Virus record (IMG/VR): IMGVR_UViG_3300044796_000662
Location: 124,001 to 188,000 of that record
Reading direction: 5' to 3' (one strand)
DNA: 64,000 nucleotides
The notes beneath the pieces are model-generated. The model was not told where the DNA came from. It did not search any database and saw nothing but the letters and a program-made list of their open reading frames with translations. The position numbers were made by a program, and so were the translations under genes. This document shows, piece after piece, positions 1-64,000 of the stretch (positions are counted from its first letter, which is position 1; each line of letters starts with the position of its first letter).

Positions 1-759
1 GCCCACGACACTGAACGTACCGGAGAGCGGGACACCGATGTCCGTGACAGCGCTGGCCCAAGACCCGCCCGGAACTGACGCGGAGAACTGGCTCGTTGGC
101 GTCAACGGGAACGTCCCATTGTTGCCCGCGTGCACTGAATCGTAGACGGTGATGTTCCAGCCGTAGTAGTTCAGCCAGTTCGAACCGAGGTTGATGCCCT
201 GGATCAGGACGTTCGGACCACCGGCCACGATGGACATGGCGGTGCCGCTCGTCTCCTGAGCCAGCATCCGGATCACCTGATCGAGCAGGTTTTGGAGCGT
301 ACCGGCGCCCGTGTTCAAGCTCGGGGCGAGACCGTCCACGAACGCCACGTCGAGAGACGACGCACCGATCGCGCTCATGCCCTGTGTACCAGTCGGGGAA
401 CCGAGCTGCGTGATCAAGTTCTCAAGCAGCGCTTGGAGTGTGCCACCCGTGACCGTGTTGCTGTTTGCGAGAGTTGCGGTCGTCGGGCTCGTACCGCTGA
501 TCCTGTCCGCAGCGGAGTGCAGACGGGTCAGGTTGGTCAGGTCCGTGATGAACTTCGTGAGCTGCGCCCCGACGTTCGTTGCGGGGTTCGTGGTCCCGTC
601 CAACCAAGGGCCGTCACCGACCCAAGAGACCTGGCTCGCAAGAGCAGCTCCACCACCGCCGCCGCTGGGGGCGAGGAGTGCCGAAGCCGGAACCGTGCCG
701 ACCGAGAGCTTGCCCGGCCCCGGGTTGACCGAGGAAAGGGGGTCAGAAGTGGACGGCAT
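1..759 (-). CDS. Virion structural / fibre-like protein, N-terminal 253 codons (runs off left edge; absent from ORF track)
   Basis: TAATG stop/start overlap at 757-761; my translation MPSTSDPLSSVNPGPGKLSVG... is open to position 1 with GC3-rich codons and contains HAGNNGTFPL, like the NNG(T/S)F motifs in neighbouring fibre genes. Confidence 0.8.
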   Translation of the reverse strand, partial: MPSTSDPLSSVNPGPGKLSVGTVPASALLAPSGGGGGAALASQVSWVGDGPWLDGTTNPATNVGAQLTKFITDLTNLTRLHSAADRISGTSPTTATLANSNTVTGGTLQALLENLITQLGSPTGTQGMSAIGASSLDVAFVDGLAPSLNTGAGTLQNLLDQVIRMLAQETSGTAMSIVAGGPNVLIQGINLGSNWLNYYGWNITVYDSVHAGNNGTFPLTPTSQFSASVPGGSWASAVTDIGVPLSGTFSVVG

Positions 760-3700
760 TACGTATTCCTCTTGGTGAGCAAGTTGCCCTTGATTCGGAA
801 GATGCTCGCGGTAGTCGTGTTCAAGGCAAGGTTGCTCTCGAAGTAGACCCCGTTGTCCTCGTCGAACACAGCCCAGCGGATGAGAAGAATCAGCACGAGC
901 TGACCCTTGTGTCCGTACGCCGATGCCGTGGGCAGCTCAGCGAGGATCGGCTGGATGACCTTGTGCTTGATCGGGTCCGACAGATCTTGAGCGAAGGCGT
1001 TCGGAACGTACCCAGATGGCACGCTCTTGAAGAACGTGCGCCCCTCTGCGTCGATGTCCGAGCCAGACGCGCGGTTGAACGTGACCGCTTCAGGGTCAGG
1101 CGTGAAGGGGACGAACACGGGCAGCCTGAGCATGCCGGTCGTCGCGTTGAAGTCCGCGATCGAGATAGCCGACCTGGAGTTCAACTCGTGCTCGCCCGTG
1201 TACGAGCCGCCCGAGGTGTTGTAGATGCCGCCCGTTTGCACGTAGGCCGTGGGGAACGGGTAGCCCACATCTTCCGAGGCAGGTCCCTGCGTCAGCGTGT
1301 AGAGCGACGGAGAGATGTACCGGGGAATGACCGTCTGCGTCGTCCCGATGATCGAATCGCGCCCTGTCTGCGGAGCCCGGGTCTCGTACCAGACGATCAG
1401 CTCGACTGCGGTAGGCGCAGCCGGTACCGGGCGAAGCGCCGAGTAGGAGTAGCTGAGGGTGTCCCCCGAAACCGTCCAGTCAGCCGTGTTCGTGAAGGTG
1501 GCGATGCGCCCCGTGGCGTCGAGCGTCACGGAACCTGCGATGGGCGTACCGTTCTTCTGGATCGACGTAGGAATGGCCGAAGCGCGTTCCGGGATACGGA
1601 AGGAGATCCCGTTCATCGTCCAGGAGATCGATCCGCTGTTCGCGTCAGGGAAGACGCCTCCAGAGTTCGTGATCTGAACCGACGTAGGCGACAACCATGC
1701 CGCGATCGGGAAGGAGCCGTTGTTGCCACCGTTCGCTGCCCCCGAGAAGAGAATGCGCTGGCCCACCATCTCGGGCACCATCGCCGTCAGACCTGTGATG
1801 GTCACGAGGGGCGAAGAGAACGCTGAGATCGTGGCCGCAGCGCCAGAACCCGTCAGGGCGTTCTGCGTCGCAATCGCGATCGAAGAGGTCGTGTACTGGA
1901 TCTGCGCTTCACGGTGCGTGTTGTCGATCGACTCGTTCGCGTAGGCGCTGAAGTTGTACGGCGTCCCCGAGGGGATCGCCTGCACGACCTGGAAGCTCGA
2001 CGAACCGTAGTTGTTGGTCGGCGTGCGCGTCAGACCGTTGCCGGTCGGGTAGCCCACGAGGATGTCGAGATACAGGGTCTCGTTTGAGATGCCCGTACCC
2101 GTCAGAGCGTCGAAGGTAACCGACAGGGCTGTGATGGGGATCACGCCCGTGTTCAAGACCTGTGTGATGTGGTTCTTGGCGTAAACGGTCTTCTTGCCGC
2201 TGGCGGAGCCGATGAAGAGACCCCCAAGAACGTCGTACGCGATGGCGTTGGCACCGGACGTCGCCGCCCAGTTGAACGCCGAGTACGGGTAGATCGCCAG
2301 AGACGTGAAGTCGATCGTGACCGTCGAGTTGGCCCAGCCGCCGCCCGGAACCGGGATGGCAACCGTGATGACCTCCAAGATAGGACGATCCGAGAACGTC
2401 CTCCTGGCCGCGTCGAAGGTACCGATGAGAGGGCCGGTACCATCCGAGGGGAACGGTCCAATCTCGTCACCCCAGAGCACCGTGGCGCCGTTCGAAGTGC
2501 CAGCGTACGTGTTCGTGAACCACTCTGTCGTCAGAGCGTTGTCGAACAGGTACGTCATGTTCTTCTCAAGCAGCTCGGCGTAGTTCCAGCCGACCGGAGA
2601 CACGCCCATCCGAAGATCGACGACGTCACGCGACACGATGACGTCCGAAAGCAGGCCGTCAGGACGATCCGAAGCAGCGGGCGAGACCTGGCCACCGTTC
2701 TGGTTGGTCGTGCGAGCGAAGCCGCTGGAGTTGCGGCGGAAGACTGCCATGAGCGGAATGGCGTACATGTAGCCATCCACCGTGCCGAGCGTGTTGGCGG
2801 GGTTGCCGTCGCCCGCGATCCACAAGCCGGGGTCCCCAGCGCCGCCCGCGTTCGAGTAGGTGAACAGCGTGGTCACACCGTCCGGAGCCGTAGAGACCGC
2901 CGGAACCGAGTTGGCGACCATCGTGGGGTCGTCCATCCCGTAGGGGTACGAGTAAACGTCGATCCCCGGGACGACGCGGAGGCGGTACTGGATCTGAACG
3001 CGCTTGGTGGTCTCAGCCCCGACGTTCGCGTTCAGGATGTCGTCCGCGAAGTTGAGGGACATGTCCTGCGCGGGGTCAAGCTTGACGTTGCCGTACTCCC
3101 AGATGCGGCCCGCGGGGCTCTTGCCCACCGTGCTAGGAGCCGCAGAGAGCAAGCAGCGCCACACTTCGAGGATGACGACGTCCGTACGGTTCACGCCAGC
3201 GCCCGCAGGCGGGGCCGGCATGACGAGCTGGTTCAGCCCATGCGCGGGGGGAGACCCGGCGAGGTTCGTGTTCGAGACGTTCAGAATCCAACCGTTGACC
3301 TGCGCGATGAGGTTGTTCGGGATCTGGATGGTGTTCGGGGCTCCAAAGAGAGCCGTTGCGCTTCCGGAGGGCGTGCCCGTATAGGCCGAGGTCAGGACGA
3401 TCGCGGTACCCGTAACGGAAAGCACCTTGTAGTTGACGCCCGCCTGGGACGAGAACGAGATGATGTCACCAGCGAAAAGAAAGCCCGTCTGCGAGACAGA
3501 CGCCGTGACCGAGGTGCTGGCGGAGACCGTGAACGTGCCAGAGAGGCTGCCCGCCGCAGTTCCGACGAAGATCGCCGTCGTGGGGTTGGACGAGCCTGTG
3601 AAGTCGTCCGAGATCCACCCCGAGGGCATGGCAGCACGGACGCCAGCTTCGGCGCTGCCGCCGTCGATGTCTTGCTGAAGATTCAGTTCGACATCGAGGA

Positions 3701-3806
3701 GCGGCTTGCCCGCCTGCGTGACCACCGTCTCCCAGTTGCGAGACGTGGGATCGAGGTAGCCGCTGACCGCAGGGCCATAGTTCTTGGTAACGTCGGGGAA
3801 AGTCAT
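759..3806 (-). CDS. Baseplate/tail-fibre attachment protein (DUF4815/DUF6519-like N-terminus), 1015 aa
   Basis: N-terminal RNWETVVTQAGKPLLDVELNLQQD resembles the V..QxGKPxLDxELN motif of fibre-attachment proteins; beta-rich; located in fibre cluster. Confidence 0.6.
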   Translation of the reverse strand: MTFPDVTKNYGPAVSGYLDPTSRNWETVVTQAGKPLLDVELNLQQDIDGGSAEAGVRAAMPSGWISDDFTGSSNPTTAIFVGTAAGSLSGTFTVSASTSVTASVSQTGFLFAGDIISFSSQAGVNYKVLSVTGTAIVLTSAYTGTPSGSATALFGAPNTIQIPNNLIAQVNGWILNVSNTNLAGSPPAHGLNQLVMPAPPAGAGVNRTDVVILEVWRCLLSAAPSTVGKSPAGRIWEYGNVKLDPAQDMSLNFADDILNANVGAETTKRVQIQYRLRVVPGIDVYSYPYGMDDPTMVANSVPAVSTAPDGVTTLFTYSNAGGAGDPGLWIAGDGNPANTLGTVDGYMYAIPLMAVFRRNSSGFARTTNQNGGQVSPAASDRPDGLLSDVIVSRDVVDLRMGVSPVGWNYAELLEKNMTYLFDNALTTEWFTNTYAGTSNGATVLWGDEIGPFPSDGTGPLIGTFDAARRTFSDRPILEVITVAIPVPGGGWANSTVTIDFTSLAIYPYSAFNWAATSGANAIAYDVLGGLFIGSASGKKTVYAKNHITQVLNTGVIPITALSVTFDALTGTGISNETLYLDILVGYPTGNGLTRTPTNNYGSSSFQVVQAIPSGTPYNFSAYANESIDNTHREAQIQYTTSSIAIATQNALTGSGAAATISAFSSPLVTITGLTAMVPEMVGQRILFSGAANGGNNGSFPIAAWLSPTSVQITNSGGVFPDANSGSISWTMNGISFRIPERASAIPTSIQKNGTPIAGSVTLDATGRIATFTNTADWTVSGDTLSYSYSALRPVPAAPTAVELIVWYETRAPQTGRDSIIGTTQTVIPRYISPSLYTLTQGPASEDVGYPFPTAYVQTGGIYNTSGGSYTGEHELNSRSAISIADFNATTGMLRLPVFVPFTPDPEAVTFNRASGSDIDAEGRTFFKSVPSGYVPNAFAQDLSDPIKHKVIQPILAELPTASAYGHKGQLVLILLIRWAVFDEDNGVYFESNLALNTTTASIFRIKGNLLTKRNT

Positions 3807-3822
3807 CTGACGCTCCGTACCC

Positions 3823-4464
3823 TCAGAAGGTCAAACGCCACACGATCGTGAGCGTCGAGGTCGCTGGCTTGTTGATGACCGGAAAGGTCAGGTAATTGAC
3901 CAGCGTCTCGAACTCCGTGAGGTCCACCGTGGGGTCATAGGACCCGTTTGGGGGTGACACGGGGTTGCGGACGTTGAGGTTCGACGAGACGTTGCCCCCG
4001 ATGAGCCCCATCTCGACGAGCGGTCCAACCGCCTCCGACTCTGCGAAGGTCGTCGTGAAGTCCACAACGTTCGTCGGAATAGCGACCGGAATGCCCCCAG
4101 CGTTGATGAACTGCGTGTTGGCAAAGGTCTTGCGCGCAAGCTCCGAGTAGAGGGCGCGCTGAGTGTTCGTGGGCGCCGGAGGGGTCATCGGGTTCCACCC
4201 GATGTCACCCGTGCCCATGGCCAGGCAGAAGATGCCGTTCGGCGGCTCGGCGTTGTCCTTCATCAACCGAGCGATGAGGATCGACGCATCAAGAACGACG
4301 AGGTTGTACCGATGGTCCTGGACTTCGCCCGTCTTCGCGTCCCGCAGAGTGATGAAGACCTCGCCCTTGATCTTGCGGCGAAGGTTCTCCTCGAACTTGG
4401 GACTGAACGCGAATCGGAAGGCGTTGGCCGTACGTCGAAAAGCCTCGCCGATCTTCATGTGCAT
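3823..4464 (-). CDS. Tail-collar fibre base protein (P2 gpH N-terminal / DUF3751-like)
   Basis: NLVVLDA...AMGTG...PTNTQRALYSELARK...TTFAESEAVGPLVEMGL...FPVINK...LTIVWRLTF; strong GAGGAG RBS directly before ATG. Confidence 0.65.
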   Translation of the reverse strand: MHMKIGEAFRRTANAFRFAFSPKFEENLRRKIKGEVFITLRDAKTGEVQDHRYNLVVLDASILIARLMKDNAEPPNGIFCLAMGTGDIGWNPMTPPAPTNTQRALYSELARKTFANTQFINAGGIPVAIPTNVVDFTTTFAESEAVGPLVEMGLIGGNVSSNLNVRNPVSPPNGSYDPTVDLTEFETLVNYLTFPVINKPATSTLTIVWRLTF

Positions 4465-4489
4465 CTCCTCGGGTTCATCCGAGGGGCTG

Positions 4490-4503
4490 TATAAGAAGCC
4501 TAG
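4490..4503 (-). promoter_or_regulatory. Candidate promoter variant CTAGGCTTCTTATA
   Basis: Pyrimidine tract plus TTAT, 26 nt upstream of ATG at 4464. Confidence 0.35.
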
Positions 4504-4506
4504 CGG

Positions 4507-5949
4507 CTAAGGCCCTACAGTGAGGGTGGCGGAGAGAGTAGAACCTCCCTGCATAGCCGTCTGTCCCGCTGCCTTGATGCTCGCCTCAGCTTCCACGGTC
4601 GCCATGGCCGTGTCGATGACCGCACTGACCGGCAGGGTGAACATGCTGGAACCGGCCACAATCGAGGCGTGCAGGCCGATTGTGTGCGTCATCGTCGCAG
4701 ACATCGTCGATTCACCGACGAGCTTGAACGATAGCACGAGGACGTTCTCGGACGGTACGGACGGGATCGGCGAGAGGTTGTTCGCCGTGATGAAGAGCAC
4801 GGGCGTGATCGGAACGGTAGATGGGGGCGGCGGCATGGGTAGCGCTGCCGCAGGGGGTGGCCGGTAGGTCAGGAAGGCCAGATTGTTCAGGAGTGCGACG
4901 TAGGTCAGGTTCCAGGTGGAGCCCTGGATGAGGGCGACCGCCATCCCATCAGTGGCGCCCTGGTAGGTGTCAAGCCTATTGTCCAGGACATTGGTCTGCG
5001 CGACGGTCATGCGCGGGAACGGAGCCCAGAGGCTCGCCCCAGCGGGACCAAGGACGCTCCCAACCGGACTCCCCCGCCCGAAGGTATAGAGCGGGATGGG
5101 GTCAATCGGCTGCGGAGGCGTGTACGTGTCGAAGGCGGTCGTGCAAACGTCCACCTCCTCAACCTGGATGATCGAGTTCGCCGCAGAGGTGTTGAGCGCA
5201 GGCGAGAAGAATACGAGCCCGTTGGGGTTGCCGAAGACGCTGTCCTTGACCTCCCCCGTAAACTCCTGGAACTGCATCAGGATCGGGTTGGGGGTTTCCT
5301 GCACCCAGGTGAACGGCACGGTGCTTGGGACGATCGGCTGACCATTCACGGAACGGATGGAGGCCGAGATCGTCGCCTGATAGACCCCGTCCGTGTGCAT
5401 CGGCGTCGAAAGCACAAGGGCGACCGAGAGGGTGTTGGTCGGCTGCTCGGGCGTGACCGACACAATCGTGAAGGCGTTGCCGAACATGTCCTCGACTTGG
5501 TAGTTGAGGGTGTCGTTCAGCGCCGAGTTGTTGAGCATCGGCTGCGCGAAGACGATGCGAACCTTCGTCGTCGAGACCGCAACAGGCGTCATGGTCGCCG
5601 GGATGGCGTTGCCCATGAACGTGACGGTGTTGAGCGAAGGGTCGAGCGGCTGGTTGAAGTAGCCGCGCGACAGAGCAATCGTGCACGTGTACAGAACGTT
5701 GGATTGCTGCGTCGTTTCGAGACGGACGGCGGCCGCCGTGTACTCGTAGACGTTGAGGACTGTCAGCCCCGGGATCGAGAAGTTGGCGGGGGTGAGGTTC
5801 GGACCGTACGTGAAGTCGAGCAGGTCGTTGAAGGTGATCTCGGCCGAGAAGTCCGAGAGGGACTGCGCAGAGATCGCCCCAAAGGGGCCCAGGGCACCAC
5901 CGTAAGGTGAGCCGCTGAAGAGGTCGCTGCCGTAGTTGCCCTGAGCCAT
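4507..5949 (-). CDS. Virion structural protein with SbsA-type Ig-like domains and Ser-rich C-terminal beta repeats
   Basis: TKVRIVFAQPM...LNYQV...IVSVTP pattern is Ig-like; C-terminus LVGESTMSATMT...MQGGSTLSATLT. Confidence 0.55.
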   Translation of the reverse strand: MAQGNYGSDLFSGSPYGGALGPFGAISAQSLSDFSAEITFNDLLDFTYGPNLTPANFSIPGLTVLNVYEYTAAAVRLETTQQSNVLYTCTIALSRGYFNQPLDPSLNTVTFMGNAIPATMTPVAVSTTKVRIVFAQPMLNNSALNDTLNYQVEDMFGNAFTIVSVTPEQPTNTLSVALVLSTPMHTDGVYQATISASIRSVNGQPIVPSTVPFTWVQETPNPILMQFQEFTGEVKDSVFGNPNGLVFFSPALNTSAANSIIQVEEVDVCTTAFDTYTPPQPIDPIPLYTFGRGSPVGSVLGPAGASLWAPFPRMTVAQTNVLDNRLDTYQGATDGMAVALIQGSTWNLTYVALLNNLAFLTYRPPPAAALPMPPPPSTVPITPVLFITANNLSPIPSVPSENVLVLSFKLVGESTMSATMTHTIGLHASIVAGSSMFTLPVSAVIDTAMATVEAEASIKAAGQTAMQGGSTLSATLTVGP

Positions 5950-5958
5950 GCCTGCCCT

Positions 5959-8900
5959 TTAGGAGTCGATGAAGACGCTAACGCTGCCCTGCGTTGGGTC
6001 GCGCACGAGCCGGTACGAGTGGTAGTTGCCGTCGAGGAAGTCGAAGCGCCGGCCGCCCACGATCTTGTTCGTCTTCTGGTCGAAGACAAGGACGTAGCGC
6101 TCGCCGATGGGGCTCGTGATGAACCCAAGCGAGATGGTCATGCCAGGAGCGCTCATACCGAAGCGCACCTGCGAGTCCCCAAGGCCCAGGCTCGCGTCGC
6201 TCAAGAGCTTGAGCCGGTACGTGACCTGCGTCACAAGACCCACGGCGTCGGGAAGCGGCGTCGGGTTGCTGTAGGCCGTGATCGTTCCCGTGCTGTCCGT
6301 ACCGTACGTCAGGACGTTGTTGAAGACAGAGCGGCTGACGTGCGTGGGGTCCTGCGCGTAGTAGGTCCAGGGGGTGATCGCGGTGGTGTCCGACTCTGGC
6401 AGCGTGTTCGCATCGTACGTGAGGCACTCGGTCTTCTGGTAGTAGATCGTGCCCAGGTCGTGCAGCCAGTCGTCGAAGTCCGCGATGAGGTTCGGCACGC
6501 CCGTGTCCCTCTCGATGACCGAGAGCGAGTTGTACAGTACCTCGTCCGGAACAACGAGCTTGGTCTCGTACGCCGCGTCGTTCAAGACGAAGGACTGCGT
6601 GTTCAAGACGTCCGCGATGTTGTTGAGCGATGCAACCGGAACGTTGACGACCGTGGGGGTGTTGACCTCGAACGTCTGCGTGCTCGGGACAAGCGGCGTG
6701 CCCTCGTTGAGAAGCGTGTACGCCACGAGGTCCGGGTTCGTGAGGAAGTCCGGGTACAGCTCTGGTGGGATGCCCTCCGATTCGCTCCAGAAATCCGTCA
6801 AGGTGTGCGGAAGCGTTGTCAGGTGACGCTCGTAGCTCGCCATGACATTGCGCTGGTTGAGCACCTGGTGGGGCGGCACGATCCGAAGGGAGGTCGGCGC
6901 CCGCGTGATGCCGTAGCGCACGAAGCTCCACACCGTCTGCGAGATGTTGGTCGGATCGAAGGCGCCCCATGCGATGCCAGGGAGCGCGTTGTTGATGATC
7001 CGCAGGACGCCCACGGTGCTCGGCGGCAGGTCAACGTCGTTGTAGCCGATGTAGATGATCGGCTGCGCGTTTGTGCTGTCGAGAAGAACGGACACTCCGC
7101 CGCCCGGGTCACGCACGATGCGGTAGCGGTGTGCGGTCTGCCAGTTGGTCTGCGCAGGGATGCGGTAGCCCACCACGGAGGGGCCCGCGGGGAAAGACGT
7201 GGAGATCGTGAGCGATGTCGAGAGCACGCCCGTGATCGTGTAGGTACCCTTGTTGGGTCCCACGTCGATGACGAGGTAGTCCCCGATCGAGACTCCCGCT
7301 GCAACGAAGTTCGCAGCTCCATCCCCGAGCGCGTTGTTGGCGATGGCCGCCTCGGTCCCGCTAGTCTTGAGCGGCAGGTGGTACCCCGTCAGAGCGTTCG
7401 GATCGTAGCCCCGCCAGATACCCACGTAGGTCTGGAACGAGGACAACACACGCCACGCATTGCAGTAGCTCCAATCGACAACGGACAGTGCCCCGTTCGT
7501 CGCCGGCGTCGAAGAGCCGAAGGTGACAACGCCCGTCTGTGTACCGCCAGGCACGTGGAACGAAGAGTATGGCTCGGTACCGATAAAGACCGAGTCGATG
7601 AAGAGCGAGACGAGGTTACCTCCCGTGCTCTTGACGATGCGGTACGTGTGGGCTTGCCCGTCATCCCAGTTGAACGGGAAGCTGACGAGAGCTGTACCGT
7701 CCGAGTGGAGCGTCACGTTCAGGACGCCACTGAGCTTCGTGAACATCACGCCGACGCTTCTCGCGCCGTCGTAGACCTCCGCATCGACGCCGCAGAAGTG
7801 AGTCGTGGTATCGGCAGTGTACGAGTGCACAAGCACCCGGAACTCCAGCATGTAGTCGTAGTTCGGGGACACGACACGAACCGGCGTGCTCGTGGCGTCC
7901 AGGATCGGGGCGTTGTCGTCGATGTAGTAAACGAGGCCGTCCGTCACGCTCGTGTCCGTGATGCGCAAGATGCGGCCGACCATGTGCGCGGTCTGCCCGC
8001 CCGTAGCCGTCCACGTGTACGGCGTAAACTCGTCTGGCGTCGCGCGGCCGCCGTAGCTCAGCTTCGGAGCAGCCGTATCCGAGAGGAAGCAAAGTTGCGT
8101 CAGACGGTCGCCGTCATCGACTGCGGCCATGACCGCGTTCGGCGTGATACCGTGCGTGAAGGTGCGGAGCTGCACGTTCACATCGAGGACAACGTCAGAG
8201 GAAGCGGCAAGTAGCGGCTCGATGCGGTCGAAGCCCTTGAAGTCTCCGCCCACGAGGCCGAGAGCCGATTCCGAGGCTTGGGTCGTTGCGCTCGTCGAGT
8301 CGAGCAAGAGGGGGTACTTGTTGTTGAGGATCGTCTCCGTGCCACCCGAGCCGATCGGCGTCCACGGCTGCGAAGCTTGCTCAGGGACGGTGTTCGCTTC
8401 GTAGTTGACGAAGATCGACGGCGCTGTCTGTTGGGGGTTGGTCGGAAGGATGTCGTAGAGCACGAACTCCCAATCCGATGTGTTCGCCGACTCACGCGAG
8501 AGCGAACCCCAGAAGGCCCCCTCGACCTCGTTGAACGGAGCCGACAGCTCTTCGAGGAACGGCGCCTGTGTTTCGAGGATCTGCAAAGTCGGCGTGACGT
8601 TGCCGTCGATATAGAGGCCCACGGTTCCGGTCAAGCTGCGGAAGATGCGATAGCTGTGGACGACCGTCCAATCGAAAGCGACAGGTGCGCCCGTGGGGTT
8701 GCCTCCCGAGTCGAGACCGCCAGACCACGAGGCGATGACCGAGGGGTCGTTGCCGCCACCTTGGACAAGGAACCCGATCATCATCGAGCCGCCGTTGTTC
8801 AGGTAGCCTACGACGATGGCATGCTCTTCGTCCGAGTACCCCGCTGCGATGCCCGTGAAGACTCCTTCGGTCGTGGGCGCCGCTGTGATGTACATGCGCC

Positions 8901-10128
8901 ACGCTTGCGCGTAGACGTGCTGGAAGGTCAGATCGATAGGACGGCTCCAGTAGAGGAGCTGCCCGGTCGGATAAGGCCCAGGAGTCGTCGTCTGCACCTT
9001 CAAGGTGCCTGGCGTGAGTGTGGTGATGCCCGTGCCGATGCGCTGCCACGGAGAGACGGGGTCGTTCTCCGGCAGAGTCGCTGCCTCGTACGAGACGAAC
9101 GTCGAGCTGAGCGGCCTTGATAGCGGCGGGAACGCGATGCGATGGTTGGGCGTGTTGAGCGTGAGAAGGTTCGGGTCGTTGAGCACGGGCGTGTATGCCC
9201 GCTCGTAGGCCCGGTACTTGAGGTCCCTCTGGAGCGGTTGTGCCAGCGTCGCTTGGATGTCGAGCGGCGTGTACAAGCTCGGCGTGAGCAGGACGTTGTT
9301 GTAGCGATAGTGGTGTGAGATTTCCGTGGGGTAGCCGACGTCACGGTTCCACGAGTTGAGCCTGAACTCGAAGCTGTTCAAGGCCATGAGTTCGACGGTC
9401 GGGTTTTGGATCCACGAGTAGTTGACCTTGACGTCATCCCCCGGGTCCGGAGCCGAAGGGAGCACGATCTGCCCAAGCAGCCCGAACACCTCGGTCGGGG
9501 TCACGGGGGTGCCGTTGACCGTGACCATGACATCTGTGGGGTCTTCGGCAATCTGGCCGTCACGTGGGTCGAAGATCTCCCACAGGATACTGCCGTTGGC
9601 GTTGTCCGGAAGCCGCAGGTTCGCTGCCACACGGATCGAGGTGGACGAGAGCACCGCCGTGATGAGGTAGGTCCCCGCGTTGACCGTAGTCCCGAGCCCA
9701 AGCAGGCCACCGGCCATCGAGGATCCGCCCCCAAGGCTTGCTTGCAGGGTGTGGTGCACCTTGGCTTGGGACGCCATGCTGGAGCTGGCGGTGATCGAAG
9801 AGTCCGAGCTGCCCGGCAGGAAGAGCGAATGGCCGGTGATGTGCGCCGCGGTGTTGTGGGCAACTGTCAGCGAGGCACTCAGGTTCGAGTTCGCGTTGAG
9901 GTTGGCGTTGGCCAGCGAAACGCCAAGGTCCGCCCCAAGCGTGATGTACAAGCCCACCATCGACGTGGTGATGAGGCCCCCGGGCAGGACCAGAGTCACC
10001 GCATCGAGGATGCGTCCCCCTGCACCGGCCGCAAGAACGAGCGGCGGCTTCGCAATCGGACCGTAGTCGGTGAAGACCGAGTTCTGGACCGTAGGCGAGG
10101 TGGAGGTGAAGATCGCTTGGGTGGTCAT
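5959..10128 (-). CDS. Large virion adhesin with four ConA/LamG-like beta-sandwich repeats, 1389 aa
   Basis: Four copies of W/F..xxxH(S/T/R)YR(I/L)....G.V.(L/V).(I/L)D and three copies of Y(E/D)AxTxPE....PW. Confidence 0.6.
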   Translation of the reverse strand: MTTQAIFTSTSPTVQNSVFTDYGPIAKPPLVLAAGAGGRILDAVTLVLPGGLITTSMVGLYITLGADLGVSLANANLNANSNLSASLTVAHNTAAHITGHSLFLPGSSDSSITASSSMASQAKVHHTLQASLGGGSSMAGGLLGLGTTVNAGTYLITAVLSSTSIRVAANLRLPDNANGSILWEIFDPRDGQIAEDPTDVMVTVNGTPVTPTEVFGLLGQIVLPSAPDPGDDVKVNYSWIQNPTVELMALNSFEFRLNSWNRDVGYPTEISHHYRYNNVLLTPSLYTPLDIQATLAQPLQRDLKYRAYERAYTPVLNDPNLLTLNTPNHRIAFPPLSRPLSSTFVSYEAATLPENDPVSPWQRIGTGITTLTPGTLKVQTTTPGPYPTGQLLYWSRPIDLTFQHVYAQAWRMYITAAPTTEGVFTGIAAGYSDEEHAIVVGYLNNGGSMMIGFLVQGGGNDPSVIASWSGGLDSGGNPTGAPVAFDWTVVHSYRIFRSLTGTVGLYIDGNVTPTLQILETQAPFLEELSAPFNEVEGAFWGSLSRESANTSDWEFVLYDILPTNPQQTAPSIFVNYEANTVPEQASQPWTPIGSGGTETILNNKYPLLLDSTSATTQASESALGLVGGDFKGFDRIEPLLAASSDVVLDVNVQLRTFTHGITPNAVMAAVDDGDRLTQLCFLSDTAAPKLSYGGRATPDEFTPYTWTATGGQTAHMVGRILRITDTSVTDGLVYYIDDNAPILDATSTPVRVVSPNYDYMLEFRVLVHSYTADTTTHFCGVDAEVYDGARSVGVMFTKLSGVLNVTLHSDGTALVSFPFNWDDGQAHTYRIVKSTGGNLVSLFIDSVFIGTEPYSSFHVPGGTQTGVVTFGSSTPATNGALSVVDWSYCNAWRVLSSFQTYVGIWRGYDPNALTGYHLPLKTSGTEAAIANNALGDGAANFVAAGVSIGDYLVIDVGPNKGTYTITGVLSTSLTISTSFPAGPSVVGYRIPAQTNWQTAHRYRIVRDPGGGVSVLLDSTNAQPIIYIGYNDVDLPPSTVGVLRIINNALPGIAWGAFDPTNISQTVWSFVRYGITRAPTSLRIVPPHQVLNQRNVMASYERHLTTLPHTLTDFWSESEGIPPELYPDFLTNPDLVAYTLLNEGTPLVPSTQTFEVNTPTVVNVPVASLNNIADVLNTQSFVLNDAAYETKLVVPDEVLYNSLSVIERDTGVPNLIADFDDWLHDLGTIYYQKTECLTYDANTLPESDTTAITPWTYYAQDPTHVSRSVFNNVLTYGTDSTGTITAYSNPTPLPDAVGLVTQVTYRLKLLSDASLGLGDSQVRFGMSAPGMTISLGFITSPIGERYVLVFDQKTNKIVGGRRFDFLDGNYHSYRLVRDPTQGSVSVFIDS

Positions 10129-12260
10129 TCAGGCACGTAGTTCAGCGAGGTGTCTTTCGGGCCGATGCGAATGAGTGCGTGCTCTGTACCTGGCCCATAG
10201 ATAACTTGAATGGTCAGGACGTAGGTCCCAGCCGTAAATCCACGTGCGGACAGGAGAACTTGCGTCTGGGTCACTGTCTGCACCCCGGTGACCGTGACCG
10301 GCGTCGGCCCCGTAATCACGTAGATGGCCGGATCGAGCAGCCCGGCGTCGATTGTGAGCCCCTTCGAGAAGGTCACGAGCACGGCCCCCTCGTTCGGGAG
10401 GTAGGTGGCCGATTGGAGCAGCGGACCCACGGCGTTCGCTACCCAGTTGGTCGTCTGGCTGTACGGAGCCCCATCCGCCTGGATCAGCCCTGAGATCTGG
10501 AGCTGGTAGAGGTCGTTGTTCGTCGGCTCGGCGATCGTGAGGAGGATGATGTTCACCGGGGTGAGGTGCTGCCAGGTGATGCTCCCGTTATCGGGGTCCG
10601 CCACGATGAGTGGTGTGTCCAGCTCTACAACCCCAGGACTTGGGAGTCCGACCACCAAAGCGATCGTGTTCTGCCAAGAGGTGGAGATGAGGATGTAGTT
10701 CCAAAGCTCGACCGGCTCGGAACCCACAGCGAAGAGGTACGACACTTCCCCGGATCCGAGGATCGCACCGTTGTGAAAGGTGCCGAGAAGCGTCTGGACG
10801 GGTGTGGCGCTCAAGACCATCGTCGGGACGCCACCGCCAGAGAGCTGGTAGTGCACCGGATCGGACACTCTATCGAGGCGCACACCCTCCCTGAACTGGA
10901 CAAGGAGTTGCTGGTCCTGCGAGATGACTCCAGAAACGGAGACCTCTACCTCGTCGATGAGGGCGATCTCTTCATTGACGGACACGCTCGTGGCCGAGGT
11001 TCCGATGGTTACGGCATCGGAGACGTTCAACACCTCGGGCGCGAAGTGGATGTTGTCGGAGTTGCCCGCGCGTGCCGCATCCGACAACGTTACGGTGTCC
11101 GCAACGGCTCGCCGGGTGCCCGCAGAAAAAACGCCGTTCTCCGAAAGAAACACCGTCTCCGAGAGGTTGTTCGTGAAGTTGTTGTTGAAGGACAGGGCGT
11201 CCGAAACAGACACGGTATCGGACAGTGCGACCAGATGCCCGTATCTGGGGCTCGCCGAATCGGAAACACCCACCGTGTCTGATAGGGACGCTTGGGTTGC
11301 GTGGTGGGTGCTGACGGCATCTGACAAGGAAGCCGTGTCCGCGAGCGCTTGGTGAAACGCAACAGTGAAGGCCAGAGCATCGGACGCAGAGACGGTATCC
11401 GAGAGGGTGATACCACCGCCACCTCCGGCGTGCAGGGTGATGGAGATCTGGTCCGTGACCGCTACAGTCTCCGAGACAAACGGTCGTGCGCGGTACGCAC
11501 GCGTGAGCGAATCCGAGACCGACACGCTGTCCGTGACAGTGTTGAAGTACGCGTGGTACTCCGAGACCGAGTCGCTCGCTGTGACAGTGTCGGAAACGGC
11601 AACCGAGGTTCTGTGCAAAAGGGACGTGGAGTCCGAGACAGAGACGCTATCCGAGACCGTTGGATGTGTGTGGTGCTGAAGACCTACTGCATCTGTGACC
11701 GTCACCGTTTCCGAGACCGGCGCGTGCCCCACCTGATGCAAGGTGGTGATCGAGTCCGAGACGCTGACCGTGTCAGAGCCCGTGACGTACGCCGAGTAGA
11801 GGATGAAGAGCGAGTCCGAGACCGACACACTGTCCGACACACCCACGACGTTCGAGGAGGTCGTCGTGAACGTCGAATTGAAGGTCTGCGAGTTGCCGGC
11901 CAAGTCCGTGACAGAGATGGCCACCGCATTCGAGCCGCTCGCCCAATTCGGGTGCGTGTCGATCGTGACCGTGCAGGTCGTATCGCTGAAGATGATCGAG
12001 CTTCCGTACGTGGGCAGAAAGTCCCCGCCAGCGATGATCGGGTTGCCCCCTATGTTCACGGACAGCGACCACGGGTCCAAGTGCGACGGAGAGCTAACCT
12101 GGAACGACACCGTGGCCGAGTCGGAAACTCCCGTGGCACCGTTGGCTGGACTCAGGTTGGCGATCGAAGGTGTGGTCGCATCGAACGCACGGCTAGCGTA
12201 CGGCGCAGTGCCGTAAGTATCGAGCCCGTACGTTCCTCCCCAGACGACCGTGTTGGGCAT
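10125..12260 (-). CDS. Ig-like domains flanking a 15x 20-aa Ser/Thr/Asp/His repeat stalk; putative fibre
   Basis: SPANGATGV Ig-like start; repeats of (V/L)S(D/E)TVSVSD + 10 aa; two C-terminal SbsA-like Ig domains; ATGA overlap with downstream gene. Confidence 0.7.
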   Translation of the reverse strand: MPNTVVWGGTYGLDTYGTAPYASRAFDATTPSIANLSPANGATGVSDSATVSFQVSSPSHLDPWSLSVNIGGNPIIAGGDFLPTYGSSIIFSDTTCTVTIDTHPNWASGSNAVAISVTDLAGNSQTFNSTFTTTSSNVVGVSDSVSVSDSLFILYSAYVTGSDTVSVSDSITTLHQVGHAPVSETVTVTDAVGLQHHTHPTVSDSVSVSDSTSLLHRTSVAVSDTVTASDSVSEYHAYFNTVTDSVSVSDSLTRAYRARPFVSETVAVTDQISITLHAGGGGGITLSDTVSASDALAFTVAFHQALADTASLSDAVSTHHATQASLSDTVGVSDSASPRYGHLVALSDTVSVSDALSFNNNFTNNLSETVFLSENGVFSAGTRRAVADTVTLSDAARAGNSDNIHFAPEVLNVSDAVTIGTSATSVSVNEEIALIDEVEVSVSGVISQDQQLLVQFREGVRLDRVSDPVHYQLSGGGVPTMVLSATPVQTLLGTFHNGAILGSGEVSYLFAVGSEPVELWNYILISTSWQNTIALVVGLPSPGVVELDTPLIVADPDNGSITWQHLTPVNIILLTIAEPTNNDLYQLQISGLIQADGAPYSQTTNWVANAVGPLLQSATYLPNEGAVLVTFSKGLTIDAGLLDPAIYVITGPTPVTVTGVQTVTQTQVLLSARGFTAGTYVLTIQVIYGPGTEHALIRIGPKDTSLNYVPE
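10925..11840 (-). repeat. About 15 tandem ~60-nt (20-aa) degenerate coding repeats
   Basis: Read directly from the translation: VSDSVSVSDS, GSDTVSVSDS, VSETVTVTDA, VSDSVSVSDS, VSDTVTASDS, VTDSVSVSDS and so on. Confidence 0.9.
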
Positions 12261-12263
12261 TCG

Positions 12264-12791
12264 TCACCAGGTCGCATCGACAACGATGTCCACGAGAGCG
12301 TGAACACCACACCTGGAGCCGGCGTACTGAGCGGCGGTTGGGTCTGGAGCGCCAGTCACGACCCAATAGACGTAGGTGGGCTGACTCACGCAGTCCGGGT
12401 CACGAGCCCGCATGAGGTAGTAAATGGTGACGCTCGAACCGCCCGTTGGGATGGGCAGCGTTCCAGCGTCCGCCTGTGTTCCGCCCGAGCCTAGCTGGCC
12501 GCCGAAGAGGGAGGTCGAGTGTCCCACACGATGCAAGCTGGAGTCTTGCTTCGCCCCCAATTCAGCGTAGTGCTGACCAGTTCCGGCATAGGTTGAAGTC
12601 GTTCCAGAGCCAGCGGGAGTGGTGGCGCTGTTCAAGCTTGTGGTCTTAGCGATGCGGCCCTGCGCATCGGGGATGCTGCCCGCCTTGTAGTAAGCGTTCC
12701 CGCGCGATCCTGTAGGGTATCCGGTCTGTCCCGCTGGCGAGTTGCCAAGATTCTGGACCATCCGAGATTGTGACTTGCCGATGTCCGCCAT
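12264..12791 (-). CDS. Hypothetical fibre-associated protein, 175 aa
   Basis: Fills the gap between fibre genes in the same frame; Gly/Ser/Thr-rich N-terminus, structured C-terminus; lower GC3. Confidence 0.65.
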   Translation of the reverse strand: MADIGKSQSRMVQNLGNSPAGQTGYPTGSRGNAYYKAGSIPDAQGRIAKTTSLNSATTPAGSGTTSTYAGTGQHYAELGAKQDSSLHRVGHSTSLFGGQLGSGGTQADAGTLPIPTGGSSVTIYYLMRARDPDCVSQPTYVYWVVTGAPDPTAAQYAGSRCGVHALVDIVVDATW

Positions 12792-12797
12792 GGCCCC

Positions 12798-15113
12798 TCA
12801 GAAAGTTGGCGTGGAAGCGCCGTCCCAAGGCCCGGCGCAGAACGTAGCGTTAGGGGAGGTGCCACTGGACAGTACAATCCATTTCAGGCTGTCCAACGTC
12901 TGATTGACTTGAAGACCCTGCGTGATCATCAGCCATCTGGGGGTCCCCTTGCGCGCTCGGGGCCAACCGGCTACACCGCCCATCCAAATCCAGACTGGCT
13001 CACGTACGTACGTAAGCGTGGGGGTAGTGGCGAGCTGGTCGGGGTACCCCCAGTTGACCTGGCACAGAGACCCCACCGCATAGTCGTACAGATACGCGGT
13101 GCTCATAGCGACCATGTAGTCACCAAACACAGGGTTCCCGTTGACACCGTAAGGGTTATTCAGACCTCGACGCCTGAAACAACGCCACACCCCGTTATAC
13201 GAGCCGTTCGTGAAGCACGTCTGGCCGAGGTTGTAGGAATCGATCGCAGAGGAGTTAACACTGAGGTTCTGAGTACGGTTGAAACCACTCAGAGTATACC
13301 CGCCGAAGGTTTGGGCGGCATACGGGTCGAGGTCCCCATCCTCTGTGTTGTCCAATCTTTGGAAACCTATGCCGACATACCCAGTCGATTGGCACGACTG
13401 GTAGTAGCCCCATGTGCCGTCTTGAGAGACGCCCTGCTGCTCGATGTTGTTCGCGCACAAAAGCTGCGCTCGACCAGGGTTGGTAGGATTGAGGTTGCTG
13501 CACCAGTACGACGCACTCGTACCGACAGAACCAGCCCCGCCTGTTCCGATGACGGCCATAGTCGCAGTCGCAAGTCCGCCGGGGCCTAGAGGGAAGCCGT
13601 TGGCAGTGGGGTTACCCGTAGAGCCCCCAGGACAGACAGTAGAAGACACCTGAGATAGAGCATTGGCCATCGTGGAGAACCGACCAGTCGATGTCGTCGT
13701 GGCGCCCTCAGTCGAAGTGCTCTGGTCGATGCACTGGTAGTAAATGTGCCCTTGGGTAGCGTTGAGGCGCCACCAGACCATCTCACGAACGTAGGCGATC
13801 GGAGGACCAGCCGTGCTCGTTACTGTGGCCGCTGAAAAGGAGCCCGTGACCGTATCGGTAGTGGAGTTGTTCCACCCGTAGAGGTTGCCCGCCCAGCCGC
13901 TCGAACCTGTACCCACGACACGCGGAGCAATGACCAAGAATCCCGTGCCGCCAGAGGAATCAGGCATGTACCCGAGAAGCTCGCCTTGAGCGCCCGTGCT
14001 CGACTGCGTGACGTTCTCACCGCGGATGAAGGTACCCGTCGAGACGTTCGTCCCGATCGGAATCTTCATGGTCGTTGGGCCTTGGAGACAAATCCACTGT
14101 CCGCCACCACCGGAACCCTGCAAGTAGCTCGGGTAGATGTGCTGTAGAGGATCGGTCTCAACCCATTGGAGATTGGGGTTGTTGCCGTCGCTGGCAACAC
14201 CACCGGGGTTGTAGAGCAGGACGTTCGAAGCGCTCACGTACCCAGCGATCAGGAACGTACCGTTGTTGCCGCCCGCCAAGCTCGAAGGGTTGAGGATGGT
14301 GATTCGGCGCCCAACGTCCGCAGCCGTGAAGCCTGCGAAGGTTGACGTGGTGAAGTTGATGAGAGTGCTCGTCCCCGAGGTTACCGTAGAGAAGGCACCA
14401 ATTGAGCCGTCGTTCCCACCGTACTGCTCTGTGATGGTCAGGCTGGTGTTACCGCTCTCCGCAACGAGCTGCGGTGCGTAAACGATGACCTGCGAGGAGG
14501 TCGCCGAGACGATACGGAAGCTGCCGTTGTTGTTACTGATCGAGCCTGTGATCGTAGCGTACCGCCCAGGCGAACCGTTGACCGTGAAGCCGGACACACC
14601 CGTGATCGTGGCCTGGCCCGTCGAACCGCTGGCCGCCCCGATGACAGCCGCACCGCTGCTCGCGCCACCACCGGACACGTTCGATAGGTGCACTGCTCCG
14701 CCAACACCCCAAAGGTCGAGCGCTGAGTTGCGCAAGAGTGCCCAGGTCAAGCCGGAGTCCGTCGATACGCCGCTGGTGTTGTAGATCGTGACCGAGGTCG
14801 CCGAGACGTACGAGGTGATGAGGAACGTGCCGTCGTTGCCGCCGTGCGAACCTCCCGAGATGGTGATGTACTGACCGACGCAACCGGGGGTCATGTTCGT
14901 CAGGCCACCCAACGTGACAGTGGGGCTTGAGAACGCGGTGACCGTACCGGCCGCCCCGCTCTGAAGGATGTTCGTGCAGCCGGAGCTTTGCCCGTTTCCC
15001 CCAGACATGTACTTCCAACCGGCCGCCAACATCGTGCGAGTGAGCTTCCAGATGGCGTGACTCGTCTCTCCGGAGTTCTGAAGAACGAGGTTGACTGTTG
15101 CTGCGTTGGCCAT
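12798..15113 (-). CDS. Tail fibre / receptor-binding protein, paralog A (771 aa)
   Basis: Shares long blocks with 15123..17192 (AIWKLxRxMLxAGWKY, LQGPTxMKIPIGTNV, RLDNxEDGDLDPY, RKGTPRWL, GPWDG..TPxF); three NNG(T/S)F-type modules. Confidence 0.7.
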   Translation of the reverse strand: MANAATVNLVLQNSGETSHAIWKLTRTMLAAGWKYMSGGNGQSSGCTNILQSGAAGTVTAFSSPTVTLGGLTNMTPGCVGQYITISGGSHGGNDGTFLITSYVSATSVTIYNTSGVSTDSGLTWALLRNSALDLWGVGGAVHLSNVSGGGASSGAAVIGAASGSTGQATITGVSGFTVNGSPGRYATITGSISNNNGSFRIVSATSSQVIVYAPQLVAESGNTSLTITEQYGGNDGSIGAFSTVTSGTSTLINFTTSTFAGFTAADVGRRITILNPSSLAGGNNGTFLIAGYVSASNVLLYNPGGVASDGNNPNLQWVETDPLQHIYPSYLQGSGGGGQWICLQGPTTMKIPIGTNVSTGTFIRGENVTQSSTGAQGELLGYMPDSSGGTGFLVIAPRVVGTGSSGWAGNLYGWNNSTTDTVTGSFSAATVTSTAGPPIAYVREMVWWRLNATQGHIYYQCIDQSTSTEGATTTSTGRFSTMANALSQVSSTVCPGGSTGNPTANGFPLGPGGLATATMAVIGTGGAGSVGTSASYWCSNLNPTNPGRAQLLCANNIEQQGVSQDGTWGYYQSCQSTGYVGIGFQRLDNTEDGDLDPYAAQTFGGYTLSGFNRTQNLSVNSSAIDSYNLGQTCFTNGSYNGVWRCFRRRGLNNPYGVNGNPVFGDYMVAMSTAYLYDYAVGSLCQVNWGYPDQLATTPTLTYVREPVWIWMGGVAGWPRARKGTPRWLMITQGLQVNQTLDSLKWIVLSSGTSPNATFCAGPWDGASTPTF

Positions 15114-15122
15114 GGTGCTCTC

Positions 15123-17192
15123 TCAGAAAGAAGGAGTCGTCACGCCGTCCCATGGCCCGACAACCATCTGTGAAATTGCGGATGCGGAGGTCAACACAAT
15201 CCACTGCAAAGAGTCGAACGTCGAGTTGACGCTTGCCCCCTGACAGAGCTGTAGCCACCTGGGGGTGCCTTTACGCATTCGACCGGACGCAAGCTGTGCA
15301 GTGTAGGGGGAGAGATAGAGCCATAGTTGGTCACGCACATAGGTCGTGGTGACTGCGGTTCCAACTTGATCTGGGTTGCCCGTGTTTGTTTGAAGCGGAA
15401 ACACAGCGGCCCCGAAGTCGTACAGCATCATCACGCTGAACCAGTTGTAGGTCTCTCCCGAAAGACCTCGACGGCGGAAACCCTTGAACCCGTGACCGCC
15501 GGTAGAGTTAGCGATCCATGTTTGGTCTGTACGGCAATTGTCCGTAGCGCTGCCAGCGCCGTTGATCGTCACCGTATCCGCTGATCTGTTAGCCGCTGCG
15601 TTCAGCGAACCTGACCAGTGCCCTTGATGGACGTACGGATCGAGATCCCCGTCCTCCTGGTTGTCCAACCTCAAGTACGAGAGCATCTGGTACCCGGTCG
15701 AGTTGCACGACTGGAGATAGAACCAGGTCCCGTCCGCCGAGACTCCTTGCTGAGGCACACAGTTGGCCGCAATGAGCTGCGCCCTTCCAGGAGATGTGGG
15801 AGACACAACCGACCAGTAGCTCCAGTAGCTACCACCGCCGCCTTGCCCTGGCTGGCCGAGAACTGCGTACGTGCCCGTCCACGAAGTCGAGAACCCGTTG
15901 GTCGTGCAGTTACCGCCCGTAGACCCGCCAGGAGCGAGGATCGAGGTGACCTGGCTCAACGTGCCCGCCATCGTCGAGAGGCGGCCCGTGCTTGCAGTCG
16001 TCGCCGACTCCGTGGACGAGTTCTGATCGATCCTCTGATGCCACATGAGCCCAGAGTTGTTGTAGTTCTTGTAGATGCAGGTCTCGGCGATATACGCGAT
16101 GGGCGTCGAGCTGGCAGGGGTTGTAATGGTGACCCCCGAGAAGGCCCCCGTGATGGTGTCCGTGTTGGCCGAGTTGTTCCAGCCGTACGTCGCGAACGGA
16201 CCGGCTTGCACACCCGTCCCCACGACTCTTGGAGCGACGACGAGGTAGCCGGTACCACCGGAGGTGTCCGTCACGATCCCAAGAAGCTCCCCCTGCGCGC
16301 CGGTCGTGCTCTGTGTGATGTTTTCACCACGGATGAAAGTGCCGCCCACGGGCACGTTCGTACCAATGGGGATCTTCATGATGGTCGGCCCCTGAAGGAC
16401 GATCCAACACCCGTTACCCGTGATGTTCTGGATGTAGCTCGGGTAGATCTGGTTCAGCGGCGAGTATTCGACCCACTGAAGGGTTGGGTTCTGCGAGTCG
16501 TTGATCGTGACTGTCGGAGTGCACTCAGGCCCAGCATGCAGAAGGATGTGGTTGTTGGCCACGTAGCCGGCAATCAGATATGTGCCGTTGTTCCCGCTAC
16601 CCGAGTTGAGGATCGTGATCATACGACCAACGTCCGTGGTCGTGAATCCAGTGAACGAGCTGGTCGTGAAGTTGATGAGGGTGCTCTGCCCTGTGGTCGT
16701 GGTGGAGTACGTCGTGATGGAGCCATCGGCTCCGCCGTACTGCTCGACCACGGCCAAACTGGAGTTGCTCGTCTCCGCCACGAGTTGAGGAGCGAACACC
16801 GTGACCGTTGTTCCAGTCTGCGCCGTGATGCGGAAGCTGCCATTGTTGCCGCTCCCCGACCCCGTGATGGTCAGGTAGTCGCCAACGGAAGCCGACGTGA
16901 AGCTACTGACTCCCGTGATGGTCGAGGCGCCCGTCGATGCGACCGCAGCCCCGATGCTCACTCCCGAGCCGCTGCCGGTACCACGGCTCGCGTTCTGGAG
17001 GTTGACGGCCCCGTCTACGCCCCACCAGTCCAGAGCCGCGTTGTTGGAGTGATCGACCGTGCCGCTGTTGCCGTTGCCGCTCGCCTTGTACTTCCACCCA
17101 GCCGAGAGCATGGCCCGGGAGAGCTTCCAAATGGCGCTGAACTGATCGACCGAGGTGTTCAGTGTGTAGTTGAGTACGTATGCGTTTGCCAT
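15123..17192 (-). CDS. Tail fibre / receptor-binding protein, paralog B (689 aa)
   Basis: Colinear paralog of 12798..15113 lacking the first NNG module; divergent C-terminal third. Confidence 0.7.
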   Translation of the reverse strand: MANAYVLNYTLNTSVDQFSAIWKLSRAMLSAGWKYKASGNGNSGTVDHSNNAALDWWGVDGAVNLQNASRGTGSGSGVSIGAAVASTGASTITGVSSFTSASVGDYLTITGSGSGNNGSFRITAQTGTTVTVFAPQLVAETSNSSLAVVEQYGGADGSITTYSTTTTGQSTLINFTTSSFTGFTTTDVGRMITILNSGSGNNGTYLIAGYVANNHILLHAGPECTPTVTINDSQNPTLQWVEYSPLNQIYPSYIQNITGNGCWIVLQGPTIMKIPIGTNVPVGGTFIRGENITQSTTGAQGELLGIVTDTSGGTGYLVVAPRVVGTGVQAGPFATYGWNNSANTDTITGAFSGVTITTPASSTPIAYIAETCIYKNYNNSGLMWHQRIDQNSSTESATTASTGRLSTMAGTLSQVTSILAPGGSTGGNCTTNGFSTSWTGTYAVLGQPGQGGGGSYWSYWSVVSPTSPGRAQLIAANCVPQQGVSADGTWFYLQSCNSTGYQMLSYLRLDNQEDGDLDPYVHQGHWSGSLNAAANRSADTVTINGAGSATDNCRTDQTWIANSTGGHGFKGFRRRGLSGETYNWFSVMMLYDFGAAVFPLQTNTGNPDQVGTAVTTTYVRDQLWLYLSPYTAQLASGRMRKGTPRWLQLCQGASVNSTFDSLQWIVLTSASAISQMVVGPWDGVTTPSF

Positions 17193-17198
17193 CTGATC

Positions 17199-18398
17199 TT
17201 ACCCCCAAGTGATGACCACGGAGGCGTAGCTGCAAGTGACTGCGTTGGAGCCGGAGACGCTGCCCATCTTGAGCTGCACCTCGTAGAGCTTCGAAGCCGA
17301 AGGAAGCGTCAGAGTCGCGGTAACAAGCGTGGGGGTCAGCGCCGAGCTGCTAAGGGGAAAGGTGGGGCTCGACGTGACGACGTTGCCATCTGTCACGTTG
17401 TAGAGCTGGATTACCGCGGCAACGCTTGCCGAAGTCGTGACCAACACTGCATTGAAGGTCGCCTGCGCGTTCGCCGGGTAGACCGTTGGGTTGATCTGAC
17501 GGTTGCCGATCCGCTGGTATGTGGTCGTCGAGTTGACCTGGACCCCGGCAACGAGGGGCAGCTCGATGGAGGTCGCCACCGTCAGGGGGTCTGTCCGGCC
17601 GACGTCGAGCACGTCCCAGTTCGTGCCGTCGAACGCAACCTCAACCGAGTAGTACGTGGTCCCGTTCGGAGGAGCGGAAAGCGACAGGATGATGGACCCG
17701 CCCACCCCGTTCAGGAGGTTGAACCCGCCGCAGCCGGCCGTGAGCCCGATCTTGTACTTGAAGCGCTTGCCCGATTGGGGTGTGGGAGAGGTGCTAGCGA
17801 TCTGCTCCTGGTACAGACCCGTGCCCGTGAGGTTCAGGTTACGCCAGGGGTAGTCGGTCCCATCGACAATGGTGACCGTGGAGGCTCCCGAGCCCGTGAA
17901 GTTGACGGTGACAGGAAGCCCTACGAACCGGCCAACCGTCGCCCGCAGGAACCGTAGCAGACCATCGACGAAGACGTTCGTGCTGGCCGCCTGAGAGCCC
18001 TCCCAGCCCGCGTTCTGCGCGGCGGAAGAACCCCCGATGTTGGTCATGTTGCCGGTCATGCCGGCGCTGGGGAGGACGTAACCGTACGTGTCGGCGATGG
18101 CGAAGAACTTGACGTCCGTCGTCACCACCGGGCCGGAATCGGTCCGGACAAGCTTGATGACGTACACGCCGTCGAGCGTCGGGGCGTTAATGTTCGCCGT
18201 CTGACTGGTCGGGTTGTTGATGGTCGGAGCCGAGGACAGGGGCCCGGGCCAACCAACGATGGACCACGACCAAGACGTAGCGCCAGCGCCCGCCGCATCG
18301 GTGAAGTTCACCTGCGTGCCAGTCACGTAGCCGAGCGCCGACTGACCTGCGGTGGTCGTCGTGAGGCCCTGTGAGAACTGGATCTGGGCGCTGGGCAT
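17199..18398 (-). CDS. Virion protein with N-terminal PKD/Ig-like domain
   Basis: VNFTDAAGAGATSWSWSIVG...PTSQTANI....DGVYVIKL resembles PKD/Ig-like domains. Confidence 0.55.
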   Translation of the reverse strand: MPSAQIQFSQGLTTTTAGQSALGYVTGTQVNFTDAAGAGATSWSWSIVGWPGPLSSAPTINNPTSQTANINAPTLDGVYVIKLVRTDSGPVVTTDVKFFAIADTYGYVLPSAGMTGNMTNIGGSSAAQNAGWEGSQAASTNVFVDGLLRFLRATVGRFVGLPVTVNFTGSGASTVTIVDGTDYPWRNLNLTGTGLYQEQIASTSPTPQSGKRFKYKIGLTAGCGGFNLLNGVGGSIILSLSAPPNGTTYYSVEVAFDGTNWDVLDVGRTDPLTVATSIELPLVAGVQVNSTTTYQRIGNRQINPTVYPANAQATFNAVLVTTSASVAAVIQLYNVTDGNVVTSSPTFPLSSSALTPTLVTATLTLPSASKLYEVQLKMGSVSGSNAVTCSYASVVITWG

Positions 18399-18411
18399 CT
18401 CGCCCCCTTAC

Positions 18412-18936
18412 TTATCCCAGAGTTATGGTGAACGTCAGCGTCAGGGTGTCGCTCGTGAACAGCGTTCGGGCTGAACCGAAGAGGATCTCGTGGTTCATGA
18501 CACCGGAGGGGTAGCCCGCCGTGAAGAGAGCCGTCTTCGCAACCGACTGCGAGGTACCGCCCGTGTACGTGAACGTGTTGGAGATGGTGGTCTGGTTGCC
18601 GGAGCCGCTCGCCAGAGTGACCGAGCCCTGGATGCGACCGAGGCCGCTGCCCGTCAGCTCGCTCGCAAGGCTGGTGTCGCCTGCGTTGGGGCTGCCCGTG
18701 TCGGCCGTGAGGGCGATGTAGTTGAAGCCGTTGGTCAGAAGGCCCGAAGTGCCGTAGCACTGCGAGTGCATCTGGACACGCCCGGCGTTCAGGATGAGGT
18801 TCCCGGCCACCTCGTCCTCGCCAACTTGCTTGAAGAGCCAGATGCCCTTGGCCTCATCGTAGGCGTAAGGCCGCTCCTGGTGGATGAGCACCTTTGCTCG
18901 TGGCAGCGCTACAGAATCCTGGATGAGCATGCACAT
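18412..18936 (-). CDS. Second tail-collar fibre base protein (DUF3751-like)
   Basis: NLILNAGR...YIALTAD..SPNAGDTSLASEL...ISNTF...TALF...DTLTLTFTIT; AGGAG RBS adjacent to ATG. Confidence 0.6.
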   Translation of the reverse strand: MCMLIQDSVALPRAKVLIHQERPYAYDEAKGIWLFKQVGEDEVAGNLILNAGRVQMHSQCYGTSGLLTNGFNYIALTADTGSPNAGDTSLASELTGSGLGRIQGSVTLASGSGNQTTISNTFTYTGGTSQSVAKTALFTAGYPSGVMNHEILFGSARTLFTSDTLTLTFTITLG

Positions 18937-18952
18937 CTCCTAGCGAGGATGA

Positions 18953-18963
18953 CCCATAAAAGG
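18953..18963 (-). promoter_or_regulatory. Candidate promoter variant CCTTTTATGGG
   Basis: Intergenic, 19 nt upstream of ATG at 18936; TTTATGGG also at 26034-26041. Confidence 0.35.
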
Positions 18964-18967
18964 ACGC

Positions 18968-19843
18968 TCAGAAGTCGTCTGAGTGGTCCTCATCGACGAC
19001 GGCCTTGTTCGTCTTCTTGCCGAGCCGGTCCCGGTTCCGGATGCCGCCCCAGTACGAGCGGAAGTCGTCGTAGTAGTAGGCGCTCAGCGACGCCCGCATG
19101 GCATCCAGGACGATCTTGGCCGTGTCGTTCGGGATGTACGTGTCCTGGAAGATGTACCGGATCGTGTAGAGCGTGTGCGCTGGGCGCAGAATGTCGATGA
19201 TCTGCCGCAGGGAGGAGTCCGAGTTGAACAGGTCGGGCGGGAACCCTCCCCCGGACGGGGTCAGGATCTCGATGTTGAACCCGAACTCGTCGGAGATGTC
19301 GAGCCCGGCCGCACCCTCGCGCAGGAGCAGGAAGTTCTCCGTGACCGTGATCTGACCCGAGAGAAACAGAGCCGCCGCATCGGCCATCGACTTGGGGATC
19401 GACCCCTGGAAGTAGATGCTGATGATGCTCAGGAGAAAGGACCGGAACGAGGCGTCTGTCCACTGCGTCGGAGGGATCTTGCCGTTCAAGACCATCAGGT
19501 AGCCGATGATCGAGTACAGGAAGTCCGAGCGCGTCGAGGACTGGATCGGGTTGTACGTCCCGTTCGAGACCTGCCAGGATGTCGTCGGCGTAGGGGCCAC
19601 GAACGAGTAGTCACCGGCCACGTCTTCGAGCGCCAGCTCCAGCTTTGCCAGCTCTACGGAGACCGCCTTCAACTCTTGGGTGTAGTTCGGACCCTCGATG
19701 GTCGAGAGGTAGTTGCTCGGCAGGAGGTTCATCACGGTCGTGAAGATGGCCTGCGACCGATAGAGCAGCCGGAGGTTGTACTCCTTGCCCGTTTGCGAGA
19801 CGGTGTTGTTCAGCCGGTTGGGGTCAAATGCGAACCTGGGCAT
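18968..19843 (-). CDS. Baseplate wedge protein (P2 gpI / T4 gp7-like)
   Basis: LLPSNY N-terminal motif, IIDILRPAHTLY C-terminal motif; immediately downstream of the baseplate J gene. Confidence 0.75.
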   Translation of the reverse strand: MPRFAFDPNRLNNTVSQTGKEYNLRLLYRSQAIFTTVMNLLPSNYLSTIEGPNYTQELKAVSVELAKLELALEDVAGDYSFVAPTPTTSWQVSNGTYNPIQSSTRSDFLYSIIGYLMVLNGKIPPTQWTDASFRSFLLSIISIYFQGSIPKSMADAAALFLSGQITVTENFLLLREGAAGLDISDEFGFNIEILTPSGGGFPPDLFNSDSSLRQIIDILRPAHTLYTIRYIFQDTYIPNDTAKIVLDAMRASLSAYYYDDFRSYWGGIRNRDRLGKKTNKAVVDEDHSDDF

Positions 19844-19846
19844 GGA

Positions 19847-22800
19847 TCAGGCGCTCGCGTAAGTGATGTTGAAATTACCGAGGGTGATGTATTCGACCTG
19901 GGCCGCTGTGATGTCGTGCGCTCCGGTCTGGCCGCTCACGATGTATGTCACCGTGTAGACGTGATTCGTGGGCACGTCCGCAGGGGATCCTGCGTTCGAG
20001 AGCGAGACGACCACGTGATTCGCGGTGAGCAAGAGACGCTGGGCCAAGATGGCAGCCGGAGTGGTGAAGCCCTGAGCTATGAGGGTGGCGTCGTCCGAGT
20101 ACCCGAGGATGCTTGCGCCCTCGCTACCGATGATCCACCCCTGGTTGGCGGCAAGACAGACTTGTGCGAGCGAAGCCGCGTTCGTGAGCTGCACGTCATC
20201 CTGGAAGACGCCGTGCGTCTGCGTCGGCAAACCCCCGTTGTCGGTCGTGGGGTTCTCCAGAGCAGCCGTCAGGATGAAGGCGTTGTTACCACCGATGTCC
20301 AGCGAGGCTACGGACTCGAAGGCAGAGTTGACCGCCTCTCGAAGCTTGATCGACCCGTCCGCGTACCCCATCGTCGCGAAGGGCAGGACGTTGAAGGACA
20401 CACCCGACTGGTCATTGATGGCGCCGTCCACGTTCGACTGCGCTACACCCTGGCCGATGAGCTTCGTGTTGAGCACGATGCTCACCGCCGACCGGATCTC
20501 GGCGTCCACGGTGGACTGGCTCGCGCCCGCCTTGAGCTGGACAGTGGTCTCGATGTTGACGTTGTTGTCGATCGCCTGCTTCACGAGCACGTCGGCCGTG
20601 ACGTGGCGCTTCGTGTTCACGACCTCTTGGAGCTGCTGGAGCAGGTCGTTGATGACGTAGGTGACCGTGAAGTTCTCGTCGTGCGTGTAGTCCACGCTCA
20701 CGGTCTGGCCGCTGACGATCGTGGAGGTGGCCGTCCGGATGATGAGCGCCGGCGTCGTGGGCGTTCCCTGGATGATGTCGTAGTCGGGGGTCGGGCTGGA
20801 CGGACCGTTGTACTCGATCGTTCTGTCTGCCGAGTAGACGGCGATCGTGTCCGTGTTGATGCCCACGTTGCTGAGGGGCACCTGGAAGAACCCGATGATG
20901 ACGTGCGTCTCGTTGTTGACCTGGATCGGCGAACCGCTCGGAATGCCGTTGTACTGGACAAGGGTGAGGTTGTCGGTCGCGATCGTGGACTGCCCCGTGA
21001 TGAGCGGGTCGTCAGACTGGTCGAAGATGATGTTGTGCGTGAGGTCGAGCGGTCCGGCAATCTCGCCGACAACCGAGACGATCCTGCGCACGGGCTGGTA
21101 GCTGAAGGTGAAGGTGTTGACCGACTGGAAGCGGTAGTCCACCTCGATGACGTCGTCGATGTGGGTAGTCGGCTGATCCGGTAGCGCAGCGTTGAGCTGG
21201 AATGTGTTGTAGGAGAGGATCGTGGCTCCCGTGAGGTCGTACGCGATCCCTTGCGTCACGTTGAACACGCCCTGACCAGGGCCGCTCAAGATCTCCGTGA
21301 TGGGGGTGCTCGGAGTCACACGCGAGTCGAGCACCTGGAAGACGAGCGTCGAGATGTTGATGATCTCGACAGGGATGTTGAGCGCGAGCTGGTAGGTGAA
21401 GGCGAACGTCTCCGTGATGTTGCGCTCGTTGACGCCCTGGACCCAGATGTCCACCTTGCCGCCGATGTGCTTGTGGCGAACCGGGTCGTAGTCCCGCATC
21501 ATGAGGGGATCGCCGCTCTTGACGACCAGCGCCTTGATGATGCCGATCTGCGAGGCTGCCGTGAGGGCGTAACCGCCTTGGGTCCCTGTATCGACGGCCT
21601 GGAAGCCGAGCATGGCACGAGCGGCTAGATCCTCGTTGGTCTCCACGTCCGTGCCGAAGACCGTTGAGGACTCGTTGACGACACTGACGCCCGCCACACC
21701 AGAGATCGAGGTGATGGTGCCTGCGGACCTATTACCGTCAGCGCCCGCCTGCGTGGCCACGATGTCGGCCACAATCTCGTAGCGTTGCGTCGAGAAGTTG
21801 TAGTACGCCTGGGAGTTCTCCGCGGGCAGCGTGTACGAACCTGCGATGAGGAACGGCCACGCAGGGAGGTTCTGCGAGCTGTCAGCCGACGCGGTCACGA
21901 TGGTGCCGGCTGGGATGACGATGTCCAGAAGGGGACGAGTCGGCGTGTAGATGACCACCTGACCGACCGCAGGAGCGCCAGGCAAGCGTGTCTTGTCTAC
22001 GTTCGCCGCGAGCTTGTCGTACTGCGTGTCGATGAGCGACTGCGTCTGGTCGTCGGTCGTGGCGCCGATGGCTGCCTTGAGGGCCGACTTGTACGGGCTC
22101 GACGCCACCGCATCCGGCATCCCGTTGCCCGTGGTGTCGTCGATCTGAATGAGCGTGAGGAAGCTCTGCGACCTGTGGATGAAGTCGAGCAGGAACCAGA
22201 GACGCTCAGCCTCGCTAGCGAACGGGTCGATCGAGACGTCACGGGACGTGGAGCCTGGGATGAGTGCGACGCTCGCGTTCACCCGTTGGATGGCTGTGAT
22301 GTAGTCGGTCGTGATCTGCGCTGCGGTGCGGCCCGGCAAGTCCAGGATCGCCGTGTCGATGGTGAGAGGTGTGCCGAGTACCTCTTGCGAGTACGGGGTC
22401 TCGACCTCCTGGTTCAACACGCTGTCGAAGAAGACCGCCGTGACCACGTAGTAGAGCGGGTCACTGTTCGAGACATTGGCGAACTGGTCGGAGTTGATGA
22501 TCCCCGTGCCGCCGCTTCGGGTGTGCGTGAACGAGATGAAGTTGTTGAACTGGTAGCTCTGGAGGTTGCTGCTGTACCGCAGCTTCGGCCCGAGCGCACC
22601 GGCCGGGTAGGACTTGTCGAAGCGGACGTTGAGTAGGTTGCCGAAGTTGTCCGTCTCCGTCACCTGGATGCGGATGTTCTTGAGCGTGGTGTTGTCCCAA
22701 GTCGCAATATCTTGCGCGGAAGAGACGTCATCCTCTTCGTAGACCGTGGGCGTGGTCACGGGGGACTGATTGACGAGGAAGTACCCGGTGGCGCCGCCCG

Positions 22801-23332
22801 GAGTCGTAGAGGCGTAGAAGTTGAACCCCTGGAACGTCGTGCTCGGCGGTACCACCAGCGTTGCTGGGTTCGAGACGAGCGACGACGGGTTCGTGATCGT
22901 TGCGGTGTTTGAGACCAGGTTCGGCTGGATGGCCTGGATGTTGACGGAGCCGTTCGCGCGCACCACGCGCACGCCCGTGGGGATGAGCGTGGACACGTCG
23001 TTGACCGTGAGCACGTACGTCACGGTCGCCGTAGAGGTTGCGCTCACGGCACCGAGGATGTCGATCGCTCGGATGGCGATGGTGTTGACGCCAAGGGCGA
23101 GCGCGAGACCCGAGGGGTAGGAGTTCGGGTTCGGGATCGTGAAGGTCTGCTGGTCGAACAGGATGAGCGTGGGGTCGGACGAAAACGCCGACCCGTTCAC
23201 GGAGATCTGAAGCGCCACGGTATCGACCGTGACTGTTCCCGTGATCACGATCGCGCTCTCGTTCGTGGAGAACACGAGCGACGTGGTGTATCCGAGTCCG
23301 TTTCTGAGTGCGATTTGGGGAGCGGTTGCCAT
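19847..23332 (-). CDS. Baseplate J-like wedge protein (T4 gp6-like), 1161 aa with insertions
   Basis: PGSTSRDVSIDPFA, ATQAGADGN...I, GTDVETNEDLAARA, GGKVDIWVQG. Confidence 0.85.
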   Translation of the reverse strand: MATAPQIALRNGLGYTTSLVFSTNESAIVITGTVTVDTVALQISVNGSAFSSDPTLILFDQQTFTIPNPNSYPSGLALALGVNTIAIRAIDILGAVSATSTATVTYVLTVNDVSTLIPTGVRVVRANGSVNIQAIQPNLVSNTATITNPSSLVSNPATLVVPPSTTFQGFNFYASTTPGGATGYFLVNQSPVTTPTVYEEDDVSSAQDIATWDNTTLKNIRIQVTETDNFGNLLNVRFDKSYPAGALGPKLRYSSNLQSYQFNNFISFTHTRSGGTGIINSDQFANVSNSDPLYYVVTAVFFDSVLNQEVETPYSQEVLGTPLTIDTAILDLPGRTAAQITTDYITAIQRVNASVALIPGSTSRDVSIDPFASEAERLWFLLDFIHRSQSFLTLIQIDDTTGNGMPDAVASSPYKSALKAAIGATTDDQTQSLIDTQYDKLAANVDKTRLPGAPAVGQVVIYTPTRPLLDIVIPAGTIVTASADSSQNLPAWPFLIAGSYTLPAENSQAYYNFSTQRYEIVADIVATQAGADGNRSAGTITSISGVAGVSVVNESSTVFGTDVETNEDLAARAMLGFQAVDTGTQGGYALTAASQIGIIKALVVKSGDPLMMRDYDPVRHKHIGGKVDIWVQGVNERNITETFAFTYQLALNIPVEIINISTLVFQVLDSRVTPSTPITEILSGPGQGVFNVTQGIAYDLTGATILSYNTFQLNAALPDQPTTHIDDVIEVDYRFQSVNTFTFSYQPVRRIVSVVGEIAGPLDLTHNIIFDQSDDPLITGQSTIATDNLTLVQYNGIPSGSPIQVNNETHVIIGFFQVPLSNVGINTDTIAVYSADRTIEYNGPSSPTPDYDIIQGTPTTPALIIRTATSTIVSGQTVSVDYTHDENFTVTYVINDLLQQLQEVVNTKRHVTADVLVKQAIDNNVNIETTVQLKAGASQSTVDAEIRSAVSIVLNTKLIGQGVAQSNVDGAINDQSGVSFNVLPFATMGYADGSIKLREAVNSAFESVASLDIGGNNAFILTAALENPTTDNGGLPTQTHGVFQDDVQLTNAASLAQVCLAANQGWIIGSEGASILGYSDDATLIAQGFTTPAAILAQRLLLTANHVVVSLSNAGSPADVPTNHVYTVTYIVSGQTGAHDITAAQVEYITLGNFNITYASA

Positions 23333-23335
23333 GGG

Positions 23336-24484
23336 TCACCCGGTGAGGACGAAGCCGCTGAGCGACTGCCGAATGAGACCCTGCTGGGCAGTCGAACCAA
23401 GCAGGTTGAGTGGTTGGGGCAGAATCAAACCGCGAGTGATCTGAATCGGCTTGGTTGATCGGTTCTGTATCGTCATCGACACGTAGAGCAGCGTTGGATC
23501 GGACGTGTCTTGAGTGACCGTCGTCTGAAGGAGCCTGTAGGGGTACTCCTCGTCAGAGAGGTACTGCCCGACGACCGTCTCCTGTTGCTGCTTGATTGAC
23601 TGCCAGCGGGTGAACGTCGTCGTGATGTCCGTCACGATCTGGTTCTGAAGGATGCTGCCGTTCGCGATCTTCTTGCCAACGGTATCGACGATGTACGTCC
23701 CGTACCACGTGTGGAACGGGTTGGACCCGCGCCGCGTGAACATGAGCTTCTGGGTCTCTTGGAGAAGCAGAGCTTCGTCCGTGACGTTCGCTGTCTCGCC
23801 TGTGTTGCCGTAGCGCCAGTCGTTCTCGTAGTTCAGCCCACCGCACCGCCGGCAGTCCTGGTACTGCGTCGTGTACGAGACCTGTACGAAGTCGTTGTAG
23901 CCCTTGAGGGGCTCATCGAAGACGATGAGACGCGTCGGCCGCGGTGACACTGAGGTCGAGGGATCGATGACCAGGCTCCACCCTGGCGCCACCTGACGTC
24001 CTCGATACTCGCGGCCGGTCTGGATGCCGAACGTAGCCGCCAGAGTGCTTGTCGAGCTGACGTAGATGCTTGCCCCCGTGCCCATCCCTGCGGTCACGAG
24101 GCCGATCTGCGAACCATTGGTCGTGAAGGCGAACTCAGTCCCAGCCTGCTGGTTCAAGATCTGAATGAGCTGGCCAGCCTGCATACGGTTGGTCGCCGGA
24201 GCAGTGATGGTGATGGACGGCCCCTGATTCACTGAGACCACCATCGTGTCGTTGACCCCGGTCGTGATGGTGAACGGCCCCACAACCGTCCCCGTCGTCG
24301 AGGCTGGAACCTGCACGCCGTACGAGGGGATCTGGTAGGAGCCGTTGTACAGAACCGAGACCGACTGGATGTTCGAGATCGGCTTGAGCGGCACCACCGT
24401 CTGGTGGTCGAGGGGGCTCACGAAAAGCGCCTCGTCCACGACGAAGTGTGGGCACACCTGGTCGATCTGGCGGTCGTAGCTCAC
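23336..24484 (-). CDS. Baseplate gp25/gpW-like sheath initiator with N-terminal extension
   Basis: LLLQETQKLMFTRRGSNPFHTWYGT matches the gp25 L.T..GE.PF...YG pattern; GTG start overlapping upstream stop (GTGA). Confidence 0.75.
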   Translation of the reverse strand: MSYDRQIDQVCPHFVVDEALFVSPLDHQTVVPLKPISNIQSVSVLYNGSYQIPSYGVQVPASTTGTVVGPFTITTGVNDTMVVSVNQGPSITITAPATNRMQAGQLIQILNQQAGTEFAFTTNGSQIGLVTAGMGTGASIYVSSTSTLAATFGIQTGREYRGRQVAPGWSLVIDPSTSVSPRPTRLIVFDEPLKGYNDFVQVSYTTQYQDCRRCGGLNYENDWRYGNTGETANVTDEALLLQETQKLMFTRRGSNPFHTWYGTYIVDTVGKKIANGSILQNQIVTDITTTFTRWQSIKQQQETVVGQYLSDEEYPYRLLQTTVTQDTSDPTLLYVSMTIQNRSTKPIQITRGLILPQPLNLLGSTAQQGLIRQSLSGFVLTG

Positions 24485-25227
24485 TGGCTGTCCAATCCGT
24501 CGTTGGGGGTCACGTAGCCCTGGAAGGCGCGGTAGAACCCATCGACCACGGTACGAGCCGGCCCCGGTTCGAGGCCGATGTACGGCGCGTAGGCGTAGTT
24601 GCCGGTCGGGTCCTGCCCCTTGTCGTCAGCGATGGCGCGGTAGTTCTGGCTGGTGATGAGGGCGTTGATCGCAGCGATGAGATTGGCGAGGGACCCTGTG
24701 GTCGTCGCATCCCCCTGGATGGTGTTGAGGAGCTGCGCCTCGGCTGCGAGCTGGTCGGCGTAGTCGAGAGCGCGGCGGATCTTGCGCTCGATGGCCTCCC
24801 GCTTGTACTGGATGCTGTCGTTCATCCACGCGCGGATCTGCTGCACGGGGATGGCCGAGTCGGCATCCATGAGCCCTTGCGTGCCCACGACCTTGCCGTT
24901 GCTGATGAGCTGCGCCGAATGGGACTCATCCCCCTTCATGAGGAAGAGCGCTTGCGTCTGCGACTGACGAAGAGGCAGGTCGTAGAACGCGTCACCCCCA
25001 AGGATCTCGTAGACCGCGAACAGACGTCCGATATACGAGTCCGGGTCGCTGACGGCATAGCTGACCACCACGGACTGGTTGAACTGGAACAGAACGTTCC
25101 CCACCCGGGCCTGCTCCGCCGCAAGGTGGGCCAGCCGTCCAGGGATGTCCGCAAGCTGCGCTTGCGCGAACGTCTGGAGCCGCTTGAATTGCGACGCATT
25201 GAACGTTCCCAAGAAGTCCCAAGCCAA
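24481..25227 (-). CDS. Hypothetical baseplate-associated helical protein, 248 aa
   Basis: Operon position, GC3-biased codons, coiled-coil segment EAIERKIRRALDYADQLAAE; TTG start. Confidence 0.65.
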   Translation of the reverse strand: MAWDFLGTFNASQFKRLQTFAQAQLADIPGRLAHLAAEQARVGNVLFQFNQSVVVSYAVSDPDSYIGRLFAVYEILGGDAFYDLPLRQSQTQALFLMKGDESHSAQLISNGKVVGTQGLMDADSAIPVQQIRAWMNDSIQYKREAIERKIRRALDYADQLAAEAQLLNTIQGDATTTGSLANLIAAINALITSQNYRAIADDKGQDPTGNYAYAPYIGLEPGPARTVVDGFYRAFQGYVTPNDGLDSQ

Positions 25228-25229
25228 AA

Positions 25230-26009
25230 CTAACTCCTCGCGTGACGGGTCAGGTACTCAGCAGCTCGTAGAAGAAGGTCAGGGACGTCCTTGAAAAACC
25301 CCAAGCCTCTGTTGCAATGGGCGCACAAGAGGGATCGCATTTTGCCGGTGCGGTGGTCGTGATCGGCATGAACAGAATTTGGGTTTTTCCCGGTCTTGGA
25401 CATCGGGGTGCGACAGATGGCGCAGCACCCTTCCTGCGCCTGCCACATCTGCTCGAACTGCCCAGACGACCATCCAGAACGGCGACGCCTCTCAGCGTCA
25501 AGCCGTTCCTTTCGGTACACTTCGTCGTTTTGGTACTTGGCCCCGTTCACCTCTGACGTACAACTTCGGCAGACGGAAGTACGACAGCCCTCCCCGTAAA
25601 AGGCCCCACGGGGCAGATCGTTTCTACAGACCGAGCAAACCTTAGTCGGCTTGGAGGGTTTGGGGGTCCGACCAGAGGGACGTCTTGCAATACCCTGTCG
25701 CAGCAAGACATTCCGAATGGTGCCAACCGATAGCTTGTGATGTGTTGCGAGGGTCTCCAGAGACAAACCCCTTTGGTACCCTTCTGCAATAGCCAGAGCG
25801 GTCTCTGAACTGACCTTCGATCCCACTGGTCGCGTTAGACGACCATGCACCTCTTCGGCGCTGAGAGGGTAGTCCCTCAACCAAACGCTCAAGGATGCGG
25901 TGGAGACACCCGTGCATCTTGAAATGTCTGCAAGAGACAGGCGTTCTTCCAGACGTAGCCGGAGAGCTTCCGCCTTCTCCTCGGACGTTCTACGGACCCC
26001 TCTGGGCAT
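25230..26009 (-). CDS. Free-standing Endonuclease VII-type HNH homing endonuclease with two HTH-like domains
   Basis: QEGCCAICR...VHADHDHRTGKMRSLLCAHCNRGLGFFKD is the Endo VII signature; CxxC...CxxC zinc finger; N-terminal HTH-like segments; visibly lower GC than flanks. Confidence 0.9.
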   Translation of the reverse strand: MPRGVRRTSEEKAEALRLRLEERLSLADISRCTGVSTASLSVWLRDYPLSAEEVHGRLTRPVGSKVSSETALAIAEGYQRGLSLETLATHHKLSVGTIRNVLLRQGIARRPSGRTPKPSKPTKVCSVCRNDLPRGAFYGEGCRTSVCRSCTSEVNGAKYQNDEVYRKERLDAERRRRSGWSSGQFEQMWQAQEGCCAICRTPMSKTGKNPNSVHADHDHRTGKMRSLLCAHCNRGLGFFKDVPDLLLRAAEYLTRHARS

Positions 26010-26022
26010 TGAATCCCCTGTT

Positions 26023-26049
26023 GATAAAGGGAGCCCATAAAGAGAAAAG
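26023..26049 (-). promoter_or_regulatory. Tandem candidate promoter variants (CTCTTTATGGG, CCCTTTATC) upstream of the homing endonuclease
   Basis: Two CTTTAT cores in a 43-nt AT-rich gap. Confidence 0.35.
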
Positions 26050-26052
26050 CCG

Positions 26053-28281
26053 TTAGAAGATCAGGCCAAAGGCCGTAGCAAAGGGCCCGGGATCCACGGC
26101 CACGTACGCCAGGGCGATACCGGCCGAGTAGCCCCCCGGCCCGCTCGGGGGGACGGTCCCGGTCGCGTTGTCGATCTGGGAGAACCAGTCGAAGACGCTT
26201 CCGCTGCTCTGAACCGAGAGCAGGTAGAACCCCACGGACAGGCTGAGGATGAAGTCGAGGATGCTGATCAGGAACTCGATGAACTGCTCCAAGACCGTGA
26301 TCTTGCGCTCGATAGCGGAGATGAACTCCGCGATCTCCTCGAAGATCCCCTTGAAGGCGTCCACGAGAGCCTGAATCTTGGCGATCAGGTCGTATACGAG
26401 CTGACCCACCCAGGGGATGAGATCCCTCAAGATGCTGATCCGAACCCAGTCCGGCGGCACACCCCCATGCAGGAAGTTCGTCACGTACTGGAGCGCGAAC
26501 TGAATGTTCTTGCGGCAGCTCGGATCCTTGTACGCTGCGATGTACGCCTGGTAGGTGTCGAGGGTGTAGTTACCGTCCGCGTCGAGAGCGATGATGTTCG
26601 CGCAGAGCTGTTGAAGGTTCGTCGCGTCCTTGATCTGCCGAACCGATGGCGTCAGGGGTCCACGTGGGAAGGCCCCCTGCATGACTTGCTGGAAGCCGGA
26701 AGTGGCTGCATAGCCCTGCTCCAAGAAGGCCGAGCCCACGACGCCCGCAAGGCGGTTCGCCTGTAGACGTACGAGCTTGTTCTGGAAAGGCTGCTGTACT
26801 TCCACGCCGCCGTTCGTAGGAAGTGGCGAGTTGGGGGTCAGGGCGCTGACCGTAGCGTTGTCAGCGTTGGACGTGACCTCCGGTTGCAGGAGGAGACCCC
26901 CAAGAACGCCCGCGTACCGGGTGAGGGTGCCCTTACCGATGGCCCAAGGCGGGGTAGTTCCCGTGGGGTTGCCCGCGGCATCGAAGGTGTCCTGTGGGAC
27001 GCTCGCCCCCGTACCGTCCTTTTGCCCGGCCTGTGTGACCGGCGCCTGGAAGTTGAGCGCGAAGCCTGCGATGAACAGGTTCGTGAGGTTCTGAATGACG
27101 TCGAAGTTCGGCGGGATTTTGGGGACTCTGACGCGGAAGATGCCGCTCGGGTTGCCCACGACAACGTTATCCCCCGGCCACGGCAAGTACCACTTGCGAG
27201 TCTTGGGGTTCTGTAGAGGGGTAGTGGCCCAGTTGAGCTGCGTCCCGTTGATGTCCAAAGTGCCCGTGTAGGCGCGCAGACGGTAGTAGTAGGTCTGATC
27301 CGACTGGATGTTCTCCGTGTCGAACCACTGGATGAAGCCGAGTTCCCCGATGAGCCCATTGAGGATCGTCGTGAGGATGTTCCCGCTGTCGTCTCCGAGC
27401 GTGAGCGTTTGGTACGTGTCGAACTTGATGATCGGCTCACCATGGTCGTCGGTGAGGTGGATCGTCTGGTTGTAGAACTGTCCCGGGATACCGCGAGTCT
27501 CGTGCAGCGTGGGCACGCTTGCCGTGACGCGACCGACACCACTAGCGCCAACGTCGATGTCGTTGTTGATGGGGGTCGAGCTGCGTTCGATGAGCCACTG
27601 CGGCGGGATGAACTCGTTGGCAACGATACCCGCGAGGTCCGTGAATCCGGGGTCGGGGGGCTGCATACCACCGCCAAGAGTCCACGAGAGCGAGACTGCG
27701 TTGGCCTGAATCGAGAACGCCTTCGCGAGGCTGTTGATCGGTTGGACGGGAGTGGTGTTGTTGTTGACCGGGAAGATCTTCACGTTCGCCGGCGCAGCGA
27801 AGCGCGGCATGATGAAATCGCGAGAGAAGAACTTGAGCAGGATCTTGATGAGACGCAGGAGTCCGACCGGGCCGACCGCATCCGCGACGAGCAAGATGAA
27901 TCCGCTCTGTGTCGCCCCTGCGATGGGCTGCGGACGGTTCGGGTCACGCGAGTCGAGCAGCGATCCCTTGAACCGGCCCGTGAACGCTTGGTAGCCGCCC
28001 ACGTACTTGAAGAAGTTGGGGTCTTTCGTTGGGTCTGGGATGTCGAAGTAGGCGTAGAGCCCTGTCTGATCGAGCGCCTGGACGAGGGTCTCGATGAGCT
28101 GGATGAGGGCCTTGACGAGCGCCTCGATGGGGTTGAGCAGCGCGAGAAGAAACGCCTTGACCGTTTCGAGGATGGTCTTGAGCACTTCCAGGAAAACGAG
28201 AAGCGTCTCCAGAACGTTCCGCACCGGCTCCAGGAGGTCCTGGCCGGGGAGCTGAATAGAGAAGCCTTCCCAGGATGCCAT
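26053..28281 (-). CDS. Baseplate-region protein with long amphipathic helices at both ends and an FN3-like middle
   Basis: LEPVRNVLETLLVFLEVLKTIL... and IAKIQALVDAFKGIFEEIAEF...; VSLSWT and YYYRLRAY FN3-like motifs. Confidence 0.55.
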   Translation of the reverse strand: MASWEGFSIQLPGQDLLEPVRNVLETLLVFLEVLKTILETVKAFLLALLNPIEALVKALIQLIETLVQALDQTGLYAYFDIPDPTKDPNFFKYVGGYQAFTGRFKGSLLDSRDPNRPQPIAGATQSGFILLVADAVGPVGLLRLIKILLKFFSRDFIMPRFAAPANVKIFPVNNNTTPVQPINSLAKAFSIQANAVSLSWTLGGGMQPPDPGFTDLAGIVANEFIPPQWLIERSSTPINNDIDVGASGVGRVTASVPTLHETRGIPGQFYNQTIHLTDDHGEPIIKFDTYQTLTLGDDSGNILTTILNGLIGELGFIQWFDTENIQSDQTYYYRLRAYTGTLDINGTQLNWATTPLQNPKTRKWYLPWPGDNVVVGNPSGIFRVRVPKIPPNFDVIQNLTNLFIAGFALNFQAPVTQAGQKDGTGASVPQDTFDAAGNPTGTTPPWAIGKGTLTRYAGVLGGLLLQPEVTSNADNATVSALTPNSPLPTNGGVEVQQPFQNKLVRLQANRLAGVVGSAFLEQGYAATSGFQQVMQGAFPRGPLTPSVRQIKDATNLQQLCANIIALDADGNYTLDTYQAYIAAYKDPSCRKNIQFALQYVTNFLHGGVPPDWVRISILRDLIPWVGQLVYDLIAKIQALVDAFKGIFEEIAEFISAIERKITVLEQFIEFLISILDFILSLSVGFYLLSVQSSGSVFDWFSQIDNATGTVPPSGPGGYSAGIALAYVAVDPGPFATAFGLIF

Positions 28282-28284
28282 CTG

Positions 28285-28506
28285 TCATGCCCCGTACGTG
28301 AGCTTGCGCAACTTCTTGCGCTGGCGGTCGATCTCCAACCGCGTGGTCTTGATCGTCTCGTTGATGATCGTGCGCATGTGGCCGATGATGGCGAATTCCT
28401 GCTTGTACTGCCACTGCGCCCGAGGCTCAGCAGCGGCCTCAGGTTCAGGAGCAGGCGCCTCGGGGGCCGCCGCTTGCTCTTCGGGGATCTTGGGTTCGTC
28501 GCTCAT
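28285..28506 (-). CDS. Small hypothetical protein, 73 aa
   Basis: ATGA overlap upstream, 3-nt gap downstream; acidic Pro/Ala N-terminus, basic helical C-terminus. Confidence 0.65.
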   Translation of the reverse strand: MSDEPKIPEEQAAAPEAPAPEPEAAAEPRAQWQYKQEFAIIGHMRTIINETIKTTRLEIDRQRKKLRKLTYGA

Positions 28507-31500
28507 GCCGCCTGTACCGCCAGAATCATGAGTAGTTGGTTGAGAATGTTCGCTTGAGCCGCGATGCGGTTCGTGATCGCAACAGCCTCTTGAATCAGCA
28601 AGCCGCTCTGCTGGTCGATGCGGGCGTCAATCCAGGTGTACCGTGCGTCATACAAACGGTCTGTGCCAGTCAAAGCGTTCTCGATGAGCGCTATGGGTCC
28701 GGTCGCTGGGTTGGTCAGGTAGTTCACACGGTTCTGCACCACAGTGTGCCGTGCCGTGAGGTCCGTGGCCAAGAAACCCCAGGCCACCGCTTGAGCGTCC
28801 CCCACGACCGGCACTGAGGTGGTGAGGAGCGTCTGCCATGTGGTGGTCGTCGTGACGAAGGTCGTGTTCTGCGCGAGAATGCTGAACACGTTCGTAAGCG
28901 TCGTGAAGCTCAGGCCAAACGTGCTCACGATCTGGTAGGTCGTCGGAATCGCGGCCGTGAAGTTCTGCGTTGTCGTCAGCACGTGCGGCGGGGTCGTGCT
29001 CGCGATCTGGTAGATGCCAGCGTTCGAGCCGCTAGGCACGTACACGTAGTCGGACCCCGTCACCTCCGTGAAGTCCTGCGTGCTGTCCGTCAGGGTGGTG
29101 GGCAGCGTAACGGTGCCCGTGCTCGGTCCTACGACCACCGTGAAGGCATCCGTGAAGAACTGGTTGATCGCTGCCTCTTCGGTCGTCCCGATCGTGACCA
29201 GCTCTTGAGACACTGCCGCGAGGAGCGATTGGTAGAAGAACCCGTCGTACGTCGCGAGGGTGTTGTCCACGCGATAGGAGAACGCCGAGTCGGTCGTCAG
29301 GGATTGGTCGAGCGTGACGGAGTTCGAGGCATTGTACGTGGCGATGTTCCGGCGAAGACCCGCGTTCGCGCCCGTAGTCACAACAATCGTGTACCCGACC
29401 ATAGACGCACTGAATGGCGTGCCGGAATCCGTGAAGGCTGTGCCAGTGACGGATCCAGAGAGGGTCTCGACGAGGCTCGACGTCGTGGTCACAACCTCGA
29501 ACGAGAAGGGGTTCGGGTCGTACGTGAAGGGCTCGGACGGGGCGACGAACAATGCTGTAGTGGTGCTGCCGGTTCCGGCGTGGTGGAAAGAGGACCCTGC
29601 GTTCACACCCGTCAGGATGCGCACGAGGTCGTATTGCTTGGGGGCTCCCGGGAAGGTGCCGGACGTGAGCGTGATGTGCAGACCGCTGACGTCGATGGTG
29701 CCGGTCCCGACGAAGGGCAGCGCCAAGGTCTGCAAGTTCGTGATCTGCGCCAGCTCGCTGTTGAGCGGGCCGCCCCCTGCTTCCGTGGTCTCGCCATTGA
29801 ATAGCGGGCCGACGAGCGGGATCGCTTGGTCACCATCGTCATCAACGGTGCCGCCATCGAGCGCAGGGAAGCGATAGGGTGCAACGTTCGTTGCGAAGAG
29901 GCCAGCACCGTAGACCTGAAGAATGTCCCCGCTCGTGGTCCCGAGCTGCACGGGGTAGATGAGCAGGAACTTGGGGATAATGGTGGTCGGCAGGGTACCG
30001 TCGAACGGGAAGTGCCGCTTCTTGTAGCGGATCTCCCCAGTGCCAAGGTCGCAGTCCACGTCCTTGCCGAACTGGTAGACCATCTGGTAGCCGCCGCTGC
30101 CAGGCGGGTCGTTGCCGCCCGAGAGCATCGAGTTGGCATCGGAGGGGGACATCGTGATGGTCGCCCCGGCAGGTATCTCGAAAGCGGAGCCGCCGCTCAA
30201 TGTGATGGTTTGAGGGGTGCCGCCCGAGATAGCGGTGACCGTGACGTTTGCTGAGGCCGGGATGTACGAGTTGCCGAGAGACTCGTTGTGCGTCGGATCC
30301 TCGACGACCACCTTCATCGGGGAGTTGGGACCGCTAGTCGGGAACGCAGGGCGCTGGAGCGCATCGTTGGTCCCAGTCGCGTTGTCCACGGCGAAGACCG
30401 TGTTGCCAGGCGGGTAGGGCTGGAGGATCTGAGCACGGGGCGCCCGACGCGAGACCTGCGAAGGCAGAGACGAGAGGTTCGAGAAGGTCAACTTCGCGAC
30501 CGTATCTCCGTCGTTGGGGCCGCTCGCGTCCTGGCACGGTGAGGTTGTGAACAGGTTCCGGCGTGTCGTGAAGAAGCGGCTGTAGGGACCAGCGATGTAG
30601 AGCTTCTGGTACGTGCCGTTGGGGAGCGGGAACGGCGAGACCTGCACGAGGTCGTCAATCTGGTTGAGCGCATCCGCGGGCGAGGACACCGTGCGGCCGA
30701 TGACCCCATCGAACTTGAAGAGACCGTCATGGTCGCCTACCACACGCCCGTCGAAGGCCGCGAGCACCGCTTCGAGGTCGTTGACGATGGTGTTGTAGTA
30801 GGTGAGGGTCGAGCGAGCGATGATGTCCTGGTTGGCCAGGTGCCCCTCGGAGTAGTAGATCGATTGACGGCCCTGGCTGTAGAGCTGGGGAGACGACGAG
30901 TTCGAGGTCTGCGGACCGCTCGTGGGCGCGCCCGAGGTCGAGTCCTGTTGAAGCTCCTGCGCGAACTCCCCTCGGAAGTTCGTCATCGTCTCGACCCGGT
31001 AGTAGAAGCTGTCCGGACTGAACGTGTAGTAGTTCGCCATCAAGCTCTGGTTGAGGAGCCCGTTGGGGGCGCTGGGAGTGATGACGTTCGTGTAGCTCGC
31101 CCGGAAGTGCAACCCAGCCTGAACCGTGTAGTAGCCCGTGTAGAAGATCGAGACTTCCTCACCTGGCTGCAAGGGCACTGTCAAGGTGATGTTGCCCGAT
31201 GGCTCGATCGTATAGTCGGTCGGCGAGGAGAGGATCGTTCCGACCTGACCGCCCATACGCCGCCAGACGATGTACGGCTGCGTGAGCACAGGAACGTAGG
31301 TGGTCGTGACGACCTTGGCCCCAGCTTCGTAAATGGGCCGGACAGAGTAACTTAGCGTCTCGACGTCGTACTGAAGGACGGTGTTGCGTGCGAGTGTGAT
31401 GTTGGTGACGTTGTTCGTCGAGTCGTAGGTGACACCCGTCGCCTCGTAGAAATCCTGTTCCGAGCCGGTCGTGAAGAGCAAGATCGTGCCGGTCTTGTAC

Positions 31501-34500
31501 GAGCCCGTACGGTTGCCCGCGATCGTGACCTGGTTCATCCCGATCGAGACAGGCTCGTAAGAGGCCAGCTCCGTCTGGAAGTACGAAGGGATGAAGACGG
31601 TCGGCGTCAGGGGTGTCGGCCCCGAAGCCACGTAGAGGGTCGGATTCTGGAAGTCGTCTGTGAAGGACTCGCCGCCCCCAAGGGTTACCGTGGTCATGCC
31701 GGTCCCGGCGTCGTACGTAGACGAGCCGATCAGATAGACCTGCTGCGTCTCGATGCGCAGGAGGAAACCGGGCGGGAAGCTAGCGGCATAGTTGCCCGCG
31801 ATCATGAAGTAGGTGTTGTCCGGGATGACCGAGGGTGCCGTGATGTTCGAGTCGCTGACGATGTTCACCTGGGCGAGATTGATCGGCGGTTGCAGGACCG
31901 TCGTCGTCTTCTCGCCACCGATCGCCTCGTAGACGTAGTAGTCGATGTAGACGTTCTCGATCGGGTTGACGATCGCGCCATGGGGCAGTGCGTTCGTCAG
32001 AATGGCGTCCGGTTGGAAGGTGATCGTCGAGTTGGATGCGTTGACGACACACTGTGTGGGAATGACCTGTGGTCGGCCTCCACGCCAGACGGCTTGCGTG
32101 GGGTTCGTTGCAACCGTGCGCCCGAGAGGGTTGAACTGGAGGGTCGTCGTGGGCACGGGATGCGGCTGGCACAACTCCTTGCGCACGAGAAACGTCATCG
32201 GCTCGACGATCACGGTGCTCGGCGCGTTCTGCGACGTGTACGTGACCAAACCCTCTTCCTCCGCGAGCATGCGGACAGTGAAGGTGATCGTGCCGAGAGC
32301 CGGCGTCATCACGTAGTCCACGTTCTGCGTCAGGAGGCGCACGAAGTAGACGGTCCCACCCGCGGTCACGTCCACCTGCGAGAAGTTCAGGTCGCCAGTC
32401 GCGGCGCTGACCTCGACTGTGCCCTGAGGCAGAGACGACGGACTGGAGAACGCCGCATCGTTTGCGACGACGTTGACGTGCGTGGAAAAGGTCGCGTTCG
32501 GCCCCTTGCCGTAGCGGAATCGCACGACATTCACGTAGGTCGTCATCACGCTCAGGCGCGGCGAGTTCGTGATCGTGCCGAGGGCTCGGATGCGCTCGAC
32601 CTTCGTGTTCGGATCGACCAGCTCCACCTCTTGGAAGAATCGATCCGCCAAGACCTCCTTCGAGGCGAACACCTGGTAGTCGAGGTTCGAAGAGGTGGTA
32701 CCGGCAACATCCGTGAGGAGCAACGTCGGGTTGACCGGGGACCCAATCGTGTAGACGCCCTGCGCAGCGCCCGAAGTCACCGCGAGGTACATGCCTGGAA
32801 GCACATTGTCCGTGGTGAAGTCAGCGCTCGTGTCGGTGAAGGACGTCCCGGAGAACGAGCCTGTAGACCCTTCCGCAAGCTGCTCATTCACCTGCGTGAA
32901 GGAGAACTGGCCGGCGGTCTCGTCGAAGAGCCCTCCAAGGCCCGTAGTCGAGACGAACACTCCAGAGCCGGGCGGGCTCTCCGTGAACGGCGTGTAGAAG
33001 CCTGAGCCGGGCGCTGTCTCGATGGCGAAGTTCAGGTTCGACGGGAAGACTAGCGGGTTTGGCAAGACCGCGATGGCGGTCGCTTGCTGTAGCAGCAACG
33101 ATTGGGTGTTGTAGCGCTGCGCGTACTGAAGCGTGCCCGTGTCCGAGTCCAAGACATACCCGATGCCCGCAGTGGGGGTCGTCGTCTGGTTCGGGAGGTT
33201 GCTGGAGATGAAGCTGCCCGTCCCCTGCTCGACCATCACCACGAGGGGGTACTGCGTGTACGGGGCGTACGTCGGGTTGTCGATCGGGATGGCAGGCAAG
33301 AAGACCTGTGGCATCGCGATGATGGGGGACTGGAACGTGGCGTCCGTCACCTGATATATGGCCGAGACGTCCTTGATCGAAGCGTCCGTACCCGCGAGGT
33401 CCACGGGGCACCTGAAGAACCGCATCGACACGCCGCGCTCAACCGGAAGGTCTCCGGAGACCATCTGGAGCGTCTGGCCGCCGTACAGGAGGCGATCCGC
33501 CTGCGAGAACTGAATCTGGCCCGTCGTCGGGTCGTACTGGACCTGCCCTTGTTTGCCGACTGCACTGAACGAGGCAACCGGAGTGGCTACCGCTTCCTCG
33601 AACTGGACGACGCCAGGGACGCGGAAGATGATGTCCCCGCCCGGCGCCGGGATGGGGCTCAAGACGCTCGCCTGGGGCGATGTGTTGCCGACCAGGTTGA
33701 TGGTGCCGAGGTTCTGGACCGGCAGCGTCAGGTTCGCCGAGATGAGCACCCCATCGTAGTAGACGGGGGTCCCTGCGTTGTTGGTGATGTCGGTCGAGTT
33801 GAACTTGAGCAGCCCGGTGGTCGTGTTCCACTCGACGGTGCCGATCGTTGGGTTCGGTGAGAAGGTCGAGACGCCGATCGCCTGCAAGTAGAGCCCGTAT
33901 CCGATCCGGAGCAGCGGGTACTGCGACGTTCCAGGGATGGGGGTGAGCAGGAGCGAGTTGTTGCCGATGTCCCCGATGTTGCCGTTCGACTGTTGCGTGG
34001 TGAACGGCGCCTGTTGCTGGAACAGGATGGGCTGCCCCTGGTAGGACGGGTTCGTCAGGTCAGTTGTGTTCCAGAGAAGCTGACCCGCCGTCGAGCCGGT
34101 CGTGATCATCTGCACGTTGCCCGGCGCGGGCGTCGTGAAGCTGGTCACGAGCGTCAGGGTGAACGTGAAGATGGGAGCGGCGGGGGTACCTATCGACAAC
34201 CGGAACGGGGCAACGGCCGGCGACGTTGAGGTGTTGCTGATCTGAACGGGAGCCTTGACCGTCGAGGTATTCAACGTGGGGCCGAACAACCCGAGGTTGA
34301 GGGGTGTGCTGCCAGGCAAGGGACGGAACTGCTGGTGCTTGCCGTCGTACGTGAAGCGCTGGATGGCCGCCTCTCCGACGACGAAGCCCTCGTTCTTCGT
34401 CCACCCAAAGGTAGCCGAAGGGAGCTTCCCGTCCGTCATGACGAGAACGAGGTAGTCCGTTCTCGGGACGTTCTCGGCCGAGGAATAGTAGGAGCTGAAC

Positions 34501-34604
34501 GCGCCGGGGTTAGACTCGAAGTTCGCTGGGGTCAGCGTGAACTGCGAGTTGGCCGCCCCGACGAGCGGTGGCTCCAACACGTATCCCGTGATCGAGAAGC
34601 CCAT
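28503..34604 (-). CDS. Giant baseplate/virion structural protein, 2033 aa
   Basis: 6.1-kb ORF with GC3 bias between spike and wedge genes; repeated beta modules (DY...G.ITF, F.D....F) and a helical C-terminus. Confidence 0.7.
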   Translation of the reverse strand: MGFSITGYVLEPPLVGAANSQFTLTPANFESNPGAFSSYYSSAENVPRTDYLVLVMTDGKLPSATFGWTKNEGFVVGEAAIQRFTYDGKHQQFRPLPGSTPLNLGLFGPTLNTSTVKAPVQISNTSTSPAVAPFRLSIGTPAAPIFTFTLTLVTSFTTPAPGNVQMITTGSTAGQLLWNTTDLTNPSYQGQPILFQQQAPFTTQQSNGNIGDIGNNSLLLTPIPGTSQYPLLRIGYGLYLQAIGVSTFSPNPTIGTVEWNTTTGLLKFNSTDITNNAGTPVYYDGVLISANLTLPVQNLGTINLVGNTSPQASVLSPIPAPGGDIIFRVPGVVQFEEAVATPVASFSAVGKQGQVQYDPTTGQIQFSQADRLLYGGQTLQMVSGDLPVERGVSMRFFRCPVDLAGTDASIKDVSAIYQVTDATFQSPIIAMPQVFLPAIPIDNPTYAPYTQYPLVVMVEQGTGSFISSNLPNQTTTPTAGIGYVLDSDTGTLQYAQRYNTQSLLLQQATAIAVLPNPLVFPSNLNFAIETAPGSGFYTPFTESPPGSGVFVSTTGLGGLFDETAGQFSFTQVNEQLAEGSTGSFSGTSFTDTSADFTTDNVLPGMYLAVTSGAAQGVYTIGSPVNPTLLLTDVAGTTSSNLDYQVFASKEVLADRFFQEVELVDPNTKVERIRALGTITNSPRLSVMTTYVNVVRFRYGKGPNATFSTHVNVVANDAAFSSPSSLPQGTVEVSAATGDLNFSQVDVTAGGTVYFVRLLTQNVDYVMTPALGTITFTVRMLAEEEGLVTYTSQNAPSTVIVEPMTFLVRKELCQPHPVPTTTLQFNPLGRTVATNPTQAVWRGGRPQVIPTQCVVNASNSTITFQPDAILTNALPHGAIVNPIENVYIDYYVYEAIGGEKTTTVLQPPINLAQVNIVSDSNITAPSVIPDNTYFMIAGNYAASFPPGFLLRIETQQVYLIGSSTYDAGTGMTTVTLGGGESFTDDFQNPTLYVASGPTPLTPTVFIPSYFQTELASYEPVSIGMNQVTIAGNRTGSYKTGTILLFTTGSEQDFYEATGVTYDSTNNVTNITLARNTVLQYDVETLSYSVRPIYEAGAKVVTTTYVPVLTQPYIVWRRMGGQVGTILSSPTDYTIEPSGNITLTVPLQPGEEVSIFYTGYYTVQAGLHFRASYTNVITPSAPNGLLNQSLMANYYTFSPDSFYYRVETMTNFRGEFAQELQQDSTSGAPTSGPQTSNSSSPQLYSQGRQSIYYSEGHLANQDIIARSTLTYYNTIVNDLEAVLAAFDGRVVGDHDGLFKFDGVIGRTVSSPADALNQIDDLVQVSPFPLPNGTYQKLYIAGPYSRFFTTRRNLFTTSPCQDASGPNDGDTVAKLTFSNLSSLPSQVSRRAPRAQILQPYPPGNTVFAVDNATGTNDALQRPAFPTSGPNSPMKVVVEDPTHNESLGNSYIPASANVTVTAISGGTPQTITLSGGSAFEIPAGATITMSPSDANSMLSGGNDPPGSGGYQMVYQFGKDVDCDLGTGEIRYKKRHFPFDGTLPTTIIPKFLLIYPVQLGTTSGDILQVYGAGLFATNVAPYRFPALDGGTVDDDGDQAIPLVGPLFNGETTEAGGGPLNSELAQITNLQTLALPFVGTGTIDVSGLHITLTSGTFPGAPKQYDLVRILTGVNAGSSFHHAGTGSTTTALFVAPSEPFTYDPNPFSFEVVTTTSSLVETLSGSVTGTAFTDSGTPFSASMVGYTIVVTTGANAGLRRNIATYNASNSVTLDQSLTTDSAFSYRVDNTLATYDGFFYQSLLAAVSQELVTIGTTEEAAINQFFTDAFTVVVGPSTGTVTLPTTLTDSTQDFTEVTGSDYVYVPSGSNAGIYQIASTTPPHVLTTTQNFTAAIPTTYQIVSTFGLSFTTLTNVFSILAQNTTFVTTTTTWQTLLTTSVPVVGDAQAVAWGFLATDLTARHTVVQNRVNYLTNPATGPIALIENALTGTDRLYDARYTWIDARIDQQSGLLIQEAVAITNRIAAQANILNQLLMILAVQAA

Positions 34605-34622
34605 CCTGTCTGCATCCTGTCT

Positions 34623-35195
34623 TCATACGACGGACCCGAACCCGACCCCCACTGAGGGGGCCGGACCTGCTCCGCCCGCGATCGGTGTCACGGTAGTGTA
34701 GGCCGCAAAAGTAGTATCGAGCGCGATTCCGATGGCTGTTGCTTTCTTGACGGACCCTGGCCCCACCATCCCTGCCGTAGCGAACCCAGCGATCATGGCA
34801 GGGATCGCGGAGCCGCCCTGGAAACGTACTACACCGGCCCCGACCCCTACCGTGGTGTGAGCTGTCGTGATGAGCCCCTGGGCGAAACCTGTCGTCAGAC
34901 CGATGGACAGGCCGAGGATGGTCAGAGGGGCAAAGGGCCCAACAATGCCCATGGCCGCGAACCCCTGCGTGAGCCCTGCCGTAATGAGCGGAGTAGGGAC
35001 CAGGAGAGGCGTGGCCCCCACCCCGACCCCGACCACACCAGAATCGACCGTGATCGGCTTGACGATGCCCGTCAGGTACGCGAAGACGCCGGACGCGACC
35101 CCGTTTGCAAACTGAGGCACAGACGGCCCAATGTGGCCCGTTGAGACCAACGCGGCCGCAATCGTCGCCGTGAGCCCTACCGGAGTGATCGGCAT
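34623..35195 (-). CDS. Gly/Ala-rich hypothetical protein coupled to spike gene
   Basis: TGATG overlap with spike stop; two-fold internal repeat (GPSVPQFANGVASG / GPGSVKKATAIGIA). Confidence 0.65.
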   Translation of the reverse strand: MPITPVGLTATIAAALVSTGHIGPSVPQFANGVASGVFAYLTGIVKPITVDSGVVGVGVGATPLLVPTPLITAGLTQGFAAMGIVGPFAPLTILGLSIGLTTGFAQGLITTAHTTVGVGAGVVRFQGGSAIPAMIAGFATAGMVGPGSVKKATAIGIALDTTFAAYTTVTPIAGGAGPAPSVGVGFGSVV

Positions 35196-37414
35196 CAGAT
35201 TGACCTCACCACGGCGCAGCCTTGGAGCGGCAGGCCCGTGATCCAGTCGAGGGAGGGAGAGCCTGGGGGCATCATCGGGGCGCCACGGGCAACCCCAAAG
35301 ACAGCCGCGGGACCCCCAAAGAGCATCTGTGGAGCGATGAGGGACACAACGCTGGTCGAGGTGATGGTCGCCGGTCCGCCTGCCGTCAGAGAGATGGCTG
35401 CGGCCGCCTGCATACTGACCGCTGCGGCTGCGGTCAGGGCGATAGCGCCCGCGCCCACGTTGACCGAGAAGGCTCCGGCGCCCACGTTGATCGCGAAGGC
35501 ACCGCCGCCGTTGTTGAAGGTCGTCACGCCGGCGGCGGTGTTGTACGATCGGGCTCCTGCGACCACGGAGTCCAGAAGGGCGCCCGCGAGAATGGTCTTG
35601 ATCTCCCCGCCCGCCAGGATGTTGGTCGTGACGAGGAGCGCGTAGTTCATGATGGTCTTGTCGGTCACCGTGAGCGACAAGCCGCCATAGCTGCCCGTGA
35701 ACCCGCCGTTAGCCGACTGAGACATGGTGTCGGCTTTGATCGAATGCCGACCGTTCGCGGTCTCCGTAATCGATCCGTAGGCATTGAGGACGTAGTCCCC
35801 GGTCAGCACCTTGTTCTCGTTACCCTCGACCGTTGTATCGAGCGAGATGCCCTGACCCGTAGAGTCGGACGGCGAGCCCGAGTGCGTGACCTTCACGGGG
35901 CAGTCGTACTCGATGTCCACGGACTGACCCGCCGCGAGGTGGCCGACACGGGCCTTAATGCCCCCCGCAAAGTCCGCGATGAGCGAGGCGCCAAGGGATG
36001 TCTCCATCCCGAGGAACATCTTGAGCGCGCCGCCCATCGTGACCTCGGCGCTAACGTTCTTGGACCCGCTCGGGTAGCGCTCGACGACCGAGCCTGGGAC
36101 GCTGAGAAACAGCTTACCCTGCTTGGAGATCGAGCAAGAGAACGGATCGACCTTGTCTTGCTGATTCGGGGGGTTGATCTGGAAGAAGAACGCGCCCGCT
36201 GTGGTGTTCGCTTCGAGATCTGGCTCCGTGGCCAAACGTGGCACCACGTTCATCGTGAATTTGCCAGGGTCCTTCGAATCCGACCAGATGTCGTCGAAGA
36301 TCTGCGGCTTGAGCATCTGCGCGTACTGGCGCATGCCGTTGCCAGAGAGCGCGTCGTTGCCCACGACCGTCCCCATCGCAAGCTCGATGAACCGACGAGG
36401 CTGCGACATCTGGAAGCCGTCGATCTCGTCCCGAACCTCCTGCGAGGCGTCTGTCGTGTGCGAGATCTCGACCCTGCGCTCCGTGTACGCGAGGGCGCCC
36501 AAGGAGGTATCCGGATCCTCGAAATTCACCCCGACGTTCGTTGCCGGGTAGAAGACTCGCCTGCCGTTGTTGTACGTGACCGGAGGGAAGTCAGACACGT
36601 CGTTGAAGAACCCAAGCACCTTGCCGTTCGAGTTGGCGTACTTGTTCGGGCCGTTGGGTACGTCCGGGCCGATGGCCGCAAGGTCAGTCTGACCGAAATA
36701 GCGGTTGGCTGTCGTTTGCAGCGTCACCCCGTCCTTCTGGAAGATGTCATTGGGGAGGAACGCTTGCCCGCGGCGGATCGGACCCGTGATCTCGTGCACG
36801 CCCGAAGTGTTCTCGACCCTATGGATGCCCTGCGTGATCAGCGTGCGGTCCACATCGCGCAGCTCGATGAAGTCGCCGGCACGGTTGTAGAACTTGGCGT
36901 CTCGCGTAAGGGCGAACTCGGCACCCTGCGACGACATGCCGCCAACGTCGCCAGGACGCAAGCGCATGCGCTTGTAGCGGATGGTCGGCCCGAGGAAGTT
37001 GTTCAGGAAGGCCACGTCACTCGGATCCACTTGAGAGGGATCCGTGGGGGCCATCGGGTCGAAGTTGAGTGCGAGGCGCGAGGCTGCCGGCAGGTAGCCG
37101 AGGATGACGCCTTGCGTGATCTGCTTACTCTTGCGTCGGTAGCCGAGAATGACGAGCGAGTTGACCTCTGGGATGCCCCCGAGGAAGCTTCGTGGACCCG
37201 CCATGCTCTGCGAGAGGTCCACCTCGTAGTGGTCACCACCTCCGGTGAGCACCTTGAGGTCCGCGACCATGTTGATCTCGTCAACGCGGGTGATGATCGC
37301 GACCTTGAGGCCGAACCCGCCGCCCTCCCCTGAGTCAGCGAACTTAGAATCCTTCCTCTGCCCCACTTCACGGGGCATCGGAGCGCCGGGCGGTCTGGTA
37401 CCTGCGATTGACAT
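35195..37414 (-). CDS. Central spike protein (gp5/gpV/VgrG-like OB fold plus beta-helix)
   Basis: LKVAIITRVDE..MVADL...PEVNSLVILGY is an OB-fold pattern; C-terminal Gly/Ala beta-strand repeats; follows hub gene. Confidence 0.75.
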   Translation of the reverse strand: MSIAGTRPPGAPMPREVGQRKDSKFADSGEGGGFGLKVAIITRVDEINMVADLKVLTGGGDHYEVDLSQSMAGPRSFLGGIPEVNSLVILGYRRKSKQITQGVILGYLPAASRLALNFDPMAPTDPSQVDPSDVAFLNNFLGPTIRYKRMRLRPGDVGGMSSQGAEFALTRDAKFYNRAGDFIELRDVDRTLITQGIHRVENTSGVHEITGPIRRGQAFLPNDIFQKDGVTLQTTANRYFGQTDLAAIGPDVPNGPNKYANSNGKVLGFFNDVSDFPPVTYNNGRRVFYPATNVGVNFEDPDTSLGALAYTERRVEISHTTDASQEVRDEIDGFQMSQPRRFIELAMGTVVGNDALSGNGMRQYAQMLKPQIFDDIWSDSKDPGKFTMNVVPRLATEPDLEANTTAGAFFFQINPPNQQDKVDPFSCSISKQGKLFLSVPGSVVERYPSGSKNVSAEVTMGGALKMFLGMETSLGASLIADFAGGIKARVGHLAAGQSVDIEYDCPVKVTHSGSPSDSTGQGISLDTTVEGNENKVLTGDYVLNAYGSITETANGRHSIKADTMSQSANGGFTGSYGGLSLTVTDKTIMNYALLVTTNILAGGEIKTILAGALLDSVVAGARSYNTAAGVTTFNNGGGAFAINVGAGAFSVNVGAGAIALTAAAAVSMQAAAAISLTAGGPATITSTSVVSLIAPQMLFGGPAAVFGVARGAPMMPPGSPSLDWITGLPLQGCAVVRSI

Positions 37415-37421
37415 TTGATCC

Positions 37422-40400
37422 TCAGGGGGTCGAAGCCGGGGGCAGCGCAGCTAGCTGAGACTGCGCGTTCGCGAGTTGCTGTTGTGTCGTGTAGAGCTGG
37501 CTTTCCAAGTTCTTGAGCGTCTGCGTGGTGTCCCCAGGCGCGACAACGTTCGGTTGGGACAGAGCCTTGATCTGCGTCTGGAGGCTAGAGATCTGACTCT
37601 GGTACCCTTGAATCTGTTGCGTGAGCTGCGCCCTCTGCGCGTTACTCTTGACCGAAGCTCCGAAGTTCTGCCAGTTCTGCGAGAGGGAAGACAGTGCGCT
37701 GTCCGCTTGCTGCGCGATGGCGATCGGGTTGTCCGTCTGCCCAGGCCCACCTGGTCCGTATGGCGGAGTAACGTTCGCGAACCCGTTGCCCGATGTTCCG
37801 AACTCGACGTTCTGCACAAGTTCCTGGTCGCTCTGCGCGATGAGTTCTTGCTGGCTGGGGTCGAGGTTGGTGGGGTCGCCACGCAGCGCGTTCTCGTACT
37901 GCTGGTGCACCTGGTCGAGCTGGTTGTAGAGGTTGTAGAGGAACGTGTCGATCGTGTTCTCCACTTCCTGAGGCGTCATCGGCACGGCCTGACTATCGTT
38001 GACCGGCACCGGGGTGTTCGTAGCGGCGGCCGTAGCCGGAGCGAGGTTGCCCTGATCCGGTGTCGCAGCATTGGGCGAGGAAAGCGTGGAGACGCTGTAC
38101 CCGTTGCCCGAGGAGATGAAGATGAGGTCCGCACGACCGAGCAAGCACGCGCACTCCGTGTCTGAGGTGACGTCGCCCGTCTTCGGAACCATCTCGTAGA
38201 GCGTCAGGCCGTTCGAGAGCTGCCCAGCTTCGACGCTGTTCGGCACACCCGCTTGCTGCGGGGAGTTGAGTGTGGTGGCTTTCGGGTCGCCCAACATGGG
38301 GTACGCGCCGGGAGTCGTGGGCGGCGTGTAGTATTGCGGCCCGGTGTCTGGGTTGACGAAGCCTGCGGTCTGGAGATCCTCGGGGGTGAGCGTAGAGAGC
38401 GTAGCTGCCGGGTTCTGGTAGGCGCTCGTGACAGACGTGATCCCCTGCGCCTGTGCGTTGAGCGTGGCGTAGAGGTCACCACCGAGAGCGGTCTGCTCCG
38501 AGACAGTGGCCATGCTGTCCCGTTGGCCTTGTTGCTGCACGACCAGGTTTCCATCCCGAAGCATGACGCCACGGCCGTAGCGGAACACGCCCACGACCTC
38601 GAACCCACGCTCATCCGAGACCGGCCGAATGAGACCCGAAGCCCCTTGCAAGGCTTGAATTCCTCCAGAAGTGCCCTGGATGTGCAGGTTCTTGTTCGGG
38701 AAGATGAGCACCTCTTTGATCACATCCGCCTTGTCATACGCGTAGACGTACGCGCCAGCGGAGTTCAAACCGTACTGGTAGCGGTTGTTGAGATACTGCT
38801 CGCGCACACGCGTGTCGGTGTTTGCAGCGTTGAAGGGCGCGAGCACTGCACTTGCTGTCTGATTGGCGGCGTTCGTGAAGGCGGTCTTCTTCGCAGCGAG
38901 CACGTCTGGGTTCGTCGAGGACTGTGGCCGGTGACCCGCGACTTGACCCGTCTGATCCGTGGTCCCTTGAAAGGAACGCGTGAAGAGCATGACCGCGTTC
39001 GGGTAGCCTACGATGCGACCCGTCTTCGAGTTGCGAAGGATGAGAGGGTCGTATGGGCTTTGGCTGCCCGCATTCGGAATGGGAGGCGTCGGCGGGAAGG
39101 TGGCCGCCGTGCCCATCTTCAGGTTGAACGAAGCGCTCTGGGAGAGCTGCTTCGAGCTGTACGATACCTGGCCCGACGCTGAAGTGGTGGGGGTGCCCTG
39201 CGGCGCGCTGGCGAGCGAGAGCGTTCCAATACCCTGAGGGGCGATGAACTTCTTACGCCGAGCGGTCAAGGTCAACGAGGTTGTAGCTCGCCCACCGTAC
39301 GCGATGTTGTGGCTGATACCGCTGACGTACCAGACCTCGTCCTTGGGGGCGATGTAGACAGGGAACCCAAGACGCAGCTCTGGACGGATGGGGATCGTGA
39401 CCGTTCCACGATGCCGGCGGGCGTTCCACCTGTCGAGCATGTCTAGGCCAACGTAGAACATCTTGTTGGTGTCGCCCAGGAACTCCGAGTTGAAGGTCTG
39501 CGACCGCCAACCGTACTGACGAAGCAAGTGGAAGTCCGTAACCGACGTCATCGGCGTCAGCTCTTGGGCAAGGCCGTAATCCACGTTGCCGCCGTAGCTG
39601 CCCTGCATGATGATCTGCGTGACGACTTCCGACTCGGAGGAGGAAAAGTCCCAGTCGATGATGTCGATGTCCTGGATCCAGGAGATCGGCTTGTTCCCGA
39701 GCACGTCCAGGTTGTAGAACGGTGGCTTGAAAACAACGCTCCCGTCCACGTCCATGTACAGCTCGAAGCCGATGGCCTCTTTCGCGGCCGTACCGAGTTC
39801 AAGCTTGGTCTGGTACTCGGAGTTCCACAGGGGGACTTCGACGTTGAGGTTGCTGCGGAAGGCTACGACCTCTTCATCCGTAGGGTCGTAGACCGCCTGA
39901 CCCGAGTTGGGGCCGCCCATCGCCTTCGCGATGCTCTTGGCAACCCAGTGCTTGCCGACCTTTGTTGTACCCGTGGGAACGTACTCGTTCAGAACGTCGC
40001 CCCGGATGGAGTAACCGTTCGCAGCATAGAGCATCAAGTTGCTGCGGATGCGTTGGAACCGCTCCTCCCAATAGATGGCGAGGTCGGCGAAGATACCGTT
40101 GAAGAGGTTCTTCTGCGCGCCCGACTCCCGGTACTGAGCCACAAGGCCGCCCGTACCGACGATGATGTCCCCGAAGGACTGCTGCGCGAGGGTCCAGATG
40201 ATGTCGTAAGGATTGGCACCGAAGAAGGCGTTGCCGAAGAGCGCCATGCCCATCGCGCCCGGGTGCGGCGACGTGAACGCGCTGTTCGTCGCCATCTTGC
40301 AGACTTCCCACCACTTGAGGATGTCTGCGCAGTGGATGGAAACCGAGTGCTCGCCGCCCGAGTAGCTGTCGTTGACCTCCGTGACGAGACCCCAGAAGAT

Positions 40401-40736
40401 CGGGTAGTATTGCGGCAGACCCTCCACGAGGAAGTGGCCCTTCGTGTAGATCTCGACCTCCATCATCGGGCAGATGATGGGGCTGTTGTCGAAGTAGAAG
40501 TCGTCTATGGCATGCCGGGGCACGGACAGGTTCAGGCTCGCCGAACCGGGCACACTGTCGATCGACAGGTCCACCTGGACCGACGTGATGTACTTGTTGA
40601 ACGGGAAGCTCTTGTTGCAGACCGGGCAGCCGATCACATCCGAGTTGCCGTTGATGAGTACGATGGAGTCTGGCGCCGTCACAACAGTGGGGCGGGCTCC
40701 GTTGACGTACGTGCCTTGGAAGGGACTGCGGGCCAT
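37422..40736 (-). CDS. Baseplate hub protein (T4 gp27 / Mu gp44-like), 1104 aa
   Basis: YITSVQVDLSIDSVPGSASLNL, IFWGLVTEVNDSYS....VSIHCAD, GTVTIPIRPELRLG, WYVSGISHNI; C-terminal coiled coil. Confidence 0.8.
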   Translation of the reverse strand: MARSPFQGTYVNGARPTVVTAPDSIVLINGNSDVIGCPVCNKSFPFNKYITSVQVDLSIDSVPGSASLNLSVPRHAIDDFYFDNSPIICPMMEVEIYTKGHFLVEGLPQYYPIFWGLVTEVNDSYSGGEHSVSIHCADILKWWEVCKMATNSAFTSPHPGAMGMALFGNAFFGANPYDIIWTLAQQSFGDIIVGTGGLVAQYRESGAQKNLFNGIFADLAIYWEERFQRIRSNLMLYAANGYSIRGDVLNEYVPTGTTKVGKHWVAKSIAKAMGGPNSGQAVYDPTDEEVVAFRSNLNVEVPLWNSEYQTKLELGTAAKEAIGFELYMDVDGSVVFKPPFYNLDVLGNKPISWIQDIDIIDWDFSSSESEVVTQIIMQGSYGGNVDYGLAQELTPMTSVTDFHLLRQYGWRSQTFNSEFLGDTNKMFYVGLDMLDRWNARRHRGTVTIPIRPELRLGFPVYIAPKDEVWYVSGISHNIAYGGRATTSLTLTARRKKFIAPQGIGTLSLASAPQGTPTTSASGQVSYSSKQLSQSASFNLKMGTAATFPPTPPIPNAGSQSPYDPLILRNSKTGRIVGYPNAVMLFTRSFQGTTDQTGQVAGHRPQSSTNPDVLAAKKTAFTNAANQTASAVLAPFNAANTDTRVREQYLNNRYQYGLNSAGAYVYAYDKADVIKEVLIFPNKNLHIQGTSGGIQALQGASGLIRPVSDERGFEVVGVFRYGRGVMLRDGNLVVQQQGQRDSMATVSEQTALGGDLYATLNAQAQGITSVTSAYQNPAATLSTLTPEDLQTAGFVNPDTGPQYYTPPTTPGAYPMLGDPKATTLNSPQQAGVPNSVEAGQLSNGLTLYEMVPKTGDVTSDTECACLLGRADLIFISSGNGYSVSTLSSPNAATPDQGNLAPATAAATNTPVPVNDSQAVPMTPQEVENTIDTFLYNLYNQLDQVHQQYENALRGDPTNLDPSQQELIAQSDQELVQNVEFGTSGNGFANVTPPYGPGGPGQTDNPIAIAQQADSALSSLSQNWQNFGASVKSNAQRAQLTQQIQGYQSQISSLQTQIKALSQPNVVAPGDTTQTLKNLESQLYTTQQQLANAQSQLAALPPASTP

Positions 40737-40744
40737 GGTCTGAT

Positions 40745-42598
40745 CTAGGTCTGGGTTGAGAGCGTGAGGCCGCCGGGACCAACTTCGTCGATGGTGGCGT
40801 TGTAGATAGGCACGGGAGCCGCAGGCTGCGGGATGACAGGAGAAGAGTTCGGGACCGTCGTCGATTGATTGGTAGGCGTCGTCGGCGGTTGCTGGACCGT
40901 GAAGCCCCCTTGAGGAATGCCATAGGTGAAGTTGGGGTCCGCCACCTGATCGAAGACGAAGGTCGCACGAGCCGTGAAGGAGAAGCTGTACTCCAACGAG
41001 TAAGGTTCCGTGTCGGTCTCGGTGATCGTGAAGTTGTCGAACGACCCCACGTACAGCGTGTAGTCGAAGTAGATGTAGATGGAGCCCAGGACCGAGAGGT
41101 TGCTCTTCGAGAAGTCGATGGGGTCGGGCACGTAGATGCCCGCATTGTTGCGGTAGATCTGGTAGAGCGACACGAGGTTCTGGAACGACAGCGAATACTG
41201 CCGTGCCGTCCTCGTGAGGCCAGGACCCATCGAATCGGTAGTCGTGTCGATCGCTTGGAAAGCAGCGATCTTGCCCGAGCCCTCGATCTTGTCCTGGTTG
41301 TCACCCCAGTGCTCGACGATGTCTTGCGGGCCGAAGCGGGTCCAGTTACCGTCCGCAATGACCTTCTCGTTGTTGACCTTGAACGACCTCGGGTTGACGA
41401 GGAGTTGCAGAGGCGGCGTCTGCGCCATCTGCGTAATGAGTTGCTGCGAGGCCAAGGCAGACGCTCGCTGCGCCTGTGCGTAGTTCTGCGCGACCTGGTT
41501 CTGCGAGTTCTGGAGGTCCGTGTTTTGGGACGTAGAGATCTGCGAGGCTGCCTGCGCGCTAGCTCCTGACCCGGTAGCAACCCAATCTGTCGAGACGTTC
41601 GTGGTGATCGTACCCGCAGGGCTGAACGTGAGCGGCGCGGGGAGCTGACTCGTGTCCAGGGACCCAAGCTGGCCCACGAGAGTGTTTGGGTCGTGGAACC
41701 CTTGGAGGTACCCGCCCACGCTGACGCCCATGTACGAGTATTGGCCAGCGCTCTTCAGGGCGTTCACGTAGCCCTGCGTGTCCCCCGCCGCTGCCGCCTG
41801 GAAGGCCGCTTGGCCGCCCGTTCCCTGGATGGCGTTGAGGAACGCGGTCGCGCCCCCCACCGCCGTGCTGTACGACGTGTAGTAGGAGACCGGGCCTTCG
41901 CCCTGCGTCCCCGGGCAGTTCACGTACCCGAAAGTGTTGTGGTTGGCGATGGCCTTCGCGCCCCAGGACGTCGAGGGGTTGAAGTTGCCGATGTACCCAG
42001 GGTTGTTGTTGGGCCACTGGACCGTCGTGCCGCTCGGAGAGCCGGTCTCACGCATCGAGTGGGCACAGAGCGTTGCAAGAGTCAGTGCTGAAGGCGGGCT
42101 TCCGAACTTCTGCGTGTAGGCGGTGTTGAGGGCGGCCGCAAGCTGTTGCAAGCTCAACGTCTGAACGATGGGCGGTCCCTGGTTCGATCCCGGATCACCG
42201 TCCACGTTCTGCCCGTGGCAGCCTCCGAAGGCCCCCGCCGGTCCCTGACTCGAACTGACGGTGGAAGCACTGCCGCTCGCTGGCTGCGGTTGCGCCTGAG
42301 GGGCGGTCCCCAGAGTAGGCTGCTTGGGCGTGCGGTCCAACGTGCGCCCGGTAGGGAGCGACGAAGGCGGGATGAGCCCGATGACGAAGAGCTTCTTGCT
42401 CTGGTCAGGGTTGTTCATCGCGTCGGAAACGGGGATGAACTGCGCTCCCATCGCATCCGGTTGCAGGATGAGCGACTGGCTGAGCTGCGACAGAAGCGAG
42501 TAGTAGAGCGACGGCGAGTAGTAGTTCGCGTTCTGCGCGATCTGTTGGTAGATCGACGTGTTCGACGGGTTCGTGTTGTTGTTGCCGTTGTCCGCCAT
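40745..42598 (-). CDS. Tube-initiator (gp48/gp54-like) protein with an N-terminal GH73/FlgJ-like peptidoglycan hydrolase domain
   Basis: C-terminal LQLLVNPRSF...VEHWGD...YIYFD....GSF..F...E; N-terminal AHSMRETG...NNPG...Y.SY....G...YVNALKSAGQY. Confidence 0.65.
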   Translation of the reverse strand: MADNGNNNTNPSNTSIYQQIAQNANYYSPSLYYSLLSQLSQSLILQPDAMGAQFIPVSDAMNNPDQSKKLFVIGLIPPSSLPTGRTLDRTPKQPTLGTAPQAQPQPASGSASTVSSSQGPAGAFGGCHGQNVDGDPGSNQGPPIVQTLSLQQLAAALNTAYTQKFGSPPSALTLATLCAHSMRETGSPSGTTVQWPNNNPGYIGNFNPSTSWGAKAIANHNTFGYVNCPGTQGEGPVSYYTSYSTAVGGATAFLNAIQGTGGQAAFQAAAAGDTQGYVNALKSAGQYSYMGVSVGGYLQGFHDPNTLVGQLGSLDTSQLPAPLTFSPAGTITTNVSTDWVATGSGASAQAASQISTSQNTDLQNSQNQVAQNYAQAQRASALASQQLITQMAQTPPLQLLVNPRSFKVNNEKVIADGNWTRFGPQDIVEHWGDNQDKIEGSGKIAAFQAIDTTTDSMGPGLTRTARQYSLSFQNLVSLYQIYRNNAGIYVPDPIDFSKSNLSVLGSIYIYFDYTLYVGSFDNFTITETDTEPYSLEYSFSFTARATFVFDQVADPNFTYGIPQGGFTVQQPPTTPTNQSTTVPNSSPVIPQPAAPVPIYNATIDEVGPGGLTLSTQT

Positions 42599-42601
42599 AG
42601 G

Positions 42602-43486
42602 TCACACCCCCGTCTGGCCGCTGCCCCGGGCTCCGATGACAGGAGCGTTCGGGTTGGCGATGCCGGTTGCGGCCGAGGTCGTTCCTGAGGTCCCGATGGA
42701 TGCCAGTGCAGCCGCTTGCTGCCCAGCCGTCAGGCCGCCTGAGGCGACGAAGCCTGCCTGTGACTGCACAGGAGGCGAGGTGTTTGGAGCTTGCACGGAG
42801 GTTGACGAGGTTGTCGGGTTCACCCCAGGCGTGCCCTGGAAGTTCGTAGACTGGAAGGCAGGCGTCCCGACGTAGCCGTTCGGAGAGAGACCGCCGCCCA
42901 CGGGAATGAGCTGAATCGTCTGCTGGACCTTGAAGGACCAGGAGACCTTGAACATGAACGGCGTGTCGTCCGTCTCTTCCACTTCGAAGGTCTTGAAGTA
43001 CCCGATGTACGTCCCGCGATCGTACATGAGCATGACGTTGCCCTGGAGGACGATGTTGCCAGCCGGATCGAAGACCGACCCGTTATTGCGGTACAGATCG
43101 TAGAGGTCCCGATAGCGGTCCCATGCAATCGTGTACTGGCGAACGACGCTGGCCGTGCCCGAGTAGATGTTGAGGAAGGCTCCGGTCACGCCGTCTGCGG
43201 AGAGGTCCGTCATCTCGTCGCCCCAGTGCTGCTCGACGAAGCCGCCGCGCGTCTGGATGCGTTCGATCTTCTTCGTGTAGTTCTCGGAGAAGTTCTGCGG
43301 GTTGACGTGCATGACGAGTGCGTGTGGAAGCAGAGCCTTGGTGTTGTCGAGAGGGCTTGTGATCTGGAACGCCATCGGGATGAACGACCGACGAGAGTCC
43401 ACACCATGGACGTACGACGGCTGATTCGTCGGTCCCGAGTTGACCGGGAAGTTGTTGGGGTTCGCGGGAGAGTTGATCGCGGGCAT
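42602..43486 (-). CDS. Tube-initiator (gp48/gp54-like) protein
   Basis: LVMHVNPQNF...VEQHWGDE...LMYDRGTYIGYFKTFEVEE; paralog of the neighbouring gene's C-terminal domain. Confidence 0.7.
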   Translation of the reverse strand: MPAINSPANPNNFPVNSGPTNQPSYVHGVDSRRSFIPMAFQITSPLDNTKALLPHALVMHVNPQNFSENYTKKIERIQTRGGFVEQHWGDEMTDLSADGVTGAFLNIYSGTASVVRQYTIAWDRYRDLYDLYRNNGSVFDPAGNIVLQGNVMLMYDRGTYIGYFKTFEVEETDDTPFMFKVSWSFKVQQTIQLIPVGGGLSPNGYVGTPAFQSTNFQGTPGVNPTTSSTSVQAPNTSPPVQSQAGFVASGGLTAGQQAAALASIGTSGTTSAATGIANPNAPVIGARGSGQTGV

Positions 43487-43494
43487 AGGTCAGA

Positions 43495-46400
43495 TCACGT
43501 GAACTTGTTCCGCCGGTTGTACTCGGCGATACCGTTCATGACGTGCCCTTTGATCACGTTGGCCAGCTCTTGGCCCCCAGGACCATTGACGTTGATCGAG
43601 ATGCCACCACCTCCACCACCTGCCCGCCCGATCGTCTCCTTCGGGCCCACAGACGCGAAGCCCTCGCCCGCAGGAGCGCGCATGGTCTTGGCGACGCCAC
43701 CCTGAATGCTCGTGACGTAGCCGCCCGATGCGTGCGCGGGCGCAACCGGAACAGGTCCGATGGCCTCTTGGGCAGCGTTCTTGCCGAACGTGGACATCGT
43801 GGACGCACCCGACCGGAGTTGTTCGAGCACGCCTTCCTTGCTGTCGTCCTTGTAGAGGAAGTACTCCAGGAGGGCCTCGCGGTTCGCGTCGAGAACCTGG
43901 TCGTGGCCTTCCTTCCAGAACTTGTCCTTCATGAAGGACTGGTTGATCTTGATCCCACGGATCCAAAGGACGTTGTAGAGATCGTCGATCGTCTTGCCGC
44001 TCGACATCACATCGAGCTGATCGCTGACGTTCTGGATGGTCTGGTTCGCCTGTGCCAGGGTCGGCGTCTGGTTGTTGATGGCGTCCACGACCTGCGGGAT
44101 CGGCGCCGTGTTGTCCGCCACCTTCTGCTCCGCCTGCGACTGAGCAGGGGGTCCAGCGGCGGGCGTGCCCGCACCTGCCGGGGCTCCGGTAGTGGCCACG
44201 GACGGCGCCGCGGGGCCGGCTACCCCGGGCTTGTCGTCCGAATCATCGTCCGATTCACCCATCCCTGGCTTCACCGTTCCGGGAAGACCCAGGCCACCCT
44301 TCGTGATCTTCGCGAAGCCCACCATCTTCACGAGCTGTTGCTCGGTCATGCCCGCCATGGCGCCCTTCATGAGGGACTGCATCTGCGCGGGATTGAGTCC
44401 CGCCGCATTGGAGGCGGACGTCAGGTTCGCGCCCATCCCCTCTTCCTGCAACGCCTTCTGGAGATTGTCCTTGATGTCGTCAGACAGATCCGACTTGTTG
44501 ATCGCATCCGCCTGTTGATCCGGATTGAGCGCGGCGGTGACGGACTTGAGCGCGTCGAACTGGTCGGCCGAAGAGGCGCCGCCCACCTTCTTCATGAAGG
44601 CATCGCGAAGAGCTTCGCTGGCAGTGGTCGCGTTCCCGCTCTCCGCAAGCAGCCTGCCGAGATCCTTGCTCAGAACGTCTTGCTGACCACTCAGGCTCCG
44701 GATCAGCTCCTTGTGCGCCTTGGCGGGGTCGTTCTGGTTGTTCTTGGTAGACCAGAAATCGAAGAACTCATCCAGAGTCGAGCTGACCTGTTCAAGAACC
44801 TTGTACAGGTAATTCATGATCCCATCGACGACGAGATCCAGCTTGTCACCGAGCTTCGACGTGAGCTTCGTCTGTTGCTTGGCGTAGTTGATCTCCTTCT
44901 GCGTGTCGGCGAGCGCTTGCTGTTGCGTCTCGTCCATCGCAGCGATGATCTTCTGATCGTTGACCTTGGACTCGTCGCCCACCGTATCGGCGGTGATGCC
45001 GAGTTCCTGCATGCGCTTGACCATCTGCGCCTGCTCGGGGGACGGGTTCGGGTTCGCGAACGCCGCCTTCATCTCGTCGCGCTGCTTGTCGATCGCCTTC
45101 TCCAGCTTGACCGCCTGATCGAACTGGTCCTGGGAGATGTTGGCCGCCTTACGTGCAGCGAACGCCTGGATGCCCACCATGTCCGAAAGCTTCTTGCCCC
45201 CGCCGAACTTCTGAAGAGCAGCCTTCGTCGCGGTTACGGCACCCGCGGCACTGAGGTTCTGCATGGCCTCGGCTACGCCCACCATGCCGCCCTGCTGGAC
45301 TCGCTTGTAGTCCATCTCGATCGAGGTGATGGCCTCGTTGAGCGGACCCGAGAGCTTCTTGCCGCTCTTGGCCGACGCATCGGCCAGTGCCTTCTCCAGG
45401 GACTTGCCGCCGTCCTTGCCCGCCTTGGCCATCGCATCCTGGAACTCTTGAGCGTTCAGGCCGATGGTGCTCTGCACCTGCGTGCTGAGGGCACGGGTCT
45501 TGTCCTCAAGGTCATCGGTCACGACCTTGGCGGCCTTACCGACGCCGAGGATGGCAACCTGACGGATGCGGTCTTCCTCGCTCATGCCCTTGTACATGTT
45601 GACGAGGGTGCCCATGAACTTCTGTGCTTCGCGCGGGTTCATCTGCTTGCCCATCAGCTTGAGCAGAGACGTCGCCTGATCGATGCGAGTGTTGTAGAGG
45701 TTCAAGTCTGCGGAGACGCCACGGATGATGGCGAAGAACTTGTTGGACGCGATGCCCGAGTCCGCGGCCGAGTCCGCGGCCGCACGGCTCATCTTGGACA
45801 TCGAGAGCATCGTAGAGTCGAAGCTCTGGCCCATGTCGCGCATGGCCTCGCTCTGGAACTGCGTGATCTCCTGGAGGCTCACACCCCAGTTGCGAGAGAA
45901 GGCCACCGCGACGTGAACGGCGTCACCCCAGTCCTGAACCTGACCCGTCATTCCCGAAGCCGAGTCCTTGGCGGACTTGAACTCCCGCTTCATCGTCTTG
46001 AGGTCCACACCCTCTTGGAAGAGCGTTTGCTCGAATTGCTTGTGCTCTTGCGCAGTGATGCCCCACTGCATGTTGTCGTTGATGTCGAAGGCCGAGTCGC
46101 GCATCTTGTCGAGCGTCGCACTCAGGCTCTTGTACGCCTTGTCGGCGTCCATGCCGTTGGCGTAGAGAATCGCAGAGGTGTCCGCGCTCGCCAGCACTTC
46201 CTTGTTGAAGTCCTTGGCCTGTCCTTCGATCTGCATGAAGAGCTTGACGAGCATCCCCGCAATGTCAGCCACACCTCCAAGAGCGGGGCCCATCTTCGAG
46301 AACGCGCTCGTGAGCCCGCCGATACCCTCGGTGAGCTTGCCGACGCCCTTCATGAGGCCGCCCATGGCACCCAAACCAATGGCGCCCGCTTTGCCCCCGG

Positions 46401-47034
46401 CCCCGCCCTTGCCCCATAGCTTCCCGGCCTTCTTGAAGGTCAGGTCGCCCATGTGCCACATCTTCTTGCCGCTGACTCTGAAGACCTTGCCGATGGTGTT
46501 TTCGAGGATCTTGGCCGCAAACGAGAAGCCCTCGGAGAGCGTCTTGACCGCCTCCGTGACAGCGCCCTCAAGATCCTTGCGGAGCAACGCTCCGCCGACC
46601 TTGAACGCTCCGGTGAGTATCTGACCCGTTCCGTGGCTGGTCGCCGCCCCGCCCTTGGAGACCGCGCCGGCGATCTTGCCGCCCACGCCAGCCTTCTGAG
46701 CCGCCGAACGAAGGCGCTTGTACTCGGCGACCGTCTCCTGGATCTTCTTCTTCTCCGCGCCGGTCGCGTGGAGCATCTTCTCTTGCTGACGACCGATGAG
46801 GACGTTGTACTTGTGGACCTTCTGGTAGCCAGTGACGACGTCCTTGATCCTCCGGGTCATGCCGCGAAGGTTCACGTCCGAGATCTTCTTGAGCGCCTTG
46901 CTGAAAAGCTGCGCTGCACGGCTCGTCTGCTTGAACCCTTGCTGCGTACGCAGGTTGAGGTTCTTGAAGTCCTTGAGCGCTGCCTGCGTCTCAAGCTGTA
47001 GCTTTACTTGCAGTACCTCTTGTTCCGTGGGCAT
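43495..47034 (-). CDS. Tape measure protein, 1179 aa
   Basis: Long helical Ala/Lys/Gly-rich protein after chaperones; hydrophobic Gly-rich segment; C-terminal HASGGYV...GE...GP motif. Confidence 0.85.
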   Translation of the reverse strand: MPTEQEVLQVKLQLETQAALKDFKNLNLRTQQGFKQTSRAAQLFSKALKKISDVNLRGMTRRIKDVVTGYQKVHKYNVLIGRQQEKMLHATGAEKKKIQETVAEYKRLRSAAQKAGVGGKIAGAVSKGGAATSHGTGQILTGAFKVGGALLRKDLEGAVTEAVKTLSEGFSFAAKILENTIGKVFRVSGKKMWHMGDLTFKKAGKLWGKGGAGGKAGAIGLGAMGGLMKGVGKLTEGIGGLTSAFSKMGPALGGVADIAGMLVKLFMQIEGQAKDFNKEVLASADTSAILYANGMDADKAYKSLSATLDKMRDSAFDINDNMQWGITAQEHKQFEQTLFQEGVDLKTMKREFKSAKDSASGMTGQVQDWGDAVHVAVAFSRNWGVSLQEITQFQSEAMRDMGQSFDSTMLSMSKMSRAAADSAADSGIASNKFFAIIRGVSADLNLYNTRIDQATSLLKLMGKQMNPREAQKFMGTLVNMYKGMSEEDRIRQVAILGVGKAAKVVTDDLEDKTRALSTQVQSTIGLNAQEFQDAMAKAGKDGGKSLEKALADASAKSGKKLSGPLNEAITSIEMDYKRVQQGGMVGVAEAMQNLSAAGAVTATKAALQKFGGGKKLSDMVGIQAFAARKAANISQDQFDQAVKLEKAIDKQRDEMKAAFANPNPSPEQAQMVKRMQELGITADTVGDESKVNDQKIIAAMDETQQQALADTQKEINYAKQQTKLTSKLGDKLDLVVDGIMNYLYKVLEQVSSTLDEFFDFWSTKNNQNDPAKAHKELIRSLSGQQDVLSKDLGRLLAESGNATTASEALRDAFMKKVGGASSADQFDALKSVTAALNPDQQADAINKSDLSDDIKDNLQKALQEEGMGANLTSASNAAGLNPAQMQSLMKGAMAGMTEQQLVKMVGFAKITKGGLGLPGTVKPGMGESDDDSDDKPGVAGPAAPSVATTGAPAGAGTPAAGPPAQSQAEQKVADNTAPIPQVVDAINNQTPTLAQANQTIQNVSDQLDVMSSGKTIDDLYNVLWIRGIKINQSFMKDKFWKEGHDQVLDANREALLEYFLYKDDSKEGVLEQLRSGASTMSTFGKNAAQEAIGPVPVAPAHASGGYVTSIQGGVAKTMRAPAGEGFASVGPKETIGRAGGGGGGISINVNGPGGQELANVIKGHVMNGIAEYNRRNKFT
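45757..45782 (-). repeat. 12-bp in-frame tandem duplication (AADS AADS) in tape measure gene
   Basis: cgagtccgcggc cgagtccgcggc cg read directly. Confidence 0.85.
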
Positions 47035-47037
47035 CTG

Positions 47038-48342
47038 TTATCTCCCCTTGCGGAACGTCGGGGGCTTCGCCGCAGACGCCGGGATACTGGGTTGAACCTC
47101 TTGGGGAGGCTGGATCCCCAAACGCGCCATGCGCCGTTCGAACTGCTCATCATGCAGCTCGGGCCAAGTCATCCGCTTCGCATCGGATTGTGCCTCGTAC
47201 TGCTTGTGTCGAACCATGCGCTCCCGGACCTCGACGGGGGTCAGACCCGTCATGTCTGTGCCTCCGACAAGTGCTTTCCCGTCGAACTCCTCTTCGCGGG
47301 CCTTCGCCATGGCGGTCAGTTCTTCACGACGATCTTCGTAGCCCTTTCGGATCTTCGCCTCGGACTGCTCCACGATGATGTCGTGCCAGTCTTTCTCACC
47401 GCGAAGGTCGCTGTCGAGCTGCTTGATCAGCTCCTCGGTCGTGCGTGCGGCAACCCAGACCGCCCCGTCCTTGAGCAGCTTGGGGCGCATAGGCTCCCCA
47501 AGTAGGACATGCCGCAGAAGCTCGTCCTTGCGGGAGATCAGCTCTTCACGCTCTTGCTTTCGGCGCTGGTTGTCCTGGTTGTAGATCTTCGAGACACCCT
47601 TGCCCGCGCTGCACGACCCAATGAACTTCGCGTGATCCCAGCGGTGCTCCAAGTCCTCTCGGAGATCCTCGAAGCGGTTGAGGGCACGCCAGATAAGCTG
47701 CGCCCAGTTCAGCCCGAGCTGCGATGTTCCTGCGATCCCCGTCATGGCCGTCGAGGTCATGTCGATGTTCTGGACCTGGAACCAGCGGTAGCGGGACTGC
47801 TTCTCGGTCACGTAGCACTCCGTCAAGGTGACCGCGTTGCTGGCGCGACGGTTGATCTCGCTGAGGTGGCGGACGATACGCTGCTTGACCGACAGGTGGA
47901 AGTCCCCGAACGTCTTGGCCAGAACCGAGATGAAGTGGTCCCGGTTCGGCAGCACGTTGACGCCGTCCACCATGAGGACGCCGTAGGCCAGGAACATGTC
48001 CCAGAAGCGCTGCGACGGCTGACCGTTCTTCGTGTGACCCCCAGACATGCGGATCAGCTCGAACTCGTGATGGTTGAGAGACTTGAAGACGAAGTGCACG
48101 TCGTTGATCTCGGCGCTCTGCGTCAGGAAGCCGCGATAGAGAAGCGACTCGACGTCCTTGTAGACCTCGGGATTGACCTCCGGTTCACGAGGAGCTTCGA
48201 CTCGCTTCTCTTCGTCCTTCTCAAGCTGGTCCAGTTCCGCTTGCTGCCGATCGTAAGGCGTAGCACTAGCGGGCCGATCGAACTCGGTCCGACCATGGAG
48301 CCTGGCCTGCTCCTCCCGATAGCTACGAGCGGCTTGCGGCAT
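47038..48342 (-). CDS. Tail assembly chaperone (second), 434 aa
   Basis: Immediately upstream of tape measure; AEINDVHFVFKSL..HEF resembles the upstream chaperone N-terminus. Confidence 0.6.
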   Translation of the reverse strand: MPQAARSYREEQARLHGRTEFDRPASATPYDRQQAELDQLEKDEEKRVEAPREPEVNPEVYKDVESLLYRGFLTQSAEINDVHFVFKSLNHHEFELIRMSGGHTKNGQPSQRFWDMFLAYGVLMVDGVNVLPNRDHFISVLAKTFGDFHLSVKQRIVRHLSEINRRASNAVTLTECYVTEKQSRYRWFQVQNIDMTSTAMTGIAGTSQLGLNWAQLIWRALNRFEDLREDLEHRWDHAKFIGSCSAGKGVSKIYNQDNQRRKQEREELISRKDELLRHVLLGEPMRPKLLKDGAVWVAARTTEELIKQLDSDLRGEKDWHDIIVEQSEAKIRKGYEDRREELTAMAKAREEEFDGKALVGGTDMTGLTPVEVRERMVRHKQYEAQSDAKRMTWPELHDEQFERRMARLGIQPPQEVQPSIPASAAKPPTFRKGR

Positions 48343-48345
48343 GGA

Positions 48346-49497
48346 TCAGCGCTGCGGGCGGAACTTGGGGTTGATGCCGCCTGCTGGCCTCGGTTCGAGG
48401 ATGCTTGCGAGGCCCCTCGGGTCCGTGTGCTGTTGTCCACGCTGCGCCAAAACCGGGGTAGGCGCCCTCTCTGCGGGCGATACGAACGTCCCCGGCGGAG
48501 CGTTGGGGGGTGCCACCATCCCGGGCGGAATGACCGCCTGGGGAGGCGCTGCGCGAAGGGCCTCATCGATCATGGCGGCCTCGGCCGGGATGCGGCCAGC
48601 GACTACGGGCGGCCCGGTCATGGCTGGTGGAGCAACCGGAGGCGGACTGACGTACTGCGGCGCAGACGTTGCCGGCTCACGAACCTCAATCGGAGCCTTC
48701 GGCATCTCGGGGATGGGCACCGGCTGTTGGTTCATGGGCACCCGCTGCCTCATGATGTTGGCGACGTTCTGGATGGGGTCCGCCTTCTCGGCGACCGGAC
48801 CACGAGTCGGGGTCGGTGCGGGAGCCTGAACCGGAGGCGGGGCTGCCTGCGGAGCTTCCGCAGCCGGAGCCGGCTGGGGGTCGGAATGCCGCTGGTCGAA
48901 CTCCCGCAACATCTCCGTGTCCTGCGGCGTCGTGTAGAACGTGTACCCGTTCTCGTGCAGGATCGCTTCGAGGATGGGCGGCGGAACCTCCGCTTCCAGT
49001 TCCTTCAGCTCGCCGAGGATGCGGCGGTACTTCTCCTCCGCGCTCTCCTCCGCGACGACGAAGTGCACACCCTCTTTGGCCTTGTTCTCGGCGAGCTGCA
49101 CCGCGTCCGTGAACTTCCGGTACGCCGTGAAGATCGCTTCCTTACTCCACGTCGCCAGGACGTTCTTGCGGAGCCAGTCGTGCACCTCACGCTTGACAGT
49201 GCGCATCTGTGCCCGATTCTTGGGGTCGGGCTCCTCGACCTCTACGAAGTCAGCTTCACGGAGATCGACGCCGTTGATCTCGACGATCGAACGGCAGACG
49301 TGCCCCTCTTGCCACTTGTTGAGGTACGCCAGATCTTCCAGGTCTTTGCATTCCTGGACGACGGCCTCGTATTCGTCGGGACGGAGGTTGCGAAGAACAA
49401 CCTCACAGTCCCCGACCTTGAACTTCTCTTCGACGAGCCCGACAGCCTTTGCTTGCTGAAGAGCCTCGGTGAGGTGCTTTGCGGATACGACTCCCAT
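48346..49497 (-). CDS. Tail assembly chaperone (first), 383 aa with Pro/Ala-rich tail
   Basis: Follows tube gene; EEKFKVGDCEVVLRNL....Y...SIVEINGVDL pattern; AAGGAG RBS. Confidence 0.65.
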   Translation of the reverse strand: MGVVSAKHLTEALQQAKAVGLVEEKFKVGDCEVVLRNLRPDEYEAVVQECKDLEDLAYLNKWQEGHVCRSIVEINGVDLREADFVEVEEPDPKNRAQMRTVKREVHDWLRKNVLATWSKEAIFTAYRKFTDAVQLAENKAKEGVHFVVAEESAEEKYRRILGELKELEAEVPPPILEAILHENGYTFYTTPQDTEMLREFDQRHSDPQPAPAAEAPQAAPPPVQAPAPTPTRGPVAEKADPIQNVANIMRQRVPMNQQPVPIPEMPKAPIEVREPATSAPQYVSPPPVAPPAMTGPPVVAGRIPAEAAMIDEALRAAPPQAVIPPGMVAPPNAPPGTFVSPAERAPTPVLAQRGQQHTDPRGLASILEPRPAGGINPKFRPQR

Positions 49498-49676
49498 CCT
49501 CGATCTCCTTGTCCATTTTGTTTGGACGCGACCTAGAGGATGGCGACGGATAGGCGAGAGCGAATCTACATCTGGATCCGAGTCCCACTACAGGGAGACA
49601 GGAGCCATGTGCATTTGGTCTGATCTGGTCCGATTTACATCTTGGATCGCGTCGCCGTCTCAGGCTGCGTGCCCGA

Positions 49677-50426
49677 TCACACGTTCGGTGGGACCGGAAT
49701 GACCGCCGCGCTGTTGCTTGCGAAGCGGAGCGAGAAGCCCGAACCCGCCTGTCCGTTGGACGAGATGGGAGCGAGGCCCGTGTCGATGAACTCCCCGTAC
49801 TGGGAGAAGCCGTCGATGACGTCAGAGACCTTGACCGAGGAGTTCTCGGCCACCATCGCTGCGTCCGACGTGTAGCTGGCGTTGTACGACTCGAACCAGC
49901 AACCCTCGAAGAAGGTGTACAGCGACTTGACCGCGATGATCGGGGTGGTCGCCGGGTTGAAGATGAACTGCTGCGAGGGCGAGTTGCCGTTGGGGGACGA
50001 CGCGGGCTGCGCGTTCGGTCCAGCGCCGACGTCCTGTTGGACGCTGATCTCGCTGATCACCAGCTCTTGCTTGATGTCGAACGGCCAGCGGTGGTGCTTG
50101 AGCGAGCGGGCGATGCCGTCGATCCCTGCCTTGTAGCCCACCGTCTGGAAGATGTTGGCCGTGTAGAGCAGGGTCTTGTTGAGCGTGAGCGTCATCGGCT
50201 CAGTGACGCCGGGCACCAGCTCGGCGATCTGATCACCGAAGCCGACACCACGCACCGGGTCGATCGTACGAGACTCGTCAGAGCCGAACTCGGAGATCGC
50301 GCCGATCTGCACGAACCCCTGTCCGCCCACGGAGTAACCGTAGACCTTGTTCTTCTGGGAGACGGCTGCGCGCGTGTTCGGCGCAGTCCCCATCCTGTAG
50401 ATGTAGTTCGTGGTCGTGACCGGCAT
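49677..50426 (-). CDS. Tail tube protein
   Basis: IGAISEFGSDESRTIDPVRGVGFGDQIAELVPG...PFDIKQE...FEGCWF.SY matches the myophage tube pattern; upstream of chaperones and TMP. Confidence 0.85.
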   Translation of the reverse strand: MPVTTTNYIYRMGTAPNTRAAVSQKNKVYGYSVGGQGFVQIGAISEFGSDESRTIDPVRGVGFGDQIAELVPGVTEPMTLTLNKTLLYTANIFQTVGYKAGIDGIARSLKHHRWPFDIKQELVISEISVQQDVGAGPNAQPASSPNGNSPSQQFIFNPATTPIIAVKSLYTFFEGCWFESYNASYTSDAAMVAENSSVKVSDVIDGFSQYGEFIDTGLAPISSNGQAGSGFSLRFASNSAAVIPVPPNV

Positions 50427-50447
50427 GACTGCTTACCCCTCGTCCCT

Positions 50448-51413
50448 TCAGACCTTCGCCGAAGCGAAGAGCCCGTGGATGTACTGAGCTTGCTTGGCGA
50501 GAGCCGTCAGGTCCTTGGCGACCCAGGGCTGCGCGAGATCGACGTTGTTGACGATCTCGGTCACGCGCGACGCGATGGCATAGAGGTCTTCCTTCGCCTT
50601 GGACGCGTTGAACTTGCGACCTGCCGTCACGAGGGCATCGACCTTGACGCTCGTCTCCTCGACCGTGTTGATGATCGAGTCGGCGAGGCCGGTGTTCTGC
50701 TTGAGGCTTTCGAGCGAAGGCTGAGCCGCGGGTGCCGCAGCAGCCGGGGCGACCTCAGCGGCCGTCTTCGGGGCGTAGACCGGGGTGGTCGAGGGCTCCG
50801 GAGCGTAGACCGACTTGGTCGAAGGGCTGGCCGTCTCCACCTTCACGCCCTGCGCACTTCCGTGCGTGGCGCTCGCGGGGAGCTTCTGGCCTGCGTCTGC
50901 CGTGTCCACGACAGGCTTCGAGTCGATGTACCACGCGTCGTTCTTGCTCTGGTCACCCGGGTCGTAGAAGTGCAGCCCGCCGACCAGTGAACGAAGCTCA
51001 CTGTGCAGCTTCGGAGCGATCAGTTGTCCTGAGGCGTGCTTGTCGAGCAGGGTAACAACCCCCTCGATCTTCCCGAGCCTCTCCAGGAGCGTCTTTGCGT
51101 CAGCCATGGCTGGTCCTTCCCTCGTCGAGGTTCGATCTGAGCGCGGGATAAGAGAACTAGTGAAGTCCCCAGCGGTACCCCACCTGGATACATGGGGCTT
51201 CAAAAGCTCTCCCATAGCGTCCAGGTCCACCGTAACTACGGCCGAACCGCCTTGGTTGAAGGCGTCGAGCACCTTACGTGCGAACCGCAAGGGGGTCAGC
51301 TCTGTCACGAACTTCAGCATCGAGACTGGGCCCAGCATCATCCGCTGGCCACCCGGCAGGGTCACGAAGTCTCGCAGACCATCCGTTCCGATGGTGACAA
51401 TCGCCTTCCGCAT
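50448..51413 (-). CDS. Hypothetical protein, 321 aa, with probable second in-frame start at 51107 (219 aa)
   Basis: ATG at 51413 preferred over the track's GTG; internal GAGGGAAGGA RBS before ATG GCT GAC (MADAK) at 51107. Confidence 0.65.
   Translation of the reverse strand: MRKAIVTIGTDGLRDFVTLPGGQRMMLGPVSMLKFVTELTPLRFARKVLDAFNQGGSAVVTVDLDAMGELLKPHVSRWGTAGDFTSSLIPRSDRTSTREGPAMADAKTLLERLGKIEGVVTLLDKHASGQLIAPKLHSELRSLVGGLHFYDPGDQSKNDAWYIDSKPVVDTADAGQKLPASATHGSAQGVKVETASPSTKSVYAPEPSTTPVYAPKTAAEVAPAAAAPAAQPSLESLKQNTGLADSIINTVEETSVKVDALVTAGRKFNASKAKEDLYAIASRVTEIVNNVDLAQPWVAKDLTALAKQAQYIHGLFASAKV
51147..51160 (-). promoter_or_regulatory. Candidate phage promoter CTAGTTCTCTTATC inside ORF 50448..51413
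   Basis: Shares CTAGTTCTCTT with 61025..61037; ~40 nt upstream of an internal RBS and ATG. Confidence 0.45.
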
Positions 51414-51434
51414 GTGCGCTCTATCAGAGCGCAC
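51414..51434. other. Perfect 9-bp inverted repeat with 3-nt loop abutting ATG at 51413
   Basis: gtgcgctct-atc-agagcgcac. Confidence 0.8.
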
Positions 51435-51445
51435 GAAAGGAAACG

Positions 51446-51613
51446 TCAGTCTGCGTCTAGCGCTTCGTCATCAAGCCCGAGGTGGTCGAAGTCGGGAGGG
51501 GGCGATGGGATAGTGTCTCTCCGCCCCTCTTCCACCATCTCTTCGAAGTCCTCGAAGTGGTCGAACACGGGGTGGTCTACGCTGAGCAACTCGTCGATGA
51601 CGGGGACTGCCAT
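51446..51613 (-). CDS. Small highly acidic protein, 55 aa (not in ORF track)
   Basis: My translation: MAVPVIDELLSVDHPVFDHFEDFEEMVEEGRRDTIPSPPPDFDHLGLDDEALDAD; AGGA RBS upstream; fills the intergenic gap. Confidence 0.7.
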   Translation of the reverse strand: MAVPVIDELLSVDHPVFDHFEDFEEMVEEGRRDTIPSPPPDFDHLGLDDEALDAD

Positions 51614-51632
51614 GTTCTGCTTCCTGTACCCG

Positions 51633-52487
51633 TCAGACCCTCAAAAAGACTTCCATCAAATGGGGGATGTCGATGAGGGTGCCCGTAGGTGGGGAACGCA
51701 GCCATAGCTCGTCTGCCGTCCATTCCGGGGGTTGACCCAAAGCCGCCTCAATCTGGTTGAGCAGAGAGGCCGCCTGCACGAGATTAAAGGGCACGTACAC
51801 GCTCTTGCGCGATCCCAGCACCTCGCGATGGCCAGCCTTACCCGGGGGTCCCAGGAGCACCCCTCGGAGGTACCCCTGGCGGTACAGGTCAATCCACGTG
51901 AGGTTCAACCTCCCCCGACCCTCAGCTACTACGAATCCATTTGTTCCAGTTTCAAGGATCGTTGCCGTTGGGAGTTGTTGCCCAACATGGGGGAGACGAT
52001 CTTCCGTGACGTGCTCGTAGATCCACCCAACAACCGTCCGTAGCTGCTCGCCTTGCTCCTTCTTGGAAGTCTCCCGGGTGAAGAGGAGCGTGACCATCAC
52101 AAGAAAGTTCACGAGATCTGGGGCCAGGTGCGCGAGGCCCTGAATGCCACGTCGATGTGCCAGGTCCACGGAGGCAAGCAAGCCGGGCGTGGCCGGATGT
52201 GTCACGAGATCACGGTGCAGGAACAACGTGATGGCGTATAGCGTGTCGAAGTTCTCAAGTGTCCGAGTGACGAACTTCTCTGGCAGCGGACGCCCAAGCA
52301 GCACATCCTCGTAGAAGCTCCACAAGGCACCTGGGTCCACGAGTGTGAACTCCGCCCCGTGATGCTCGTACGCATACAGGTGCGGATCAGCCGCTTGCGC
52401 ACGCGTGAGGCCGGTCTCGAACGAGATAGCGTCCTTGACGAGGCCGTTGACCTTGGGGTCAACGAGCACCTGAAGCTGGATCTCCAC
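51633..52487 (-). CDS. Hypothetical protein, possibly divergent DHH/MYG1-like phosphoesterase fold
   Basis: YEHHG in a DHH-like position followed by NFDTLYA; lower GC3; GTG start. Confidence 0.4.
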   Translation of the reverse strand: MEIQLQVLVDPKVNGLVKDAISFETGLTRAQAADPHLYAYEHHGAEFTLVDPGALWSFYEDVLLGRPLPEKFVTRTLENFDTLYAITLFLHRDLVTHPATPGLLASVDLAHRRGIQGLAHLAPDLVNFLVMVTLLFTRETSKKEQGEQLRTVVGWIYEHVTEDRLPHVGQQLPTATILETGTNGFVVAEGRGRLNLTWIDLYRQGYLRGVLLGPPGKAGHREVLGSRKSVYVPFNLVQAASLLNQIEAALGQPPEWTADELWLRSPPTGTLIDIPHLMEVFLRV

Positions 52488-52496
52488 CGAGGGTCG

Positions 52497-52931
52497 TTAC
52501 ACCGGCTCGGCTTCGGGCTCCGGCTTCTTCGCGTGCCAGTCGATGAACCGACCCGCCTCGATGGCGTCCTCGTGCTCGTCGAACAGCTCCATGTACTTCT
52601 CGATGCGGTCCCGCACGCCGTCACGCCAGTTCTGCGTGCGCTTGACCTTGAGGATCATGTCCCTGGGCATGAGCGGCCGGTTCTTCGAGAAGTCGTACAT
52701 GATCATCTGGATGATGTCGGCGCCGCTCTTGCGGGTCTGCGCCCCCTCGGTCGGAACCGTCGTACGGATGCGGATACCGACCTTCGGCGTCAGAAAGAGG
52801 TCGTAGGTCACCTCTCCCATCGAACTGCCCTGCTTGGGGTGGAGCGCGTGGAAGGCGCGCTTGAGGAAGGTATCCCACTCCTCAAGCGAAGCCTCCGTGT
52901 ACGTCGCCCCTGCCATGCCCTCTCGCTTCAT
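52497..52931 (-). CDS. Conserved-looking phage hypothetical protein, 144 aa
   Basis: Start placed at the ATGA overlap with helicase stop (52928-52931) rather than 53150; IRTTV...R..GADII...KVKRTQNW. Confidence 0.7.
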   Translation of the reverse strand: MKREGMAGATYTEASLEEWDTFLKRAFHALHPKQGSSMGEVTYDLFLTPKVGIRIRTTVPTEGAQTRKSGADIIQMIMYDFSKNRPLMPRDMILKVKRTQNWRDGVRDRIEKYMELFDEHEDAIEAGRFIDWHAKKPEPEAEPV

Positions 52932-55900
52932 GACGGCCTCCGGTCGTATGCGGACACCGCTGGGAAGTCCTCCGGGGTCCTCGGGTCGATCGTGTCCGAC
53001 TCGAAGAAGCTGGCGAGCACGGTGGTTGCGTCCGGCGGCTCGGGGGTCGGGTCGTTCTTGCCGGGGACGTTCTGTCCCTTCTTGAGCCCTGCCTCCGAGA
53101 CGAAGACGCTCGGTCCAGCATCTCGCCCGTAAGCGCTCTTGGCCGGGCACACGATGGTCAGGTTTTTCGCTGCGCGGGTCATCGCAACGTAGGCGAGCTG
53201 GCGCTCTGTCTTGAACTCCTCGGCCCGCTCCTTGGCCAGGCGCTCTTGCGCCTCGGGCGGGAGAAGCTCCTCACCCGGCTTCGGCCTCGGCTCGTACGGG
53301 AAGACACCCCTGGCCATGACCACAGAGGTGTTGTTCCACTGCGCGCCCTTGACCGAGTGCACGGTGGAGAGGGTCACGCAGGGCGGCGCCTTGCGCTCGT
53401 TCGGGGGGAGCTTCTGCTGCTCCGCATCCCACTGGTCGAGATCGATGCGCAGATCCTTCGAGGCGGCCACGAGCTTGTCGATGCGCGCCTTGAACTTCTT
53501 GGGATCGCTCGGGTCCGTGTCCAGGTTCGCTGGATCCGGCTGCGCGATCTGGAAGAGGAAGACCACGTTGCCGATCGGCTTCTTCGACGGGTCATCATCC
53601 GGATCGGGCGGCGAGTCGCTCTCTTCCTCGTGTCCCCCAAATACGGGCATGAGCACGTCGCGCAGGGTCGGAGCAGGAGCATCCCTGCGTTCGGGCACAC
53701 CCTTGACGTTGAGGATGTCGCCGAAGAGGTCTTGTGTCGTGTAAGGCTTGTTCTCGCCGGTCAGCCTGTCGTAGATCTTGCCGACCTCTACGGACTCCCG
53801 CATCCCACGAAGAGCGCGGCCGAGGTTCTCCAGCTCCTCACCCGTAGCCCGAACCTTCCAGTTCTCCCAGCGGCGGGCCGGGTCCATCGCGTCCATGAAC
53901 GCGTTGATACCGGGACGGTCGAAGAGATCGAGCGGGTTGACGTTCTTCGAAGAGGTGCCGAGCTGGCGCGCCCTCTTTTCGACGACCTCGTTAACGATGC
54001 GCTCCGACTCCCCCGCCTTGAGGTAGAACCTGTTCGGCTTGTTCAAGACCTCGATGAGCGACTTCTGCATGCGCTCGAAATCCTGACCCGCTGCCAGGTT
54101 GAAGTAGCTCATCACGGTCACGGTCTCGGGGGACCGGAGGAAGCTCGTGCCGCCCTTGCGTGCGTACGGGATGCCCTGGATGATGCAGGCCGTCTCGAAG
54201 TCGTTCTGCTCCATGTTGGTACGGGTCAGAACGGCGTAGTCTTCCAGCGGAGCGCCGGCGTCCACGTCCTGCTTGATCTGCGAGACGACGCTCAGAGCGC
54301 CCGCTGCATGGGTCGGCGGCTCTTGAACGACGATCGAAGACTGCCCCCGCGGCTTGGACGCATCCGGCACCGCCTCCATGGGGACGCCACGGGGGTGGTT
54401 GGTCATGAGCTGGTTGGCGTGATCGACGATCTCGGGCAAGCAGCGATAGTTCGTGCGGATGGTCTTGGTCTTCCACCCGGGCTTGCCGTGGAACTGCGTG
54501 AGCAGCTCCGGACGAGCGCCCACGAAGCGGTTGACGCTCTGCACTTCGTCGCCCACGAGCCATACGGACTTGCCGTCCGAACCGTCGCCAATGTGCTCGG
54601 ACATCATGGCGATGATCTGGTGCTGCACCGTGTTGAGGTCTTGGGCCTCATCGACCAGGATGTGATCGAACATGGCCTGAACGCGCTTGCGCACGATGGG
54701 GTCTCGCTTGAGCACGTCGCGGAACATGATGATCATGTCCGAGAAGTCGCCAAGACGAGCCTTGCCGTTATCGCGCCACTTCGCGAGGAACTCTCCCCAC
54801 TGCTTCATCGCCTTGGGGCTGGTGTCCTTGCAGGGCGGGCTCCAGGTCTTGTCGATGCCCTTGAAGCCGTTGAGCCAGGCGTACCACTCGGCCTGGTCCT
54901 TCTCTTCTTCCGTTCCGGCCATCGCCTTCGCTTGCGCGGGAGTGATGTCGTTCATCATCCAGGACTGGACGACATTCTTCGCCCGCCCCGGCGGATCCTG
55001 GTCCCGGCATTCCTTCCAGATGCGGGCCATGTACCCGCCGAAGGCTCCCGGGGAAGGTGCCCGGCCTGAACGCTGGTCCTGGTCGCCCGCCTTCTTCGAG
55101 GGCGTAGTCATGAGCCACGTGGTGAGCGCGGCCTTCTCCTCAGGCGTGCCGTTCTCGACGACGAACTTGCGGAACATGCCGTGCATCGTCCCGACGTTCA
55201 TCTGCTTGAGCGCGTCGTCGCCGACCTGCGCTCCGATGCGCTCCCGAAGCTCGCGGGCGGCCTTGCGGTTGAAGCTCACGACGAAGATACGAGCCGGGTT
55301 GACCTTGCGGTCCTTGACCAGGTAAGCCGCACGAGCCGTGACCGTGGTGGTCTTGCCCGAACCGGCGCCGGCCATGATGACGACGCGGCCGTCTGTCAGA
55401 GCGGCATCGAGCTGCTCGGGGTCCAGGCGGGCCAGAGACTCGGGGACGGCCCCGGCCTTCGAGGCGGCTGCGGCCGCTGTGGCGATGCCGATGACCTCGG
55501 ACTTGGTAGGCGGAGCGTCCGCCTCCCCGCTCACATCAAGAGCCCGCTTGGCAGCCTCCTGAGCGTCCTTCTGGATGACTGTCAATCGGTCTGCATGGTC
55601 CTTGGTCGCAACGTGTGCCTCTTCACTGAGGACGGGGCCTGCCACCCTCTTGGCGTTGTCGAGGGTCAAGGCATGGGTGTCGTCGAGCGTGGCCGTTGCA
55701 GCGGCATCCACGGCGTTCTGAACATCGCCAGCGCCCGCGACCTTCGCCGCGAGGTCAATCCATGCGCGCACCCGCGCGTTGCGGATCGAGACCGTGGCGA
55801 TTTGACCCATCGCCGAAGCGCCATCGTCGTACGTGGACGCCTGCATGACCAAGTTCACCTCGCGACGTGCGCGGGCGGACTCGAAGACCTTGCGGATGGT

Positions 55901-56278
55901 GGCCGTACCCCCAAGAGAGAGCACGTTGCGGAGCTGGAGGGCCTGACGAGGCAGGCCAGCGCGGCTCGTGGCAAACCGGAACGCCTTGGCCAGCATCTTC
56001 TTGCGCGTCTCGTTGGGCATGTGCCCGGTCAGAAACGCATGGTACGCGTCGCCGTGCTGCGAGTTGGCCTGCTGAAGAAGCCTCAGGCCCCGCTTGAGAA
56101 CGGGGTCCATGGGGTCGTGAAGACCCGTCTTCTCCTTCAGGAACCGGAAGTACGTGTCATAGGCGAAGACGAAGACCACCCATTCGGCGACTTCGAGATC
56201 TCCCACATCCTCGACCGGATCAGAGTGCCCGGTCGGAACTGGCTCAGCGGCGGTGCGACGGTCGTAGCTCATCACCAT
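52928..56278 (-). CDS. uvrD: UvrD/Rep/PcrA-family SF1A DNA helicase with ~285-aa N-terminal extension
   Basis: LDPEQ (Q), AGAGSGKT (I), SFNRKAA (Ia), LVDEAQD (II), VGDEVQS (III), NYR (IV), TVHSVKG (V), ERQLAYVAMTRA (VI). Confidence 0.95.
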   Translation of the reverse strand: MVMSYDRRTAAEPVPTGHSDPVEDVGDLEVAEWVVFVFAYDTYFRFLKEKTGLHDPMDPVLKRGLRLLQQANSQHGDAYHAFLTGHMPNETRKKMLAKAFRFATSRAGLPRQALQLRNVLSLGGTATIRKVFESARARREVNLVMQASTYDDGASAMGQIATVSIRNARVRAWIDLAAKVAGAGDVQNAVDAAATATLDDTHALTLDNAKRVAGPVLSEEAHVATKDHADRLTVIQKDAQEAAKRALDVSGEADAPPTKSEVIGIATAAAAASKAGAVPESLARLDPEQLDAALTDGRVVIMAGAGSGKTTTVTARAAYLVKDRKVNPARIFVVSFNRKAARELRERIGAQVGDDALKQMNVGTMHGMFRKFVVENGTPEEKAALTTWLMTTPSKKAGDQDQRSGRAPSPGAFGGYMARIWKECRDQDPPGRAKNVVQSWMMNDITPAQAKAMAGTEEEKDQAEWYAWLNGFKGIDKTWSPPCKDTSPKAMKQWGEFLAKWRDNGKARLGDFSDMIIMFRDVLKRDPIVRKRVQAMFDHILVDEAQDLNTVQHQIIAMMSEHIGDGSDGKSVWLVGDEVQSVNRFVGARPELLTQFHGKPGWKTKTIRTNYRCLPEIVDHANQLMTNHPRGVPMEAVPDASKPRGQSSIVVQEPPTHAAGALSVVSQIKQDVDAGAPLEDYAVLTRTNMEQNDFETACIIQGIPYARKGGTSFLRSPETVTVMSYFNLAAGQDFERMQKSLIEVLNKPNRFYLKAGESERIVNEVVEKRARQLGTSSKNVNPLDLFDRPGINAFMDAMDPARRWENWKVRATGEELENLGRALRGMRESVEVGKIYDRLTGENKPYTTQDLFGDILNVKGVPERRDAPAPTLRDVLMPVFGGHEEESDSPPDPDDDPSKKPIGNVVFLFQIAQPDPANLDTDPSDPKKFKARIDKLVAASKDLRIDLDQWDAEQQKLPPNERKAPPCVTLSTVHSVKGAQWNNTSVVMARGVFPYEPRPKPGEELLPPEAQERLAKERAEEFKTERQLAYVAMTRAAKNLTIVCPAKSAYGRDAGPSVFVSEAGLKKGQNVPGKNDPTPEPPDATTVLASFFESDTIDPRTPEDFPAVSAYDRRPS

Positions 56279-56310
56279 CTCTACCCTTACACCCGTCGTT
56301 CAATAGATGG

Positions 56311-56351
56311 AAGCAAACAGCCCCGGAGTCCGACGAGGGACTTCGGGGCTG
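56311..56351 (-). terminator. Rho-independent terminator-like hairpin after sheath gene
   Basis: 14-bp stem CAGCCCCGAAGTCC / GGACTCCGGGGCTG (one mismatch) followed by TTTGCTT on the minus strand. Confidence 0.65.
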
Positions 56352-56372
56352 CCGGCTGGGGTTTCCCTAGCC

Positions 56373-59300
56373 TCAGAGGCTCGCGCGGAGGTTGAACGTC
56401 AGCACGAGGTAGAGGAGGGGGAAGATCGGCTGGTAGTAGGCCGAGAAGTCGAGCGTCGTGGGGTCGTTCGGATCGACCACTGCGCTCACGCCCGTGTACG
56501 CGCCGATGATCTGCGCCTCGATGAGGCCCTTGAGAAGGGCGGTCATCGAAACCGTGACCTCGTTGGTACGCGAGAGCAGGTACTTCGTGCCGACGAACGA
56601 GTCCAGGATGACTCGGCTCTGCTGCTGCACGAAGTCGCTGATCTGCGTCACCGTGGGGAGACGCGTCAGGATCGTGCTCATGTTCGTCGTCAGAGCAGCG
56701 CGGATGCGGATGAGCGGTTGCAGCTCTTCGAGCACCGTGATGCCTGCGACGGCGGTCTGGTTGGCCGTGACAGGGTCGAGCACCCGGGGGATGCTCGTGA
56801 AGCCCTGGAGGCGGCGACGGTCGTAGGGGGTCGCGACGTCCACCGCAGGCGAGCACCCCGCGCCGGCAACTGCCGCCGCGTAGAAGGTACCGTCCACGAT
56901 CGAGTCGTAGCTTGCGCCCGTCTCGTCCGTCAGGGTGATGTCGGAGCTGTCGGGGTAGAACGCGACGATGCGGTTTGAGAGCAAGCTCCGAACGACCGTC
57001 TGAGCGTTCGTCGGCGACGTGCCCGAAGCGAACCCGATGAAGCCCATCCGCTCCGACTGGTTGCGGATGTTGGATTCCACTTCACAGTGCTGCGTCAGGT
57101 AGGCGTAGACTGCCGTGCTGGTCGCGAGCGGGACGAGGATGTCCGGCTTCACGTTGCCAGGCAGCGGGGTCGCGAGGTTCTGGATGGCCGTGATGAAGCT
57201 CGCGTCCGACGCCTGGTTCGTGTTCGGCACCGCGAGCACCTGGCTGATACCCACGAGCACCGCGCCGTTGAGGATGGCGAGGTACGCCGCGAGGCTGACC
57301 CGGTTTTGCGGGGCCACGACGCCGAAGTTGGCGTTGATGGTCGCTTGCTGCTGGAAGAGCCGGACCGTGAAGTCCTGCTTCATGTACTGGTAGGACACGA
57401 AGTAGAAGTCGCCGACTGCCGGAGCGGTGCCGCTCGGGTTGAAGGTCGTGATCGTGCCCGTGTCGTTCGTTCCGACGCCCACGGTGTTGGAGACGGTGGT
57501 CTCCAGACCCGGGATGGCGTAGGTCGGAATGGCCGAGGTCACGTTGAACGTCTGCGAGACGAGCAGCGTGAAGCTTCCGGATCCCCCGTAGCTGCCGATG
57601 GCGGACGGCAGCACCGTGAAGCGCAGGCCCGTCTTCGCATCGACGTACGTCTGACCAGGGTAGCCAGTTCCGCTCGAACCCGAGGAGTTCGAAGACGTGA
57701 CCACGAAGTTGTCGATCGGGTTCTCGCCGTCATCCCCATCCGTGCCCGGCACGAGACCGATGTTGGTGCTCGTGTTGAACGCGGAGTTCGAGGAGGTGAC
57801 GAAGCCGATGCTCGAACCTGCCGCGCCGACCGTCAACGACTCGAACGTGATGTAGTTCAGGCTGTTGATCTGATCGACGTAGGCAATGGCCGCCGACTTG
57901 AAGCCGGAGGTCGCCATGAGTTCGTCCACGATCTCGTAGGCGAAGACCTGGACCTGGCTTGCCGAGGCGTTCTGCGTGAAGCCGAGTGGCGTGTTCGCCG
58001 TTCCCGTGCCGATGATGATCGACGAGTTGGCGTTGTTGGTCGGGCTCGTGAGGCGGAGCTTGCCCGAGTTTGCGAGAGTACCAACCGAGGCGACACCAGA
58101 GAGACCCGGGGTCGTGTTGATCGCGGTCACGATGGCCGACGTAGCGACCGACGTCCCGTTGGGGATGGTGATCGTGTACTGGTTGCCGTTGACCGAGATG
58201 ATGAGCTGGTCGTTGACCCCCAACGTGATGTTGTAGGGGCCTGCGATGCTGCTCAGGAGGGTTGCCGGCTTGTTGATCGCGCCGGTCGTGCCCTTACCCG
58301 TCGAGAAGGTCTGGAACCCGAGGGTCGAGGTGACAGTACCCTGGTTGATCTCGACTGCCGAGGGGCTGTCGAAACCGCCAGGCAGCGCGCCCGGAACCGA
58401 GTAGCTGTAGATGTAGAACAGTACGTCGCCCGTGCTCGGCCCGATCTGGGAGAAGTTGGCGAGGTTGTTCGGTGCCGTTCCGGAGAACGCAGCGTTGAGG
58501 TCGATGACCTCGTTGATCGAGGCCACGATGGCTGCCGGGCTGTAGTAGCCCCCAGCCGCCGAGCCGAAGACCGCCGTGGTCGAGGGGTTGGTCGTACCCG
58601 TGTAAGCCGTCGTGAGCGTGATGTTGCCGCTCGTGACCGCCTGGACCACGTAGTACGTGCCCGCCTGCGAAGCGAACGTGATGACGTTGCCCGGGAAGAC
58701 GAGCCCGACTTGCGAGGTCGAAGTCGTGACCGTGGCGCTTGCCGTCACATCGAAGGTACCCGTGAGGGCTCCCGTGGGCAGCGTGACCGAGAGGGCCGTG
58801 CCGTCGATGGTCAGGTTGAGGACGTTGTTCGGAGCGGCCGGGATCTGGATGAACCCAGAGTCGCCACCCGACTGGACCGGCGTGACGTGCCCGCCGACCA
58901 CGACACCGCGCTCTGCGGCAGCGAGGTTGGTCGTCACGTTGCTGCCGTTGACTTCCGTGACCCACGTCGCCGAGGACGGCGTGAAGATCGAGTACGGCTC
59001 AGCGTTGCGGTTCGTGAAGCTCGCGTTGTTGGCGGCCGCCGTACCGAACGTCACCGTCACGGTCTCGGGGACCGGCGTTCCGGCGCCCGTCATGAAGGCG
59101 TCGGGGATGCTCTGAACGCCACGCGGCCAGATGACCTGTTGGCTGAGACCAGACGTCGTGCCGAACCGGATCTGCCAGGCGTTCTGGTTCTGGTTCGAGT
59201 CGAGGATCTGGTACGTACCCGCCCCGTACGCCCCAGGGGTCGTGCAGGTCAGGATGAACGTGTCATCCGTAATCCGGTTGTACCAGAAGGTGGCCCAAGC

Positions 59301-60872
59301 CTGGAAGTCGGGCGGGACCGGGTTGGCCAGCGTGACGAGACGCTGAAGTCCGTCCACCGCCGTCACCGTGACCGGGCCACGGTTGACTGCATCACGGAAC
59401 GAGCGACCCACGTAGACCTGAACGAGGTCCGGGCGGTTCGTCACGAGGTCTTGGCGCGCGTTCGTGACCGAGTTGAAGAGCGGCAGGCCAAGGGGCGTGT
59501 CGCGGCCGTTGCCGGTCGTCGGGATTTCCGGCAGCGTGAACTGGTTGGTCGAAACCGTCGCCGGGATCGTCGTGGTGTTCACAACGCGCGTGCACGGGGC
59601 CAGCCAGAGCTTGTCGTCCACGAGAAGGGCGCTGACGAGCGTGTTGTCGAACGGCTGCGCACCAGTCGAGGTCGAACCTGCTGCGATGACGAAGCTCGTC
59701 CCCCAGAGGATGACCGAGACCGACTTCGAAGGGTTGGAGACGATGAAGTCCACACCCTGCACGTAGTCGTTGCGGCCTGGCGAGATGCCGCACGCGACCA
59801 CGTTGGTCACGAGGGAGTTCGGCAGGTAGTCGAACGTGTTCTGCCAGGTGTTGGCCGAGTATTGAACCGTGACCGTGGTCCCCGCTGCCGGAGCGTAGGG
59901 GAGCGTCACGACACCGTTCGTACCGTCGAGGCTCGTCGGGATGACCTGGACGTTGTTGACGAGAACGACCACCTTCGAGGTGTCCGTCGTCGTCACGCCG
60001 CCGCCCGTGCCGTCCGTGACCGGGATGTTGAAGACCCGGAACGCCTGGTTGCGGACCGTCTTCGCACCGGCCGAGAAGCCGAGGATGCCGTTGGCCGTGC
60101 CCGAACCGATGATGAGGTTCTGGGTCGTCGTGAACTGCACGTGGTTCAGACCCGCGTTGTCGGTGAAGACCGACGCCACGAGGTTGGTCACCGCGGCTGC
60201 GTTGATCGCAGAAGCGAAACCCGCCGCCGTGTAGCTCTGTGCCCCGAGCGAGATCGTCGAGGTGACGCCGTTGACCGAGACAGCGAACTGGTCGCTCTGG
60301 CCACCGACCACCACGTACGGCTCGAACGCCGGCGCAACGAGGGTTGCGAGGCTGTTGCTCACCTGGGCCGAGACGTCGTCCTTGAAGGACGTGTCGCCAC
60401 GGTGGAAGTAGTAGGTGACGTTGACCTGGTCGGTCGGCTGCGTCGGCACCTGGAGGGTGATGAGACCCTGCGAACCGTTGACCGCTGCGAGAGCAACCGG
60501 CGTCCCGTTGACCGTAACGGTCACAGCGCTCGTGTTGTTCGAGACCGTCCCGGTCCCTTGACCGTTGGTGATCGGGAAGTTCGCCACCTTGAAGGTGACA
60601 AGGGTTCCCGTCTGGAGGCCGAGGATGAGGTTCTGGGGGTTCGTCGCGTTGACGACCCACTCCTCAGTGACGTCCTCGTTGACGATCTGTTCGTCGGCCG
60701 AGCCGGACGAACCGCGCACGATCTCGACGTTGTCGTTCTCCAGCACTTGCTGGCCGACCCCGATAATGACAGGGATCCTTAGACCCGCCGTCAGGTTCGA
60801 GACGTTGGCTTCAGTCAGCGTCCGCGTGTAAACGCCGGGCGGGACGTAGGAAATGAACGGGCCGAGTGCCAT
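56373..60872 (-). CDS. Contractile tail sheath protein, 1499 aa, with many inserted surface domains
   Basis: N-terminal YVPPGVYT, C-terminal ERMGFIG...YAAAVAG...AGITVLE...YYQPIFPLLYLVLTF; GAGGAG RBS. Confidence 0.95.
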   Translation of the reverse strand: MALGPFISYVPPGVYTRTLTEANVSNLTAGLRIPVIIGVGQQVLENDNVEIVRGSSGSADEQIVNEDVTEEWVVNATNPQNLILGLQTGTLVTFKVANFPITNGQGTGTVSNNTSAVTVTVNGTPVALAAVNGSQGLITLQVPTQPTDQVNVTYYFHRGDTSFKDDVSAQVSNSLATLVAPAFEPYVVVGGQSDQFAVSVNGVTSTISLGAQSYTAAGFASAINAAAVTNLVASVFTDNAGLNHVQFTTTQNLIIGSGTANGILGFSAGAKTVRNQAFRVFNIPVTDGTGGGVTTTDTSKVVVLVNNVQVIPTSLDGTNGVVTLPYAPAAGTTVTVQYSANTWQNTFDYLPNSLVTNVVACGISPGRNDYVQGVDFIVSNPSKSVSVILWGTSFVIAAGSTSTGAQPFDNTLVSALLVDDKLWLAPCTRVVNTTTIPATVSTNQFTLPEIPTTGNGRDTPLGLPLFNSVTNARQDLVTNRPDLVQVYVGRSFRDAVNRGPVTVTAVDGLQRLVTLANPVPPDFQAWATFWYNRITDDTFILTCTTPGAYGAGTYQILDSNQNQNAWQIRFGTTSGLSQQVIWPRGVQSIPDAFMTGAGTPVPETVTVTFGTAAANNASFTNRNAEPYSIFTPSSATWVTEVNGSNVTTNLAAAERGVVVGGHVTPVQSGGDSGFIQIPAAPNNVLNLTIDGTALSVTLPTGALTGTFDVTASATVTTSTSQVGLVFPGNVITFASQAGTYYVVQAVTSGNITLTTAYTGTTNPSTTAVFGSAAGGYYSPAAIVASINEVIDLNAAFSGTAPNNLANFSQIGPSTGDVLFYIYSYSVPGALPGGFDSPSAVEINQGTVTSTLGFQTFSTGKGTTGAINKPATLLSSIAGPYNITLGVNDQLIISVNGNQYTITIPNGTSVATSAIVTAINTTPGLSGVASVGTLANSGKLRLTSPTNNANSSIIIGTGTANTPLGFTQNASASQVQVFAYEIVDELMATSGFKSAAIAYVDQINSLNYITFESLTVGAAGSSIGFVTSSNSAFNTSTNIGLVPGTDGDDGENPIDNFVVTSSNSSGSSGTGYPGQTYVDAKTGLRFTVLPSAIGSYGGSGSFTLLVSQTFNVTSAIPTYAIPGLETTVSNTVGVGTNDTGTITTFNPSGTAPAVGDFYFVSYQYMKQDFTVRLFQQQATINANFGVVAPQNRVSLAAYLAILNGAVLVGISQVLAVPNTNQASDASFITAIQNLATPLPGNVKPDILVPLATSTAVYAYLTQHCEVESNIRNQSERMGFIGFASGTSPTNAQTVVRSLLSNRIVAFYPDSSDITLTDETGASYDSIVDGTFYAAAVAGAGCSPAVDVATPYDRRRLQGFTSIPRVLDPVTANQTAVAGITVLEELQPLIRIRAALTTNMSTILTRLPTVTQISDFVQQQSRVILDSFVGTKYLLSRTNEVTVSMTALLKGLIEAQIIGAYTGVSAVVDPNDPTTLDFSAYYQPIFPLLYLVLTFNLRASL

Positions 60873-61024
60873 CCGAGTGTCTCCTCAGCAGAGTGGAGAG
60901 AGGTGCTGCGTTCTCATCCGCATCTGGGTGCGATCTGCCGGAAATCGACAGTGCTTTCGCTTATCTGATTCGGATTCGGATCTCGCCCGTAGGTCGGCGC
61001 TGACGTTCTACGCTGGATAGAGTT

Positions 61025-61037
61025 ACAAGAGAACTAG
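61025..61037 (-). promoter_or_regulatory. Candidate phage promoter CTAGTTCTCTTGT upstream of sheath
   Basis: AT-rich motif at the start of the 161-nt sheath leader; near-identical to 51147..51160. Confidence 0.45.
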
Positions 61038-61480
61038 CGATGCTCGCCGCCGGGTCCCCTCTGTGCCCTGACCGAGTCGATGGCGACCTTGGCGAGATTG
61101 CGCCTCGCTGTACGTCCGCCGTCGCTCATAGGCTCATAATCAATGTAATCGCGGTTGTTGTGGCGGATCAGGGCATGGGTTCCACCCTGTTTACGGGCTT
61201 CGGCCTTGACCTTCTCCCGTTCGTGGATCTCCGCCCAGCGGACTTCCGCATCCCGCCCGACAAGCTTGTCCGCCGTAGGATAGTCGTTGTCGTGGACGCC
61301 CGTGTTCGCCGTAGCGCCCGTCTGGGAGCCCTTGAAGGCGAAAGCCAGTGAGTCCGCGTCCCACACTCGCGGTGCATCGCGCCCGCACGAGGGGCACTCG
61401 TGCGTCAGGTGCTCTGCCATCTTGAGGGTGCGGAGGAACTCGACGTTGCAGTCCTCGCACGCGAACGTGTACATGGGCAT
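61034..61480 (-). CDS. FmdB-family zinc-ribbon protein
   Basis: MPMYTFACEDC...ECPSCG matches MPxYxyxCxxC...CPxCG. Confidence 0.85.
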   Translation of the reverse strand: MPMYTFACEDCNVEFLRTLKMAEHLTHECPSCGRDAPRVWDADSLAFAFKGSQTGATANTGVHDNDYPTADKLVGRDAEVRWAEIHEREKVKAEARKQGGTHALIRHNNRDYIDYEPMSDGGRTARRNLAKVAIDSVRAQRGPGGEHR

Positions 61481-61496
61481 GGGATCCTCATTTGGG

Positions 61497-62690
61497 TCAG
61501 CGGATGCGCTCGAAGTCGTTGTTGCGCCCGTTGAAGATGGGCAAGGAGGGGTAGATCAGGGGGCTTGCGCCGCTGGCGAGGGGGGCGACCTGGTCTGACG
61601 GCGTATTGGGGTCGGCCGGCTGACCGGCTGCGTTTGTCTGCCTGACACGACTGATCGTGAAGGGCATCGGCGCGTGCACTTCCCAGTCCGCGCGCAACTG
61701 GAGCGACAACGAGGCCGAGTACATGTAGATGTCGCCCGTCTCATCCATGGGCTCTTCGCTCTCACCGCCCATGGAGAGGTCCACGATCTCGATGCCCTCG
61801 TTCTCCAGGTACGGCTTCTTGTCCGCCCAGAGGTACATCATCGCGAGGTCGGAGATCTCTTCCATCTGGATCGGGTCTTGAGCCACGGCTTCCAGTTCGA
61901 AGCTGACCTCCCACTTGCCACCGTACGCCCGCGCCACATCCACACGGTCCGGGTAGACCACGACCGCGCACTTGTCCCCAACGCGGGCACGCTTGCCGAA
62001 CGCCATGACCACACCGGGCAGTGTCTTGAAGTCCGAGACGTTCCAAAAGAACGGGATCGGACCAAGGGACGGGACCGAGTAGCGGTACTCCGCCATGACC
62101 CTCGCCCCGGGCTTGAAGCGGGTCTTGAAGACAATCGCTCCGGTCGAGTAGTTGACAACGTAGTCAGTACCCTCCGTGAGCAGCCAGTTGCCGTTCTCGT
62201 AGATCCGGAGCGTGCCCTTCGAAGGAGGGTTCTGAAGCTGACCCTCAGTCTCGATGCCGGTCTGAAAGAAGAGCAGAGGTTCTTGGGGGACCGTGATGAG
62301 GGGGTCAATCGTGTACATGCCAGGCTCGGAGGCGTTCTTGGGCACGGACAAGATCTCGATGTAGTAGACCCCAGGCAGGATCGGCATCTGCTCTTGGTTG
62401 TTCGCGAGGACAGCCTGATCCTCGCGAACCCACTCGATAGGATGCGCGGGCGTACCAAAGTAGAAGAGACCCACGTGGCTCTCGACCGTCCCCATGAAGT
62501 TGTCGCCAGCTAGGGAGATCTTGTTGGCACTCGATCCCTTGACGATGATCCCGTACTGCGGACGCTCGTTGAAGCTGTACTTGTTCTGGATGTACGGAAC
62601 GATCTTGCTGTAGATGGGGTGGCGCGAGAACGAGTCTTTCAACTCGTTGATGATGCGCCGCTTGAGAGCCCCAATGATGTAGTAGTACAC
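61497..62690 (-). CDS. Tail terminator / completion protein (gp15/gpU-like) with inserted Ig-like module
   Basis: Position upstream of sheath; WEVSFELEAVAQD...EEISDLAMMYL...YSASLSLQL beta-alpha-beta pattern. Confidence 0.55.
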   Translation of the reverse strand: MYYYIIGALKRRIINELKDSFSRHPIYSKIVPYIQNKYSFNERPQYGIIVKGSSANKISLAGDNFMGTVESHVGLFYFGTPAHPIEWVREDQAVLANNQEQMPILPGVYYIEILSVPKNASEPGMYTIDPLITVPQEPLLFFQTGIETEGQLQNPPSKGTLRIYENGNWLLTEGTDYVVNYSTGAIVFKTRFKPGARVMAEYRYSVPSLGPIPFFWNVSDFKTLPGVVMAFGKRARVGDKCAVVVYPDRVDVARAYGGKWEVSFELEAVAQDPIQMEEISDLAMMYLWADKKPYLENEGIEIVDLSMGGESEEPMDETGDIYMYSASLSLQLRADWEVHAPMPFTISRVRQTNAAGQPADPNTPSDQVAPLASGASPLIYPSLPIFNGRNNDFERIR

Positions 62691-62697
62691 GTGGGCC

Positions 62698-63711
62698 TCA
62701 GGCGTGTTCCTCCATCGCCAGGACCAGGAGGCCCTCTGCGACAGCGGTCATGGGGTCCTTCGCCATCCGGATCTCGCTGATCTCGATGGGGAAGCCCTTC
62801 TTCTTGATCTCGGAGAACTCCGACTTGAAGACCTCCTCGAAACCGATGGCCTTGCACGTGCCGCCGGAAACGACGAACGGGATCGGCCCTGGCAGCTCAA
62901 TGCTCGACTGCGCCTTGCGGAACTGGATGGCGATGTTCTCCAGGCAATGGCGGATGAGCGCGCGGATGTAGAGAGAGATCGCTTCGGCGTCCCGATCATC
63001 ATCCTTGTGGTTGATGAGGTCCACGCCCTTCTCCTTGATGGTGCACATGCGCGAGGCCGTAGACCCGGTCGCCTTGGCTGCGTGGGAGTCGATCCAGTCG
63101 CCGCCACGTGCAAGAGAAAACTCCAGACCCTTGATGGTCTGATAGGAGAGCGCCACGTTGCACATGCCCGAACCGAATGACACGGACAGGCCCGAGAATG
63201 TCTCGTCGGCGCACTGGCTGTAGATGATCGCCATCGCCTCGTTCATCGGGTGCGCCGTGAACCCGTGCTCGGTGATGATCTTGCGGAAGATCTCCGTGTG
63301 GTAGACGACGTCCTGGTCCGGCATGTCCACGGGCGCCGCGGGGACGCTGTAGAAGCAGTGCTCGTCCTTGCAAGACGGCTCTTCGAGTACACTCTTGACG
63401 AGGAGACTCAGGATCTGCTGCGCCTTGAGTTCCCCGGCCGCGATGACGCCGTTGCTCAGGGGACGACGCACTTCCCTCTTGAAGAGGTTGGCCATCGTCA
63501 GAGCTGAATCGCCGATGACGACGAGCTGGCCGTCGCCCATCTCGATGTAATCGACCTTCGAGAGCCGGAGCTGCTTCTTGGCCTCCGATTCGAGGTCGAT
63601 GAATGCGTCGCGGATGCGGTTGGTCGAGACCTTGTCGCCGACCTGGCGTGCCGAGACGATGTTCATGGTCCCAATGTCGAGACCAATGCCCTTCCTCTTG
63701 TCCGTGCTCAT
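62698..63711 (-). CDS. Actin-family (ASKHA) ATPase, volactin/MamK-like
   Basis: GLDIGT (phosphate 1), MNEAMA (connect 1), SFGSGMCN (phosphate 2), GGDWID, VVSGGT (adenosine), DPMTAVAEG (connect 2); 337 aa. Confidence 0.9.
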   Translation of the reverse strand: MSTDKRKGIGLDIGTMNIVSARQVGDKVSTNRIRDAFIDLESEAKKQLRLSKVDYIEMGDGQLVVIGDSALTMANLFKREVRRPLSNGVIAAGELKAQQILSLLVKSVLEEPSCKDEHCFYSVPAAPVDMPDQDVVYHTEIFRKIITEHGFTAHPMNEAMAIIYSQCADETFSGLSVSFGSGMCNVALSYQTIKGLEFSLARGGDWIDSHAAKATGSTASRMCTIKEKGVDLINHKDDDRDAEAISLYIRALIRHCLENIAIQFRKAQSSIELPGPIPFVVSGGTCKAIGFEEVFKSEFSEIKKKGFPIEISEIRMAKDPMTAVAEGLLVLAMEEHA

Positions 63712-63730
63712 CTGGGTCCTCTTTCATCTG

Positions 63731-63749
63731 ACCGGGCAACGTGCCCGGT
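63731..63749. other. Perfect 8-bp inverted repeat with 3-nt loop ~20 nt upstream of the actin-like gene
   Basis: accgggca-acg-tgcccggt. Confidence 0.8.
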
Positions 63750-63754
63750 GAACT

Positions 63755-63997
63755 TCATTTGATCTTCCAGTCGGAAGCAGTCTTCACGCTCTTCGAAGCA
63801 ACCCGGCCGCCCGCACGCTGCTTGAGCAGGTACACGAACGACTCGTTCACGTCAGCGATGCCCTGGAGAAGGTTGTCAATGCCGTGCGAGAGCATCCCCT
63901 TCTTTTCCAACAGCTCGTAGCCGATACGCAGAAGCACGAGGAACCGGAGCACACCCTTGAGCGAGATGAGAACGCACTGCTCGGGCGCGGCCTGCAT
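63755..63997 (-). CDS. Small hypothetical protein, 80 aa (frame open to the window edge)
   Basis: GC3-rich codons; preceded by CCT as in other TGA-CCT-ATG junctions; could extend beyond 64000. Confidence 0.6.
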   Translation of the reverse strand: MQAAPEQCVLISLKGVLRFLVLLRIGYELLEKKGMLSHGIDNLLQGIADVNESFVYLLKQRAGGRVASKSVKTASDWKIK

Positions 63998-64000
63998 AGG

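What the first reader, a model, noticed from the sequence alone, without database searches (positions are those of the whole stretch)
50448..56351. Sheath and tube genes split by a 5.9-kb helicase cassette and a terminator
Seen: five co-oriented non-structural-looking ORFs (helicase, 144 aa, 284 aa, 55 aa acidic, 321 aa) lie between sheath (56373) and tube (50426), with a terminator-like hairpin right after the sheath. Established: sheath and tube are usually adjacent in myophage, R-pyocin and eCIS loci. Inference: either a DNA-metabolism cassette was inserted, or these proteins are late-expressed, virion-packaged and ejected to act on incoming phage DNA.
Basis: partly seen in the sequence, partly recalled or inferred. 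Interest (0 to 1): 0.6.

Follow-up and report, generated by a model that had tools for sequence, protein, structure and literature searches.

The report
Helicase genes nested between sheath and tube
In this uncultivated giant phage and most of its relatives, a DNA helicase and a few partner genes sit between the tail sheath and tail tube genes as an old, conserved arrangement with their own control signals, and nothing indicates that their products travel in the virus particle.

Summary
On the minus strand lie a 1499-aa sheath, a terminator-like hairpin, five ORFs (UvrD/PcrA-type helicase 1116 aa, then 144, 284, 55 and 321 aa) and a 249-aa tube.

It is neither an assembly chimera nor a recent insertion. 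Of 70 non-redundant relatives, 54 carry the helicase in this slot, 64 the 284-aa gene and 68 the 321-aa gene.

The slot is modular:
- Helicase+p144 move as a pair; in one relative they lie about 54 kb away.
- p284 has a DHH/DHHA1 (RecJ/NrnA-like) fold and is inverted in 11 relatives.
- p321 stays directly upstream of the tube.

The hairpin belongs to the sheath gene. It is kept by position, not sequence, across the clade and in phages Tunturi_5 and G.

A GGTGTA box lies 9-13 nt before the start codons of the helicase and p284. It also precedes more than 14 other genes of this phage; all that have a family assignment act on DNA, nucleotides or are ATPases, and none is structural. It precedes p284 in 49 of 55 relatives and the tube in 0 of 69.

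Best reading: separately regulated DNA-metabolism genes nested in the tail operon. Virion packaging has no support, and expression timing is untested.

The parts
56373..60872 (-). Tail sheath gene (1499 aa). The N- and C-terminal parts are conserved; the middle carries a large insertion.
   Evidence: tblastn to phage G gp178 (cryo-EM sheath, PMC8570332) and to the Tunturi_5 annotated sheath. No Pfam or NCBIfam hit.
56311..56352 (-). Intrinsic-terminator-like hairpin (stem 56317-56352) followed by a T-rich tail (TTTGCTT).
   Evidence: A strong hairpin after the sheath stop is kept by position in relatives while its sequence changes. The best 40-nt window has a median of -25.2 kcal/mol, against about -13 after other genes and at random places.
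56285..56293 (-). GGTGTAAGG box, 6 nt before the helicase ATG.
   Evidence: The same box lies before DNA-metabolism genes of this phage and before the helicase in 20 of 45 relatives.
52928..56278 (-). SF1A UvrD/PcrA/Rep-type helicase (1116 aa) with a family-less N-terminal extension (residues 1-285).
   Evidence: Pfam UvrD-helicase 4e-45 and UvrD_C 4e-24; phrog_1967 4e-80; PDB PcrA 6.5e-36; NCBIfam pcrA, rep and uvrD below the equivalog cut-offs. Walker A (AGSGKT), DEAQD and the YVAMTRA motif are visible.
52497..52931 (-). p144, of unknown fold. Its start is coupled to the helicase stop (ATGA overlap), and it travels with the helicase.
   Evidence: No family, PDB or Atlas match.
52498..52503 (-). 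GGTGTA box, 10 nt before the p284 GTG start. It overlaps the p144 stop codon.
   Evidence: GGTGTA lies within 70 nt upstream of p284 in 49 of 55 non-redundant relatives, whatever the orientation of the gene.
51633..52487 (-). p284, a two-domain DHH/DHHA1-fold protein (like RecJ, Cdc45, NrnA, GdpP). Canonical catalytic motifs are not evident.
   Evidence: AF2 pLDDT 95.4. All Foldseek top hits are in the DHH superfamily. VIA Z 10.7 for the full length; Z 9.6 at rmsd 2.4-2.8 for residues 172-284 against the DHHA1 domains of archaeal RecJ/GAN. Atlas clusters carry DHH/DHHA1.
51446..51613 (-). p55, a small acidic ORF (pI 4.05).
   Evidence: A homologue was found only in the two nearest relatives.
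50448..51413 (-). p321: a small N-terminal alpha/beta domain, an Ala/Pro-rich disordered linker and a C-terminal three-helix bundle. It lies directly upstream of the tube in nearly all relatives.
   Evidence: It has its own upstream box, TCCTTTCGT. No family was found.
49677..50426 (-). Tail tube gene (249 aa), 21 nt after the p321 stop.
   Evidence: No GGTGTA box upstream in 0 of 69 relatives.

Best explanation
The sheath-tube interval is a long-standing variable slot in a large clade of uncultivated huge phages from peat, soil and freshwater. These phages are distantly related to Tunturiibacter phage Tunturi_5 and Bacillus phage G.

In this phage the slot holds three units:
1. An intact UvrD/PcrA-type SF1A helicase with a translationally coupled 144-aa partner.
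2. A DHH/DHHA1-fold (RecJ/NrnA-like) protein plus a 55-aa acidic ORF.
3. A 321-aa protein that stays with the tube gene.

The sheath gene ends in an intrinsic-terminator-like hairpin that is a property of the sheath gene itself. Units 1 and 2 each begin with a GGTGTA box 9-13 nt before the start codon. The same box precedes this phage's SNF2 helicase, NAD-ligase, Dam methylase, nucleotidase, ClpX-like and AAA ATPases and a second DHH phosphoesterase.

Inferred: the box is a class-specific expression signal. Most likely it is a promoter giving very short or leaderless mRNAs; alternatively it is a translational operator. On that reading the helicase and the DHH protein are made together with the DNA-metabolism genes and act inside the infected cell, in replication restart, recombination or end processing, or in nucleotide turnover. 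They are not made as tail or virion parts. p321 and the tube form the structural unit of the slot.
For: Shown:
- Helicase family and intact motifs.
- DHH/DHHA1 fold of p284.
- Conserved gene order in 70 relatives, with modular variants.
- Helicase+p144 found together about 54 kb from the tube in the L046 contig.
- Inteins in the helicase of several relatives; inteins typically sit in conserved catalytic proteins such as replication enzymes (established knowledge).
- Post-sheath hairpin conserved by position with sequence turnover; also present in Tunturi_5, in phage G and in relatives that lack the helicase.
- GGTGTARGG occurs 9 times in the 126-kb contig. All copies are on the coding strand, 6-10 nt before an ATG.
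- In the 363-kb record of the same phage there are 18 coding-strand copies against 3 on the other strand (controls 2 and 3). Sixteen of the 21 sit directly before ORFs.
- The genes so marked that have a family assignment act on DNA, nucleotides or are ATPases; several are unassigned and none is structural.
- The most enriched upstream 7-mers are all parts of this box.
- The box precedes p284 in 49 of 55 relatives and the helicase in 20 of 45. It precedes the tube in 0 of 69, p434 in 0 of 40 and p321 in 2 of 51.
- Three sites in the contig show the arrangement hairpin, T-tract, then box.
Against: - There are no expression data. The one RNA-library run holds the region only as long, flat-depth contigs, which cannot be told apart from DNA carry-over.
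- The nature of the GGTGTA box (promoter or translational signal) is inferred, not shown. The scan for sigma-70-type promoters finds nothing here.
- The tube gene has no visible signal of its own and sits 21 nt after p321. Some transcription must therefore run through part of the slot, and cassette genes could also be transcribed late.
- p284 has no detectable Pfam DHH match and no clear DHH or GGGH motifs. Enzymatic activity is uncertain.
- p144, p55 and p321 have no assignable function.
Confidence: 0.6

Rival explanations
1. One reading: the helicase and its neighbours are late proteins that are packaged in the virion and ejected with the DNA, to act on incoming phage DNA or on host defences. 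P1 Dar proteins and N4 vRNAP are precedents.
For: The genes lie inside the tail gene block and share its orientation with tight spacing. Large enzymes are packaged by some phages (established knowledge). Tunturi_5 has a gene annotated 'DNA ejection protein' in the equivalent slot.
Against: - The Tunturi_5 slot genes are unrelated to any cassette protein by hhalign.
- The helicase and p284 carry the box of the DNA-metabolism gene set, not that of structural genes.
- Helicase+p144 sit far from the tail genes in one relative.
- The phage G homologue gp299 also lies far from the tail genes.
- No virion data exist for any clade member (no cultured phage has p284 or p321).
Confidence: 0.05
2. Recent insertion of a mobile DNA-metabolism cassette, or an assembly chimera that joins unrelated contigs.
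For: Mobile elements do visit this slot. There are inteins in the helicase and an HNH endonuclease ORF between p321 and the tube in some relatives. The helicase+p144 pair changes location.
Against: - No composition break.
- The same order occurs in 38 relatives colinearly and in 11 more with p284 inverted, down to 60% tube identity.
- A single 107-kb DNA contig at even depth spans the region, and an independent run holds near-identical fragments.
- No flanking repeats or integrase were seen.
Confidence: 0.02
3. Part of the block is really tail morphogenesis. p321, and perhaps p55, would be a tube or tail assembly factor or a minor structural protein, so that only helicase+p144 and p284 are foreign to the tail module.
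For: - p321 is directly upstream of the tube in 68 of 70 relatives, with a gap of about 20 nt.
- It has its own upstream box, different from GGTGTA.
- Its build (small domain, long flexible linker, helical bundle) would suit a chaperone or scaffold.
- Phage G has a second tube-like gene at that position.
Against: - No similarity to phage G gp179, to the tube family or to any known tail protein.
- The TCCTTTCGT box was not seen before other structural genes of the contig.
Confidence: 0.3
4. Counter-defence module. The DHH-fold protein would destroy host signalling nucleotides (as GdpP/NrnA-type enzymes do with c-di-AMP, pApA and SAM-AMP). The helicase, p144 and the acidic p55 would neutralise host nucleases.
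For: The closest full-length structural neighbours of p284 are small NrnA, GdpP, PggH, NrN and pAp-phosphatase enzymes that act on nucleotides rather than long DNA. p55 is small and very acidic.
Against: - The catalytic DHH and GGGH motifs are not recognisable.
- The helicase has all the motifs of an ordinary PcrA/UvrD enzyme and carries inteins in relatives, as conserved replication enzymes typically do.
Confidence: 0.1

Closest known systems
PcrA/UvrD/Rep helicases of phages (SPO1-like Bacillus phages, phage G gp299; phrog_1967)
   Same: The SF1A core domains 1A/1B/2A/2B and all signature motifs. About 28-30% identity over the core.
   Different: It has a 285-aa N-terminal extension without a family and an obligate 144-aa downstream partner. 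It is placed between the sheath and tube genes, whereas in phage G and the SPO1-like phages the helicase lies among other genes.
DHH/DHHA1 phosphoesterases (NrnA, GdpP, pAp phosphatase, archaeal RecJ/GAN, Cdc45)
   Same: The two-domain fold. The C-terminal domain superposes on DHHA1 at rmsd 2.4-2.8 A over about 100 residues.
   Different: No Pfam DHH or DHHA1 hit and no clear DHH or GGGH motifs. The conserved residues are D10, Y40-E-H-H-G, D61, H120 and R227-K228. It may be a divergent enzyme or a non-catalytic, Cdc45-like cofactor.
Sheath-tube region of Bacillus phage G (gp178-gp179-gp180) and Tunturiibacter phage Tunturi_5 (gp326-gp329)
   Same: Homologous sheath and tube genes. A hairpin follows the sheath gene. 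One or two genes separate sheath and tube.
   Different: The intervening genes are unrelated: a tube-like gp179 in G, and gp327/gp328 in Tunturi_5. Neither phage has a helicase or a DHH-fold gene in the slot.
Class-specific phage expression signals. Named from memory, not tested here: T4 middle/late promoters, and the T4 RegA operator on replication-gene mRNAs.
   Same: A short conserved box at a fixed place before the start codons of a functionally coherent gene set.
   Different: The sequence (CC)GGTGTA(A/G)GGG matches no consensus known to me. Its distance to the ATG (9-13 nt here, up to about 35 nt in relatives) and the frequent lack of a Shine-Dalgarno sequence suggest very short leaders. 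Its mechanism has not been shown.

Membership tests
SF1A UvrD/PcrA/Rep helicase | UvrD-helicase N-terminal and UvrD_C domains above the Pfam cut-offs | tested here: met
   155 bits (cut-off 23) and 86 bits (cut-off 25.6). PDB PcrA E 6.5e-36.
SF1A UvrD/PcrA/Rep helicase | Walker A, DEAQD (motif II) and motif VI are intact | tested here: met
   AGSGKT, VDEAQD and YVAMTRA are visible in the translation.
SF1A UvrD/PcrA/Rep helicase | Orthology to PcrA, UvrD or Rep (NCBIfam equivalog cut-offs) | tested here: not met
   187 bits against a cut-off of 911 for pcrA. It is a member of the superfamily but not an equivalog.
SF1A UvrD/PcrA/Rep helicase | ATP-dependent 3'-5' DNA unwinding | not testable with these tools
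   Needs biochemistry.
DHH/DHHA1 phosphoesterase superfamily | Two-domain DHH + DHHA1 fold | tested here: met
   pLDDT 95 model. All top Foldseek, VIA and Atlas matches are DHH-family proteins.
DHH/DHHA1 phosphoesterase superfamily | Sequence motifs DxD, D, DHH and D, plus GGGH in DHHA1 (metal and phosphate binding) | tested here: inconclusive
   No Pfam hit. The conserved acidic and His residues are not in the canonical order. No residue-level structural superposition was available.
Myophage tail sheath | Homology to an experimentally defined sheath protein | tested here: met
   The C-terminal 340 aa match phage G gp178, E 3e-22. gp178 is the cryo-EM sheath.
Myophage tail sheath | Match to Pfam or NCBIfam sheath models | tested here: not met
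   No hit. Only a weak phrog_19400 hit.
Tail tube protein | Fold or feature similarity to known tube families, and the expected position before the chaperone/tape-measure genes in a relative | tested here: met
   Atlas: Phi812_tail_tube, Phage_tube_2, DUF2001. Homologue of phage G gp180.
Tail tube protein | Direct match to Pfam tube models or to solved tube structures by sequence | tested here: not met
Intrinsic (rho-independent) terminator | G+C-rich stem-loop followed by a U-tract, placed after a stop codon | tested here: met
   The tail has 5 T in 7 bases. The position is conserved in relatives.
Intrinsic (rho-independent) terminator | Transcripts end there | not testable with these tools
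   Only contigs of the RNA-library run were available.
Virion-packaged ejected proteins | Presence in purified particles | not testable with these tools
   No cultured phage carries p284 or p321.
Virion-packaged ejected proteins | Co-regulation with structural genes | tested here: inconclusive
   The upstream box is shared with DNA-metabolism genes and is absent before structural genes. No expression data.

The most novel reading that the evidence does not exclude
The GGTGTA box is a previously undescribed, clade-wide promoter class that gives leaderless or near-leaderless mRNAs and is read by a phage-directed polymerase or sigma factor. It would define the DNA-metabolism regulon of these huge phages. 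The sheath-tube slot would then be a terminator-insulated island of that regulon inside the late tail operon. On this reading the helicase, p144 and the DHH-fold protein form a dedicated helicase-cofactor machine: an SF1 helicase with a RecJ/Cdc45-like partner.
Probability: 0.2. Interest if true: 0.55.

Novelty: new variant of a known kind. Interest (0 to 1): 0.33.

Why it matters
Taken alone this is a gene-order peculiarity. Phage genomes are mosaic, and jumbo phages often scatter their structural genes.

The useful results are these:
- The split is a stable, clade-defining synteny marker for a large group of uncultivated huge phages.
- The work exposes a short upstream box that sorts the clade's DNA-metabolism genes from its structural genes. 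That gives a handle for annotating many ORFans and for predicting expression classes in genomes with no cultured member.
- It defines three protein families without annotation: p144, a helicase partner; p284, a divergent DHH fold; and p321, a neighbour of the tube gene.

Tried and rejected
- blastn of the region against cultured phages: no match.
- Profiles of the p144, p284, p321 and tube families against PDB sequences: nothing significant.
- Pfam, PHROGs and NCBIfam on p144, p284, p55 and p321, singly and for every alignment member: only scattered chance hits.
- hhalign of the three families against the slot genes of Tunturi_5, phage G, L080 and LR745208, and of p284 against the phage's second DHH phosphoesterase: no relation.
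- p321 model against BFVD and against all PDB representatives: only generic three-helix-bundle matches. The N-terminal domain was effectively not tested.
- ESM Atlas search for p144: nothing usable.
- Word search of 5.8 billion proteins with p321: 80 relatives, all unnamed and without Pfam domains.
- Complex prediction for tube + p321: verdict 'no answer' (score 0.00). This is not evidence either way.
- Rfam scan of 49000-61500: no known RNA family.
- A conserved hairpin directly upstream of p321 was considered because this phage and L003 have one. It was rejected because folding energies across relatives are no lower than for control genes.
- TCCTTTCGT as a general late promoter was rejected for this contig. 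It occurs once in an intergenic position.
- The RNA-library run could not be used for expression, because only long flat-depth contigs were available.
- Literature search for this arrangement: nothing relevant. The 'moraphage' lineage is unrelated.
Full report
**Context.** The window is part of a single 126,452-bp virus record with 62.5% G+C and nearly all genes on the minus strand. An IMG/VR record of 362,937 bp is 100% identical over the region (L001). A contig of 569,965 bp encodes an identical p321. This is therefore a huge phage known only from metagenomes: peat, and near-identical fragments in a soil run. The nearest cultured relatives are remote. Tunturiibacter phage Tunturi_5 (309-kb myovirus, PMC11924767) has 45% tube identity and Bacillus phage G has 25%.

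**Observation.**
- The 1499-aa protein has no Pfam or NCBIfam hit. Its C-terminal 340 residues match gp178 of phage G, which cryo-EM shows to be the sheath. It also matches the Tunturi_5 sheath.
- The 249-aa protein matches phage G gp180, one of two HHpred tube candidates that lie before the chaperone and tape-measure genes. In the ESM Atlas it resembles Phi812_tail_tube, Phage_tube_2 and DUF2001 clusters.
- The spacer after the sheath stop folds into a 14-pair hairpin followed by TTTGCTT.
- A 107-kb DNA contig at even depth spans the block, and an independent run holds near-identical pieces. With the synteny below, this rules out an assembly chimera.

**What the genes are.**
- *Helicase.* It is an SF1A UvrD/PcrA/Rep-type enzyme with all motifs intact and an extra 285-aa N-terminal region.
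- *p144.* Its ATG overlaps the helicase stop. It has no detectable family.
- *p284.* It gave a very confident model (pLDDT 95.4). Its neighbours in PDB and in the Atlas are all DHH/DHHA1 proteins: pAp phosphatase, NrnA, GdpP, PggH, NrN, archaeal RecJ/GAN and Cdc45. Z reaches 10.7, and the DHHA1 domain aligns at rmsd 2.4-2.8 A. The classical DHH and GGGH motifs are not recognisable in the family alignment, so catalysis is uncertain.
- *p55.* It is acidic and confined to the closest relatives.
- *p321.* It has a small N-terminal domain, an Ala/Pro-rich disordered middle and a three-helix bundle. No informative match was found.

**Synteny.** The tube protein retrieved 192 related stretches in IMG/VR. 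The best 80 loci were fetched with 10-kb flanks. Among 70 non-redundant relatives (tube identity 51-94%), the counts are as follows:

| Arrangement or gene | Relatives |
|---|---|
| Colinear order helicase-p144-p284-p321-tube | 38 |
| p284 inverted, upstream of the helicase | 11 |
| No helicase in the slot, but p284-p321-tube kept | 14 |
| Helicase in the slot | 54 of 70 |
| p284 in the slot | 64 of 70 |
| p321 in the slot | 68 of 70 |

- In the L046 contig, whose slot lacks the helicase, a helicase+p144 pair sits about 54 kb away. That pair therefore moves as a unit.
- More distant relatives (L080, LR745208, Tunturi_5, phage G) have one or two unrelated genes between sheath and tube.
- In this lineage the interval has always been occupied and is a variable slot. 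It also collects selfish elements: one to three inteins in the helicase and an HNH endonuclease ORF just before the tube.

**The hairpin.** The test looked within 100 nt after the sheath stop and took the most stable 40-nt window.
- After the sheath, the median is -25.2 kcal/mol in 49 non-redundant relatives, and 61% are at or below -20.
- After the helicase, p284, p321, p383 and p434, and at random places, the median is about -12 to -14, and 0-6% are at or below -20.
- The stems differ completely in sequence and are often followed by T-tracts.
- The hairpin is also present where p284 rather than the helicase follows, and in Tunturi_5 and phage G.

It is a feature of the sheath gene (a terminator or 3' stabiliser), not of the cassette.

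**A class-specific upstream box.** An unbiased k-mer count of upstream regions in the contig is led by pieces of CCGGTGTA(A/G)GGG.
- GGTGTARGG occurs nine times. All copies are on the coding strand, 6-10 nt before an ATG.
- Of the 18 coding-strand copies of the looser GGTGTA, ten lie within 26 nt upstream of gene starts, nine of them at 9-13 nt. These include the helicase and p284.
- In the 363-kb record there are 18 coding-strand copies against 3 on the other strand (reversed-pattern controls 2 and 3). Sixteen of the 21 directly precede ORFs.
- The marked genes with a family assignment are an SNF2 helicase, an AAA ATPase, a ClpX-like ATPase, an NT5C nucleotidase, DUF1848, DUF1653, a second DHH phosphoesterase, a calcineurin-like phosphoesterase, a Dam-type methylase, another DNA methylase and an NAD-dependent ligase. 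Several small ORFs are unassigned, and none is structural.
- Across relatives, GGTGTA lies within 70 nt upstream of p284 in 49 of 55 and of the helicase in 20 of 45.
- For comparison it does so for p321 in 2 of 51, p383 in 3 of 64, the tube in 0 of 69, p434 in 0 of 40 and the sheath in 0 of 5.
- In relatives its distance to the start codon varies from 9 to about 35 nt, and a separate Shine-Dalgarno sequence is present or absent. It is therefore not simply a ribosome-binding site.
- Three sites in the contig read hairpin, T-tract, then box. This is the layout of a terminator followed by a promoter.

I infer a promoter for short-leader or leaderless mRNAs. A translational operator is the alternative. 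Neither has been shown.

**p321 and the tube.** p321 has a different upstream box, TCCTTTCGT, in about half of the relatives. It occurs once in an intergenic position in this contig. The tube follows p321 after about 20 nt with no box of its own. The slot thus resolves into three units whose limits match the rearrangements seen in relatives: helicase+p144, p284(+p55), and p321+tube.

**Interpretation.** Its 'inserted cassette' is better described as old, conserved and modular. Its virion-packaging idea has no support and runs against the regulatory signature, although timing and virion content remain unmeasured.

The most likely function is intracellular DNA transactions. A PcrA/UvrD-type helicase with a dedicated small partner would act in replication restart, recombination or end processing. 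A RecJ/NrnA-like protein would act either as a nuclease or phosphoesterase, or as a non-catalytic helicase cofactor.

How the tube reaches structural-protein levels from behind this block is unexplained. The possibilities are read-through of the sheath hairpin, the p321 box, or the GGTGTA units.

**Verdict.** This is a real but fairly ordinary feature: a lineage-specific synteny variant. The useful by-products are a clade-wide regulatory box, a conserved post-sheath terminator and three unannotated protein families.

Noticed in passing
G006 (363-kb record of the same phage), loci L089-L109; window 56285-56293 and 52498-52503: The GGTGTA(A/G)GG box marks at least 16 genes. Those with a family assignment act on DNA, nucleotides or are ATPases (NAD-ligase, Dam methylase, SNF2 helicase, nucleotidase, ClpX-like, metallophosphoesterase and others). 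It could serve to predict an expression class across the clade.
   Followed up: partly
L013:3279-7535, L026:2677-8226, L075:146-7447: The helicase of several relatives carries one to three inteins (Intein_splicing and Hint domains), which swell it to 1418-2433 aa.
   Followed up: partly
L023:9373-10008 (similar C-terminal CxxCN motifs in L025, L040, L055, L058, L069, L077): An HNH-endonuclease-like ORF (DH...N...CxxCN) is inserted between p321 and the tube gene. The slot attracts homing elements.
   Followed up: partly
window 56373-60872: At 1499 aa the sheath protein is about 2.5 times the length of phage G's. Only the N-terminal ~630-690 and C-terminal ~550-575 residues align to the most distant clade members (L080, LR745208), and only ~160 and ~430 to Tunturi_5. 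The middle looks like repeated inserted domains.
   Followed up: no
window 60873-61033 and 49498-49676: The long spacers before the sheath and before p383 are rich in CAGATC/GGATC-like repeats. Similar repeats precede the sheath, and in some relatives the tube. This may be a signal for structural genes.
   Followed up: no
window 51414-51445: A TCCTTTCGT box lies about 20 nt before p321. TTTCGT occurs upstream of p321 in 24 of 52 relatives, but the box is found only once in an intergenic position in this contig. In this phage a perfect 8-bp hairpin lies between the box and the ATG; that hairpin is not conserved in relatives.
   Followed up: partly
G000:C1:659-1666 (outside the window): A second DHH phosphoesterase (335 aa, phrog_4771) is also preceded by the GGTGTA box. 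It is not detectably related to p284 by hhalign.
   Followed up: partly
whole record: The record is 126 kb, IMG/VR holds an identical 363-kb version classed as 'provirus', and a 570-kb contig encodes an identical p321. The true genome is much larger than the record. The provirus label was not checked.
   Followed up: no
window 52543-52806 (+): An 87-aa ORF antisense to p144 has very high GC3 (0.93). It is probably a shadow of the conserved p144 frame and not a gene.
   Followed up: no
window 51001-57000: A library labelled as metatranscriptomic holds the whole region as 11.6-kb and 15.6-kb contigs at flat depth of about 29. This suggests DNA carry-over or pervasive transcription, and it cannot settle expression.
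   Followed up: partly

Follow-up and report, generated by a model that had tools for sequence, protein, structure and literature searches.

A volactin-family actin homolog encoded beside neck- and tail-like genes in a large group of huge phages

Actin-like gene in a predicted virion-structural region

The locus considered here raises the question of whether a group of very large bacterial viruses encodes an actin cytoskeleton. The analysed window is a 64,000-nucleotide stretch of the IMG/VR virus record IMGVR_UViG_3300044796_000662 (positions 124,001 to 188,000). A sequence-only reading had noticed in it a complete 337-aa protein with five ASKHA motifs, 7 nt upstream of a tail-terminator gene, and had regarded it as a volactin-like actin. 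This observation was confirmed. An intact ATG-to-stop ORF of 337 aa occupies positions 62698-63711 on the minus strand, a strand that had not been stated before, and the next gene downstream (61497-62690, minus strand, GTG start) begins 7 nt after the actin stop. The proposed interpretation was only partly supported, as discussed below.

All five actin-fold motifs are present and conserved across 111 homologs. They are phosphate-1 GLDIGTMNIVSA, connect-1 NEAMAIIY, phosphate-2 SFGSGMCN, adenosine VSGGT and connect-2 DPMTAVAEGL. The unusual phosphate-2 motif, which has S...N where MamK has D...D, is real and family-wide, and residues S178 and N185 are at least 90% conserved. Residues D12, G14, G180, G182, D208, K226, G283, G284 and G327 are invariant, and E158 is near-invariant. 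Besides, inteins are inserted at three or more sites in the catalytic loops of homologs.

Family assignment and predicted fold

The protein is a full-length member of the Pfam family PF25216 (Volactin), with a score of 251.1 bits against a cutoff of 35 bits, E=2.5e-74 and a match to profile positions 3-321 of 321. For calibration, haloarchaeal copies score 453 bits and other lineages 223-301 bits, while E. coli MreB gives no hit. A total of 2179 homologs was found, and the low dN/dS given below likewise shows that the match is not due to chance. The motifs that had been put forward as typical of haloarchaeal volactin match those of chromosomal Halobacteriales homologs, which contain GIDIGTMNIVSA, RRPMxxG, NEGMAVIY, SFGAGMTN and ARGGDWID. 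The family signature GxDxGTMN, RRP(L/M)xxG, NE(A/G)MA, SFGxGMxN, ARGGDWID and GGT is conserved in the phage clade, in Halobacteriales and in the rest of the family. The identity to a chromosomal Halobacteriales homolog is 38% over the full length. The characterised relative, volactin (VolA, HVO_2015) of Haloferax volcanii, is of the same size, about 335 aa, and forms dynamic filaments in vivo (PMC10869688). Filament formation and a disk-shape role are shown only for that protein, which is encoded by a chromosomal cell-shape gene and not by a core gene of a neck/tail block.

The AlphaFold2 model is very confident (pLDDT 96.3, pTM 0.93) and represents an actin (ASKHA) fold with four subdomains. 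The Foldseek top hits in the PDB are Mbl/MreB, MamK (TM 0.72/0.74), the BeeR filament (TM 0.70), FtsA and actin, with a probability of 1.00 to MamK, MreB and actin, and no Hsp70 or sugar kinase was found in the top 50. A single-sequence search of the PDB gave nothing at E<=1, and PHROGs gave no family for the actin. Only a profile built from 111 sequences reached solved relatives, namely MamK (3.6e-15), BeeR (8r2n, 1e-9), FtsA (7e-7) and MreB (1e-6), versus EutJ (4e-4) and DnaK (0.5). MamK (PDB 5JYG, 5LJV, 5LJW) is thus the closest solved structure by profile and by fold, and the catalytic Glu of connect-1 aligns. However, its identity is only about 18%, its phosphate-2 loop is the canonical D-I-G-A-G-T-T-D, and no magnetosome genes are present in the window. 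BeeR, a distant bacterial cellular protein forming a three-stranded tube, is the second-best PDB family by profile. The Pfam MreB_Mbl model (PF06723) scores 15 bits against a cutoff of 27 bits, and the identity to MreB is about 15-18%.

The placement of the protein in a non-polymerising ASKHA family, or the absence of linkage to phage structural genes, had been named as grounds for rejecting the sequence-only reading, and neither was found. Nevertheless, it is possible that the protein is a non-polymerising actin-fold ATPase acting as an assembly chaperone, or a nucleotide-dependent assembly factor, for the neck, terminator or sheath, in an Hsp70-NBD-like or EutJ-like role. The 7-nt coupling to the terminator-like gene, the embedding among structural genes and the non-canonical phosphate-2 loop are compatible with this. 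The BFVD database of viral structures holds no close relative; the best match is Bacillus phage G gp506 at TM about 0.5, and the rest are mostly viral Hsp70 homologs, but these matches are weak (TM 0.5-0.6, 11-15% identity). Such a role seems unlikely, since the closest solved relatives are filament formers, the fold model covers all 337 residues, leaving no substrate-binding or lid domain, there is no Pfam HSP70 hit, and the characterised family member polymerises in vivo.

Neighbouring genes

The 397-aa product of the gene following the actin (61497-62690) is neck/tail-terminator-like, and the two genes are probably co-transcribed and translationally coupled. Its ESM Atlas neighbours include the SP10_terminator, Phage_tail_terminator_9 and T4 gp15 families. 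Its AlphaFold2 model (pLDDT 72.8) matches the phage 812 neck chain (E=2.4e-6) and the E217 gateway protein with a Foldseek probability of 1.00, lambda gpU with a probability of 0.96, and the A-1(L) gp7 terminator, but the global TM scores are only 0.15-0.36 and no Pfam or PHROG terminator hit was obtained, so that support for this assignment is moderate. The next gene (61034-61480, minus strand) encodes a 148-aa Zn-ribbon (FmdB-like) protein (PF09723 Zn_ribbon_8, E=1.6e-9), which keeps its position between the terminator-like and sheath-like genes in nearly all loci.

The gene at 56373-60872 (minus strand) encodes a giant 1499-aa tail-sheath-like protein, whose conserved sheath-like core is the C-terminal ~450 aa. 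The Atlas neighbours of residues 1040-1499 are Phage_sheath_1, Phage_sheath_1C, DUF2586 and DUF3383 clusters (scores 0.90-0.93). The window copy itself has no Pfam sheath hit, and among 25 orthologs, six hit Phage_sheath_1C and two hit Phage_sheath_1, only weakly (best E about 3e-4). A profile of the sheath core found in the PDB only a non-significant DUF4815 chain (E=0.11), and a profile of the conserved 454-aa upstream protein found nothing there. A UvrD-like helicase (52928-56278, minus strand; PF00580, E=4e-45, and PF13361) is encoded downstream of the sheath-like gene.

Upstream of the actin, at a distance of 43 nt, lies the 3' end of a Dps/ferritin-like gene (63755-64000, minus strand), which runs off the window and encodes 259 aa in full, as seen at 9178-9957 of the sequence designated L001. 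It matches phrog_3636, a 'DNA binding protein' (E=2.5e-9), and gives weak DUF5856/Ferritin hits. The gene is syntenic in most of the closer loci.

The proximity of this gene and of the UvrD helicase suggests another possibility, a phage-genome positioning or segregation actin like ParM of plasmid R1 or AlpC of the Corynebacterium prophage CGP3, whose filaments would push or position replicating or episomal phage DNA through a DNA-binding adaptor. Known phage and plasmid actins do this (AlpC: PMC4446434), the haloarchaeal relative salactin aids DNA partitioning, and the dynamics of volactin were likened to those of ParM (PMC10869688). However, ParM and AlpC systems come with an adaptor gene and a DNA target and act on DNA replication or segregation, whereas no centromere-like repeat arrays were found in or near the locus, no intergenic arrays lie within about 10 kb, and the only repeats are coding repeats in a distant giant gene. 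No ParR/AlpA-like adaptor is recognisable. There is no Pfam ParM/StbA hit, and ParM is absent from the top 60 PDB profile hits at E<=10. The Dps-like neighbour is not detected in the more divergent syntenic loci, which still keep the actin, and the conserved partners are structural genes. A ParMRC-like module was therefore rejected, and a segregation role is considered unlikely.

Phage origin, synteny and selection

The window also encodes a baseplate J-like protein (19847-23332, minus strand; PF04865, E=1.5e-13), indicating a contractile-tailed phage, and an Endo VII protein, with nearly all large genes on one strand. Relatives of the actin were found in 126 IMG/VR loci at 51-100% identity, many of them on contigs of 200-512 kb, and the gene's own contig reaches 570 kb. 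The order of actin, terminator-like protein, Zn ribbon and sheath-like protein, in a block that begins with a virion structural protein and the Dps-like protein, recurs in about 80 IMG/VR loci, with the Dps-like gene in most of the closer ones, and the GenBank uncultured huge phage LR745208 has the same synteny. In the reverse test, all 69 of 69 terminator-anchored loci had the actin directly upstream, with a median gap of 19 nt. Sister lineages at about 45-50% identity, among them L182 and L183, keep the order of structural protein, actin, terminator, Zn ribbon and sheath, with other genes between actin and terminator. In L182, the 346-aa gene directly after the actin is not a terminator homolog (E=0.43), and the true homolog lies three genes further on.

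The dN/dS of the actin gene against the closest relative is 0.057, the lowest of 7 neighbouring genes; comparisons beyond this relative are saturated (dS above 1 or undefined) and were used only for ranking dN. Actin identity is also higher than that of its neighbours in most of the syntenic loci.

Three syntenic contigs are filed in bacterial MAGs, and the Pfam name points to archaea, which might suggest a cellular gene on a misclassified contig or a recent passenger from a haloarchaeon. This is very unlikely and already largely refuted. The MAG contigs carry the full phage synteny, IMG/VR and GenBank file relatives as phage, and conservation across hundreds of contigs excludes a recent passenger.

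Phylogeny and likely host

The sequence-only reading had also considered an archaeal-type actin in a phage of a peptidoglycan-walled host to be a cross-domain surprise. The GH73 domain, and therefore a likely peptidoglycan-walled host, is supported. The 617-aa protein encoded at 40745-42598 (minus strand) contains a GH73/glucosaminidase-like domain (residues ~130-320); it has no Pfam hit at E<=0.01, but 90 of the 100 nearest Atlas clusters are PF01832 Glucosaminidase (score 0.95, structural TM 0.70). A scan for sigma-70 promoters found none and no tRNAs were found, so neither gave a clue to the host.

The archaeal-type, cross-domain interpretation is not supported. The phylogenetic analysis placed Halobacteriales volactins in one small, separate tip cluster (support 100*), well separated from the phage clade, within a broad family of 1041 clusters at 50% identity. 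That family also includes bacterial chromosomal genes, a CPR gas-vesicle-cluster gene and several independent jumbo-phage lineages. Rooting with E. coli MreB and FtsA gave branches of 7-8 substitutions per site, and no conclusion on the root or the direction of transfer is drawn from this tree. The phage protein is not halophile-acidic (pI 5.6 against 4.1 for haloarchaeal copies). A haloarchaeal virus was rejected on the basis of composition and the GH73 domain. The genomic context of two further homologs, P0228 and P0205, lay on contigs of 1-4 kb and told little.

Possible role of the phage actin

In the most likely reading, which as a whole, with its inferred parts, has a probability of about 0.5, the ORF encodes a functional ATP-binding actin-fold protein of the volactin family, vertically inherited as a core gene of a large clade of huge (about 200-570 kb) contractile-tailed phages, whose hosts are probably peptidoglycan-walled, non-halophilic bacteria. 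The analysis itself demonstrates the family membership, the predicted actin fold with intact nucleotide-binding motifs, the filament-forming nature of the closest solved relatives, the strict synteny inside a virion-structural block and the strongest purifying selection in that block. The remainder is inferred from sequence and predicted structure alone, in a clade with no known cultured member. Like its haloarchaeal relative, MamK and MreB, the protein would polymerise with ATP into filaments in the infected cell. Being packed 7 nt from the terminator-like gene with no terminator-like signal in between, it would be made together with the neck and tail proteins late in infection, and would then act as a cytomotive or scaffolding filament that organises where or how the very large virions or their tails are assembled or positioned.

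Several facts counsel caution. The phosphate-2 loop lacks both acidic residues of the canonical DxGxGxxD motif, and the chemistry or kinetics of ATP hydrolysis may therefore differ, although this is family-wide and includes filament-forming volactin. Gene position is only weak evidence for timing and role, as the block also contains the Dps-like and UvrD genes and is not purely structural. Other jumbo-phage lineages carry family members in non-structural contexts, with NrdD/RecA or ClpP/M15 peptidase genes. The terminator and sheath assignments rest on moderate or weak evidence.

The sequence-only reading had proposed positioning of assembly, movement of capsids or tails, or reshaping of the host, and these roles too remain inferences. 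In the last case, the phage actin would co-polymerise with or displace the host MreB/FtsA-type cytoskeleton to change cell shape, size or division and make room for huge virions. The founding member of the family controls cell shape (PMC10869688), a bacterial chromosomal member sits next to SPOR and amidase cell-wall genes, and the fold resembles MreB/Mbl and FtsA. This is doubtful, however, because the low identity to MreB and the sub-threshold Pfam score make co-polymerisation unlikely, no membrane-targeting helix is evident at either terminus on inspection of the sequence, and takeover genes are usually early and poorly conserved, whereas this gene is the best conserved in a late-type block.

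Phage-encoded cytoskeletons are so far known mainly from the PhuZ tubulin of nucleus-forming jumbo phages (Chimalliviridae), plus a few DNA-segregating actins and tubulins. Literature searches for actin homologs in huge, jumbo or mega-phages found nothing relevant among the papers that could be searched. PhuZ, conserved across a jumbo-phage lineage, is the functional analogy proposed here for positioning and trafficking during assembly, although it has a different, tubulin/FtsZ fold with no homology to the actin, and its function has been shown experimentally. It can be tentatively suggested that a widespread clade of huge phages builds its own actin cytoskeleton, which would be a second, independently evolved phage cytoskeleton alongside the PhuZ spindle. 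It is further possible that the volactin family as a whole is largely a phage-borne actin family, from which cellular lineages (Halobacteriales, CPR, some bacteria) took their copies.

The gene described here differs from the earlier examples in being an actin homolog that is a strictly conserved core gene of a large, environmentally widespread huge-phage clade, comprising hundreds of IMG/VR contigs and at least one published 485-kb genome, in being the slowest-evolving gene of its neighbourhood, and in being physically coupled to the neck and tail genes. This makes a clear, testable hypothesis for how phages with genomes of 0.2-0.57 Mb and giant tails organise assembly, and the protein, which is small, confidently modelled and available in many natural variants, is suitable for in-vitro polymerisation and cryo-EM. 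The result also changes the view of the volactin family, which has no solved structure and only one characterised member. The Pfam name reflects that first characterised member and not the range of the family, which is not a haloarchaeal speciality but a broad family of bacterial, CPR, archaeal and phage actins.

Identification of the actin-like gene

The interval 62698-63711 of the window contains an intact ATG-to-stop ORF of 337 aa located on the minus strand, while the plus-strand translation of the same interval is full of stops. The next gene downstream on the minus strand (61497-62690, 397 aa, GTG start) begins 7 nt after the actin stop, and the conservation of its N-terminus, MYYY..., in orthologs indicates that the start is right. 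The five actin-fold motifs are present. In an alignment of 111 sequences, residues D12, G14, G180, G182, D208, K226, G283, G284 and G327 are invariant, and E158, S178 and N185 are at least 90% conserved. The phosphate-2 loop S-F-G-S-G-M-C-N aligns with D-I-G-A-G-T-T-D of MamK, so both acidic residues are replaced throughout the family. The observation made in the sequence-only reading was thus confirmed.

The Pfam search gave one significant family, PF25216 Volactin (E=2.5e-74, 251 bits with a cutoff of 35, profile positions 3-321 of 321), whereas MreB_Mbl was below threshold, at 15 of 27 bits. For calibration, a chromosomal Halobacteriales homolog scored 453 bits, other lineages scored 223-301 bits, and E. 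coli MreB did not hit the model. The window protein is 38% identical over its full length to that haloarchaeal protein. The motifs named in the sequence-only reading as the volactin pattern are exactly those shared with Halobacteriales, namely GIDIGTMNIVSA, RRPMxxG, NEGMAVIY, SFGAGMTN and ARGGDWID.

The AlphaFold2 model, built with the alignment, has a pLDDT of 96.3 and a pTM of 0.93. As was found by the Foldseek search, the top matches of this model in the PDB are Mbl/MreB, MamK (TM 0.72/0.74), the BeeR filament, FtsA and eukaryotic actin, and no Hsp70 or sugar kinase appears in the top 50. A profile search of PDB sequences ranked MamK first (3.6e-15), followed by BeeR (8R2N, 1e-9), FtsA (7e-7) and MreB (1e-6), with EutJ (4e-4), PilM (0.04) and DnaK (0.5) far behind. 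No member of the family has a solved structure. Placement of the best hits in non-polymerising ASKHA families had been set beforehand as grounds for rejecting the sequence-only reading, and the best hits do not fall there. A non-polymerising assembly ATPase nevertheless remains a rival reading of the protein.

General features of the element and the probable host

The GC content of the window is 0.61-0.64, and nearly all large ORFs lie on the minus strand. The window has few Pfam hits, which include Baseplate_J, Endonuclease VII with HTH domains and a UvrD helicase. The Endonuclease VII fused to several HTH domains (25230-26009, minus strand) and the 1116-aa UvrD-like helicase (52928-56278, minus strand) are interspersed among the tail and baseplate genes, so the “structural” region is not purely structural. 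The actin is recorded on contigs of up to 569,965 bp. IMG/VR contains 126 loci at 51-100% identity, many of them on contigs of 200-512 kb, and two GenBank “uncultured phage” genomes encode homologs, LR745208 (485 kb, 52% identity) and LR756511 (595 kb, 28% identity).

The proteome is not halophile-acidic. The actin has a pI of 5.6, with D+E of 13.9% and K+R of 11.6%, while haloarchaeal copies have a pI of 4.1, with D+E of 18% and K+R of 6%. The 617-aa protein encoded at 40745-42598 has a GH73/glucosaminidase-like domain, as judged by its language-model and structural neighbours (0.95, TM 0.70), although this domain is missed by Pfam. It is therefore likely that the host is a peptidoglycan-walled, non-halophilic bacterium.

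Neighbouring genes

The 397-aa protein encoded immediately downstream of the actin has Atlas neighbours in tail-terminator families (SP10_terminator, Phage_tail_terminator_9 and T4 gp15), and its AF2 model (pLDDT 72.8) matches the phage 812 neck chain (E=2.4e-6), the E217 gateway protein, λ gpU and the A-1(L) gp7 terminator. The support for its designation as a neck/tail terminator is moderate. Support is also moderate for the designation of the 1499-aa protein (56373-60872, minus strand) as a sheath. Its C-terminal ~450 aa have sheath families as Atlas neighbours, and its orthologs show weak hits to Phage_sheath_1C (6/25) and Phage_sheath_1 (2/25). This putative sheath protein is exceptionally large (1400-1640 aa in orthologs), and only the C-terminal ~450 aa resemble sheath cores, leaving the N-terminal part of ~1000 aa unexplained. 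For the Zn-ribbon protein encoded between these two (PF09723), only the domain assignment is clear. No terminator-like signal separates the actin gene from the terminator-like gene.

On the other side of the actin, 43 nt upstream, there is a gene for a Dps/ferritin-like “DNA binding protein” (phrog_3636, DUF5856), with weak to moderate support. It occupies 63755-64000 on the minus strand of the window and extends beyond the window end; the full gene, encoding 259 aa, was seen in the fetched locus L001 (9178-9957). It is syntenic in the closer relatives but was not detected in the divergent ones. The orthologs of a 454-aa protein encoded further upstream hit PHROG 1004 “virion structural protein” (19/25), which gives moderate support. 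The Dps-like neighbour is compatible with a rival reading, a role of the actin in DNA positioning similar to that of ParM or AlpC, but neither centromere-like repeats nor an adaptor were found. Tandem coding repeats of 93 nt (31 aa), in 2.5 and 5.5 copies, are present at L001 positions 888-1117 and 2522-3031, inside a giant ORF of 2759 aa upstream of the window end that has no Pfam or PHROG hit.

Synteny and conservation

The tblastn search with 15 neighbouring proteins against all fetched loci showed the same gene order in essentially all IMG/VR loci: the 454-aa structural protein, then, after an interval, the Dps-like protein, the actin, the terminator-like protein, the Zn ribbon and the sheath-like protein. 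LR745208 has the same order. It was also found in three short contigs filed under bacterial MAGs labelled Actinomycetota, Methylobacter and Legionellales (L084, L085 and L086), which are therefore phage contigs, mis-binned or at best providing weak hints about the host. The possibility that the actin is a mis-classified cellular gene is essentially excluded.

In a reverse search anchored on the terminator-like protein, 346 IMG/VR matches were obtained, of which the best 80 were fetched. Every one of the 69 loci with enough upstream sequence has the actin directly upstream, with a median gap of 19 nt. Two sister lineages whose actins are about 45-50% identical (loci L182 and L183) retain the structural protein (E=2e-88), the actin, the terminator homolog (E=6e-55, located three inserted genes later), the Zn ribbon and the sheath homolog (E=5e-105).

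The actin is more conserved than its neighbours in most of the syntenic loci. In comparison with the closest relative (locus L005), its dN/dS is 0.057, which is the lowest of seven genes (range 0.057-0.22). Many homologs of about 700 aa, including the representatives P0122, P0124, P0130 and about 15 others, are interrupted by inteins at three or more distinct sites: between SFG and SGM within the phosphate-2 loop, after GMTN, and after LAR just before the GGDW motif. The junctions are classical, with C...HN followed by C or S. This is typical of indispensable, highly conserved phage proteins. The window copy is intein-free.

Diversity of the volactin family

An exhaustive search of 1.84 billion cluster representatives found 1041 clusters at E<=1e-3 and 308 at E<=1e-30. 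Many family members (representatives P0125, P0148-P0151, P0154, P0155, P0180 and others) are fused to long N-terminal (150-580 aa) or C-terminal (up to 1160 aa) extensions of unknown nature. The phylogenetic analysis of 111 members plus E. coli MreB and FtsA placed the synteny-defined phage sequences on one side of a branch (support 86), with a core of 23 sequences (support 98), whereas Halobacteriales form a tight, separate cluster (support 100). The outgroup branches are too long for the root or the direction of transfer to be inferred from this tree.

Other members of the family were found in very different genomic contexts. A bacterial chromosomal member (in the region L103, 7147-11056) lies directly downstream of SPOR-domain and Amidase_2 genes, which hints at a cell-wall or division-linked role for cellular bacterial “volactins”. 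In a Minisyncoccales (CPR) MAG (L102, 10001-11044; GCA_049642725.1, JBARPC010000005.1), a volactin-family gene is located inside a gas-vesicle gene cluster comprising three GvpA-like genes, GvpH, a GvpN-like AAA, a CDC48-like AAA, three GvpL/F genes, GvpG, GvpO, GvpK and ArsA. This suggests a link between the actin and gas vesicles and, unexpectedly, the presence of a gvp cluster in a CPR bacterium. Further members are found next to ClpP and an M15 peptidase on a jumbo-phage-like contig (L101), on a 330-kb contig with a weak T4-gp13-like hit (Phage_T4_gp13), NrdD and RecA genes (P0163), and on a 263-kb “Clostridium” contig of phage-like make-up (L090). The actin ORFs of two contigs with a GC content of 0.23, filed under Clostridia and Peribacteria MAGs (L095, 2810-3859, and L096, 2898-3947), contain 21 in-frame TAG codons and end in TAA, so it seems that a TAG-recoded phage-like lineage with an alternative genetic code also carries the family. 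The second published huge phage, LR756511.1 (L105, 10001-10996), encodes a distant member (PF25216 at 223 bits) without the terminator/sheath synteny. The haloarchaeal locus itself is ordinary chromosome, with rhomboid and alcohol dehydrogenase genes nearby.

Thus, “volactin-like” is correct as a family label, but “archaeal-type” is not, and no cross-domain transfer into this phage needs to be invoked. The interpretation offered in the sequence-only reading is therefore supported in part: the family and the genomic context hold, the cross-domain claim does not, and the proposed function is a matter of inference.

Comparison with described phage actins and possible function

The paper describing volactin and the papers citing it do not mention phages. 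No mention of any actin homolog was found in the huge-phage paper that mentions PhuZ (PMC7162821), in a comparative-genomics overview of 224 jumbo phages (PMC7824862), in two 2026 reviews (PMC13359090 and PMC13282480) or in several clade descriptions, and targeted literature searches returned nothing relevant. The only phage actin found is AlpC of prophage CGP3 (PMC4446434), which belongs to a different family and context. Within the limits of the literature that could be searched, the association is undescribed. Phage-encoded cytoskeletal homologs are already known as such, and what is new here is the branch of the volactin family and the context in which it occurs.

The results of the present analysis demonstrate a conserved and selected gene for a predicted nucleotide-binding actin fold, whose closest relatives are polymerising actins, and which is a core gene tightly coupled to the neck/tail-like genes. 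The remaining part of the interpretation is inferred. The formation of ATP-dependent filaments is suggested by analogy with volactin, which forms dynamic filaments spanning the cytoplasm (PMC10869688), and with MamK and MreB, and late expression together with the tail genes is likewise an inference. Takeover of the host cell shape is a further rival to this view. In the view preferred here, the actin-like protein would participate in organising the assembly or positioning of very large virions.
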